DNA of 62,988 bases, filler included, from Basidiobolus ranarum (taxonomy: Eukaryota): the NCBI GenBank assembly GCA_040143965.1. It is 7 parts of 7 records of this genome, joined end to end, with 100 filler letters (N's around TTAATTAATTAA, not from the genome) between each part and the next. Parts side by side here need not be neighbours in the genome. Positions count along the whole stretch, not along the records: positions 45,106 to 54,002 come from JASJQH010000905.1; 6 more parts are not named here. One strand, written 5' to 3'. Both the position numbers and the translations under genes were made by a program. The notes under the pieces were generated by a model. The model saw nothing but the letters and a program-made list of their open reading frames with translations, was not told where the DNA came from and ran no database searches. How positions within the stretch are numbered: position 1 is the stretch's first letter; each line of letters starts with the position of its first letter. Below are positions 1-62,988 of this stretch, one piece after another.

Positions 1-260
1 ATTTAGCAGACTTTTGAATGAAGATTAATGCACATCAGCATCTAACTAAAGGAATGAAGAGAGTGCGTTAATACGCTATGGGAACCTTCCTATAAAGGTC
101 AAAAGCACTTTAAGAAGAAGAGTACCACACTCTGTGATTACTGTAAAAGAGCTGGCCTTTTAAGCCAAGATTGCATTAAAAGAATTGTCAAGGAAGAAAA
201 ATGTAAAGCATCTGGAAATGTGGTTACAACAGAAGATCACTTGTTCAAATCTGCTCAATT
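1..260 (+). mobile_element. Degenerate retrotransposon gag fragment (zinc-knuckle remnant)
   Basis: Translation around 130-180 gives LCDYCKRAGLLSQDC, a CX2CX4HX4C knuckle with H replaced by L. No long ORF. Confidence 0.45.
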
Positions 261-269
261 TAAAATTGG

Positions 270-2277
270 CCTTTCATCAAGAATCACATCTCTGCACTTA
301 ACTTCTGATTTTTGGTATTCACCAGACTGTAGGCCTTAAACCCAACACAGTAACTAAGAAATATGCATTTACTGCTTCTGGTTGCCAATTTGGAACTTTT
401 TTGAGGTGGAATTAGGCAATATACTGCACAATCAAAGATGCTGAGTTGATCCACACTTGGATTTGATCCATACCAGGTTTCAAATGGGGTAAAATTTTGT
501 AGCAATCTTGTAGGGCATCTGTTTTTCACATACACTGCAGTGGAGACAGATTCAGCCCAATATTAATAGTCTGACCTTTGATCATGTAAAATTTATCTTG
601 TCATCTCCACTATTGTCCTATTAGCACATCAACTCCATTTTGCTGCGGAGTAAGGGTACTGTAGTCTGTTGCTTAATTCCATGTTTAGAACACTTATTTT
701 TTGTGCAAATTCTTTGTCTACCATTTCTTTGTAGTGCTTGAATGTAGTTAATGCTTTAGATTTTGATTTGACAAAAAATACCCAAGTATATCTTGTTTTG
801 TCAAACATAAAGGTCTTAAAGTATCTTTTTCCATCTGATGATACATTTTTCATGGGCCCACATAGTTCAGAATGAATAAAAAATAAATTCTGAGTAGATT
901 TGATCTCTCTAAAGCTTGAGAACAGCTGTCTGTGACTTTTTCCAAGTATGCAACCTTCACACAGATCCAACTTGGTGACATTTTCAATTTGTAAGCCTGC
1001 AACAAGTTAATTTGGATTATTTGCATCACTTTTTGCTCCCCTACATGGCCTAATTTTCAAAGCCATGATTGAAAAATTATTTTGCCAGTTTTGGCTAGGT
1101 TTATATGCACAGAATGCAATTTGTTTGTGTCTGGCTTATGTAAATTTTCAGTTTTAATTCTGAAGCTAATTTGGTATTTTTCTGATCAGGGATAGTGTAT
1201 GCAGCCCTGCTGAGTGCAGAGTCTAGTCCTTGAGCTGTTGCTTGTATAACTCAGAGTAGATCCTTGGCTATATTTGTAACATAGAATCATTATTTAATTT
1301 TGCAGATGGTGCAGCTGAATTTTGGTTTAAATTGAGCACAACTGCACCCTTACCAACTGCATCTAGTGCATGGTCATCTCCCAAGTAGACTTTCCTTTCT
1401 TACGGGTTTTAAGCTCAAATACCAATCTTTATTGTTTGACATATGTTGGGAAGATCCTTTAGCAATGTACTATGCTTCTGTGTCTTCCTTAGTGGCTATG
1501 GACAGGGCATACCCAAACAGACAATCCCTATCAATGCTTACTTGATTTATTTGTTCTAATTTTAGCTTATTGGCACAAATCCCTTTTCTGCAATCTTTGA
1601 TTAAATAGCCTGGTTTATTGCAATACTTGCAGATGACTGATTTCCTATTAGTGGGTCAAATGTTGAAGCCTGTTGGACATTTTACATCTCCACAAGATGC
1701 ATAACCTGCATTATTTTGTTGAAAATTAGATCTCCTTAATTCCTCATTCCAAAAGCCCAACACCCACATATTCCATTGTCAGTGGCTCTTATCTTGATTC
1801 AAGGGCAATTATGTGGTTCCCAAAGTTGACTAGAAGGCTCACAAGTAGTGTCTTGACTGAGGCATCTTCACGTAGAGGTACTCCAATACATCAGAGCAGA
1901 TCTGCCATAGACATTGCTTTAACTGGCAGCATGTAGCTCAGAACATGATAAAGGTTTATTGGGGTTTGGAAGTGTTTTTGATAAGTTTTGTATTGATGAA
2001 TTTAACACTTAAGTTTTTTTGAATTGACTAGATCCTATTTGTAGCTTGCTACAAAATAAGACTATTAGACTTGCTTAGATGATAACAAGCATGTCTGTAA
2101 AGAATGGGTGAAAATGTGAGAAGTATTGAGAAAAAATTGGGAAAGTGATCTAACCAAAATTTGTATCAATTAGAGCAATAAGCACACAGTTTTGAATGGC
2201 AGAATTAAGTGCTAAATAATCCAAATGTGAATAAGCTAACTACTAGATAATGAGTTGTTACTTACCAAGTTTCAACA
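270..2277 (-). mobile_element. Degenerate Ty1/copia element (family A): 5' LTR, truncated gag, protease, GAG-pre-integrase and integrase
   Basis: Minus ORFs 629..970 (CEGCILGKSHR...HSELCGPM...YTWVFFVKSKS) and 284..535 (YVKNRCPT...TPFETWYG...IFDCAVY) are copia integrase pieces. Gag similarity to 36360-36700 lies at about 1600-1920. Many stops and frameshifts. Confidence 0.9.
1946..2277 (-). repeat. LTR, family A (about 330-380 bp)
   Basis: On the minus strand it begins TGTTG and ends TATCA. It aligns by eye with 3140-3490, 5191-5541, 39864-40243 and 43274-43622. Confidence 0.85.
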
Positions 2278-3490
2278 GGAAGATAAACACAATCAGAATA
2301 TCTTGCTGAATCAGTCAAGATACATCCTAGACATACTAAAACACTTCAACATGGAGAATGGAAAGCCTGTACCAACATCAATAGCTCTCATTGTGAATTT
2401 AATCAATATTGCATCCCATTTGGCCCAAAATGACACAAATCAAAGCCAGGAGGCCCCTTATCAATCCAGGATAGGTAGTATAATTAATGCAGTGGTTGAG
2501 CCACATCAGACATTGCTGAGGCAGCAGGAAGTATTAGCCAAAATATCAAAATTCTGGATCTTAGCACAAAACTGCAGTAAACTGAATATATAGGTATATA
2601 AGAGAAACTGTAGTTCAAGTCTCAATTAGTCTGGCACTGCTAATGCTTAAACTTTAAAGACTACAGTGCTGCAGGCTGGGGAAGAAATCTTGATGATAGA
2701 AGATCAGCCACCGGGTACACCATGCTCTATGGTAATGGAGCCATAACTTGGAATAAAGAGAAGCAACCAGCCATAGCACTTTCCACTACTAAAGCAGAGT
2801 ATATGGCTGCTTTTGCTACTACACAAGAAGCTGTGTGATTAAGGCAGATGTTTACAGACTTATGGTATATGCCAAAATGAGCTATTACTGTGTTTGTAGA
2901 TAATGAAAGTGGCATTTCATAAGCTAAAAACCCTGCATTTCATGGTAGCACAAAACATACAGATATTAGACATCATTCTCTTAGAGAAGCAATAGAGACT
3001 GATATAATTGAACTTGTCTGTTGCCCTGCTGCAGAAAAGCTTGCTGACATCTTAACTAGGCCTTGTGATATAGCTTATTTCATTTCTGAAGATATATGTC
3101 ACTTTATGCTGAAATAGAAAATAACCAGTTGAGTGAAAATGTTGAAAATTTGATACATAGCAGCTCATTACTTTATAGTTGGTTTATGCATATTCGGATT
3201 GTTTAGTACTCAATTCTGCCAACCAAGAATGCGATTTTATTACTCTTATTGATAGATATATCAATGACATAACTATAACCAATTTTTGCTATTTTCACTA
3301 AACTTCTCCAAATTACCTTAATGTTGACCCATGCTCACTGGCATGTTTGTTATGATCTGAGCATGTGCAATATTCCTATTTTGTAGTAAACTATAAATAG
3401 GATGTATTCAACTGAATGAAACTTAAGTGTCTGATTCACAAATCCAAATCTACTCCTAAACACTTCCAATGCTCCTAAATACTTTCATGA
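2278..3490 (+). mobile_element. 3' part of a family A copia element: RT end, RNase H, polypurine tract and 3' LTR (3140-3490)
   Basis: LNQSRYILDILKHFNME (RT); ALSTTKAEYMAA and HGSTKHTDIRHHSLREA (RNase H); purine-rich AGTTGAGTGAAAA immediately before TGTTG at 3140. Confidence 0.88.
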
Positions 3491-3599
3491 TCAGTACCAA
3501 CATTCAATGGTGTCAGCTTGAAAACCACTATAAGTACTGGGAATCTATTGGGGAGGGCTTCACTTTGAAATATGTAAGAAAGCAGAATCACTCAATTCT

Positions 3600-5905
3600 G
3601 CATTTCATCCAAAATGGCCAGACTTGGATTATGTACCAAATATAGCCAAGAATTACTCTTAGTAAGCCAAGAAACACCTCAGGGACTAAATTTAGTGCTC
3701 TGCATGGCTGGATGGCCTTTCACAGATCAGAATAATACTACATTAGCTACTGGGATCAAACCTCCAAATGTATACATGCTAGAAATCAACATATTGCATT
3801 CTGAGCATGCAAACTTGGCCAAAACTGGTAAAGTAAGTTGTCATATGTGGCAAAGAAATTTGGGCCACATTGGGGAACACAGAAAGACCAATAAGATCCA
3901 AAATCAGCATGTTTCAGGCTTAAAATTGAAAATATTTCTAAATTGGATATGTGGGAAGGTTGCATATATGGAAAAAATCACAGACAGCCATTATCCAGTG
4001 CTGGAGAGATTGAATCCACTCAGAATTTTGCCCTTTTAATTTTGACATATGTGGGCCCATGAAAAATATCTCACTAGGTGGGAAAAGAGACTTTATGACC
4101 TTTATTGATGATATAACAAGAAATACTTGGGTTTTCTTTCTCAAATCAAAACTTGAAGACTTATCTATATTCAAGTACTACTGCTCTAAAGACATTACTA
4201 GTTTTTATTCTAAGCATAGAAGAAAGCAACAAACTATTGTACCTTATACTCCAGAGCAAAGTGGAGTTGCAGAACATGGCAATAGGACCATAGTGGAGAT
4301 AAAAAGATCAATGTTAAATGATTAAAAGTTAGATTTCCAATATTGGGCTGAGTCTGTCTCCACTGCAGTCTATATCATAAACAGATTCCCAGCAAGATTG
4401 CTACAAAATTCTACTTCATTTGAAACCCTATGTGGATCAAAACCAAGTGTGGAACATCTCAGGATCTTTGGTTGCACAGCATATTACCTAATTCCAGCTC
4501 AAAAATGCTCCAAATTGGAACCCAAAGCAGGATAGGCATATTTCTTGCCTATTGTGATGAATCTAAGGACAAAAGACTGTCTGATACCAAAATTCAGAAG
4601 TTAATTAAGTGCAGAGATGAGATTTCTGATGAAAAAGCACATTTTACACCTCAAATCACAGTTCCAGAAAATACAATCAGTACTGCTCAGGAAGTGTCTG
4701 CCAAAGCTCCAGCTGTATCTGAGCCCTATCCAACCAAATTCAAGTCCCAATTAGATCTAAGGACAATTCATGACCAAGAAGAACATCCAGAAGGAGAAAT
4801 TAGCCAGCACACCAGAGGAGTACTTCCAATGATAAAGTATATGCTTATTCAGCATTCTGTGACAAGCCACACACTCCAGATCAAGCACTGCAGTAACCTG
4901 ATCCCAAATTATGGGAAAAAGCAATGTCTGATGAGTTTTTGTCACTTCAGGACAGTAAAACACGGGCTTTAAATCCCCTACCATCAGGGAGAAAGGCAAT
5001 AGGCTGCAAATGGGTCTACAAAGTAAAAAAACCAAGCTGATGGAACCATGGAGAGGTACAAACCAAGATCAGTTTCCGAAGTCTATTCCCAGACTCCAGG
5101 AGTTGATTTTAACAAAACATTTTCTCCAGTAGCTAAGTTTAGCTGCATTAGATCAATCTTGGTACTCTCAGCCATTCATAACCTTGGTTTTGATAAAAGT
5201 GTTTAGGGTATTTGGAAGTGTTTTGACAACATTTGGATTTGTGAATCAGACACTTAAGGTTTATTAAATTGAATATCTCCTATTTATAGCTTACTATGAA
5301 ATAGGATTATTAAACATGCTTGGATCATAACAAACATGCCAGTTAAGCATGAGTGAAAATTTGAGGTGAGTAGGAGAAGTTTTGAGAAAATAGTCAAAAT
5401 TGGTAAAAGTGATATAATTGACATTTCTATCAATTAAAGCAATAAAAACACATTTTTGAATGACAGAATTGAGTGCTAAGCAATCAGAATATGAATAAAC
5501 TAACTACTAAAGAATTAGTTGCTATTTACCGAATTTAAATAGATTTACAACAAATGGATGTAAAAAACAGACTTTCTGAATAGAAGTCTAGAAGAAGAGA
5601 ACTAGATGAAGCAACTGGAAGAATTTGTTGACCCAAAACATCCTGATATGGTCCATAAACTAAAGAAACTACTATATGAACTCAAGCAAGAACCCAGAGC
5701 ATGGTACAACAAGATAGATACATAATTGGAATTGCTAGAATTGAAAATATTCACAGCATATCAAACCAATTTCAGATGACTGATATAGGTGAATGAAGGT
5801 ATTTTCTTGGAATCTTATTCACAAGAGATAAACCCAATCAGGAAATCATGTTGAATCAATCTGGATACATCCTAGATATCATAAAATGCCACAACATGGA
5901 GATCA
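3600..5905 (+). mobile_element. Degenerate family A copia internal region (GAG-pre-integrase, integrase, RT), interrupted by a solo LTR
   Basis: ORFs 3614..4039, 4059..4325 (MTFIDD...TWVFFLKSK...PYTPEQSGVAE) and 4430..4972; RT motifs CKWVYK and QMDVKT. Confidence 0.88.
5191..5541 (-). repeat. Solo LTR (family A) inserted antisense into a copia RT gene
   Basis: Flanked by GGTTT (5186-5190) and GATTT (5542-5546), a 5-bp target-site duplication with one mismatch. Removing it restores AIHNLDLQQMDVK. Confidence 0.85.
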
Positions 5906-5949
5906 AATTGAATCAGAAATAGCCCTGATTACTATTTCAACGAGTACCA

Positions 5950-7995
5950 AAATTAGGCCTATGCCTTCACAGCTCAAATACAAGAACCCAAGACTGTAAA
6001 AGATTCCCTGAATGGACATCACACAAAATTATGGAGATCTCAAATGGCTGATAAGTATCAGGCTTTGATTGATAATAAGACTTGGGTTTTAACCAACTTA
6101 CCTGATGATAGAATACCAATTGGCTGCCAATGAGTGTTTAAAGTTAAATACAGCTCTTACTGCAATATAGAAAGGGACAAGGCCAGAGTAGTAGCCAAAG
6201 GCTATTCTCACACATCAGGAATAGAGAATACAGAACTTTTGCTCCTGTAGCAAAGTTTAATTCAAATTGATTGATTGTAGCAATTGCAGCTAAGTATCAG
6301 TTTATTTTACATCACATGGATGTTAAAGCCACTTTTTTGAATGGTGAGCTAGCTGGGGAGATCTATATATACCAGCCAGATGGATTTGTGCACCCTGAAA
6401 ACTTTAAAAGAGTTTGCAGACTCTGGAAAGCACCCTATGGCTTAAAGCAAACCCCAAGAGTTTGGAATAGCTAGATAGAATCTTTTTTGGAAACACCCAA
6501 ATTTCATAAGAATAATGCTGAGTATAGTATCTATTTCAGGCCAGATAAGACAAACCCATCTTTTTTGGCCTTATATGTAGATCACCTTACTATAGCAATC
6601 AATGACTTGAAGACTTTGGAGAAAACCAAATCCAGCTTATCTGCCAAATTCAAAATGAATGATCTTGGTGAACTGTCATACTATCTTGGTGACCAAGTTA
6701 AGATATATAGAACTATCAAAACAATAACTTTAAACCAGTCTAAGCATATCCTAGATATTCTTAAGAGGTTCAAAATGAAAGAATACAATCCAGTATATAT
6801 TACAAAATAGACAATTCTTAACTTCACTAAAAATGGCTCAAATCAATTGTTCTTGGATCCTACTGAAAGCCAGAAATTCCTTCTAAATCAATGGCTGGTA
6901 GCATGATGTATATCATGGCTGAGACACAGCCAGATTTTGCATATTCAGTGGGAGGTTTGTGCCAATATCTTCAAAATTATGGATCTGATCGTGTCTATGC
7001 AGTTAAGCCAATTTTCAAATATTTGAAAGGTACTGTGAAGCTGTGCTTAAAATAGATATATTCTGGATTAAACTTTGAGCAAATGGGATATTCTGATGCA
7101 AATTGGGGGAGAGATATTAAAGACAGGAGATCTATAACAGGGCACTTATTTCTTTGCAGTAATGTAGCTATTTCTATGAATTCAAAGAAACAACCTAACT
7201 TAGCACTTTCAACAACAGAAACAGAATACATGACTGCCTGTAAAGCAACAAAAGAAGCAATATGGTTAAGAAAACTCTCAACAGATATAGGTTATTCTCA
7301 AAACTTGCCAACTAAAATATTTCAAGATAATTACAGTTGTATCAAATCAGCTAAAAATTCCACATTACACAATAGAAGCAAATACATAGATATTAAGCAG
7401 CACTTTGTTAAAGAGACAATAGAGAGTTGATTTATTGACTTAACTTATTGTTCTACAGAAGATATCATTGCTGATATATTATAACTATTTAGTTTAGAGA
7501 GAGTGTTGAAATAGCATTGTCTAAGCACCTATATAGTCATATATCACTTAGTACCCAGTTATGTGTTATTTCACTAAGATAGTTTCCACTATTCTCAATC
7601 AGAACTTACTTAGAATATCTTTGCCAACTTAGAAGCTCTTGGACATATTGATTTTTAAACTTGTGCTAGAAGCCCCAAACTTGGTACACATGTTCCTGTG
7701 ACCATCCCTAACATATTCTAGATATTAGTTTGCTTACACCTTGACAAAACTCTAAACATCAACTTTCCACTCAATAAATTAGTAAGTGCAAACTACCTAT
7801 TTCTCTACTTTTCCTAACCACTTCCAACAGGCTCCCAAATACTTGAAGAGTTGGCAGTCGTAGATAACTCATTTGAGTTACTTTTCTACTATGTAAGTCA
7901 CCATATACTCTTAAGAATAAAGTAACTATAACATACTGTCATAAGTTGCTTCTAATATACAAAATCTACCAGCATTATGTCAAGATCCTCCAACA
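5950..7995 (+). mobile_element. Degenerate Ty1/copia element (family B): RT, RNase H, PPT and LTR (7504-7995)
   Basis: HHMDVKATFLNGEL, LYVDHL, GYSDANWG...RRSITG, ALSTTETEY and SKYIDIKQHFVKE. PPT AGTTTAGAGAGAG is followed by TGTTG at 7504; the LTR ends CCAACA at 7995 and matches 16185-16680 in reverse. Confidence 0.88.
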
Positions 7996-8850
7996 TAGTA
8001 GCAGCAAGTAAATTATAGTCTTCTTCCCAACAGGAGATTACTAATTTTCCAACATTTTATGGGGAAGACTGCCTTGAATGGAAATTCAAGACACAATTTG
8101 TGCTTGAAGGGAAACATGTCTGGCAAGCAGTTCAACCAGATGATGAAGAAGAAACATCTGAAGAAGAAAGTACAGATTCTGTCACTGAACCAAAGAAGCC
8201 AGGGCAACCTTCAAAGAGAAAGACAGATTGGCATTAAGGGAAACATGTTTAAGACTGGGATGACAAGAACTTATGCTAGTCAGAGATGCTGACTTTGTCA
8301 AGAATGCATGAGAAGTTATAGTGGAACATCATGAGCAAAAAGGGCTTTCTCACTTGATGGTGCTACAAAGAATACTTTCAAACTCTTGTATGTCTGAGAA
8401 TCCAGATATTATGACATTGTAAATATTGTCAGGAAACTAGCTCAACAACTGGAATCAGTGAATTATGAAGTACATGAAATGGATATAATTCTTACCATAA
8501 TTAATGGTCTTCCTGAATCACATTCAGTCCTAGAACACAATTTGGAAGCAATTGGGGGTGCACTTACTCAGCATTAGCCAATCACTTGTCTATATCAAAA
8601 AGAATTTAAAAGGAAAGCCAAAGTCTGCCTGCAGATGAAACAAAAACTACACTGATAGTGAATCAGAAAGGAGCACTGTTAAATGTTACAAATGTGGAAA
8701 ACTGCAACAGATAGCACATTTTTGCAGATCAAAGAAGAAATGGGTGTCAAAGAAAATGGAAGCATATAACACCACTAAAGGAGGAAATGAGAACTATATA
8801 CTTATGGTAATCTCTAAATCAGGGAATCCCTTTGTTAATATATAGATTCC
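7996..8850 (+). mobile_element. Family B copia PBS-like site and degenerate gag
   Basis: TAGTAGCAG (PBS-like) directly after the LTR; WKFKTQFVLEGKHVWQAV (copia gag N-terminus); KCYKCGKLQQIAHFCRSKK zinc-knuckle remnant at about 8680-8735. Confidence 0.75.
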
Positions 8851-8931
8851 AGATTCTATCGATAAGCACACGCTGCTGCATTAATAACAGACAGATCAAA
8901 CCAGTCCAGCAGCAATTCATCAGGATCATAT

Positions 8932-9031
8932 NNNNNNNNNNNNNNNNNNNNNNNNNNNNNNNNNNNNNNNNNNNNTTAATTAATTAANNNNNNNNNNNNN
9001 NNNNNNNNNNNNNNNNNNNNNNNNNNNNNNN
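8932..9031. other. Artificial contig linker (N44-TTAATTAATTAA-N44)
   Basis: Identical 100-bp spacer with stop codons in all six frames. It recurs at 17955-18054, 26975-27074, 35991-36090, 45006-45105 and 54003-54102. Confidence 0.97.
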
Positions 9032-9304
9032 TTTTTAGGTTGTGACTTGTGCGCCTTTTAAAGATTTGAGAGTTGATCTTGTCATACTGGTTGTATCTTC
9101 GAATAAAGATAAAATTTATGGTAAAATTCATAAAAAATATAGCGGTCACATTGTTTATATTACAACATGAATTGTATATAAACATTCAACATGGGTCCAG
9201 TTTTTATCTATTTCCATTTCCATTTCTTTGTCCTTAAATATCGCCTCTTCAAGAGTGCTCATAGAAGCCGGTTATTTTTCGAGCACATTCACCGGAACAC
9301 AACC

Positions 9305-10211
9305 ATGATTTATACTCTTATGAAACTCCTCTGGTATGCTTAGAAAGACATTATGTGATCCAACAATGTAGATTCTTTATTTCTAACCTTTTTTACTAGT
9401 CTATCAACAGGTCTTTATCGTTCCTATAAAGCTGTGAAATCGGGAAAAAAAACTCTTCTAATTCAGTGGGTTGCTTTCTGGATCGTTATGGTGGCTTATC
9501 GCTTCGCCGAGTTTATGTGCGACTCAATAGTGGGTTGGTGGTAAGTATGGTGTGGATTGTTTTAAAACGGTAAAGCCTATTAATCCACTCTTGTAATTCA
9601 GGCTTCCTTTATACAGCTATGGCAAGCTAATGATTGTCGGATATTTGCTGTTCACTCAACCCTGGGTATGTGTTTAATATAGATGCATGTTTATGTGTCA
9701 CTTTTTCTCACGTTGGTTTATTTTAGGGAGCTGAGACCTTATATAAGCAATATATTAGACCAAATATCAAATATCACCAAAAAGATATCGAGAGCATAAA
9801 GGACAATGTATGAAGATTCCCCATTATTCTATATATACTGCTTGACTAACCTTGTTTCGTTAGTACACTATGTATCTGGCTCACTTTTTCAAGGGACTGG
9901 CTAGGTTGGCCGTGTACATGGCTGGGTTTATTCTGACTATTATGCTGCAATTGGTATGTGTTTGTATAGTTTCTTTGATTTTATTTTACACTTCTGAAAT
10001 TTTCAAATTTCAATAGAAGGATTTAATTTCTCGCAAGGTTGCCTCGTTAACTATCTGGCAAAGTTACAATTATCGTAACAAAGAGAGCAGTTTACCAAAT
10101 TTGGATTCTCGATATCCAAAATTTCAAACCACTTCCATCCAGTCTACCAATAAGTCACATCAAACCAGGGTATCAAAAAGACTAGTCAAGACTGGAGATA
10201 GTAGTTCTTAA
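9305..10211 (+). CDS. TB2/DP1/HVA22 (REEP/Yop1-like) membrane protein, 6 exons
   Basis: Manual splicing over GT-AG introns gives MIYTLMKLLCLSTGLYRSYKAVKSGKKTLLIQWVAFWIVMVAYRFAEFMCDSIVGWWLPLYSYGKLMIVGYLLFTQPWGAETLYKQYIRP..., matching the Y.SYKA / QW..YW / W.P.Y...K / GA..LY..RP pattern. Stop at 10209-10211. Confidence 0.82.
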
Positions 10212-11952
10212 GTTGGAATTTCAATTCGAAACTCCCAAAAAGTCCTCTGATTGTCATGGAAAGAACATCTTTGGTAATAGAAATATGACCAAGACTTTAC
10301 TGGTATTGTATATCGCTAATATTCGAGTGTAAATTCTCTTACTATTCTTCTAAAATTTCTTAAAGAACTTTCAATGTCGACTGATTGTCTTGTCGCTTTA
10401 ACTGTACCCACCTCCGTACCCCTTTCACTTTACCTACCATAAATTCTTGTATATTTCTAGTAAAATGCCACCGAAGCTGATGATAGGTATCGGCTACTAA
10501 TAAAATGAAGAATCTACATAGGTTGTGCTATATAAAATGGTTCGATACATTGTCTAGATTCACAGAAGATACTAAACTAAAAGGTACTCTCCAGAAAACC
10601 TCTTTTCTGTATATCGAAGGGGCTTTCTTGTCTAAAGGTTGACAGAAATACTTCAGGGATACTATATCCCCCAAATTAGCTTGCATTTTACTTTTCTCCA
10701 TCGTTATCTTCAAAGTCAGATAAGAGCTAAGACTGCCTATGTTATCTGTGGAAGCCACCAATATTAAAGATATGAAGTCTAGTTAACTGCTGAACTCAAG
10801 TTAGAAGAGAAATAAAAGAATCTTATCCTCATTAACCATTATCCGGAGCTTCTAGTGATAACACCGAAATTCACTTGGTCAACTCTGGTTCGTTAGCTTT
10901 CCCTTCAGCTGAAAAGCAAGAATGTTTCAATGTGGAAATTGATCGACAATGATCACTAAGAGTTTCCCAAAGGGTGAAGAGGAAGTATCCTCTAGCCAAC
11001 ACTAGTGAAGCGTTATAGTTATGACGAATACACTTCACTGTCACATCACCATATGATTGTATATCACTATAGCAGAATCGTCAGTGGGACAAGTAGTGAG
11101 TAACTAAGCTACAAGATGATTCAGAAGAGATGTGGATTACCAGTCTCAATTTGATCACCATCATGAGTTCAAATACCTACTGCTGATTTTGATAGTCAAA
11201 GTATGACCATATTGGCTAAACACTGTGACTGTTGCTGAACTATACAAGAATGATCAGTCACGCTATTGACAGCTAAACTCAGTGGCCATCTAGACCCGCC
11301 CTGAGCCAGCAATTTCTTGCAACAGCCTTCTTGAATTAGGTATTTCAACCTACTGAGCACAAGCCCGAATCGGTCTTTTATTTTACTCATTAAAGATAGA
11401 CTTGCTCGCTCCCTTGGCAATCAAAACGAACAATGGGCGTCACTTGATTGTTACTGATGGGTAGTTACACATAAATAATGACCATCCATGCTAGCCCTCT
11501 CCATTGGACTAATCCGACCGAGACATTGATAAACAGAAAACTCATATCCACTGAGCATCCAGTGATTCTCCGAGAATGTGAACCAAAACAAACACTTGGT
11601 TTATTCTAGAATTATCCCGAACATAACAAGAAACAATCTGGAATGAAGATTTTGTGTCTAAGAAATGGACACTAGCATGCAAGTTTCAGTGTGCAAGCTT
11701 CATTAGTTCAATGATTGGGAATCAAACGGAGAATATTGTCTATCTTGAGTAATGCATTTCCTTACAAGGTTCCACCAAATATTCACGAGATTAGGTTCAC
11801 CTGATCCCAAATGAGAGTAAATCTCATATTTCTAAACAGGAACTTGGTCTGGTGGCTTTGATGTCTGCAGTTTGATTTAAAAGTGGCACTTCTGGTCGTC
11901 TGCATATTTGTAGTACACATTACTCAACCTCTCTACTGAACTTCTCTACATA

Positions 11953-12174
11953 ATGGACCTGGACTGGTGCACTGTTTGTGGTAAACATGTCGAAGTGGTA
12001 GGCCATCTCTACTGTTCACCTGACTGTCGCCAACGAGATCTGAATTTAACCTACCTTATAACCCATCCCACTACTCCCTCAGTAAAACTCTATAGAAAGA
12101 AGCCACATGGTATAGCCACTCCTACAGCCAAGCCATGTCAAAGCCAGAACTCTCGTATAGGCTTGGCCTGTTAG
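11953..12174 (+). CDS. Ecl1/2/3-family zinc-binding small protein (73 aa)
   Basis: MDLDWCTVCGKH...LYCSPDCRQRD has the CxxC...YCSxxC motif of the Ecl1 family. Confidence 0.72.
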   Translation: MDLDWCTVCGKHVEVVGHLYCSPDCRQRDLNLTYLITHPTTPSVKLYRKKPHGIATPTAKPCQSQNSRIGLAC

Positions 12175-13030
12175 CCACTTGAAGTTGCTTAGTTCGATTC
12201 CAGGGGTGGTGCACACTGACCCAACCCTCATCCTAGTTTCCCAATTATCCGTAAGGCTTTTATGCTTGATTTCCTTGATATCTGAACACGAAGTTCTGCC
12301 TTATGGAGAGTCACTTTCCATTATAATATGTATTCTTATATTGTGTATATACATGCGAATGGGTATTTCTTGCCTCTCATCTGCCGAATTTCTAAACATT
12401 ATGGACGCTCACTCTTCAAATAAACACCCTAATTGCAACATCTAAACAACTTCTTGAAAGAATTTCCTGCCAAGCAAGAAAATACTTCCTTTAAAGGATT
12501 AACCAGGCTTACTTGGCCTTCTCTAGCTATTAATTGCGCCAAAATATGCCAAGTGCAACGAGTCATACTGGGGATTTAATAAAGATTATATTGTCTACGC
12601 CAAATACCTAGCCACCCATTTCTATCTCTACACTATAGGGACTGGCAGTGTATTGATGTACTAGGCCTGCCGCGTTCCAAGTCGTAAAGAGGAATGACTG
12701 TTACGGATTTCTCTCTGAGAAGAATGACTGTTGCTTGGTATATTCTAGGCCAGTAGAGTCGCGTATTCGTCATCTAGACTTACCTCATCCTCGATTTTTT
12801 GACAATCATGCATGAATCATCCACAGATTTGGCCAAGTTGAATATACCAGAGTAGCCGTAGAATGAAACTTCTGGTAGATGATTAAGATCACTTGAGGCC
12901 CAATTAACTATATGCTAATGTCATGAGGATACTAGGAAGGTTAGATCGAAGCTTTTCGAATAAATGCTGCGATATTTCTGGGTAAAATCGAACCATTACT
13001 TTTATCACTAACTCTCTAATCGACTGATTC

Positions 13031-13954
13031 ATGAAACTCGAACTTACTATTTTGGGATGGTCTTTGGTTACTTTGATATCTGCCCAAGCACCAAGCTGTC
13101 CGCTGGATGAAGTCTCCTGCTCTTTACAGACCACAAACCCACAGAATTCTTGTTGTGCCCCATCGTACGGTTTGGTTGTATTTACTCAACAGGTAGGGAG
13201 ATCACTTATTTCTATCACATGGTCAATTGATTAATCTAGTTCGTAGTGGCTCACCGGACAAGGACCTGCTGATTCGTTTACTATACACGGTTTATGGCCT
13301 AATTCTTGGTACACGAGTAAATCTTCTTTTCTACACATGAACACTTATTCATCGAATCTTTCTCTAGTAATGGTTCGTTTTCCTCGAATGGCTGTGATCC
13401 CTCACGACAATATCAAGATGTAGGTGCCATAGTAGAGAAGCAAAATTCTACCTTGTTCCAATTGATGAATACATACTGGGTATCTTACACCGGTGATAAT
13501 AGTGAATTCTGGTATATAAAGTTATATATATCTAAGGAGTTACACCATGTTATCCATCACTAATTCGTACATCTATTTATTCAGGACCCATGAATGGGAT
13601 AAGCACGGTACCTGTGTCTCCACATTATCCCCACACTGCTATGGTGAGGATTATCAACAATATGAAGAGATGATTGACTATTTTGACTCGGTCATTCAAT
13701 TACATCAACAATTTGATATTTATGGCGCCTTAAGTGATGCGGGAATCACACCTGGAAATAGTTACTCCAAACAGGATATGGTCAATGCAGTGAAGAAATC
13801 GCTTAATGTTGATGCCTGGTTTCACTGTAAAAGTAATGTCCTTGAGGAAGTGTGGATTTATCTGAACGTGAAGGGTAGGTCTCAATACGTTCCCGCACAA
13901 AATTATAAAGGTGCTTCGCAATGTTCAAATACGATACAGTATCCACCCAAGTGA
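13031..13954 (+). CDS. Secreted ribonuclease T2 (exons 13031-13192, 13247-13308, 13368-13511, 13585-13954)
   Basis: Signal peptide; CAS I FTIHGLWP; CAS II FWTHEWDKHGTC; fungal RNase Rh-type cysteine pattern. Confidence 0.95.
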
Positions 13955-14459
13955 CATCCATATGTTCAACGATCAATCTTATTACCCCAGAGCATTATTA
14001 AGCGATTGGAATTAATGCTCAGTTCGCATCATGTACATGACCGCATGGATGATCCTATTTAGATAACAAGATTTTGTATTAAGAAGTGCGTTTAAATTCA
14101 AATAAAAAAAAAACCGCCTGGTACAGGTCAATATGTAATATCCAACTCAAGCGTGGCACAATTCGCTATATTCAATGTCACATTAACGACCAGATTGCGA
14201 GACCATCATGTAACCGCACCAAAAGGGAAAATGGTACCAGAAGAGAGCAGAATACATATAGTTACTGTTGATAAATTTATTCATTGAATTGATTTCATGG
14301 AATCATTCGGTGGATAATAGATATATATGTACTCGTAAAAGTCAAATATATCGTTATATTATCCATGTACACATCACTATTTATATATACTACAAATATT
14401 TGCATCATGTTCTGAGTATTCGACGAATCTTGAAGTTATAATGTGGGTTGTACTTCCGA

Positions 14460-14714
14460 TCAAAGGCTGTCACGTCTGTGAGGATGTCCGGGCTGGCTCT
14501 TGTGAGAATAATTTCCTCCGAAAGAACGATTCCACTTGTGCTCACCGTAGGGATCTGGCTTTTGATCAGTGGGTAGGACAGAGTAAAACTGAACCTGACC
14601 TAAGCTGGGACGACGAGTTTTTTGGGGATTGTTTTGACTGTTGTAGTAAAGTCCGGCGGCACCAACGGCACCAATGGCCGCTCCAGTAGCAGCTGCTGCA
14701 GTTACAAAAGGCAT
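14460..14714 (-). CDS. Small hypothetical protein (84 aa) with an N-terminal Ala/Gly-rich hydrophobic segment
   Basis: MPFVTAAAATGAAIGAVGAAGLYY...RRPSL... The ATG is in an AAAATG context, TATAAATA lies about 75 bp upstream, and GC is higher than in the flanks. Confidence 0.6.
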   Translation of the reverse strand: MPFVTAAAATGAAIGAVGAAGLYYNSQNNPQKTRRPSLGQVQFYSVLPTDQKPDPYGEHKWNRSFGGNYSHKSQPGHPHRRDSL

Positions 14715-16184
14715 TTTAAGATATGGATGATATGAATGCTTTGAAATAGAGTGACTCGATCTAATCTTCACTTGGCACTTCACTTCGGTATTTATAGAGA
14801 ATCCAGGGAAGTCAATCATCTTGATGGCACTGCACTGGAGTGAAGAGATCACTTCAAACGGAGTACCCATGACATGTAAATGTCTCAGTAGATGCCTATA
14901 CCATCTTGACTATTGAAAGGTTTCCCTTTAAATCACCCGATTGTTTATTCAATCACTGGATTAAAAAATATCAAGGTCTTAGAGTAAATATCTAAATCGC
15001 GATTCACTTCTATCATTTAAAAATGTAATTCGTGGGACCAGTTCTCTGATCAAATGCACAATTGCCGAGTAATAGGAACCAGCACTTATCCTAGACATGA
15101 TGTCATAAAGTAAGAAGAAGATTCACTTCCCAGATCACGAGTATGTTGAGTATTCTCAAGATGCGTAGATGAGACATGGTTCAAAGTATGCATTACGAAT
15201 GAACTTATGGATGAACGAATCAAAATCTCCTCTTGAATTGTGGCGGTTAATTTAGGTCAAAAGTTAAGATACAAATGATGGGAATTTCTGGAATATGACT
15301 TGTACGAAACTATGTGACTTTCTACTTTATATCATGGTTCTTCGGAGTAAAGCAGATGAATTTCTGTTCAATCAAGGAACAAATAGATTTACAATCAATA
15401 TGAGAGAAGCTTTAGTCACGAGCTCCAGTAGAATAATCTCTAACACCGATCTTAGTGTCACTAAGTACTACATACCTTAAAAATGATTTATATAGCTATA
15501 GTCAGCATTCAAAGGTTTGTGGAAGGAGTATTACAAAGTGGATACATAGTATTATCTACAACAGAATATCTATATGGCCTCAGACCAATCATTATCCATC
15601 TCCTAAACTGACTAAGTATATTCGAAGTAATTATATGTAGAATATCAGTGAGATTAAAATAAGCCATCTTGTGACTAATTTGAATGCCTTCGAAATCAAC
15701 CTCGCAAAGTCAAGAATAAGCAACCTTGACTCTATAACAAGATTGAGTTCTCAAAGTCCGCCTGGACAAAGTAATACTTGTTGAGTCAACAACTTTTTTC
15801 CAATTTTTTCTTTTTCAATCTAATGTTGATGAGTATATCAATGTTCAAGAAGTAATGGTAATACATACTTTCTCTTGATAATGGGGATTGGATAGAAATG
15901 CTGTTTGTTCGAATATTCTGTTCCAAGCTTTACTACATTCTCTTACCATGCTTATGCTCACTGAGATATTCCAATCTATTTTCTCACTCACTATCTTCTT
16001 GTTTACTGTTCCAGTATATATATCTCTCTCATTGAAAATGCATAAGCCTCAGTAAAGTCTAAGGAGTTACTATTTTCTTATCATTCTATATAGCATGATC
16101 TGGCCATAATGAGAATTAACTTTAATATATAGAGATACCTTATGACTTCTTTGTTACTGGTATTCTTTTTAATAGACTATCATA

Positions 16185-16680
16185 ATTTATATAGCAGTGA
16201 AGTAAGTCATATGTGTTAAAGTATTTTGGGAGCCCTTTGGAAGTGGTTAGAAGCAATAGAGAAATTGGGGGTTTTCACTGATTGATTTATTGCATAGCTA
16301 TATGAGATTGATAGTTTTGTCAAGAGTTACATAAAGTACCTACCAGAATGTGCTAAGCAAAGTTTAAGGAGCATGTGTGCAAAGTTTAGGGGTGTAGTAC
16401 TAGTTTGAAAAATCTATATATCTGAGAACTTCTAAGTTGGTGTCAATATTCTAAGTAAATTCCAACCAAGAATAACTGGCAGTATCTTGGAGAAATATAG
16501 GATTATTCAAAACTAAGCTATATATGACTATATAGACGCTTAAGCTGAATTAATATCTGTTGGAGGATCTTGACATAATGCGGATAGACTCTGTGTATTA
16601 GAGGCAACTTATAATAGTGTTTTTGGCTACTTGATTCTTAAGAAAATATGGTGACATATAGTAGAGAAATAAACCAATAG
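16185..16680 (-). repeat. Family B LTR fragments (two overlapping partial copies in tandem)
   Basis: About 16185-16545 is the reverse complement of about 7520-7910, and 16558-16680 is the reverse complement of about 7870-7995. Confidence 0.75.
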
Positions 16681-16744
16681 TTTGAAATATTCAGGAGTTT
16701 GTGTAATGATATATACTAGATAGGTGGGGGTAATAAAACAAACT

Positions 16745-17223
16745 TATTATATAGATATAGAGATATTCCTATTTGAAATATAGGGGCTATAGATATGTTG
16801 CTTTTTGTTTCTGATATATGAATTATAACCAAAGTCAACTAAGATGTTGAATAAAAATTGAATATCCAACATCTTCCCTTAATTCTTGTTCAGCAGTTTG
16901 CTTATATTCCCTTATGCCTATGCCTGCTCTTAACTTTTCAAAGCTTGAAGTTTTGAGTGATTTTGTTAGTATATCTGCAACCATATTTTAAGTATTACAA
17001 TATATAAAATTGATTTCTTTGTCTTGAACTTTCTCTCATAAGAAATCAGGCTTTATGTCAATATGTTTCACCTTTGACTGATGCTCAGGATTTTTGGTAA
17101 TCTGAATATATCCAATATTACCTTGATATATTGGGATTGGATTAACTTGATCATATTCTAGTTCCTTGAGAAGAATCCTTAGGCATATAGCTTCTTGAAC
17201 AGCCAGCTAGCTTAAACACATAG
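16745..17223 (-). mobile_element. Copia RNase H remnant, PPT and 3' LTR start (family C)
   Basis: Minus strand reads AVQEAICLRILLKEL...VKHIDIKPDF...NMVADILTKSL, then AAGGGAAGA followed by TGTTGGATA (16871). Confidence 0.8.
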
Positions 17224-17743
17224 TGTCACAATAAGGAACTGGACAAGCACTGGAAACAGTGACAAGATGCTAGAAAGCAGGAGGGTTCTTGGGTATACAT
17301 CACAAGGAAAGAAAAGACAAGACTGGACAGGGAAGATACTTTGGCAAAAATCTTTATTGATCACTGGCATTGATCAGACTAAGATCTGATCAAGGAAAAC
17401 AGGGAGATTATATAGATATTGTAGGGTGAAACATAATACACCAAATAGGGAATATACTGTGGCAAGTTCAAGTGTTGGGATACTGAGGACTACAAGGACC
17501 AATACAAAGGGGGATGAAGCAAGGATGAACAGGTGATCTTTCATGGCAGGTCTTGGCAGAAAAATACTATATATGGGATGATATGATTGGTTAGAATTCA
17601 TGGAATATTCCAAAGCACATAACTTCCATATAGGGTAACCTGGATGAACTGGCACAAGAATGCCAAGAAAGGATGGCACAGCATATATGTATGGGGAAAA
17701 CAGGGCTGTTTGGAGGAACTTTAGAAAAGTGGAGTTGTGAATA
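17224..17743. repeat. Probable solo LTR of a different (gypsy-like) family
   Basis: Starts TGTCACAA and ends ...GTTGTGAA; interrupts the RNase H remnant; CpG-depleted; no coding similarity seen. Confidence 0.4.
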
Positions 17744-17826
17744 GCTTTGTGAGATAATTATTTATTGTTCAGAAATAATGCATTTATACATTTTGGTCAA
17801 AATAAAGAAACTAACACTGGGGTTAT

Positions 17827-17954
17827 TGTTGGATAATTAATTGTTATTCAACATCATAGTTAACTTTAGTTATGATACATATATCAGAAACAGAAAGCAA
17901 CATATCTATAGCCCCTATATTCTAAATAGGAATATCTCTATATCTATACAACAA
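17827..17954 (+). repeat. Family C LTR start, cut by the contig end
   Basis: TGTTGGATA... is an inverted copy of 16745-16871. Confidence 0.75.
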
Positions 17955-18054
17955 NNNNNNNNNNNNNNNNNNNNNNNNNNNNNNNNNNNNNNNNNNNNTT
18001 AATTAATTAANNNNNNNNNNNNNNNNNNNNNNNNNNNNNNNNNNNNNNNNNNNN

Positions 18055-19078
18055 TTGAGCAATGCCACAACCACTGGATTGAGTCAAATGGTACACAGCA
18101 AACAAGTTACTGGTCATATCGACACTTCAGCTTCATTGAAGTGTTTGAAAGAGACTGAACGAGGTGATAAGGAAGTACATTCAGGAAGACTGAATTTTGC
18201 AGGAGATTTTAGTGCAAAGGATGTTGAAGAAGTTTTTGATACTTGGCAAAGTGAGAAAAACAGCGAAATAGAAAGGTTAGAGCAGCGACTACCTGAAGGG
18301 TTAGTTACTACACAATACCACCCACGAACTTCCTCAACAGTGGGTAAACGAGTTAAAACAAAACAGTAGTGAGGTGAATGATATATGGCATACACCAGAA
18401 GAAGATGGTTTGGAGGTTTTGCACATCTTATATTCACCAGAGTTTCCTATCGACCTGACGTCGGATTTAACCGAAGATCGTAGCCATGTACATGAAAAGT
18501 GGTACGAAGAGTTCGAAAGGTTAAACTTTGGTATAGAAATTCAGGAAGTTCAGCACATCTCTGATATCGATTCTTTACAAGAAGAGACATATGATGATTG
18601 GAATAAAGAATTTGATTCCAACCGTCACGCGTCTTATAAAGCAAGTGACAGTAAGACAGATAGGTTAGTGGAAGAAACTGAAATATCGAGATCTAGCTTT
18701 GAGCCTATACCATTACCTTGCATGCCCGCACGAGATTCGAATATGGATGGCCAGGAAGTTGTTGATTTTTTGAAGCATTCTCTATATTCTGATGAACTCA
18801 CCGAGGATTTCTTGGACATAGGAGGCCTTACCTCTGTACGCCAATCAAAGTATCAGTCGCTTTCAGAGGCGACGCAACGTAAATCCACCTCTGAAATTCT
18901 TCAATACTTGGCTACTGAATCATATGCAGATGAGATCTACGGTAGTTATGACTTCGCTGGTGTCAATGCTAAGATTAATACTATATCTAGTCTGGACCCA
19001 GAAAGCGTACCGAATCAATATGAATCTGCGCTACAAAGGCTAAAAATGTTAAAGAGACATTTGATGTTGAAGAATTGA
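18055..19078 (+). CDS. Uncharacterised acidic fungal protein, 5'-truncated; frame junction near 18250-18370 unresolved
   Basis: Two overlapping protein-like frames (18055..18369, and a frame open from 18305 to 19078). Repeated DGxEVxxxL, two WxxxF motifs, and C-terminal ALQRLKMLKRHL. Confidence 0.7.
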
Positions 19079-19282
19079 TTATTGACAACATCTCTTTAGT
19101 GTTGTGAGTTATGTATTGGAATTTGTATTTGTGGAGTCATCAAATTTGACAGTCTAATTGTACATTTATTCAAAAGCGTACTCGATAGCTAAAGAGCGTC
19201 GATACCCCTTTAATATCTTAATGAAAGGACATAGTAACAAACGAAAACAGAGAGGGATTTGCTTTAAAGAATTAGTCGTGGG

Positions 19283-19678
19283 CTAGTTCTCTTTACTTTC
19301 GTTTGTATGGTTCATTCTTTTCTTCGCTAAACGCAGAATTTTAAGTTCCGCCATTTGTTCCTCCAACTCTTTTTTATTATTGGCAGGCATATTACACTTT
19401 TCAGCTGGAGGAAAAAAGATAACCTAAGAGAAAATATGAGAAAGATTTGGTATGAATATAGCACATGGGGAAACAGTATCTCTATATGATTGAACTTACC
19501 CCGCTAATATGTTTCTGGTAAAATTGTTGATGGCCAAAATATAGCATTACACTTACAGGAAAGAACGCATAAACGCCAAACTAAATCAACATTTGGAAGT
19601 CAAAATGTATCTAGGATGTGAGCATTCAAAAAACAAAAGAGGATTTACCTTGAAAACTTCTAATGTAGAGGTACCCAT
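19283..19678 (-). CDS. PET100: Cytochrome c oxidase assembly factor Pet100 (exons 19678-19649, 19580-19500, 19423-19283; 83 aa)
   Basis: The spliced product MGTSTLEVFKFGVYAFFPVSVMLYFGHQQFYQKHISGVIFFPPAEKCNMPANNKKELEEQMAELKILRLAKKR... matches the LEVFKFGxY..FP Pet100 signature. All phases are consistent. Confidence 0.88.
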
Positions 19679-20341
19679 TATAATAAGAAAAGATGAAATT
19701 ATTTCGAAAGAAATTTCATTCATGAATTCACTATTTTAAAGAAATTAAAGGATGTAATTCACATGAAAACAAGATTCAAGTTGTCTCGATACTGTCAGGA
19801 TATGGTAAGAGTAGTAACTAACCGAATTGACCCGGAATACCTGAAATTTGTAAATGGTCAAGTGAAGGTAAATGATTTCAAACGGAAGGTTAACGAAAGG
19901 ACTATTTGAGGCATTATTACTTACTATGGGCGAGTATTTCCAAAAAGAATAGCTCATGCAGCACTGTTGAAAGTACCACCTACCTTCTATTCATACTATT
20001 GGTAGGGCCAGAAATTTCCAACTCACTCCCAATATATTAATAGAGCGTACAAGGTATACATTCAAACTGATGAATTTATTGGAAAAAGTTTCAGTAAAAT
20101 CATTGACAATCAATGGATTTCTAATTGGCAATGCTATGTTGATAATTCTAGACTACGAGAAGATCAAACCTATTTACAGGCTATACTTGTACTGATGCGG
20201 GTGTGACATTAGATTCCTATCACTTTTCAGATTCATATCACTGGTTGCTCTAGATTAAAGATTAATATATATAGTGAAGGGGAAATGATAGATAGCTTTT
20301 CAATTTCATTGTAGCGAAGGGGAAATGATCAAGGGAAATGA

Positions 20342-23300
20342 TCAATAGAATAGCTTTTCAATCTCATTAACTAATCCAGAGATGAACTGTTCATTGGAAC
20401 TTTTGAGCTGTAGTGACAGCTCCATTCCTTCATTGGTATGCCTGTTGAGCTTGACTAATCCAGCGATTTGGAATCCTTGGACTGCTTTGCCATATATGGA
20501 GCTAGCACCTGGTATATGTTCGACAATATGAGTGCCGCTCTTTTGTGTGATAGTATTTAGAGCATTCTCGAAATCTTCATCAGTACTGCCATTTTTAACT
20601 ATGAAACTAGTTGTAGCCGCGTATTGGAAATCCTCGAAATTAGTTAAACAATTACTGAACACCTCGGGGGAAATGGGTTCGGTCGGAGTCATAAATACGG
20701 AGAGTGGAATGTTACACTCGAAATCGACTGAATGTCTGGAGATGGTTTCATCTTCATGCTAAAAGGAGAAAATGGTTATTAAGATTGTCAATGAGGGCGG
20801 AATTCCTACTAAAATAACAATACTTGTTTAGCATAAAAGAAAGAGCCTTGGATGCTCAACTCTGTATACTCCTCGTCAAGGACTAACGCACTCAAGGTTA
20901 GCTTCTTATCATCACCAGAGGTAAGTGTCTCGCTGATGGGAAGAATATGTTGCTCGTTCAAGTGTTCATATCGAAGATTAGAGGAGGGCGTTAAGCTTAG
21001 CTCCATGGATGATAGAGGAATGCTATCAGAGCTTTTATGGTGTAACACCAAAACAATACTTAAGGCTGGAATAAATGTTCCCAACAACGTCTGGGAGTTT
21101 TCTGCAGATGAACAGTACACTTCATGTTTCTAGATTTGAAGTAAATGAATACCAAAAATGGGTGGAATAATAATATCTTAAAGGCTGTGCTTACAATGGA
21201 AACATTGTCATCTTCTGCGAGTACAAAATGCTCTTCAGGTTTTGCTTCATTGTTCGAGATGCTGGTAAACTCACTGGCATTGACCTCTGTTGGGATTTCA
21301 ACAGCACTCTTCATCTCTTCACCTTGGCTTTTTGATGACTGAGATTTGGATTTTTTCTTGGTTTTCTAAAAAGCAAGGTAAACGTATGAGATTTAGATTC
21401 AAGTAGAAGTGAAGATGTAAAGGGTAATAACCTTAATGGGCTTGGACTCCGAGTCTAAGTTAATCAAGTCATCAGATTGAGGAATTATAGAATCCGCATT
21501 TTTTTTGGATTTCTTGGATTTTTTCTCTGATGATTTACTCTTTGAAGCTTTATCCTAGAAATTTTAGGAAGTGTTAATGAATGGCCATATTCAATGCATC
21601 ACAAAGTAAAGTGTGAAGTAAAGTAAAGTGTGCATTGGCACAGCAATCGCTACCTTGACTGCTTTGCTCTTCTTCTTCAACATCTTTGTCTCTGCAATAC
21701 GTCTCGACTCGTCAGGGCTTGCGTAAGCAGCTAACTGCGGAGGTTTCTGAATAGTCCCGGAATGAATGAATGAATGAAGAATAAACAGTTGTCAATAAAT
21801 CCAAGAAATTACCTCGTCAACGCCCAACGGCTTGGATAAATCGACCGATAGTAATCCCGAGAAATCATGATCTAAAATTCCTGTCTTGGCAACCGGCTTG
21901 ATAGTATTCATATCATCATCACTACCAGAACCAACAGCATCTTCGGGCATTTCCTCTGGTTGGAAGACAATAGGTGCTAACTCAGGAGATGGAGAGCGAT
22001 TCTTCTTTTTGGATGTTTTCTTCTTCCCTTTCTTAACGACTGCATTGAGTAGAAATCAAAATTAATCGGGGTGTTCAATGAATAAAATTCTTTGGTTCTT
22101 ACATCCATCACTTTGCAGATTTGGTTTTTCATTAAGAGTCAACTCCACGATAGGTATCGAGTCAATATCAAGATCGGAAACTGGTGATGAAGGTAAGGAG
22201 TTCGCTTCAGTAGAAATATAGAATGGATCATTTCTCATCTTGGCGACACGTTGAGCACGGCGCTAGAGCAAGAATGGTTAATGCTTTGTACAATTTGTAA
22301 ATAATATCAAAGATATCCTTACTTTCTCTTGAATTTCCGGATTTTCACTGATGGGAACCTGCTTCTTCTTGCTAGATGTATGTCCAGATTCACCAAAGAA
22401 GCCATTCTCAGAATACTCATCTACCTCTTCTTCGCTTTCGCTCTCAAGCAACGGTTCATTAATCCATTCGTCAATATCCAATCCCTCTGGGACGGGCACT
22501 TTCCTTTGAGCTTTAGGAGCAACGGGGTTTAACTCGGCTGAAAAGAATAGCTCCGAGAGATCGAGGAAAATCGATGAAGGCTTGTCGGTAAAAGTACTCA
22601 TTTTAGAGTGAACGATTTTAAAGATTTCCCTAGCACTGTAAGCCTAAGGAGAGAACAACTATAAGGATGGTCTACTCCATTTAAAACGTATCACATAATT
22701 TAAGCTACTTACTCTTTCTTGTACTTCTAAATCATCACTTTGGCAGAAAGGGTGAATTAACTCTATTACAGCATTGGTCGTATCGCATAACTCCTTCCAA
22801 GAGTCATGATGCCAATTCTCAGCCACTTGTTTGATCCAATATGCATATATTTTCAGAACATTGTGTAAATAGATCTGTTGAACGGAACATGGCAACTTCA
22901 ATGCTTCTGGCTTCAGCAACGCTTTGATCGTATTGGAAGCAGAGGACAGATAGCTACAGATTGATTAGTATCAAATTACATAGAATGAGCCTATGGATAA
23001 GACATACTTGCAATACTCTCCACAAATCCAAGCTGCTCCATAGAGAATATCAGAGTTAGATTCAGCCCGACCAGTAGATTCAAGAAGACCAATATCTGAG
23101 AGAAGACGAGACTACAAATTGAAATGGTCTTCACTTAGTCAGGTTGTCTATAAGATCAGTGAGGTAGATACATACCATCATTTTGACGCAGTACTGTCTG
23201 ACACTCTTCACTCTAACTCCTACATCCATTATCTGTGCGCTCAGTTGAGATCCAACATTCACCTCAGAAATATAGACCAAGTCAACTAATACTGCAATAT

Positions 23301-24954
23301 ACCATTCAAAGTTCGTAATATTGGAGTACGAATTGTGAGAGCAGATAGACAGAATTCGGTCGACGATAATCTTTCGATATGAGGGGTCATGGAAGGCCGT
23401 TGTAGCAGGGAAGGTGGCTGTAGGGACGGGAGGGGGCATGAGCTGAGTCATGAGTCTCTTGACAATATCCATCAAAGTCTTCTTAGATGTCTGAAATAAA
23501 AGGTGTTAAGATTCCGATGATGAGCACAACGTAACATAAACCATCTCACCATTCCAACAATAAGGTCCAAAGCTCTCAAGCGAATGCTGATATCTGAATC
23601 CTCGACACAATTGAGAATAAGATCTCGATGTTCTACGACTGCCTTAGGATATATGCTCAAGAGTTTTCCCATCGCTAAGAGTCCAACATATTTCACTGAA
23701 AATGAAGAACGACAGTTAAAAAATCAGACCATGCAACATCAAATATCTCAGTCATACAATTTTGATCTGGATCCTCCAGGAATTTCTTCAACTTTGAAGC
23801 ACATAAAGCGGCGAGAGCAACATCATTGGGACCACTAGCCTCACCCGAGTCAGAGTTTAATGTGAGCATACCTCCAGAAATAACCGTCTGAATGCACTCA
23901 TATAATAATGACATGGCTGGAGTGGTCTGTATCAAGGATTTGATGGGAGTGACTAGCTTCTTCGCTAGTCTGGGTTCCAACGGGGTTAAAGCAGCAAACT
24001 AGTATTGTTGTAGATGAATGTAAAGTACAGGAGAATAATGCTCAAAGATAATGCTCTATTTACCAGTTTGATAATCTTAATTAACATCCAATTGTTGGAC
24101 GAAGTCGTTAGCAATTTGAACAATTGTGGTGCTAATGATAAATAATTCTTGGGGTTCATTCTGGCCAATTCGCAGATAACATTGATGGACGCACACACAA
24201 CAGCTGGATAAAAGTAGAATTAGAAATGGCTACATAAGTACAAAATGGAAACAAGCCTTACAAGGATCAGGGTCATCCAAACGCTCCTTTAGTCGGGGAA
24301 AGCTGAACCTTAATCCTTCTGGGAACTTTAAAAATACTTTGTATAAGACAAGAATGACTTTCTTACGAATGTAAGGTCGAGAATGCGTTAACATAGCAAT
24401 CAAATCGGAAGATAAATCCCGAGCAAGATCTGGAGTTAAAATATGAGATAAGCCATCAATAGTGATTCCAACTTCAAGATAATTTGATGAAGCCAAGTCC
24501 TAAATTTCAATCATCTTTGTGTTTAACATATAAAGAACTCAAAAGAGGCTGAATACAAATCATCTTACTTTCTTAATCAGATTAGTGGTTAACATGAGGA
24601 CCTCAGTATCTTGGCGAAAAGATTGTGCAGCAGCCAAATATCCAATTCGTTTGTTTACAAATTTCGAAGAGGCCATCACCTCTACCACTTGAAAAGAGGC
24701 CCAACTCATATCAAAGCCCAACATTTGTAGCTATTTGATAAAAATAAGGTTGGTTCTCGAGAACAGTAGTAAATAGTTACAAAAAGCAGAATACTAACGT
24801 AAGTTAATTTGGAGACTGCAATAGCCTTCAAGTCAGGATCATTCCCTTTCAATTCTCGTCGAATCTCTTCAACGCAGGTAGCTATGTATTTGGCTTCATT
24901 CTTTTTGTTCGCTCGTAAGCCGCGAATCAAATCTGTAAGATTTTTTTCGAACAT
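20342..24954 (-). CDS. APL5: AP-3 adaptor complex delta subunit, multi-exon
   Basis: MFEKNLTDLIRGLRANK...; HSRPYIRKK; NPKNYLSLAPQLFKLLTTSSNNWMLIKIIKL; DLEVQER; ELNPVAPKAQRKVPVPEGLD; C-terminal appendage domain present. Confidence 0.96.
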
Positions 24955-26727
24955 GTAAAGTTAGACCTTATAGAAAGTGTTGAGACAAAGTTCGACAGAC
25001 TCGAAGATGAATATAGTCAATACCAATGGGCACTAAAATTAGAGTAGATCAACGTCACCCATATAATATGAAATTTCTGTGTACGAATTTTTAATAAATT
25101 GGAGATTTAATTTCATTTTTAACATCATTGATAGATGTGAATTAGTATGACTTGCAATCATACTCGATATGTATGCAAGTCTACAACCACTGTAATGACC
25201 ATTTCTTGACAGAAAAAAGGTTTTCCAGACTACACAGAACAGCATTAAGATTCATAGAAGTTCTGGGCTGAGTTTTATCTTTGCTGGTATTTTCTGATAG
25301 CATCTTTTACTTGCAAGTAAATCTGCATATAAATTGAGAAAGCTTTTTTGAAAATAACTAGATTAGATGATAACTATATGGATATATGTAGCTAGTAGTA
25401 GGGAATATATTTGGGCACTAGCAACATATATCCAGGCAATATGTAATATATTTAAGCATTAGTTATGACTGCAAATATAATCATATATCCCAATAATTGG
25501 CTTACAGATGTTTTATCTAAAGCTTCTAACTTTCCCTTGATATGAAGTCACCTCAATTTGTATTCTCCAAGGTACATTGATTTACTAATCAAAAAATTCC
25601 ACCTCTCGAATCAAGCCGCATAATACGAGTGAATATAACATCCCTCAACCTTGCCTTTGAACACGCATCCTCACCTTCAATGCTTACTAGAGTTTGATGT
25701 CAGAGTGAGGACATAATTGACATTCTACTCACCCAGAAAAGGATATGTGGAATGTAATTGCACGTTTGATAAACGATTGTGTCACGATAATGTATATCTC
25801 AAATTAGCGAACTTATGACATTCGAGTCACGATAATAGTCGCCTCTCCTGGAGAAAAAAACGTAGTCGGAGAAACCATTGGATCTATATATGGTTCTAAA
25901 ACAAATCATCGTAGTTGGAGTGGAGTGATATGCTGATAACAACGGCAAATAGTTGAAACCATCTGGATCCCAATGGCTGAAAATGCTATGCCCCAAGTAT
26001 TCTCGAGTTCAGGTCCCGGAGTATCGGTACTCTGTGGTCAGACCACCTGTTATATTTACAATGAATATCTTCTCATTTCACAAGATAACGGAGCAGGAAG
26101 ATTACCTGAAAGCCGGATATCCTCTATTATGTAGGAATAGAATACAAAGAAATATAAAGGTTTCGGTTCGGTCATGACAAAATCATCGGTCGAATGACCA
26201 GAGGCTTACATATTGAAGGCTATTTGAAGCTAGATGAGTAGGCCTATTGTAATGTTGATGGAAACTATCCCAATTACTTCACTCGAATGACTTATTGGCT
26301 GAGAGTGGCATTGAGTTGTTTCGTTAAATCTGTTTCTTTATCTTGGTTTCATACCGGTTCTGGTATGATTTAGAGTGTATATCAAGACCTATAGCGAGAA
26401 TGTGGTGGGGGCCTAAGTATGTATGACAGTTATCTTGCTGCTAGGTCCAAACGTTCCCTTGGTAGCCTAATTCCAAGCGGCTCTTAACTCTATGTCTATT
26501 AAAGGAAATATGCCGTCACTTACTTCACTGATGGAGCTGTATAAAATGCTCATGTCCGAATACGGCAAAAGTACCATTTTAAGTATGATGTCATGAGGAT
26601 ATTTCTTGGCTGAATCAGTGCTCTAGGTGTAGAATGGAAGTAGATTTGGTTATCACCAATTTTCTTATATAAGCTAATGGCCGCTTTAACTATTATCAAC
26701 ATATTCTCTTTCAATATCTATACAATA

Positions 26728-26974
26728 ATGAACAACTACACTGAAAACCGATCTTATAAAGTTTCTCCATATGAACCTTTGAAATCTGAATACACCCACC
26801 CATCACCACATGCTTATTCCATTAGCGTCGAGAGACATAATTCAGAGACCGTTCGTAATCACCCATACAAGCCCAAGAAGAGGCAGCAAGTAAAAAATGC
26901 TTGTGGTAAGTGTGCTAATTTCCTTCAAAAGTTGCTACACCATCCCTTTCTCGTGCATCATTAAGTAACACACC
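26728..26974 (+). CDS. First exon (26728-26905) of a Zn2Cys6 transcription factor, truncated by the contig end
   Basis: HPYKPKKRQQVKNAC followed by a GTAAGT donor. KRxQVKNAC precedes the Zn-cluster in a known fungal subfamily. Confidence 0.7.
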
Positions 26975-27074
26975 NNNNNNNNNNNNNNNNNNNNNNNNNN
27001 NNNNNNNNNNNNNNNNNNTTAATTAATTAANNNNNNNNNNNNNNNNNNNNNNNNNNNNNNNNNNNNNNNNNNNN

Positions 27075-29307
27075 AAACCTAATCCATCAATATAGGACAT
27101 TTTCCTTATCTTGATATCAATACCTTATAACTAACTGAGAGAGATGTTTTCCAAGAACCGGAGATGCTGGATAGGTACCTTCTGGCCAAGTCATTCTTTG
27201 ACTTAAGAGAATTCGATAGGTGCAGTTACGCACTAAGGAATGGATCTGATAACAAGTCAAGATTTCTGAAACTCTATGCCAAATATTTGGTAAGTGAATA
27301 ACTCTCTAAATGCTTAAATACACCCAACGTCTATTGATTTGAACGGAGTATAGTCAGGTGAAAAGAAGAAAGAGGAGAAAAACCAAGACACTATGGGTAT
27401 GTAGAGCTTCCCATACTCTGCTTGGGAATGTCTTGTATTTATACTCTATTCCATGCATAGGTTTAGCTGACGAGAAACGAATTTTGAACGAAAATATCTC
27501 TGAGATTTTGGAGGACTTGGAGCCATTATATCTTGTAGACGAGCTAGACTCCTTTTGTTTGTATTTGTATGTCACGCGTCTTGATAGCTGAATGCCATCG
27601 TGCAGGTTTACTAAACTCTCTCTTTCTGTTACCCAGATATGCTCTTATTCTTCTGAAAAAAAATATGGAACAAAAGGCTGTGGATGCTCTAGTTAAGTCC
27701 TTAAATAAGTATCCCTATAATTGGAGCGCATGGCTTGAGCTTTCTGGATGCATGGCCAACCAAGATGCTGTAAGTTTAATGAGTCTCACTTAGTCACAAT
27801 CATTTATCACCTCTAATGCTACCAACCTGTATTCGATAGCTCGAGAAAGTTCTCCCTCAACTGAATAATCATTTCATGACAAAGTTCTTTGTCACCCACA
27901 CCGCCAATGAGCTACATTTTAACTCCGAATTGATACAGCAAGACCTTGAGCTTTTGCTTGGTCTATTCCCGGGCAGTAGCTATTTGAAAACTCAGAAGGC
28001 AATGAATTTCTACAATGCCAGAGGTAACTTTTAAACAATCCTTAGCATCTTAAAGCTTAGATCATGACGGATTTTCCTGGTTTAGAGTTTGACGAAGCAG
28101 AAGCTATATTTGATGAACTTATTGAAAAAGACCCCTTCCGACTGGATAACCTAGATACCTACTCTAATGTACTCTATGTCATGGAGAAAAAAGCCAAATT
28201 GAGCTTCTTAGCTCACAACAGCGCTTGTGTGGATAAATATCGACCCGAAACATGCTGTATCATAGGTAACAATAGAATCTAGTCAACCCTTGTCTTCTCC
28301 TGGTGTTATTCGAAATGCTAACATTCAACATCACGTGCAGGAAACTACTTTAGTTTGAAAGGGGAACACGAAAAGGCGGTGATTCATTTTAAGCGGGCTC
28401 TGAAACTGAATCGGAAGTACCTCTCTGCTTGGACTTTGATGGGCCATGAATATGTTGAAATGAAAAACACCCATGCAGCCATTGAGGCATACCGTAGAGC
28501 TGTTGGTAAGCTACAGTGCAAAGATCATGTGGATTTGTGTTTCTTCAGTTGTTAATCAGTTGTCACCTATTGTGGTTTAGATATCAATACGAAAGATTAT
28601 CGTGCGTGGTACGGTCTTGGTCAGACATATGAAGTATTACGTATGCCGTACTATAGTTTGTATTACTATCAAAGAGCAACAGCGCTAAGGTAAGAGATTC
28701 CATTGCTAATACTCTGGAACGATCGATTTTTAAACCCTCTTCAACTGTAGACCGTATGACGCACGCATGTGGTGCGCACTGGCTGGATGCTACGAAATTT
28801 TGAATCAGGATGCAGAAGCAATCAAATGCTACAAAAGAGCCTTATTGGGCTCAGAGAATGAAGTGATTGCCTTGAATAAGTTGGGAAACCTCTATAGAAA
28901 ATTAGAACAACAAGACACGGCTGCGTACTATTATCACCTGAGTCTGAAACAAAGAAAAATACAAAATGTAAAGTCCTCCGGTTCATCTAACTTCCCCTTA
29001 TCCTTTGCTAACCTGACCTGTTGATCCCCCCTCCTCTCAGAATCACAGTCTTGATCTTGTGGAGACATGTTTATTTCTAGCCTATTACGAAAAGAAAAGA
29101 GGGAACTTCAAGGAAGCTGAAGAATATGTCACGGAAGTACTTCAGTACAATGGACCAGTATGTTGTGAAGAGATCCTTAAGCCCTCGAAATGAACTAACC
29201 ATATCTCTAAACAGGAAAAGGAAGAAGCTAAAGCTCTATTAAGAGAGCTGAGAAGTTGCATGGAAGCAACGAACTCTTTGGAAACTCCTTCAAGGACTGT
29301 ATATTGA
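27075..29307 (+). CDS. CDC23: Anaphase-promoting complex subunit 8 (TPR), 5'-truncated, multi-exon
   Basis: [108 protein letters not shown]. Confidence 0.96.
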
Positions 29308-29928
29308 AGTGTAGACTCTTGGTCGGCTTACCACTAGTATAGCTCGACATTGTTCCATTATTGAACCAAGATCATTTTAAACTAATCATGTATATAATTT
29401 GAATATCTTCCATCCATTGAACCTTCCTTTAAGGTCCATAACCAAATGGCCATGAAGTGCCAATAAAGCAAAGATCAATTTGCTGAGATCAAAAGCAGTC
29501 AGTGATTTCGGAGATTTCTTGTTCTGAAACAGTAATATAAACTATTACCACAAACAGCATCTTGTTAATATAATTTAGAGTACTCCAATTGATGACCGTT
29601 TCAGAGTGATGCTGGTTGGCTCTGATTGAGAAAGCTGCATATGTGGAATAAATGGAACGTAGACATGCTGGGAATATTATATTTCTTGGGAAAAAACTCG
29701 AGTGGAATAAGGTGGAATCCCTAACTGGAAATAGGTTCAGATGCCATTCCTAACCCTAAGTCGTGCCACCACCCACCTAATTCCACCTCAGTGTTCTCGA
29801 GTATATAAGTAGCTGTTAGCCGCCAACAATAAGAACCCAGTTGTACATATTACCATCTGCATATATATTACTTCTATTGTCTTTAACCGCTCTGTACCAT
29901 TACACCCTTCCACTTTACATAAAAGCAA

Positions 29929-31622
29929 ATGGCATTGATTTTACCACCTGAAGTGTTACAACACATTATTGGTTATTTATCCGAACCAAAGGATTTATTG
30001 AGTTGCTGTTTAGTTTGTTCTACATGGTGTAAAACTGGGCAAAGCCACCTATGGAATGCTCCAGTATTATCCCGAATAATATCAACCAAAGACCACAACA
30101 CTTTCGAATCGTTTTTCCAAACCACCAAGAGTAAGTCTTTACTCTTCTAATTAGTAGTTACTACATTCGATTCTGACATAAACTTCGTGTAGACTCTGTA
30201 TCTTTGTTAATACAGAAGATCGAAACGTCTTATTGTCCATTTGAAAACCTTGATAAGATTCTCTCGTGGATCTTACGACTTCAAAGCTTACGTGTATTGA
30301 AACTTCCGGTGGGATATCTTACATGTTCACGGATATCCAACGAATCGTTTGCTTTTCAAAACCTACGTCTGCTAGAGCACCTTTCAATTGAACAAACGGA
30401 CGCAGGGACACGCCTTCTCTATCAACTGATTGCGAAATGCCCTCTACTTGAGGACATAAGTATACAATTAGAAGCAAGCCATGTCTCAAATAGCACTTTA
30501 TTAGATGTGTCACCCAAGTATATACCTGTGGCCAAACGGTTGCAACGACTAAAAATTATGGAGGAATTTAGACTCAAACCGGGGGGAAGATTAAAGAGCG
30601 AATTTTTAGAAGCAGTTATACTGGCAACACCTTGTGTTCAAAGATTCACGATAGTTTCTTACACTATTCCCAATGGATTCGCAACAATACTGAATGAGAG
30701 ATGCCCCAACCTGACTCATTTCAAAATGCAAAATATACATGTGTATGGCGGTCCGTCTCTGAACCGAAAACTTTCGGAAACTTGTGAAGCAATAGCACTT
30801 CACTTCAGCACACAAATGATAGAAATGGAATTGGATTTCAGAAGAGCACACTCAAACAATTCAGTGGTTATGCTGCCAAATACCTGGTATGAACATTCGT
30901 GGACCTATCTGACTAGCTTAAAGCTATCAGGAATTCAAATAAATCAGCAACAGATGATTGCTTTATCCCAGAGTTTGACCGGAGATATGGAGGTACTTGA
31001 GATCAATTTACCAACCACCGAAACCCACCCTTTACAGTTCTCAAGAAATGAACTGAATCTTCACGCATGGCTAAGCTTATTTACTAAATGTGGGGGAACG
31101 TTGACTTCGGTAACAGTTGGTGCCGACTACCTACCTAATAGATTTGTTGAGATACTAAGTAAGCATTGTAACAAGCTGAAGCATCTCAAACTCGAGTCAC
31201 ACACGGTCGACGACTATTCAGTTTATGATATAGTTAGATATCTGGGCAAATCTCTGAATTCGCTACACATTCAAAGCGTGAATTTAGGAACAAAAACCTT
31301 TCACTTGGTTGCCAGGAAGTGCGTGAAATTAGAGCAGTTGAATCTGAGTAGAACCATTGATATACCGAGTCATCAGCCTTACTACTATTCTGATGAAAGT
31401 CGGGTTCAACCATATATGGAGACATCGGTTACCAGTCAATTCTTACAAAGTTTAACGAGATTAAGTTTAGTTAATTGGAGACTTGGAGTGGAATTTTTCC
31501 AGATTCTAAGCAATTTGAAGAATTCTAAGCTGTCGCAGGTCCGTGTATCTGAACCAGTGGATAACTGCTTCCCATTGGCTACTTTAAGAAGCAAATTTCC
31601 AGAATTCAATATAGTGGAATAG
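29929..31622 (+). CDS. F-box protein with an RNI-like leucine-rich-repeat region (intron 30131-30192)
   Basis: LPPEVLQHIIGYL...LLSCCLVCSTW F-box. The in-frame GT-AG intron joins it to the 472-aa ORF carrying CPxLxxLxL repeats. Confidence 0.88.
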
Positions 31623-32016
31623 TGTACTTGACTTTTCTGATCCAAATCACAATATATGGTTATCTCTGAAATAAACAAACAATCCAATGAAAAATTAATG
31701 TACGGGATAGGCAACATGCATATATTTGAGAAATTAAGGGTTCCATGAAGATTCGATAACATTCTTCATGATTCTTTTTAGCTTACACAAGAAGTCTATC
31801 TCAATATTTACATCAATAAGCTGAATGACGCGTCATCTCTCCTAAGCCAATGATATACTAGACAAATAAGAGAGTTGTTCACAGATTCTCACTTTTTTCC
31901 CTACAATTCGAGGGTGCATTGTTTTTTTTTCCATTCGAAAGATTGAACTCAATATAAAAATAATGCAGATCCCTATTGGGTGACTCAATCAGTCTTTACT
32001 TCAGGCTTCTTTCAAC

Positions 32017-32511
32017 ATGTCCAACCCCCGTGTCTACTTCGATCTTGCTGCTGACGGTCAACCTATTGGCCGTGTCGTCATGGAACTTCGTGCCGATGTT
32101 GTCCCTAAGACTGCCGAGAACTTCCGTGCTCTCTGCACTGGTGAGAAGGGTTACGGTTATGCCGGCAGCATCTTCCATCGTGTTATTCCCCAATTCATGT
32201 GCCAAGGTGGTGACTTCACTCGTCACAACGGTACCGGTGGTAAGTCCATCTATGGTGAAAGATTCCCTGATGAGAACTTCACCTTGAAGCACACTGGCGC
32301 TGGTATCCTCTCCATGGCCAACGCTGGACCCAACACCAACGGATCCCAATTCTTCATCTGTACCGAGAAGACCTCTTGGTTAGATGGTAAGCACGTCGTT
32401 TTCGGTTCCGTCGTTGAAGGTCTCGATGTCATCAGAGCTGTTGAGAAGTTCGGTACCTCCACTGGTAGAACTCTCAAGAAGATCACCATTGAGGCCTGTG
32501 GACAATTGTAA
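32017..32511 (+). CDS. CPR1: Cyclophilin A (peptidyl-prolyl isomerase), intronless, strong codon bias
   Basis: [60 protein letters not shown]. Confidence 0.98.
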
Positions 32512-32969
32512 ATTCCATTAGTAGAAGCATTCAAATAAACAATTTTCGCATTATATTGCAAACCAAATTCAATTTCATGTTCTATTATGTCCCGGACCCT
32601 GACTCTGACATAAATCACAAAATACTAGTTTAGCGTGCAGTGATCGTATTAATTTGTCTATATGCGCATTCGTTTGATTTGGGATTGATTTGGGGCGGGG
32701 GTAAAAAAAGTTACCTGCTTCTGTTTACTACTCGATGTGAGAGATTAGTAAAGCTCACTTACTGCATTTGTTTGTATATTATGTGATGGGCTTCTATATT
32801 GGATTTGATGAAATTAACTGGTGCTTCCGTCCAATCATGTGTCTACAGAGCTGCCATGGTCCCTTGATGATGAATACGGTCACTTTCTTGAGATGTGATA
32901 GTTGCGCGGAGTTTTGTTCCTAACATATATACGCAGATCTCTTGATTCACTAGAAGTAGTTATTTAACC

Positions 32970-35040
32970 ATGAACTCTTTTAATTCCATCAATTCTCTCT
33001 GGGATATTAAAGAGGTTATTACTAAAGTGTTAGTACATCTTTAATCATTGTGCTGATTTTTTTCCCGAGTCTAACTTTCATCCTTCACGTGTAGAAAAAA
33101 TGTCGTCTATAATTACACTGAAATGGAGGCAAAAGTTAGAGAAGCCACCAATAATGACGCTTGGGGTGCCTCTGGTACCTTGATGCAGGAGATAGCTCAA
33201 GGGACATACAATTTGTAAGTGAATTTGAAATATTTTGAGTTTAATTTTCACTCACGAATTCCACCGATTCAGTATATTTCGTGGATGGAAATATTTAACT
33301 TTTTATTTAAATATATTATCTCTATGAATAGTCAATATTTCAATGAGATAATGGGAACGATATATAAGCGGTTTACTGAAAAAGAAGCCAAAGATTGGAG
33401 ACAGATTTACAAGGTTAGCATGACATGCAATTTCTTTAATTCATACATCATTTGTTGCATAACCTTTTTCCAGGGTGTAATATTCATATCATGTAATACT
33501 GTTCTTTTTGGTAGGCACTTTCTTTACTCGAATATTTGATCAAGAATGGTTCGGAGAAGGTAATAGACGATGCACGTGGACATATGTCTATGATTAAAAT
33601 GTTCCGTAGTTTCCACTATATCGATGAAAAGAACAAAGATCAAGGCATTAATGGTATGTGGGATTTTTTGAATCATGTAAGGTTGTTTGAGACATCTATT
33701 TGAACAATCCTAACTAATTTAATTCTAATTCCATGATAAAGTACGTACTCGCGCGAAGCTTATTGTTGATTTGTTAGGCAGCTCTGAAAATATTAAAGAA
33801 GAACGTAAAAAAGCTAAAGCCAATAAGAATAAGTACACTGGTGTGAGCAATGAGACTGCAGATTTTGGTGGTGATTCTGGATCGCGCTATGGAGGATTTG
33901 GTAGTGACAGCGGTTTTGGTGGGGGTAGTGATGGTGGTCGTTCACGTTATAAAGGTTTCGGAAGTGAAAGTGGAAGTGGAGGTGGAAACCGTTCACGCTA
34001 CGGAGGGTTTGGTAGCGACTCTTATTCGAACAGTTCCAACTCTAATTACCAATCTCAGTCTCATTCAGGTACGTCAGAAATGACACTCATACGGTATTTA
34101 TCAAGCACTAACTAGATTTAATGGGGGTTTTATAGGTGCATTCAATGATGACGATGATGATGAGGATGTAGCCGTCAATTATGATAACGACAACAGCTAC
34201 ACTTCTAAATCTACAAAGCGCAAATCCTCTCTTAAAACTACATCGGAGCCCAAAGAGAATGTGGATAATAAAGAGCAGATACCCACCATGGATCTATTCA
34301 GCTTTGACGAGCCTGCTCCAGCATCAAGCACAGTAGACGACGAGTGGGGAACATTCCAGACAACTGCTGATGGTAAGCTATCGTTTGAAGCCATTGATAT
34401 AACAAGTCAAATTTAGCTGATTTTATTTCTATTACTCAGATGACGATTTCGGGGATTTCCAAGCTACACCTCAAAGCTCAAAGAACCAAATACCTGTCTT
34501 GACTTCGACTGCCCCTCTGGCACCGATCTCCGCGCCACAAACATCCAACAAACAAAATGGATCCGGAAACTCTAGTACAGCTACCAATCTATTAGATTTT
34601 GATTTCTTTTCTGAAGATATTCCAGTCAATAATAACAAACCTTCATCAAATCAAATCTCCGCCAATCCCGTCAATCTATTGCCAACATCCTCCAAACCAT
34701 TATCAGCCCTTAACCAAAGCTCTTTCCAGTCCACACCACAAGCCAAAAAGGTACCTTGAAGTGGCTTGTTATGGTTATTTTTTCAAGTCATTATCTAACA
34801 CTATTCTTTTAGGATAACCTTACTAACCAATTCTCTGGCATGAAGGTTGATGACATCTGGGGCAAGCACGGAGGTCTTGTGTCTCTTGACAACTTGGGGC
34901 AGAAAGATCAGCCCAAACGTAGCAATGGTCCTTCTATGAACACTCTTGCTACCACAAATGCACCTATATGGGGTAACAGCAATAGCACTAACAAGAGCTT
35001 CACTCCCCTCAACAAAGATGATTTCGATAGCCTCATCTAA
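32970..35040 (+). CDS. ENT3: Epsin-related ENTH-domain clathrin adaptor (Ent3/EpsinR type), multi-exon
   Basis: KNVVYNYTEMEAKVREATNNDAWGASGTLMQEIAQGT; RFTEKEAKDWRQIYKAL; KNGSE; DQGINVR; DEWGTFQ and DDFGDFQ gamma-ear motifs; LLDFD clathrin box. Confidence 0.93.
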
Positions 35041-35867
35041 ATCAAGTTTTCTTTCCCAGGTCTTTTTATACTTACGTGAAATGTTTATATGTTTTATGTA
35101 GACTCTTCGTATTCTATAGCTTTATTTAATACAGTGTTTTACTCTAAAATGAGACGATTGGAAATCCAATTTGAGATGATCTGAAAATTCAAATTAGACG
35201 ATTCACCTTTTCTTCTGGGACGTGTGCAACACAAAAAATGAGATGATTTGCTCTTATTTTTGAGACAAAACCCGGTTCTTTTTCAGACATTATTGTTGGC
35301 ATCATTAAACAAAATAATCTGCTAAAAGACAATATATCAGTGAGGTATTTAAGAAAAAGTTATAATAGAAGAAATGACATCAGTTCGTTTTTCTCTTCCT
35401 TTTCTTTATGGAACCACCTCTAAAGATTACAGAGCAGTGGGTACTTTTGTTTGTTAATCAGATGCATATAGACAGAACATCGTCATTTATGATCATTAAT
35501 TATATACCCATCACACTCTCATGTTAGCATTCATTCTTGTGCCTAAGCTACCAATCTTGTACCTTGTCACAAATGAATCAGTCAAATCCACCAAATCCAG
35601 CTGAGCTAAGCCACTACCTAAGCAAACGTAACAAGATGACTATGAGATAAATGAACAAAACAATTGTAGACAAATTGTGCAATTCATTGCTGTAACTCGT
35701 CATGTTTTTTAAGAGTATATGCTTAACAAACTTTTCTATCTGTGAACTAAAAAAGAGGTCAATTTGCTGTTTCTCTTCTCTTTATTGAACCACCATTAAA
35801 GATTATAGCAGTCAAAAGCTCAATCGCTGGTATTGGGTGGAAGCCACGGTACGTTCCGCTTCTCAAA

Positions 35868-35990
35868 TCACTCGTGGCGAATGTCCATATCCTTGTAACG
35901 CACACGTTCACCTTTTTGAAGTACATTTTTATTCAAGAATTGGAAAATGACCCTGCCTTTGCCCTGGAAAATTTTTCCAACGTTGATTTT
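35868..35990 (-). CDS. Possible terminal exon of an unidentified gene cut by the contig end
   Basis: Open frame from the contig edge: KINVGKIFQGKGRVIFQFLNKNVLQKGERVRYKDMDIRHE*. No family recognised. Confidence 0.35.
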   Translation of the reverse strand, partial: KINVGKIFQGKGRVIFQFLNKNVLQKGERVRYKDMDIRHE

Positions 35991-36090
35991 NNNNNNNNNN
36001 NNNNNNNNNNNNNNNNNNNNNNNNNNNNNNNNNNTTAATTAATTAANNNNNNNNNNNNNNNNNNNNNNNNNNNNNNNNNNNNNNNNNNNN

Positions 36091-39000
36091 GTGGGTTTGT
36101 TACAGGAGAAGAAATAGACCCAAAGAGACTACCAGAAGCTATCCTTGCCTTTCACAAGAAGCAGAGGAAAGCACTCTCTACACTTTGTCTACATCTCTTA
36201 GTCTCTCAATTGAGACACACACACTGAGCCAAGAATGTCCAGACTGCTTGGGAAACACTTGAGAGACTATATGAGACTAAATGGCTGATAGGCAATATCT
36301 TAGGCAAAATTATTTTCAATATAGTTGAATACTGATGATTCTATGGCTAATTGTATAAATTGGATAAAAGCCATGCCAGATCAGCTCTCATCCAATGAAG
36401 CACCTCTGATCAAAGATGACTAAGTTATGACACTACTTGGGAGCCTGCCAGATAAATTTGGGAACCTCACAATTGCCCAAGAATCATGGTCAGAATCTTT
36501 GACAATGGAATATGTTATTGCTTGGCTGTTAAATGAGGAATTAAGGAGATCTAATTATCAACAAAATCAAGCAGATCAGACATTTTTTGGAACTGTAAAA
36601 TGCCCAACAGGCATTAATAATGGTGCCTCTAATAGGAAATTATTTTCTGTGAGTATTGCAAGAAATCACATCATTCAATCAAAGATTACAGAAAAAGGAT
36701 TTTTGCAAAAAGCTAAAATTTGAACAAGCAATTCAAGTAAACACCAATAGGGATCATCTATTTGCATCTGCCCTATCATTAACTACTAATGAAGACTCAG
36801 AAATGTGGTCCATTGATTCTGGAGCCTGCCAGCATATTTCAAACAAGAAACATTGTTTTTTCTAGCTGAAAGCCCATACAAACAAGGAAAGTCTGCTTAA
36901 GTGATGACTATGCGCTAGATATAGTTGGTAAGGGCACAGTCGTGCTCAATTTACACTAAATTTCAGCTATGCCATCTGCACAATTGGAAGCTTTACTTTA
37001 CATGGCAAATATAGCAAAGAATCTACTCTCAATGAGCTAAGCAACAATTCAAAGACTAAGTGCTGAGTTTAGCAAGGCAGGATGCACTGTCACAGAACAG
37101 AAAAATGCAAAATTAGCTACTGGGATAGAAACTCAAAGCCCTTAAAAGCTAGATATCAACAAATTGCAATCAGAGCATGCAAGCTTGGCCAGAACCAGTG
37201 AAATAAGCTGTCAAACATGGCATAGAAGATTAAGCCATGTTGGGGAACAATAACTGACCCAATTATTAAAATCAGCTGATTTCAGGCAAAGAAATTAAAA
37301 ATAGATCTGAGAGAAGGTTGCATATATGGAAAACATTACAGACAACTGTTTTCAAGCTCTGACAAGATCAAAGCCACTAAGCATTTTGCCCTGATCTATT
37401 TGGACCTATGTAGGCACATGAAAAACATCTCACAAGGTGCCAAAATGCACTCTATGACCTTCATTGATGAAAAAACAAGTTATACTTTGGTACTCTTTGT
37501 CAAATCAAAGTCTCAAGCCTTGGCTATGCTTAAGCACTACAAAGCAATGGTGGAGAGAGAATCAGCACAAAAAACAAGGGTATTAACAAGTGAATATGGT
37601 GGAGAATACTGCTCCAAAGACTTTGCTAGAATCTGTTCTAAACACAGAATTGAGCAACATGCTATCACACTGTATACTCCTCAGCAACATGAAGTTGCAG
37701 AAGGTGCTAATAGGACCATGGTGGAGATAGTAAGATCAATGTTACATGATCATATTTTAGATTACCAATATTGGGCTGAATCTGTCTCTACCGCAGTCTA
37801 TATCAAAAAAAGATGCCAAAAAAGATTGCTTAGATATTCTACTTCATTTAGAGCCCTATATGGATCAAAATTAAGTGTGAATCATCTCATGATCTTTGGT
37901 TGCACAGCATATTGCCTAATTCTAGCTCAAAAATACTTTCAATTGAAACCCAAGAGCAGTAAATGTTATTTCTTCATTACTATGATAGATCTAAGGCCTA
38001 AAGACTGTTTGATACCACAAATTGGAAGTTAATTGAGTGCACAAATGTGATTTTTGATGAAAGAGCAACTTTTTCACCTTAAATCTCAGTTCTTGATCCA
38101 GAAAGTACAAGCAGCACTCTTCAGAAAGTGTCTGACACAGCTCCAATTGTATCTGAGCTCGATTCAACCAAATTTCCTGCTCCAAGCACATCTGAGGATG
38201 ATTTAAGACCTGGAAGATCATCTTGAAGGAGATATTAGCTAGCAAACTAGTGGAACACTTCTATTGATGATGTATATGCTTATGCAGCAATCTGTGCCAA
38301 GCCACAGACTCTAGATCAAGCATGGCAGTGTCTAGAATCACAATTATGGAAAAGAGCCATGTCTGATATGTTTTCTACACTACGGGACAATACTATGTAG
38401 GTTTCAGGTCCTTTACCATCAGGGAAGAAGCCATTAGTTTGCAAATGGGTCTACAAAGCTAAAGACTGACATGATGGAACCATCAATTGGCACAGAGCAT
38501 GATTAGTTGCAAAATGTTGTTCCCATACTCCAGTGGTTGGTTTTGATGTAACTCTTGTCCAGTTTAGCTCCATTAGATCAAACCTGGCACTCTAAGCCTT
38601 CCATAACCTTTGTGCACATTTAATAGATGTAAAAACAGCCTTTCTAAATGGAATTCTAGTACAAGAGATCTATATTGAATAACCAGATGGTTTGTTGCTC
38701 TAAAAGACCCTATTATGGTCTGTATACTGCAAAAATTGATAAATGGACTCAAGCAAGCACCCAGGGTATGGTCCAACATATCAGATACTTATTTGGAATC
38801 ACTGGAATTCCAAAAATGCAGAGCAGATCACTATATTTTCATCAAAACAACTGGAAATAAGATCCTTATCTTGATGCTATATGTGGATGACTTGATTATA
38901 GCCTCAATGATCTAGAGGCACTTAACCGGACAAAATCCAGCTTATCAAGCCAATTTAAGTTGATCAATATTGGTTGATCAAGTTATTTTCTTGGAATCTA

Positions 39001-40243
39001 ATCAAAAGAGACAAGCCCAATCAGAAGCTCATGCTTCATCAGTCCAGATATATCTGAGACATCCTAAAATGCTTCAACACAAAGAATAGTAAGCCTGTAA
39101 CATTACCAATGGATCCCAATGTGAAATAATTCAATATCATCCAATTAGGCCCCAAATGACTCAAATCAAAGCCAGGAGTTCCCTTATCAATCAACAGTGG
39201 GTAGTTTAATGTGTACAATGGTGGGAACACATCCAGACATTGCTGTGGCAGTGGGAACTCTGAGCCAATTTCTCAAAAATCTAGGATCTGAGCACAAAAC
39301 TACAACAAATATTTTGTTATCAAGGGGGAACTTTAGATCTAGTTCTAGAATACTCTGGCACCCCCGGTGGACAAGATTTAGAAGGCTACAGTGATGCAGA
39401 ATGGTGAAAAAACCTTGATGCTAGGAGATCAACAACTGGGCACATTTTTCTCCATGGTATTGGAGCCATAATTGGAATAACAAGAACCAACTAACCATAT
39501 CTCTTTCCACTACAGAAGCAGAGTATATGGCTGCCTGTGCTATTACACAAGAGGCTATGTAGTCAAGAAAGTTATTTTCTGACTTAGGATACATGCAACA
39601 ACATGCTATGCCTGTATTTGAAGATAATCACAGTTGTATTTTATTAGCTGAAAATCCTATGTTTCATGCTAACACAAAATATATAAATGTTAGGCATCAT
39701 TTTGTAGGAGAAGCAATAGAGAATGATATAGTTATCCTAGTCTATTGCCCTACTTAAGAAATGATTGCTGACATCTGAACCAAGCCTTTAGCTATAGCAC
39801 AATGTGAGTTATCAAGATATAAGTTAGGTTTAGGAGAAATGTGAAATAATTAGTAAGTTTGAATGTTGGAATTAGGTAAATAGCAACTCAATATCTAGTA
39901 GTTAGTTTATACATGTTCTGATGGTTTAACATACAACTCTGTCATTCAAAAACAAGTGTTTATTGCTCTAGTTAATAAAAATATCAATTAGCTCACTTTT
40001 ATCAATGTTCCCTGTTTTCTCACAACTTCTCCAAATCATCTCAAATTTTCACTCATGCTTAACAGACATGTTTGTTGTGATCTGCGCACATCTGATAGTT
40101 CTATTTGATAGTAAACTATCAATAGGACATATTCAATCTAATAAAACTGAGGTGTCTAATTCATAAATCCCAATCATGTCCAAAATACTTCCAAATCCAA
40201 ATCATGTCCAAAAGACTTCCAAATCCCCTGAACACTTTTATCA
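36091..40243 (+). mobile_element. Near full-length degenerate family A Ty1/copia element (gag-PR-IN-RT-RH plus 3' LTR 39864-40243)
   Basis: MTLLGSLPDKF (gag), WSIDSGACQHI (protease), integrase ORF 37400..38032, LYVDDL (RT), GYSDA (RNase H). Copia domain order; many stops. Confidence 0.93.
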
Positions 40244-40559
40244 GCTTCTGGGTGTTAAATCCCATCACAGCCAGTATGCTATCATCATTGGCATCTGCCC
40301 TTTAAGTAAGCTTTCATTATTCAACAGTATTAGCTAGAGGCAGAGTCTCCTATTAAGAGTTTTACAATATCTGTTCAGCAACTCTCTACTACTAATGGCT
40401 CAGATCTGCAGCTCAAAGTTGGACAAGAATAAATCACAAAAGAAAGGAACAGAAATTGAATTATTTGGCAAGATACTTGATAGCATCAAGATTTCAGCAT
40501 ATTGTAGAAGTTCTTTAATGAGAAACCACTAGCCTAGGCATGTAATTAAATAAAAAAAC

Positions 40560-42250
40560 TCATGGAATTTTACTTATACATTAAAGTAAACATCTAACAC
40601 ATTGCTTATAGTAGTGTTTACAGGTTTTAACATTGTTTGAGTGCAAAAGCTGCAAAACAGGCATTTTATTCCAATTTTTACCAATGTAGAAAGCTGGGAC
40701 TTATACTGCTTTCTTGCAGATCAAAGAAGATACTTGTTTTAAACAAGAAAGAATCACATGATACCACTATAAGAGAAAATCAGCACTACATACTTGTGGA
40801 CACCTCTAAATCAGGAAATCACTCCTCTGTTTTATGAAATCTGGATTCTGGTGTAAGAGATTGCATGAGTTACAATAGAAACATAATCTATGACTACTAG
40901 GAAATAGAGCTCCTACATATCACAATAGCCAGAAAACAAACTGGCTGCATATGGAATAGAAAAGTTGACACTTGACTTACAAATAAGTAAATCCAAGAAT
41001 GACATGGTAATCTTTGATGATCTCTTATATACCTTCACTTCCTTCAAACCTATTTTCTATTGAAGCAATTAAAATAGTATTACAATACCAATTCAGCCAA
41101 GGATATGCAACCCACACAAGTCAAGGGACAAAATAGCGGCAATTGGAATATGAATTGGGAGTCTATATCACCTGGATATTGCACTAACAACTGAGACTGC
41201 TTCTATTTTGCAACAACTTCTTCCAGAAGCCCAAGATTTGGCATCAATGTTAAGTTCATCTAAGCTTTAACAGTGTCAAATAATTAAACAGGCTAACCCT
41301 GGCCTATGTGCAGAACCAGATCTTAAGACCTCAGCCATTATCACTTGTGAAAGCTGTATATAAGAATATACCAGCATAATACTATTTGTCATACCATGTG
41401 TTAGCAGAGCAACAAATGTGTTGGATCTCTAACATACAGACTCACATAGCCAATTGCAAACTCCATCACCAACCAAGTAATGATATTTACTCATTTTTAT
41501 TGATCACAAATCCTATTGACAGTGACACATCTTCAGTTGAGCAAATGAGAGATGTTTCATTAACTCAGGGTATATGAAGCAACAGGCATAACCAAAATAA
41601 AAAGAGAGTCAAATACCAATAGAGAAATAGTGGAACTGAATTTAACTATGAGTCCATGACTAGCTTTTGTTGAGGAAAGATAACTCAGCAACAATATACT
41701 TTCTACATAGTGCAGCAAAAAATGGAATTGCAGAAAGGATGCATAGAACTATTGTGCAGAAAGCAAATATCATGCTGATTGAATCCAATCTGCTTAAAGT
41801 CTTTTTGGGTGATGAAACTTTAACAGCCACATGGCTTCAAAATAAATATCCAACATGTTGTAAGTATGACTCTCAAACTCCTATTGAAATTTGGAGTGGA
41901 AACAAGTCTAATCTGAATCATCCAAGGATACTTGAGTTAATAATGTGTACTCATATTCCTAAGTTAAACATAGAAAATTGAACAAAAAAGCAGCTAAGTG
42001 TATTCTATGGGGATATCACAACTAAAGCTGCTATCTCCTAGTTGCTGGCACAAATTAAATCATCAACTCCACAGATAATATATTCATTGAAGAAAATCCC
42101 TAATATTCTGATCCAGCAAATTTAATTTTGGCTGAAGATCAATTTTGCAATAGCTCAAATTTTGAGTCAACCAGCTCTGAAACCAACTTGGAAAATATTG
42201 CATTGAACCTATATCATAGAATTAAACTAAATATGGAATCTGAAACCATC
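40560..42250 (+). mobile_element. Heavily decayed family B copia fragment (gag knuckle, protease, integrase)
   Basis: Nucleotide similarity to 8680-8830; LDSG protease remnant; NGIAERMHRTIVQKANIML...TPIEIWSG integrase. Confidence 0.8.
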
Positions 42251-43273
42251 TATCCACATTATCCAGATTTTCACAATGTAACATGTGGATCAAGGTCTTG
42301 AATATCAGCCACCAATTAATAAATTATTGATAAAACTTGAATCATTATCCATCCCTGCAGTGAGTATTCCTAGTATTATGAATTGCTTTACCATTACAGC
42401 CTAAGTATTAGTTAAGTAATGCAACATTCAATATTATGAATATAGTAGTACTAACAGTAAATCAGTATTATTTGCCAATCAGTATTACCAGCACCATCAG
42501 TCAAATTTATCTAGATATCATTCAATATTAGTCAGCCATCATATCTTGTTCCAGTAGTTATTTATGATAGGTTTTATGATAGCCTTGAGATCATATTCCA
42601 TGGGAGATCATATGATCATATCCCTTCCCTATGGGTAGGTCACATGAGCATATTGACTGTGCTATGCCAACATATTTCAGCTGATTGCTATTCTCTCTCA
42701 GGATGGCTTGACCTATTACTGTGCCACCTTATTGTGATGTAGCTAGATCCTGGTATAGTAAATAGATTGGTAATCAGCAGATGAGCCATCACACAACTGA
42801 CCTCTCAGTTTAAGTATGAATTCAGGAGTACCTCCTTCAATAAACTTCAGTCCAGTTATGGTATAAATATAAAAACTCAGTCAACCCCCAATAATTCTGA
42901 TCTACTTAGGCATTTTAATACTACCAGAAGAGCAGTAAACAATTATCCAGTCTTAAACTTCTTTACAAGTACTGAAGCCAAGCAGAACGAACTATTATTT
43001 GTTATTCTTGAATCAAGCCACTACATAAGCAGTGAAGCATCAGGCACACTGCAAATGTACAATTTACACCAGGACACCTGATAATTACTCTCAACTTTAA
43101 AATTATCATAATAGTCAGTAAATGCTGAGCTCTCATGATCCTAAATAGACCTGACTATCCACCAAGTTTGAAATGAAACATCTGGATCACTAGCATATCT
43201 ACAGCTATGAGCATAGCAAGCCAGTATATGAAAGTTCCTGCAATGGGAGATTGTGTAGCCCTAACAGAAAATT

Positions 43274-45005
43274 TGATAATTGTGTTTTGAGGTTTAGGAG
43301 TGTTTTAGACAAGATTTGGATTGGTTAATTAGACACCTCTGTTTTATTGGATTGAATATGTCCTGTTATATTTAATTTGAAATATGACTATTGGATATGT
43401 TAAGATCATAAAGAGCATGCCTGTTAAGCATGGGTGAAAATTTGAAATGATTTGGAGAAGTTTTGAGAAAATAGTGAAAATGGGTAAAAGTGATCTGATG
43501 TATATTTCTATCAATTAGTACAATAAACACATGTTGTTGAATGGGAGAATTTAATACTAAATAATCAGATTATGAATAAACTAACTACTGAATAACAAGT
43601 TACTATTTAACTAATTTTAGTATTCCCACACAACTAATTATTCACTATTGCTCATAAATCTAACTTATATTGTTATAATTCAAATTGTGCAATAGCTCAA
43701 GGTTTGCTTAAAATGTCAGCAATCATTTCCTCAGTATGGCAATCAATGAGTTCAATTATATCATTCTCTATTGCTTCTCTAATAAAATGATGCTTAATAA
43801 CTATATGCTTTGTTCTATCATCAAATGTAGGGTTTTTTGTTAATGAACTACAACTTTGCATATCTTCAAATATGGTAATAGCATGTTTTTTCATGAATTG
43901 TATGTCTGTAAGTAGCTTCCTTAACCACATAGCTTGTTGTGTAGTAGCAGAGGCTGACATTTACTCTTCTAGTATAGAGGAGAGTGTCATGATTAGTTGC
44001 TTCTTACTATTCCAAGTTATGGCTCCATCACCATAGAAAAAAGTGTACCCAGTTGATGAGCTTCTATCTTCAAGGTTTCTTCCCCAGTCTGCATCACTGT
44101 AGCCTTCAAATTTTGTGTGTCAGGGGGCCAGAGTATTCCAGAACTAGATTTACAGTTGCTATCAAATATGTGAATATTCGTTTTACTTGAGTTTTGTGCC
44201 CAGGTCTGGAATTTTTGAGATATTGGCTGGCAGTTCCCACTTTCACAGCAATATTTCAACATGTTCCAATCATTGTATACATTAAAGTACCCACCATGGA
44301 TTGATAAGGGAACTCCTGGCTTAGATTTGAGTAATTTTGGGCCAAATCTGATGGAATGGTGATTAATTTCTCATTGGGATCCATTGGTTTTGATATAGGC
44401 TTACTCTTCTCAATGTTAAAACATTTTGTATATCCAGGATTTATTTAGACTGATTCAGCATGACATACTGATTGGGTTTATCTCCCTTGATTTGGATTCT
44501 AAAAATATAACTTGATTCACCCTATTTTTCATCTAAAATTGGCTTGATAAGCTGCTTTTCATCCAGTTAAGTGCTACTAGATCAGTTGTGGCAATGATCA
44601 AGCCATCCACATATAGTGCCAAGAAAAGAATCCTACTTCTGGCTGTTTTGGTGTTAATAAAGTGAACTGCTGTGCATTTCTGAAATTCCAGTGTTTTAAA
44701 TAGGTATCTATCTTGTTGTACTATGCCCTGGATGCTTGCTTTAGACCACATAGCACTTGTGCCACTTACAGGCCATATTAGGGTGACTTGAGTCAATAAA
44801 TCCATCTGGTTGTTCCATATAGATATCTTGTTCTAGACTTCCATTCAGAAAGGATATTTTTACATCGGAGCTAAGGCTTCATCAAAAGCAACTCCTGGAC
44901 ACTGGGAATAACCTGTTGCAACTAATCTTGCTTTGTATCTTTCTATGGTTCCATCAGCTCAGGCTTTTACTTTGCAGACTCATAAGGAGCCTATAGCCTT
45001 TATTC
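43274..45005 (-). mobile_element. Family A copia 3' part: RT, RNase H and 3' LTR (43274-43622)
   Basis: LALYVDGL; QQAMWLRKLL...DRTKHIVIKHHFIRE...MIADILSKP; PPT AGTTGTGTGGGAA before the LTR. Confidence 0.9.
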
Positions 45006-47327
45006 NNNNNNNNNNNNNNNNNNNNNNNNNNNNNNNNNNNNNNNNNNNNTTAATTAATTAANNNNNNNNNNNNNNNNNNNNNNNNNNNNNNNNNNNNNNN
45101 NNNNNATTCAATTACTGTTGGGGTTAAGGCGGTGGATTCAATGTTGCTGAACTTGACGTGGATGTTGCGAATGGGAATGCCCTCATGTGCCACGGTCATA
45201 AATATGGGTCCTTTAGAGGGGCAGGAGGTTTGGAGTGCTTCAGTGGCTAAGATAGATGATTCTTCATAACGCTATGCATTCAGTGTGTTCTACTTACAGC
45301 TCAGACATGTCGATTGTATGCGATACATAGATGATTCACGACGGTGTAGTGTGGTCACCAAAGAATTTTCACCATATCAAATTGACATCATCTTGGTGTT
45401 TTGGGAGATTAAAACTAATTTATCGGTCTTCACTATTTGGTGTTATAAACACCTGACTATAATTTATAGCAATAGTTCCCAACCTCTTCTCTTCTTCAGT
45501 GTTGCAATCTTATGCCAGAAGGTGCTTGTATTGAGTTCATGGCGAAGTTTCAATGATTTGCTTAAATATGCTTAGTATTAAGGCCAAGAAGTACTAGTGG
45601 CCATTGGAGGTAGGTTCATGGAAATCCATCACTAAACCATCCGCATCTTACATGGGCCATTTTTAACTCAAAAGCATCGCTCTCATAAACCTAAACTCTT
45701 AAGCGATGGAATGTAGCTGGATTTTCTGGCATTTATTTCTGATCATTTCTCCCAAACCTGTTTTTACCATCTCTTGAAGCAGAATCCTATCTCTGAATTG
45801 AAAAGTTTTGACATAACGATAATATCTCAGTCGCATATATAACTGAAGGGAATCCAAGATCATTGGAAATCGTTTGTGCTGGAATTGGTTTCCTTTTCCT
45901 GCTACGATTATCGTCCTTGAACGTAGAGCTTAAAATGAGTCATTTTCAAGAGGGCAGAGATCACGACAAACCACCTGATATATTGACGGGTTCAGTTGTT
46001 ATTATGGAATAAACTTGTTTGTTGTCATTTTCTAAGCTCTACTATCCGAGCAAGAAATTGAGTCTATAAGCGAATATTAAGACGAAGACTGTTGATTTGA
46101 GGTTCTTTATGGTTTCAAGATGTGAAAGTGCCACTTGATACAACAAGAGTGAGGTAAAAATAACCTTACCAAATTTGGTACCTTGAGATCTTGAGGTCTA
46201 ATACCAGGTTAACAGAGTTCATTCATGTGTGCTCTAGTTTATATGAAATGTCTGAGTACACTCAAGAGTGTAGCAGCCTAACTGATAATAATATAATTGG
46301 TGATAGAGTGGTTGCTGTACAAAATTCAGTGTTAGTGTAGGCAAGCTAGGTTCACATGAAATCTCCGGTTGTATTCTGATTGGCCAAAAACAACTAACCA
46401 TATCCATCGATTTTGAGGCTTAGCCTGAGTAAAGCTTCGTGACACAGTATTCAAAGGAGTCTTGTTGTATACCATTCAAACGGGCTATTCTCATTTCACG
46501 CAAGTCAATATGCTCGATTGTTCTGCGTATATAATGGTGACAATTTAGGACTAGGTGTTAGTGTAATTTTCGTTTGCATTGGATATGAGTATTCAAATAT
46601 CTATTTCGAGTGAATTAGTATAGTTATGTGATGTTACACCTCAATATGGAGCAGTATAACTGAAGGTTGGCTAATGTTTGTCAATCAACACATATTATCT
46701 AAATGGGTTTTACTACATGTCTATTATATAAGACTAATGTAGCAAAAGCCAGATATCTAGAGATCCACAGGGGTAATCTATTTGCAACGTAAGCAAACCA
46801 CTTGGCTTGTAACATATATATCCTTCATTTGTTAAATGATAATCTTTCTGTACAAAGTCTGTCACTTGATTAGAAGCAATTTGCTTGCGCATGTTTATTG
46901 CTGTAAAGTCAGTAAGATTGTATGAGCACCATCCGAGTAGAACCGGTTTAGTCAAGGTGAAGCGAGTGGCAACATATATTAACCTATCCGGTATTAGGGT
47001 ATAAATATCTCCTGAATACAGTTTTAAAGAATTCCCTCTCACATAAATCTTCGATAATCTTCTTCAGCGTGTCTTTGGCACTTTAGTGAGAGAAACCTTC
47101 TTCTACGCCAACGCGTGTTCTCTAATATTAAATAAGAAGCTTCTTAAACCAGCTGAATTCACTCTCTTGCACTCATAATTATTACGGAAATCTTCCTATC
47201 AAACTCTTTAAACATAGAAAATAGACTAAAGCTTCCATAATTATCTTATTTGTCTCTTTTCTAATACGTATATCCACATCACTTTTCAGTCTTCCCTTAT
47301 TATTTCCCGCATCGAATTTTTAAGCTC

Positions 47328-47951
47328 ATGTTTAGGTCTGTTAATGATTCCGTCTATTCAAATACACCTAATACATATACTCTATTTGGTGGGCCAGGTG
47401 TGTTCATACCCAGTAACAATGCCTTTGACGTTCGAGCCATTTGGTGGAATGCTAAGGTTCCATCTCTATCTCATACTAGAACGAATTCCAGTAGCTCTAC
47501 ATTATCAAACCTTAGTAATACCGTAGGGGCTTCCACATCAGAACATCAAATACTCTCTCCCTCTCTTCATGAGTGTAATAACACTTCTGCTGGAGCCAAT
47601 GTGAATATCAAAAATATTTTACTATACAAGACGGAGCTCTGTCAAACATTCCAGGAGGTAGGAGAGTGTCGGTATGGAGTGAAATGCCAATTTGCTCATG
47701 GGTTACATCAATTACGTCGAATCCATAAGCATCCAAAGCACAAAACTAAAATGTGTCGCACTTTTTGGGAGCTTGGAAGATGTCCATACGGTAAACGTTG
47801 TTGCTTTATTCATCATGGAACAGCAATACCAGCTGAAATAGGAAGAGTCTCGCCAGAAGGTTTTCAAATCCCCTTTGAAGCTACGGATAAATACTTTCCT
47901 ATTACACAAGTCATGCCAAACCATTCCTACGGCCAATATATGTCCCATTGA
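47328..47951 (+). CDS. Tandem CCCH zinc-finger mRNA-decay protein (TIS11/tristetraprolin/Zfs1 family), intronless
   Basis: YKTELC-x8-C-x5-C-x3-H and HKTKMC-x8-C-x5-C-x3-H with canonical spacing. Confidence 0.93.
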
Positions 47952-50060
47952 TTTCTTTCGTGACCTGGAAGGTAATAGCCCTTTGGAGCTTTATCACTGA
48001 CGCTTACTCAAGCCTCTTGTATCATGTTGTATAGAACATTTCTTTTTACCATATTTCTCTTTCTCTCACCAAGATCGAAAACCCTATATCATCATTCTAT
48101 TAACTGTGAAGCAAACCACTATAACACAATGGGCCCTCACATTTATAAACAAGCCTACTTAAACTTACGTATTTAAGCATATTTGATATAATTAATTAAC
48201 TAGGGGCTACCAGCCTATTATCTAATATATTTGGAAGGCTCTTGGCTATAATAAAATAATCGCTAACTTAGGGAATGCGACCCTTAGTTAAACTTATCAG
48301 GTTTTGTTATGGGTGACTGATGATTTCTAGCCTGAAGGGTGCTACCATTAGCCATAAAGTGGAAATGCTAGATAATATTAGGCCTTCAGGAGCTTTATTG
48401 AAGTATATAATGTAAGCGCATCGAGCTTTGCGTGCTGAGATATTTCTGCAAAGTATATGTGCTGTGCATAAACCGACCCAAATGTGACTGTATTTGTGAA
48501 GCAAGCCATTCCTACTTCTTGCGGACGAGCAATTAAATCAACTCTTCAAGAGTATGATTGCCCACACCTCCTCCAGTATCCATATGGAGATTAGAAAAAA
48601 TGGCTCACAAGTCCTCAGCCGTCGTGTACCAGAACTTATACTATATTAATATATAGATATGTGGTACAAAACAATGTTTTTAAATGGTCACACCTTGGTT
48701 GAAAGAGATTTACAGAGATTGATGTCTAGTATATCTAAAAACGATGTCATCGGTTATCTTATACTAGAACCAGCTGCACTCGATGAGCGAGTATCAAATT
48801 CTTGAAGCAGTGAGAATGTTCAGTGCTTAAATCTTGACCACCCAAGAATAGGGGCAGTACAGGTCTGGCCAGTTAACGCTAAGTTTCTCAATCCCTCCTT
48901 GGCAATGTCCGGCCTGGAAAATGTGTCTCTATCGGCTCTAGGATTTCCATATTACCAATGTATGTACAAATGAAGAAATCAGTTACATTGCTTTACCCAT
49001 GTTCTTGCAATAGTCTAAACATCGATAAGTTTGTCAAGCAACTCTTAGGTAGAGCTGGGTTTGTGGTATACTACATTCTTATTGTATGGCTGTACTAAGT
49101 CCCATACGCTTCGTATTGATGCGACATGAGAATTAGGCAGATACATATTCATGTTTTTTGTTGTGCATTGCAATCGCTTATTTACTGAACGTATCACCAG
49201 CTGAAATTGTTGAAATATTAATCAAGCACCTACATATTGGTACATTATATTTAATATATTTCGTTTCTATTAATGGAATCTCAAAATCATACCATTACAT
49301 ACCGAATCAGGAGAGTTCACATTTTAATAATATACCAATATATTTTGAATTGCATTCTATTATTTGAAAACTTTGTGGCTAATTAAAAGAGCTGGCCTTC
49401 TGAAACCAACTTTGTAGAAATGTTACCATACTTCAAGCCCATTTCATAGCTTCACCAATATGACAGATATTGTATCAACTTGATATATCATTGAACTCCA
49501 TACAGTAACTGTTAGTGGAGGAGGAAAGCACTATGGATGAGCATTCTTTATAAGCGACTCATTTTAACATGTTTGGATATGAGCTATAACTTTACAATAA
49601 TAATAACTGAATGATACACACCTGTATATACATCAATCAGAACATATGGTGAACGTGCATTCAGATGGCTCTGTACATATCCTGTGGAAAGGGATTCATT
49701 ATAGAAACCTGTGCAGGATTTCAAGTACCAATGCCAATGCAAGCCGTTCTGGTAGTACAACAACTGATAAGAGTGACTTGTGGCATAACCAATTTACTGA
49801 TCCACGTGACTCCACATTAATCACTGTGTATTATGACCAGGGTGATCAAGCACTAAGGTCAACATCGATTTTTTGCTAATATTTGGGTTTGGGGGTTCGT
49901 TCTTCTGAACTTCTTAAATAGGTAGTTGACAAGTAATTTGGAAGACTTCAAATTGTTACTGTTTCAACTTCACCTACTCCTGTGCTTACCCTTGTATTCT
50001 TTAGGCTTTATTTATTAATTTTCTGGCCATTTTTCTTATAACCAAAGGATCAAGCTAGAA

Positions 50061-52493
50061 ATGACCACCGTTTTAATTGGTAATTACGATAGTTTCACCT
50101 GGAACGTGTACCAATCTTTACGTGAAGCTGGCGCTAACGTTGTTATGTTCCGTAATGATAAAACTACCGTTGAGCATATAGCCTCTTTGAAACCAAAGAA
50201 TTTGGTTATTTCACCTGGACCTGGACATCCTTCAGAGGATGTTGGCATTTCGAAAGACCTAATTCAGCATTTTTCTGGAAAAATACCCATTCTAGGTATA
50301 TGTCTTGGTGAGCTATGTATACTTCAAATATTTGGTGGTCAGGCCACTCTTACAAGAGAGATTGTACATGGAAAGGTATCCAGAGTAAAGCACGATGGTA
50401 AAGGGTTCTATCATGGAGTTCCTCAAGATATAGCTATCACTTGGTATCATGCACTTGCCGGAGATCCTACCTTTGTACCAAACGAACTCATTGTAACCAG
50501 TCGTACTGATAGTGGGATTATCATGGGAGTCAGACATCAAAAGTATTGCATTGAAGGGATTCTATATCATCCAGAAAGTATTCTTAGCGAACATGGCTCA
50601 ATTTTAATCCAGAACTTCCTGAATTGTCGAGGTGGAACTTGGGAAGAAAACTCTGAATCAACAATGATCCCAACCACTGAACCTACTCTATTGGTAGATA
50701 ACAATAGTGAAAAGAGGGTTCAAATTATCTTTGAAAAAATTCATATACAACGACTTGCAGATATCGCTGAAGCTAAAGCTACTCCAGGTCGTTCAGAAAC
50801 GCAACTTCAAAGACTCCTTGAATTAGGAATTGCCCCATCACAAATTGATTTTGTATCTAGACTACGTCAAGAGTATAGGAAGCCTGCAATCATAGCTGAG
50901 ATCAAGCGTGCATCACCGAGTAAAGGGGATATCAATGTTGACGCGATTGCAGCAGAACACGCTTTGATTTACGCGGAAGCGGGTGCTTCAGTTATTTCAG
51001 TATTAACCGAATCCAAATGGTTCAAAGGATCTCTGCAAGATTTACGCCAAGCCCGAGAAAGTGTATCTAAACTTTCAAATCGACCAGCTATTCTTCGAAA
51101 AGACCTCATCCTTGATTCGTATCAAATTATGGAAGCACGTTTAGAAGGAGCAGATACAGTATTACTCATCGTGGCTATGTTGGAAGAAGATGAAATTCAG
51201 AATCTCATGAAATATTCCAGATCCTTAGGTATGGAGCCTTTGGTGGAGGTTAATAACGTCACGGAAATGAAAAAAGCCCTTGCATTTGGTGCCAAAGTCA
51301 TCGGTGTGAACAATCGAAATCTGCGTATGTTCGATATTGATATGGATAACAAAAGTAGGTTAGTTGAGATGGTACCAGAAGATGTCATTCTTACCGCACT
51401 GAGTGGCATTACCGGCCCACAAGATGTGAGCAAATATATGGAGCAAGGAGTCGGTGCAGTTTTAATCAGTGAAGCTCTGATGAGATCTCCAGATAAAAAG
51501 AAATTCATTCATAGTTTGATCCAGTCAGAGGTAACCACACCAAACACCCAACAATCCACTCCCTTGGTCAAAATTTGTGACGTACGCACAGTTGAAGCAG
51601 TGGAGACAAAACAACAACAGGGCGGAAGTAGTGTGACATTTGATTGGAATATAGCGCAAACATTCCTAAAAGACTCTGTAAATTCGCAAAGAGATCAATT
51701 TCCTATACTCTTGGCCAGTGGAATAACTTCAGAAAATGAAAGCCAGGTTCGCCCTTGGGCAGTAGAGGAGTCAAATGGAATAGAAACCGAAATCAACCCG
51801 AGGGTACAAATTAGGGATGGAAAAATAGTGAAATATGGCCATAATGTAACTCTAGAAGAAGCTCGAACAATTAAGTTTATCAAGGAACACACCAGCATCC
51901 CTGTTCCTGAAATATATGATTACTATACGGACAATGGGAGTAATTATATTGTGATGGAATATATCGAAGGAACCTCATTAGAAAACAAGCTGACAAACAA
52001 AGAACTGGACGAAGTGGATATAGATAACATATGTTTGCAACTGAGAGAATATGTTAATCAATTACGCAATATAAAAGGCAATTATATTGGTACGATCTCT
52101 AAAACATCAATCAGCGATGTAATGTTTGGAGTAATTGGTCCATATGAGAACGAAAAAGCTTTAAATGCACATATTCTAGAAGGTGTAGCACAGACACTAA
52201 AGAATTACTATGCCGATTTTCTCAGAAGCATGTTTATTTCGAAAGGCGAGAGTTCGTTCTACTTAACACATGGCGACCTAACTCCCCGGAACATCATAAT
52301 CGGCGAAAACAACAAAATTATTGGTATAATAGATTGGGAAGGTTCAGGATATTTACCTGAGTACTGGGAATATGCGAGATCAAGAATTGGAGTGTCGTGG
52401 AATGATATATGGTTTTCAAAAATAGAGAAGTTTATTGATCCCCATCACTATGAAAATATGCTGTTTAATATGGTGATGAAGGCATACTTTTAA
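50061..52493 (+). CDS. trpC: Fusion protein: anthranilate synthase component II (TrpG) + indole-3-glycerol-phosphate synthase (TrpC) + truncated PRA isomerase (TrpF) remnant + APH/choline-kinase-like phosphotransferase
   Basis: NYDSFTWN, SPGPGHP, GICLG, HPES (about 50061-50640). AEIKRASPSKG, SVLTE, LRKD, LVEV, GVNNRNL (about 50720-51520). LVKIC...GGSS..FDW...NGIET (about 51561-51791). VKYG, IPVPEIY, MEYIEG, HGDLTPRN, IIDWE, YLPEYWE (about 51792-52493). One uninterrupted 810-aa ORF. Confidence 0.92.
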   Translation: MTTVLIGNYDSFTWNVYQSLREAGANVVMFRNDKTTVEHIASLKPKNLVISPGPGHPSEDVGISKDLIQHFSGKIPILGICLGELCILQIFGGQATLTREIVHGKVSRVKHDGKGFYHGVPQDIAITWYHALAGDPTFVPNELIVTSRTDSGIIMGVRHQKYCIEGILYHPESILSEHGSILIQNFLNCRGGTWEENSESTMIPTTEPTLLVDNNSEKRVQIIFEKIHIQRLADIAEAKATPGRSETQLQRLLELGIAPSQIDFVSRLRQEYRKPAIIAEIKRASPSKGDINVDAIAAEHALIYAEAGASVISVLTESKWFKGSLQDLRQARESVSKLSNRPAILRKDLILDSYQIMEARLEGADTVLLIVAMLEEDEIQNLMKYSRSLGMEPLVEVNNVTEMKKALAFGAKVIGVNNRNLRMFDIDMDNKSRLVEMVPEDVILTALSGITGPQDVSKYMEQGVGAVLISEALMRSPDKKKFIHSLIQSEVTTPNTQQSTPLVKICDVRTVEAVETKQQQGGSSVTFDWNIAQTFLKDSVNSQRDQFPILLASGITSENESQVRPWAVEESNGIETEINPRVQIRDGKIVKYGHNVTLEEARTIKFIKEHTSIPVPEIYDYYTDNGSNYIVMEYIEGTSLENKLTNKELDEVDIDNICLQLREYVNQLRNIKGNYIGTISKTSISDVMFGVIGPYENEKALNAHILEGVAQTLKNYYADFLRSMFISKGESSFYLTHGDLTPRNIIIGENNKIIGIIDWEGSGYLPEYWEYARSRIGVSWNDIWFSKIEKFIDPHHYENMLFNMVMKAYF

Positions 52494-52497
52494 CAAA

Positions 52498-52856
52498 TAG
52501 GGCGGGATGAAAAGCACCTAGTGGTGTGAACTTTATTTAGCCTATGTACTAATTTAAATAAAGTGGTAATTAAGACATCAATCTCTTAAGATATTGTGAC
52601 AATACTCAATCATATCCATACTTAACTTGATGACCAATGTAAGCAAGTTCTGAGGATGTAAACATAGTGTTCAGGAGCAAAGGTGGAATGCAGAAAGGAA
52701 GGTACTAAGTACAAACTAAATGGATAATAGGACAAAAACCTGGAATAACAGGGATCACGAAAGGTGTCTTGGAGGCAAGGTATTGCTTCCAAAGGTCTAG
52801 CTGGAAGTCTATAGCAACAATTCTAGGCAGTTTTGTTTCATGCAGTTGTAAAGCTA
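52498..52856 (-). mobile_element. 5'-truncated 3' end of a non-LTR (LINE-like) retrotransposon
   Basis: Diverged direct copy of about 53245-53602 (ALQLHETK.P.IVAIDFQLDLWKQYLASKTPF plus 3' UTR with AATAAA). Confidence 0.75.
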
Positions 52857-53244
52857 CCCTAACAAAAATAAAATCAATTTGATCTGGATTGGATCCACCC
52901 TCCAAAATAGCAAAACTGTCAGAGAACTGTCACAATATTGGTGGCTTGCATTCTGCCAGGGACTTTAATGGTGTAATGGTGGTTTCTTGATAGTATTTTG
53001 ATGGCATTCATACATGTTAAAATATTGATCCTCAAATTTGGCATGCGTTATTCAATATCCAGCAATTTTTGCAAAAAAATAATTTTCAAATGGCAAATTA
53101 CTGGGTTTACTGCTGTAGGAATTTGAATTATTATGCATGCCTTTATTTGGATATTTTAGGCATTGTATTCCAGCCATAATGAGAATCAAAAAATACAAGA
53201 ATCTTGTTGTGTTTAGTCTCTACATATACACATACTTGACTGAT

Positions 53245-54002
53245 TAGGGGGGATGAAAAGCACCAGATGGTGTGGACTTTATTTAGCTTGAATACTAATC
53301 TAAACAAAGTGACAATCAAGACATCCATTTTTTAAGATATTGTGACAATACTGGATCATATCCATACTTAACCTGATGACCAAGGTGATCAAGCTCAGAG
53401 GATGTAAATATAGTGTTAAGGGGCAAAGATGATAAGCAGAAAGGAAGGTACTTAGTACAAACCAGATGGACAATAGGACAAAAACGTGGAATAATCAGAA
53501 TTAAGAAAGGTGTCTTGGAGGCAAGGTATTGCTTCCAAAGGTCTAGCTGGAAGTCTATAGCAACAATTTTAGGCTGTTTTGTTTCATGCAGCTGTAAAGC
53601 TAACTCAGAAACCAAAGGATCATCTTGTATCAATTTCCAGCATGATGGTGCATTTGAAGATGGTGTGGATAGCCACTTCTTAATCAGTGGATTTCTGCAG
53701 TCATTTGGTTGGCATAGAAATCTTGCCCTGAGTAAAACTACTCTAATATGATATGGGAAGAATCCAAAAGTTCCATTCAGAGCATGATCATAGGGAGTCT
53801 CAGGCAAGTCAGGCATCAGCAGCCTGAGGCAGTAGCTGATGAATCTATCAAGCTTAGAGTAGTCTCTTTGGTTGAGTGGGAGTAGATGTACTCCATATTC
53901 CAGAACTGGTATCACAAACTGCTTGAGAAGTCTTTGACAGCCATGATAAGATGTATTAGGGGGTGTAACAGCAAGCAACTTGTGAACAGCCTGTTTGGCC
54001 AA
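53245..54002 (-). mobile_element. Non-LTR retrotransposon ORF2 C-terminal region and 3' end, cut by the contig end
   Basis: ORF 53316..54002 contains LLKQFVIPVLEYG...KLDRFISYCLR, resembling the post-RT thumb motif of LINE ORF2. CpG-depleted and duplicated nearby. Confidence 0.7.
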
Positions 54003-54165
54003 NNNNNNNNNNNNNNNNNNNNNNNNNNNNNNNNNNNNNNNNNNNNTTAATTAATTAANNNNNNNNNNNNNNNNNNNNNNNNNNNNNNNNNNNNNNNNNN
54101 NNTAATAAGAGGGTATAGATGTTCGAAGTACAAATTCACAGTCCATGAACTGTTTAGAGTATATA

Positions 54166-54302
54166 TGTAATACTCAATCATCTTACTCAAGTGTGCCATT
54201 ATCTGTCTCCGATATCTACCATCCGAAATACATAATTAAATATGCATAGTTAGATACTCGATCAGGAAATTTCAAACTTGGGTGAGATGATTCAGTATTG
54301 CA
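54166..54302. mobile_element. Short diverged MITE-like element
   Basis: Left end TGTAATACTCAATCATCTTACTCA (54166-54189); right end 54279-54302 is its inverse with 4 of 24 mismatches; preceded by TA. Confidence 0.55.
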
Positions 54303-55370
54303 TGTATATCCTGAACAAACCGTTGATCATGGAAACCATTGACACTGATTAATGGGATGCTTGATTAGCCATCTTTTACCTTTATATTCGCTTACCATCA
54401 TGATGTTTGATCCTCAGTTATGTAGTTGCTCCTTACCTCGTCCTCGCATCTTCGAAATAGTATGCCAATAAATAGGGTAGTTGTTGACATCTTATAAGTT
54501 TCAGTACTAAACTTTCGAACAATCCAGATAGTGATGGAGTTGAATCCTGTTCGCGTATTTTCTAGGTCGTAATTAGATTGATGCTGGCAATGAAAGTCTG
54601 AATCAGGACTTGATTGCACAAATATCCAATGCTGATTTTCTTCTTGACCATCTACATAGCAGATATCATTGCAATCCCTTCACACACTCATTGTGTTGCA
54701 AGATAGCATCAACTATGCGCATCTATGAAGATCTTGAACCATCCAATATTTTAGACAGATAGAAGCATCAACTCAAGTTACTTGACATGTTAACTACCAA
54801 TCACCACAATTATTCCCAATTGCATCATTACTCTAAGACCTGATTGCCACTTGTTTTGTTACTACTTTTATACAGATTTGAGTATCAAAAGGATCGATAA
54901 AATATGGTAAGAAGTATTCCGAGAGTCCGAATGATATGCCGGGGTTTCTGGTTTCTTATTTGACTGACTTCAAACGACAGTATAAAAATATCGATGCTAT
55001 CACAGAATGTCAAACCACTTCAAATCATCGAGACCACTTTGCAGTATCCAGGGGTAAATTTTCTTTCTTTTTCTTTTCTTTTCTTTCACTCCCATCCACG
55101 CTATTCAAAGGTCTGTATTTACCATTACTGACGGTTTGTAATCACAGGTCTACCATTTATGCCTCAAATGGTCTCTGTGATGGTACGGATGCATATGTAG
55201 CTTCAAATAAATTCCCAACGAATGAGGGACAGTTACAAGGGAAATGAAATCGATGAACTTCTCCGCCAAAGTATGTCCGGTCTGGTATCCCTGACGAGGA
55301 TCGGTACATAATCCTAGATCATTGAGGACATCTTTTATATTCCAAGTCAATGGTTTGTTTAATATAAGTA

Positions 55371-55625
55371 TGTAATACTCAATCACCTTACTCATGTCTG
55401 TAATTTCCTATCTTACAATGGAAATATTGGTTCCTTCGCAAACCTTGGTCTACTCACATGCCAACTAACATTCCAGTGCTATTTGAAACGCTTTCATCAG
55501 TTTGTACTCAACATCCCTGAATGAGAGTCTATCATAATGTGCGAAGGAGCCGACAAGCATTTTTGCAGAATTTACGATTCTTAGTCAGGAAACAGCGATC
55601 TTGAGTAAGGTGATTGAGTATTACA
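55371..55625. mobile_element. MITE-like element, 255 bp, perfect 24-bp terminal inverted repeats, flanked by TA
   Basis: TGTAATACTCAATCACCTTACTCA (55371-55394) and its exact reverse complement (55602-55625); TA at 55369-55370 and 55626-55627. Confidence 0.78.
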
Positions 55626-56475
55626 TATCTATATCGAACGAACCATTGATGTGAAGCATATGAAGTGTGAGCACCCTTGTTTTCACCAATCTCCAGGGTA
55701 TAATTCTGTATGTACACCCACCGAACTTGTATAATTCTCGAATGGTTATTAATATGTGGAAGTTATTGTATTGTGTACACACCACCTTTTGGTACCAAAT
55801 GTATCCAAATCTTGCTAAAATAAATCAGAATGATTCAGGAATCTTACTCTGCTGATTAATCCGAGTAAATATCAAGTAGACTCATACGAATGATTCAGTA
55901 TCAATATACATTCTCTATATAATGCTATCATTACTCCATTGCCCCCATTTCAATCAAGTGCACAAGTATAATATGAACGAATTATAATCCGTCGCAGAGC
56001 AGTTTCATACCCCTCATCGAGTGTGGCCAACATCCCACCAAATTTGTAAGCTATGAAAACAAAGGATTGACAACTCTGCTCATATATCATCTGACAATAG
56101 CACAGTGAGGTGTTCAGCATTCAGATGTGGTGGATATGTCACAACTCATTAGCCCATTAATTAGCAATCAAATAACTGTTCAAGTCGAGCGATGTCATAT
56201 CAACTTTTGACAGCTAATTCGTAGCAGTTGGTGCGGCTCGATTGGACCAATATTTAACATGGATGTGAATCAACTGTTGTATGCATGATATCCATGCAGT
56301 TTCCTAATAAGAGGGCAAATGGTAGGTAGATCAAAATATATCAGATTTTTATTATTTCACTAATAATGTAATTATCATGCTAATTTACTTGGTTTATAAT
56401 AGGATCACAATATGTTTATTTCCAATTGAACGTATATAAGAGCTGGATCAATCATAGCAGTGAAAGCTAATCAAA

Positions 56476-57411
56476 ATGTTAGGACAAACTGGTAACCTTA
56501 ACATCCGCACACCTCCATTTGTGCTAAATCTTTACAAGTAAATCTCTTTTCTTTTCTATTTTTACCCTTCCCAGCCTTCGCATGATCTATCATTTTTCCT
56601 AAGGTGTTTGCTTGCTAACTTGCTTCATCTTCTAGAATACTTTCAGAGAAAAGTTACTCTGATATGATAGCTTGGGAGCGATCAGGCACCAGATTTATCA
56701 TTAAAGACCCAATCAACTTCGCTTCTAAAGTGCTTCCTCAATACTATATGACCAACAAATTGGCTTCATTCTCCCGTCAATTAAACGTAAGCCTCAATGG
56801 TCGGTGTTGCTGTTAATGTGATGGCTTATTAATCTTTCGGATAGATTTATGGCTTCTACCGAGTTTCTGACCGACGAAGGAATAGTCAATGCAGCGATAC
56901 ATCCATGATAATCTATGTTCATCAACATTTCAAGCGGGACAAACTAGATTCTCTTCATCTCATCAAACGTATGGCGAGTTCATATCCTCGTGCAACTTTC
57001 AGACTTTCAAAACTTCAGGTACATGGCTCAAAGTCAAAGTCCGTTCCTTCGACCATTTCACCAATATCCACTTCATCCTTGAACTCCCTTGCGACATGCC
57101 AACATGAATGTGGAGTAAAATGCGCTGCAGTAGCAGCCCATGCCTGTATGAATTGCAAGATACTTACTCAGGAGATAGTGAATCTGAATAGAACGATTGA
57201 GTATTATAAGTCTATTGTACACGAACCATCAATACTAGATGAAATGAATTATACCAATTATCAAGATTTTTGCTCACCAGATATGTCACTATCCCTATAC
57301 TCGACCAACGCTTTACCTTTCTCATTAGAAAAGGTTACTTCCGATGAAAATACTTATTCCAGTTTCAATCTGAATCATTGCTCACAACTCGTTGATAATA
57401 TTGAAATGTGA
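56476..57411 (+). CDS. HSF-type DNA-binding protein, paralog 1 (exons 56476-56537, 56636-56786, 56845-57411)
   Basis: PFVLNLYKIL...IAWERSGTRFII...FASKVLPQYYMTNKLASFSRQLNIYGFYRV...HQHFKRDKLDSLHLIKR; TATATAA at about 56433. Confidence 0.9.
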
Positions 57412-59908
57412 TAAATCTATATACATACTATTCATTCTGCAGGCTTGGTAAAAGGATGTGTGGTTATTTTGATGGTACTGGTAAGTCACTAGGATTTTGG
57501 AGGGATAAATCTTAGTTTAGATATTCATATGATCATTTTTATTCCATGTATCACATAGTTTTTTATGTTTGACTCTGTGAATGAAACGAGCATTGATTGT
57601 GTGGAAAGAGCTACATGTTTACTAAAAATAGTAGATATGTGAAGTATTCTTTATCAATACACAACTTTTCGAATGGCAAGGATCTTGACCAGGAAAGGCA
57701 AGCAAAGGATTGAGTATTACGTGTGTATGTTTGCGTTAGTTCTTGCAGCAAGTTTAGACGAAATAGTGTATAAAATAGGAAGAACACTGGATTTCAACTT
57801 CTAGTCGGAGATATCGAATTTCACGATGTTAGTACACGCTGTATGACTGGAGCATAATCAATATCACAAATTGCGATCAGAAGTTCTGTGTGAGTTCAGT
57901 AGTATCGCATTAACTTGTGGCTGCGATGGTCTCAATGTCAAAGAAACTTTAGAACTCGTTTGTTTAGACCCAGGGTTAGTACACTCCAGATACATTAGGG
58001 TTAGGGCACATATACATACATGGTAGGTATGTTTTTAGAAATTGTGACTATTCTGTTTTTCTTTGGCCGATCATCTCCTTACTGATCCCAAGTTACCTTC
58101 GAGGTCATACTTTCATCATTGTACATCACATACCATGAAAGCTGGTGCAATCGGATGGTCATTGTGATTCATGAATAATCTTGTATTTCAAAGTAGGAGG
58201 ATACTGGCAATAACACAAATTTACTTGAGACCAACCAAGTGAATCCTGGATTTTAAATGGAAAATGGGTTACAAATTTGCACTAGTAACTTCCAATTTTT
58301 CTAAAGTAATGCCTGTTCAATAAAAAACTCAAAATTGAAATCAACTGCAATGAGTTGACAAAAAAGAATAATTTGTATTGGAGAAAAATCTCCAATATTC
58401 TCTTATGTTTTTAGGTTGCTAAGGAAGTAAATGAAAAATAAAATTCAGATTATTTTCAACAGCAAGTTGACAAAAAACTCAATCTTTCAGAGACTTGTTT
58501 CTTTTTAAATCGAAGTTCTGATTATGGCACTCTTCTCTCAGGGGTTAAGTCTTTGGCTAGTTTGAGTAAGGATTTCAAAAAAATCTGACGTAGGATGAAA
58601 CAAATGAATTCTCCTGACAAAGTTTTATAAGTATCTATAATTGAATGGATATGAAATCGAGATCTTCTCATGGTTTCAGCACTGGTTTACTGAGCAAGCT
58701 TACTTTTCTAGAATAAATGTGTTACAATTTTCTTGCTGACATTGGATTATTTTGCCAGAGGTGAAACAATCAGAAAAAGCATGACTCATCATATCATCAG
58801 TGAATATATCTCCAAGATCCCAATATCAGTTATATAGTGCACCAGATTTGTCCCAACTATGGTCACATGGTTTCACTGTATATTGGTATCGAGAAGCAAA
58901 ACCAGATTTATAAATATGCCCAAAATAAGAAAGATGAAACATGGGATCAGAATTGAGTAATTGCCTCATTCCAGAATAGGCTGAGATATGGACAAGCTGA
59001 TGGCAGTGCACGATTCATTTTAGACAAGTCATTTGGCCAGGACATGAATATGTTTCAAAAATCATTGGATTGTAAGCAAGAAATCTCAAATAACAAAATG
59101 TGTGGTAATTGTACTCCACTTCTCAGTATCGCTTATTTCAACCATCAACATATTGTGAGTAGAGGTCAGTTATATTTGCTGCAAAACTGGAGAGTTAGAT
59201 TAATCAACTTACTGCGAAAAATAGGGTTGAACATGTGTATATATGTGAGATTGGCCAGCAGTAGGGTCTATAATTACATCACTATATACACTGCGCTCTA
59301 GAATAAAAAGCCTAGGACTTTATATAACTGAGCTGACATTTATCCAATGGTGGCAACTACAAAGCTAAACACAACACTACAACCTCACATGAAAGCATCA
59401 ATCAATCAATCATATTGAAATCTACTTATTGTGATGAAAGACAAATCAAGTCAGGCAAGCCAAATGTTCAAGTTGGAAACTACATCTATGCAGCGAATCG
59501 GTATGGCGATTACCATTCTCTATACACTAACGATGTTCTCGTCATTATTTACTATTCCTATCACAATCGATCCTGCACAATCGCCGATTTCTCATCTATT
59601 TCGGATTTACCAGTCTCTAGGCGATCATTTAGCATAAATCCACTGTATAAGCCCACCCACATCTCCATAATAAGTTGATTCTATTGAGATCAGCTATAAA
59701 TGAATTCAGTGAGACACGAATATCATAACTTATACTGATGGTTTTACATCAGTGCTTTCAAAAGTAATAAATATTCAGTATAGAAATATTTTTATCTGGT
59801 TAGAGAAATTCAGAGTACATCTTAGTGGCACCTTGCCAAATTCTATCTCTTGTATATGGTCTACATATATATAAAGCCTGGCATTATCGTGGAAAGTTAG
59901 AATCATTC

Positions 59909-60926
59909 ATGATGCTACGGGGTCGCACCGGCAAACTTAGCATTCGCATACCTTTGTTTGTGCTGAAGCTTTACCAGTAAATTCCTTTCCTTTTTATCCC
60001 TTCCCTCCTCTCCCCTCCTCTTCACTTCCGATATGTTTACCCTCTCTCTACTATTCCGTACCATGTCATCTTATGCTAACTTGATTAACTATTTAGAATA
60101 CTTTCAGAACAAAAGTATACTGACATAATAGCCTGGGAGGAATCGGGCACCAGGTTCATTATCAAAGATCAATTGACTTTTGCCTCGAAGGTACTCCCAC
60201 AATATTACGAAACTAGTAAATTTGCCTCATTTTCTCGCCAATTAAACGTAAGTATTAATGGTTTGAGTTGTGTTAAAGTGACAACTTACCAATATCTTGA
60301 ATAGATTTATGGTTTCTACCGAGTTTCTGACCAACGGAGGACAAAGCAGTGCAGTGATACTTCCATGATAATCTATTCCCATCAACATTTCATGAGAGGA
60401 CAACCAAACTCTCTTCATCTTATTCAACGTATGCCGGGTCCATATACCCAACCAAAATCTAGATCTCCAACCTCAGAACCAACTACAGTCCTCAAGCCAA
60501 TAACCTCCCCCCCCAGTATTGTCACTACCAACCTCCTCTACCTACCCACAATCGAGCTCAATGCAAGGAGGCGAATCCAGGTATTTCGAAGAGTCAACAA
60601 ACGCTTGCTTAGGTTGTCAAGTTCTGGAACAGGAGATTACAAATTTGAGGAGAGTGATTATACACTATACATCGATCTTAAGGGAATCTTTAGAATTGGA
60701 TAGGTTAAAATCACAAAAGACACCAATAACTTATCCACCCTTTCAAGAGGCACGGTCATCACAGATGCCATATCTTACTACACCTTCCTCCCCCCTTTTC
60801 CCTTTCTCTTTAGTAGGGAATCCTTCAAACTCATACTCTAATATTTATCCTTGTAATTCCTATGACTCCCCATCAATTGCAAATTTGCCATTGTTTCCTA
60901 ATGTTTCATATTTTGATACATTATAA
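59909..60926 (+). CDS. HSF-type DNA-binding protein, paralog 2 (exons 59909-59976, 60097-60247, 60305-60926) with an apparent +1 frameshift at a C8 run
   Basis: Same introns and DNA-binding domain as paralog 1. The paralogous C-terminal ACLGCQVLEQEITNL segment lies in a different frame after 60507-60514. Confidence 0.82.
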
Positions 60927-61615
60927 TTGTACTTATTGTAAAGCATTCATATTATTCTCTTCGCTTCGTGACAGTATAAATTGAATCAGCAAAGACCATT
61001 TATGAATTGAGTGTATCTCAATTATAACTATTTATCTTGATCTAGACTTGAAACTTGCTTGATCAGGATTTCGCTAATAAACAGGTGATGATCCCCGTCC
61101 CACCAGGCTTTTAAGCACTCAAACCCCAGCCGTCCAACAATAATCTTGTTTGTACTTCGAGTTACTATTACTAAAAGGAAATTAACCTTCGTGCACGGTG
61201 ATTGCTACATGAAGCTGAGTTCTAAAAAGATGATCAACAAATACACTTACGAATAGTAAAAGATATGTTGTGTTGGATCAACGGTGGCAGCTGTTTCAAA
61301 TATGTGATGTGTAGTTCGAATTCTTTGGATTCAGTAAGGAACATTTCAAATCTGTGGATAAAAGTTCAGAGATAAAGCCTTCCTAATTGTCATCGGCTTT
61401 TAGAAGGGGATATCGGCACGATGAGCTTGGACTGATCAACACAACATATTAAATCGGACTGTAAGCAGAGAAGACATGTTAGGTACTTGGTTATGGATAT
61501 GAGTTGGATCTTGTGTGTTTATTATATTTCCTAAGACACACAGGTCAAGATAACCCTAAATAGAATCCAGAGAGTCAACGGAACTGACTAAACACCATCT
61601 AAATCAAAACTCTTC

Positions 61616-62110
61616 ATGATGCTACAAGATCACACTGACAGACTCGACATTCACGAACCTGTATTTGCGCTAAAGCTTTACCAGTGATTTGTATTTCTTC
61701 TTCCCTTTCCTCATTCGTTTACTTTTACGCGATATACTCAGTATACTACTTGCGAACCTGGTTAAGGATTCCTCCTGACTCTACTTTGACATGGGAGCAA
61801 TCAGACAGTAGATTTATCATTGAAGATTCAATCAAATTTGCCTCTAATGTGCCTCCCGAGTACTACGATACTGATAAATTCACTTCATTCACTCGTCCAT
61901 TAAATGTAACTTGTAGTAGCTTGAGCGATGATGATGTGACTGCTTAGGAGTACTTTGAATTACCTATATGATTTTCTGGCCGGCGCATCTCGGGCCTATA
62001 CCCTCAACTAGGAGCTAAACTATCCATCACAAGTAAAATTCTAGACATTGCTACGCCTTCATTATCTCAATTTGCACCAACATCAATCTCGCCTACCAAC
62101 TCTTATTTGT
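61616..62110 (+). pseudogene. HSF-type paralog 3, decayed
   Basis: MMLQDHTDRLDIHEPVFALKLYQ / ...WEQSDSRFIIEDSIKFASNVPPEYYDTDKFTSFTRPLN. Deletion in exon 2, RQLN changed to RPLN, and exon 3 largely deleted. Confidence 0.75.
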
Positions 62111-62499
62111 AGGAAGGAGAAATCATGTCATCAGGGAAGCTTTTGTGTGTCTGTATAAGCTCAAACAGGAAATAAGCATGAATTTTATACGGCAATGCGT
62201 AAAATCAGAAATAGAAATGAAATCAACCAAACCACTCCCGCCATTATTACTAGTTTTATCTATAATTATCACTTTCTCTGATTTATACACCAGTTTCCAT
62301 ACACATATTTACACTTATTTGTACAAGTCATTACTATTATGAAACTATATGAACCCAGATTATTTATTGTTGTCTTTTTGGGATTTCCCCTCGAATAGAA
62401 ATAAGTAAAGTGATTCATTGCACAGACATCGGCTCACGACCAATCAGCAACCATGTAATAATTATATAGCATGGAAGATAATACACTGTTACTGTATGT

Positions 62500-62988
62500 C
62501 TAGAAAGTGATGATTTCGGATTCTTCATATTTCATTGTCTTCAGATTGGGTATGCATGCTTTCTCGATCATAGCTGGCGGTCCACACAATAATACTATGG
62601 ATTTGCCAGATGATGGCTTGGGAAGGTTCTTGCAGCACATATCGCAATTAATGAAACCAACTGAGTAATTCCAGTCACTTGGTGCTTTCTGATCCACAGT
62701 GTACCATACTTTAAATTGGTCAGGATTTTGCTCGGCAAGCTGGTCCAATTCCTCACGTAGTAAAATATCGTCTGGTGTAACATTAGCAAAGATTAATGAT
62801 AGCTTAGTATGATCCTCAGAGTTACCAAGTACTGACTTGATGACCTGTAAACATGGAGTGATTCCACTACCACCTGCTACCATACCAATGTTATCAACCT
62901 CTCCGTTAACTTTACCATTGTTGAGGTTGTAGCGACCACAACCTTCATAAACGAAATGACCAACAGGTCCCTTCATTTCAACGGTATC
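62500..62988 (-). CDS. C-terminal FAD/NADH-binding domain of a cytochrome-b5-reductase or assimilatory nitrate-reductase family protein (5'-truncated)
   Basis: KGPVGH, MVAGGSGITP, FANVTPDDILLREEL, WYTVD, CGPPAMI and terminal F. Confidence 0.9.
   Translation of the reverse strand, partial: DTVEMKGPVGHFVYEGCGRYNLNNGKVNGEVDNIGMVAGGSGITPCLQVIKSVLGNSEDHTKLSLIFANVTPDDILLREELDQLAEQNPDQFKVWYTVDQKAPSDWNYSVGFINCDMCCKNLPKPSSGKSIVLLCGPPAMIEKACIPNLKTMKYEESEIITF

Follow-up and report, generated by a model that had tools for sequence, protein, structure and literature searches.

An 810-aa gene of Basidiobolus ranarum is probably a duplicate-derived chimera of decaying tryptophan-biosynthesis domains and a complete APH-family kinase

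Can a tryptophan-biosynthesis enzyme be rewired by exchanging its third activity for a small-molecule kinase, or does a protein of this layout mark a chimera built on a decaying gene duplicate? We asked this for a locus of Basidiobolus ranarum, located in a window (the whole stretch of DNA analysed here) of 62,988 nt. Here, an ATG-to-stop frame of 810 aa plus stop at 50061..52493 (+) was by far the longest, and the encoded protein occurs once in the public collection, on the window's own contig. The window is made up of seven contigs, each about 8.9 kb, linked by N44-TTAATTAATTAA-N44. The true neighbourhood of the ORF is therefore limited to its own contig, i.e., 45106-54002 (8897 nt). Copia-type fragments, a cyclophilin and other ORFs (3578-4969, 30177-32511, 37280-38032, 56845-57411, 62500-62988) all lie on other contigs, as does an RVT_2 fragment at 44536-44832, and they are hence uninformative for this locus.

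Along its 810 aa the protein carries a GATase, an IGPS, a 77-aa TrpF remnant and an APH-fold kinase, in this order. The TrpG-type class-I glutamine amidotransferase covers aa 4-187 (50070..50621, +; Pfam PF00117, 8.2e-43). Indole-3-glycerol-phosphate synthase (TrpC) follows at aa 225-486 (50733..51518, +; PF00218, 3e-87), matching profile positions 2-254 of 254. Homology to the normal copy placed the TrpF (PRAI) remnant, about 77 aa long, at aa 500-576 (51558..51791, +); a Pfam match to PRAI/TrpF (PF00697) was absent from the 810-aa protein. End-to-end alignment, motifs and an AF2 model defined aa 577-810 (51789..52490, +) as a complete APH-fold small-molecule kinase domain of about 234 aa, with a PF01636 match at aa 598-772 (5.8e-14, 52.9 bits vs a cut-off of 23.2). 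Frame scan and Pfam domain order thus confirmed the original prediction of a single frame running TrpG, TrpC, a TrpF remnant of about 77 aa and a phosphotransferase of about 233 aa. The kinase motifs that it had named as intact were all located, i.e., the VK lysine (K591, on beta-3), IPVP, MEYIEG, HGDLxxxN (737-744) and DWE (758-760). Its claim that the frame outlasts a large internal TrpF deletion and the junction held as well, with the reading frame continuous across both.

Compared with the nearest normal copy, TrpF has lost 144 aa internally, in frame. What is left comprises the first 14 aa of TrpF, followed by the last third of the barrel without the 19 terminal aa, and further carries G507D and a 4-aa deletion. 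The scar of the 144-aa deletion is a 27-nt stretch at 51600..51626 (+) that aligns with both edges of the stretch deleted from the normal copy; both break points share a short similar peptide. When we searched the whole window by tblastn with the normal TRP protein, we found no trace of the deleted piece, and the same search with this protein and four kinase relatives yielded no second copy of either. The remnant was predicted to be disordered, with pLDDT below 50 at 493-511, 520-536 and 538-579. As judged from alignment and model together, TrpF is nonfunctional and cannot work. The fusion junction lies at 51780..51791 (+), where TrpF homology stops at 51791 and kinase homology begins at 51780, so that the two overlap by 12 nt with zero filler DNA. 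Lost at the junction were the last 19 aa of TrpF and the Met plus about 3-4 residues of the kinase, which is joined in frame at its codon 4-5.

The closest normal TRP protein was a B. ranarum protein of 741 aa with 84% identity. In a tree built on 10 rows chosen from 120, the 810-aa protein was sister to B. ranarum P0002 (support 100/98) within a Basidiobolus clade (support 100/99). By alignment and phylogeny, its N-terminal 576 aa are paralogous to, and colinear with, the trifunctional TRP protein of Basidiobolus. The end branch measured 0.17 for the 810-aa protein vs 0.009 for its sister, and the TrpG-TrpC part was found to evolve 13-19 times faster than the sister copy. Polarising the changes in aa 1-500 with two further Basidiobolus copies assigned 53 to the 810-aa protein and 4 to the sister, with 12 ambiguous, over 488 compared columns. 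The 53 changes were distributed flatly over the conservation classes (8/99, 9/102, 12/95, 12/102 and 12/102). Eight of 99 columns that are invariant among the 119 other relatives listed were changed (other proteins: median 0, maximum 4), as were 14/151 of the columns at least 97% conserved, where the median in other proteins was 0. Of the changes unique to one protein, 17/46 hit columns with at least 90% conservation here, vs 3/29 in P0004, a normal paralogue (Fisher p = 0.015).

Both enzymes kept their catalytic residues, i.e., the Cys81/His170/Glu172 triad of TrpG and E280, K282, K347, E396, N418 and S448 of IGPS. Invariant or nearly invariant positions were replaced in TrpG (D7G, Q85L, R128W, S131A, Q168L) and in IGPS (F349L, H422R, G470S). 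These include positions conserved as far as bacterial PabA/TrpG and M. tuberculosis IGPS; D7, Q85, R128, S131 and Q168 of TrpG and F349 and G470 of IGPS are conserved from bacteria to fungi. We take Q85 and S131 to be glutamine-binding positions of TrpG, and G470 presumably lies within the phosphate-binding loop of IGPS. Replacements thus seem to pile up almost regardless of conservation, as expected for a TrpG-TrpC part that is close to unconstrained. Some constraint may remain, since the change rate was slightly lower in invariant columns (8%) than in variable ones (about 12%). TrpG and IGPS may also have residual or altered activity, because the TrpG triad and the IGPS Glu, Lys, Asn and Ser residues are still there. 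RIP-like hypermutation was rejected as the source of the fast branch: the changes at conserved sites imply transitions and transversions in both directions, mutation types that were read from codon tables rather than from ancestral DNA.

The kinase aligned end to end with stand-alone relatives of 228-233 aa, and its start alone is missing. Its nearest relatives P0123, P0121, P0122 and P0124 share 48-68% identity with it and the remaining ones 25-39%; the next tier consists of 'aminoglycoside phosphotransferase' or 'kinase-like' proteins of Aspergillus, Xylariales and other Ascomycota. Named Basidiobolus proteins were not found among the 114 kinase relatives. The ATP-binding K591, H737, D739 and N744 of the catalytic HxDxxxxN loop and the metal-binding D758 of DWE are present, in columns each conserved in 100-114 of the 114. 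The AF2 model of the kinase had a pLDDT of 92.5 and a pTM of 0.89. Foldseek returned APH(3')-IIIa and APH(2'')-Ia as top folds (1j7l, 5iqg; TMq 0.58-0.66, probability 1.00), the best solved relative by sequence profile was 3ham (1.9e-9), and Atlas clusters matched the kinase at 0.98. On the kinase branch, 0/24 columns at least 90% conserved were changed, compared with 1/10, 3/31 and 16/110 in the less conserved classes. Under a flat rate, 0/24 would arise with a chance of about 0.06, and the case for kinase constraint from these counts is weak. Most of the kinase branch, with its 68% identity to the nearest relative, is probably older than the fusion. The fructosamine-3-kinase family PF03881 scored 13.2 bits, below its cut-off of 22.4 (E = 0.053, over just 45 residues), and PsiK and methylthioribose kinase were absent among the 60 listed of 98 PDB sequence matches and the Foldseek rows listed. 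By its motifs and relatives, the kinase is most likely an ordinary ATP-dependent small-molecule phosphotransferase of a large, uncharacterised fungal APH-domain family. We saw no evidence in these comparisons that links its substrate to tryptophan.

With the third enzyme lost, damage in the first two and a complete kinase attached in frame, the gene looks like a young chimera and not like a rewired pathway. We consider it very probable that it is a chimera derived from a duplicate, in which TrpF is dead and the TrpG-TrpC part is relaxed. The headline of the original prediction, a rewired tryptophan pathway, was not supported, given how fast TrpG-TrpC evolves and how evenly its replacements fall over invariant and variable columns. 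Among the three options offered with it, (c), a young chimera in which only the kinase matters, fitted best, and (a) and (b), which give the tryptophan domains a working role, found no support. As an overall explanation we lean, by a little, towards option (c), i.e., a lineage-specific young chimera in a Basidiobolus-type genome. The sequence comparisons show a duplicate of the fungal TrpG-TrpC-TrpF gene that has lost 144 aa in mid-TrpF and the last 19 codons. This damaged duplicate is joined, in frame and without filler, to codon 4-5 of a complete APH-family kinase gene. In the scheme that we favour, tryptophan synthesis would fall to a normal paralogue such as the one seen in B. ranarum, and the tryptophan part would persist by supplying the kinase with a promoter, a start codon and a translated N-terminal leader.

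Whether selection for the kinase holds the frame open is a further step, and we put it at even chances. Lacking its own start codon, the kinase would be lost with any upstream stop or frameshift; this dependence would explain how the frame remains open even as residues keep changing. If the frame is maintained for the kinase, this would be a new gene caught early in its formation, with a housekeeping multi-enzyme duplicate serving as leader for an unrelated enzyme and its own domains decaying yet recognisable. It would then also offer a clean, datable case for studying how chimeric genes arise, in an early-diverging fungus whose genome is very large and rich in duplicates. What is known of tryptophan biosynthesis is left unchanged by the 810-aa gene. 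For annotation it calls for caution: homology gives the label 'anthranilate synthase / IGP synthase' although at least one third of the function is gone.

To what extent does the open frame require selection? We simulated neutral change in the TRP part, calibrated to the observed replacement level and starting from the present sequence, with an assumed kappa of 2 and a GC-to-AT bias of 1.5. A mean of 3.2-4.8 stops was expected, and the probability of no stop was 0.5-3.6%. Moreover, the length changes of the gene, a gain of 3 aa, losses of 144 aa and 4 aa and the junction, were multiples of three in 4/4 cases, for which the chance, if unconstrained, is (1/3)^4, about 1.2%. An open frame under pure neutrality is thus unlikely, with the proviso that the gene was picked for its open frame, which brings in ascertainment bias. 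CpG o/e was 0.76 in the ORF vs 0.08 (4 CpGs) in the 1.5 kb right downstream of the stop codon, which is where the switch occurs.

The adjoining DNA contains a repeat. Its first copy, 359 nt and CpG-depleted (52498..52856), starts 5 nt past the stop codon, and the native 3' UTR has therefore been lost. The second copy (53245-53602) is 87% identical and overlaps a 228-aa frame that reaches the contig end (53245..54002, -), as found by ORF scan and repeat comparison. This frame matched no Pfam family, and its region is a probable retroelement remnant. The original prediction had contrasted a CpG-retaining gene with adjacent LINE DNA. Its CpG part was borne out; as for the LINE, we found a CpG-depleted element in two copies, but the 228-aa frame lacks the Pfam family that would name it. 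The nearest Atlas cluster with a family for this frame was zf-RVT at 0.86, a lead at most. Capture of the gene by a transposon was rejected, as there are no bracketing repeats and the downstream pair is the sole repeat on the contig; the other six contigs of the window gave no repeat matches with the gene's contig. A retrocopy origin is unsupported: no A-run follows the stop codon, and gene and flanking element occupy opposite strands.

The gene could also be a plain relic, i.e., a TRP duplicate and the kinase gene next to it, hit by deletions in a repeat-rich region, with its openness due to recency and luck. The flat, close to neutral replacement pattern in TrpG-TrpC, the destroyed TrpF, the repeat element so near the stop codon and the singleton status of the fusion, which lacks an orthologue, are all compatible with this, as is the choice of the gene for its open frame. 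Moreover, PMC3281927 reports a very large Basidiobolus genome with extra gene copies, which would give many chances of a lucky open relic. Such a relic would nevertheless have to escape the simulated stops and keep every length change in frame. It would also have to leave all kinase motifs and the most conserved kinase columns intact and to retain CpGs in the ORF while the flank lost them. We consider a plain relic unlikely, yet it is the strongest competitor of the chimera reading.

Options (a) and (b) require a TrpG-TrpC module that still works and is coupled to the kinase, with either a phosphorylated anthranilate- or indole-derived product or an intermediate that is re-phosphorylated to bypass TrpF. 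Such a bifunctional enzyme would use a remodelled TrpG-TrpC to produce an intermediate of the anthranilate or indole-glycerol type, which the fused kinase would phosphorylate or re-activate; catalytic residues would be retained, and the replaced 'invariant' residues would have changed the substrate pockets. Basidiobolus would thereby gain a new specialised metabolite of the tryptophan branch or a TrpF-independent route. The retained TrpG Cys/His/Glu and IGPS catalytic residues speak for this, as do TrpG and TrpC domains that score strongly in Pfam and fold confidently in the model, the maintained reading frame and the unique architecture. However, eight columns invariant in the 119 relatives listed are replaced, plus near-invariant sites, several of them conserved from bacteria to fungi, and the replacements are flat instead of clustered at few specificity sites. 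TrpG moreover requires a TrpE partner, the kinase family consists of stand-alone proteins with no known tryptophan link, and the protein-cluster search found no orthologue in any other genome. We therefore regard options (a) and (b) as very improbable.

An assembly artefact, in which a short-read assembler merged a piece of a TRP pseudogene with a kinase gene unrelated to it, would suit the short contig of a fragmented assembly and a junction found in no independent record, but it is hardly credible given that the homologies overlap by 12 nt only, with no shared repeat at the junction, and that the join is exactly in frame and at kinase residue 4-5, which preserves the whole domain.

How does the preferred reading, a young chimera, compare with known systems? 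N. crassa trp-1 and A. nidulans trpC encode fungal trifunctional TrpG-TrpC-TrpF proteins. According to PMC7552465, C. cinerea trp2 likewise encodes a trifunctional enzyme (GATase/PRAI/IGPS). The 810-aa protein shares with the fungal TrpG-TrpC-TrpF proteins the domain order and the TrpG and TrpC catalytic residues, and it groups within the Basidiobolus clade. In contrast to them, its TrpF is cut to 77 residues predicted to be unfoldable, a kinase replaces the C-terminus, and eight otherwise invariant columns are replaced on a strongly accelerated branch. Stand-alone fungal PF01636 kinases resemble its C-terminal part in the conserved Lys, HGDxxxxN and DWE and in the end-to-end alignment, whereas here the kinase lacks its own start codon and forms the C-terminus of a 92-kDa fusion. 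An APH domain also stands at the C-terminus of a fusion in the bifunctional AAC(6')-Ie/APH(2'')-Ia. Bacterial APH(2'') and APH(3') are the best solved relatives by profile and fold, but they share only 12-18% identity with the kinase and allow no comparison of the substrate-binding part; we saw no sign of an aminoglycoside substrate or of a role in resistance. Drosophila jingwei exemplifies a young chimeric gene formed from a duplicate and a neighbouring gene. As in the jingwei type, another coding unit takes its 5' part and its regulatory context from a duplicate, and one of the parts is freed of its old function. Unlike there, the present case is known from sequence alone, and its 5' part comes from a large multi-enzyme gene with still recognisable domains.

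Among about 5.8 billion protein clusters, the fusion was a singleton (1 member, 1 contig, the window's own). PF00697 was present in 119/119 other TRP relatives listed and PF01636 in 0/119. We found no published description of a TrpG-TrpC-kinase architecture in the main literature, supplements aside, and the earlier statement that none was known stands as far as these searches reach. An exhaustive kinase search gave no other GATase-IGPS-APH fusion in the best 150 of 3787 matches, and a domain scan of the 10 longest of these 150 (434-717 aa) detected none with GATase, IGPS or PRAI. One of the 10 carries a Meth_synt_2 domain.

The gene consists of one ATG-to-stop open reading frame on the plus strand (50061–52493) that encodes 810 residues and far exceeds every other frame of the window in length, with 824 codons from stop to stop versus 481 for the runner-up. 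Pfam assigned residues 4–187 to GATase (8.2e-43), residues 225–486 to IGPS (3e-87) and residues 598–772 to APH (PF01636, 5.8e-14; 52.9 bits compared with a cut-off of 23.2), and no PRAI/TrpF match was obtained in the 810-residue protein. ORF scan and Pfam hence bear out the original prediction of a continuous frame of GATase, IGPS and kinase, and every kinase motif it had named was found. We consider it very likely that this is a chimera derived from a gene duplicate, its tryptophan module in decay, rather than a rewired pathway. A duplicate of the TRP gene would have become the chimera, with TrpF dead and TrpG–TrpC drifting.

By sequence comparison, residues 1–576 are paralogous to TrpG-TrpC-TrpF, the trifunctional protein of fungi, an enzyme type reported for C. 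cinerea (PMC7552465). The best TRP relatives are all from Basidiobolus, i.e., a 741-residue B. ranarum protein (84% identity), a B. meristosporus protein (77%) and a second B. ranarum copy (74%). Among the other TRP matches listed (best 119 of 4692, E ≤ 0.001), all 119 carry GATase, IGPS and PRAI and none an APH domain. In a tree of ten rows hand-picked from the 120 listed proteins, the chimeric protein was sister to the 741-residue copy (support 100/98), with a Basidiobolus clade around both (100/99), a position that suggests a source in this genus. Compared with this sister, the TrpF part retains its first 14 residues, then lacks 144, which is the large in-frame deletion noticed earlier, and continues for 63 residues with a further 4-residue deletion; TrpF homology ends 19 residues short of the sister's C-terminus. 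The 27 nt at 51600–51626 can be aligned with the sequence on either flank of the deletion, which thus brought together two short peptides that resemble each other. A full-length AlphaFold2 model, calculated from a mixed alignment of 33 of 119 TRP and 30 of 114 kinase relatives, was confident for GATase, IGPS and kinase. Residues 493–511, 520–536 and 538–579 had pLDDT values below 50 and were without strands. Judged from alignment and model, TrpF is destroyed.

Residues 577–810 and stand-alone proteins of 228–233 residues can be aligned over their whole length (57, 56 and 48% identity), and a 179-residue fragment is 68% identical. The four closest kinase relatives (P0121–P0124) are unnamed records on short contigs, two of them unusually Asn/Lys-rich; they are followed, at 25–39%, by Ascomycota proteins that bear the names aminoglycoside phosphotransferase or kinase-like. 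No named Basidiobolus protein was among the 114 matches to the kinase part, which may stem either from a lineage-specific family or from a transfer. The protein cluster resource Atlas placed the domain in aminoglycoside phosphotransferase/kinase-like clusters (score 0.98), and APH(2'')/APH(3') enzymes are its closest solved relatives both by sequence profile (3ham, 1.9e-9) and by fold (TMq values of 0.58–0.66 at 12–18% identity). With the Pfam fructosamine-kinase profile the kinase part scored under the cut-off. All catalytic residues at columns with 80% or higher conservation among the 114 relatives are intact, and six deviations at columns of this conservation are mostly common to the kinase's own small clade. 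On the kinase's own branch, none of the 24 columns with at least 90% conservation has changed; in classes of descending conservation, 1/10, 3/31 and 16/110 have. Such a pattern is usual under purifying selection, but the counts are low and most of the branch is probably older than the fusion. A kinase-only AlphaFold2 model (alignment of 72 of the 114 relatives) reached a pLDDT of 92.5 and a pTM of 0.89; from homology and this prediction, the kinase is complete in the chimeric protein.

At the junction, tblastn traces TrpF as far as 51791 and the kinase from 51780 onwards, i.e., both abut without filler. Compared with its stand-alone relatives, the kinase lacks only the Met and about three further residues. 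The closest in-frame Met upstream is M474 and the first within the kinase M632; lacking its own start, the kinase is therefore translatable only within the long frame. This frame would stay open as the sole route to translating an intact kinase.

The window is made up of seven separate contigs (8886–8931 nt each), joined by N44-TTAATTAATTAA-N44 linkers at 8932–9031, 17955–18054, 26975–27074, 35991–36090, 45006–45105 and 54003–54102; adjacency across these artificial joins is not genomic. The sole true context of the gene is its own contig (45106–54002, 8897 nt), where it lies between a CCCH zinc-finger ORF upstream and a repeated element downstream. The tandem CCCH ORF (47265–47951, plus strand; PF00642, 6.5e-16) is the only recognisable neighbour on this contig. 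A 359-nt direct repeat occurs at 52498–52856 and 53245–53602 (87% identity); its first copy begins 5 nt past the stop codon, so other sequence has taken the place of the kinase's native 3' UTR. An AATAAA is found about 65 nt past the stop. The second copy overlaps a 228-residue minus-strand frame that reaches the contig end and matched no Pfam family. Its closest Atlas clusters are unnamed and multi-member (0.95–0.96), and the closest with a family is zf-RVT (0.86), a lead only; by eye, it may resemble the C-terminal portion of the reverse transcriptase ORF of a non-LTR element. The chimeric ORF retains its CpGs, as had been noticed: its CpG observed/expected ratio is 0.76, compared with 0.57 for the 5' flank and 0.08 for the 1.5 kb past the stop. 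This downstream stretch contains only four CpGs and has a TpG+CpA excess of 1.36. This suggests that the 3' flank is a methylated, decayed retroelement, type not established. Of the adjacent LINE DNA originally proposed, a repeated, CpG-depleted element stands; its assignment as LINE has the zf-RVT lead and no Pfam family. From the CpG contrast, what befell the neighbouring repeat has not extended to the gene.

Elsewhere in the window, contigs 1–8931 and 36091–45005 carry Copia-type fragments (gag_pre-integrase, rve, SH3_retrovirus, RVT_2), and their CpG ratios are 0.06 and 0.04, compared with 0.53–0.69 in gene-bearing contigs. CpG depletion in this genome seems strong and selective for transposons. 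An LRR-containing ORF, a cyclophilin (PF00160, 7.3e-49) and a ferric-reductase-type NAD-binding fragment on other contigs (30177–32511 and 62500–62988) are ordinary genes unrelated to the chimera.

The open frame could be due to luck, the gene being a plain pseudogene. In a simulation of 2000 replicates, random mutations (kappa 2, GC-to-AT bias 1.5) were introduced into the present-day sequence until amino-acid change equalled the observed 10.9–13.3%, at about 0.05–0.067 substitutions per site. The simulated TRP part acquired a mean of 3.2–4.8 premature stops, and the probability of no stop was 3.6–1.3% for codons 1–500 and 2.1–0.5% for codons 1–576. Moreover, all four length changes on the chimeric lineage (+3, −144 and −4 residues, and the junction) are multiples of three, for which simple arithmetic gives a chance of about 1.2% without frame selection. 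Together with the CpGs retained in the ORF, these values would favour selection for the open frame. This argument rests on the model and on an assumed neutral fast branch, and it concerns a gene that came to attention for being open. Also, Basidiobolus is reported to have additional gene copies in a genome of 350 Mb or more (PMC3281927), so relics left open by luck are conceivable. We regard a plain pseudogene as rather unlikely; that selection for the kinase kept the frame open is an even proposition.

Constraint on TrpG–TrpC was analyzed for residues 1–500 in the alignment of the 120 listed TRP proteins. The chimeric protein deviates at 8 of 99 columns invariant in the 119 others (median 0, maximum 4 for these) as well as at 14 of the 151 columns with a conservation of 97% or more (median 0, maximum 9). 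When the differences from the sister over 488 columns were polarised by two other Basidiobolus copies, 53 changes could be assigned to the chimeric branch and 4 to that of the sister, with 12 left ambiguous; maximum-likelihood end branches were 0.17 and 0.009, respectively. The 53 changes are evenly distributed over conservation classes, with 8/99 at invariant columns, then 9/102, 12/95, 12/102 and 12/102 in descending order. As a control for normal selection we used the intact TRP paralogue P0004, which has a similarly long branch. Of the changes unique to each protein, 17 of 46 in the chimera fell in columns with at least 90% conservation, versus 3 of 29 in P0004 (Fisher p = 0.015; chi-square over five conservation classes, p = 0.07). 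Conserved positions were replaced in TrpG (D7G, Q85L, R128W, S131A, Q168L) and IGPS (F349L, H422R, G470S), most of them conserved even in bacterial PabA/TrpG and M. tuberculosis IGPS. TrpG–TrpC thus appears to evolve almost free of constraint. Against this, TrpG Cys81/His170/Glu172 and IGPS E280, K282, K347, E396, N418 and S448 are all retained, and invariant columns are slightly less changed than variable ones. A functional coupled enzyme would be in line with these catalytic residues, but is improbable given the replacements at conserved positions and their flat distribution. With TrpF destroyed, the same distribution speaks against the rewired tryptophan pathway first envisaged; the young chimera in which only the kinase matters, also considered there, fits best, with TrpF dead, TrpG–TrpC drifting and the kinase intact. 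An assembly chimera is highly improbable.

The architecture itself, for which a search elsewhere had been proposed, yielded no second instance in protein clusters or the HMMER matches listed. Compared with proteins of 445–1418 residues in about 5.8 billion clusters, the kinase part retrieved only the chimeric protein and one unrelated 577-residue Xylariaceae protein. An exhaustive HMMER search with residues 487–810 gave 3787 matches, of which the best 150 match the kinase part alone; the ten longest of these (434–717 residues) contained no GATase, IGPS or PRAI. No description of a GATase, IGPS and APH combination was found in the literature searched. One distant member of the kinase family, P0251 (717 residues), carries in its N-terminal part a domain that resembles cobalamin-independent methionine synthase (PF01717, 5.7e-9). 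This kinase is therefore also found elsewhere in fusion with domains of metabolic enzymes.
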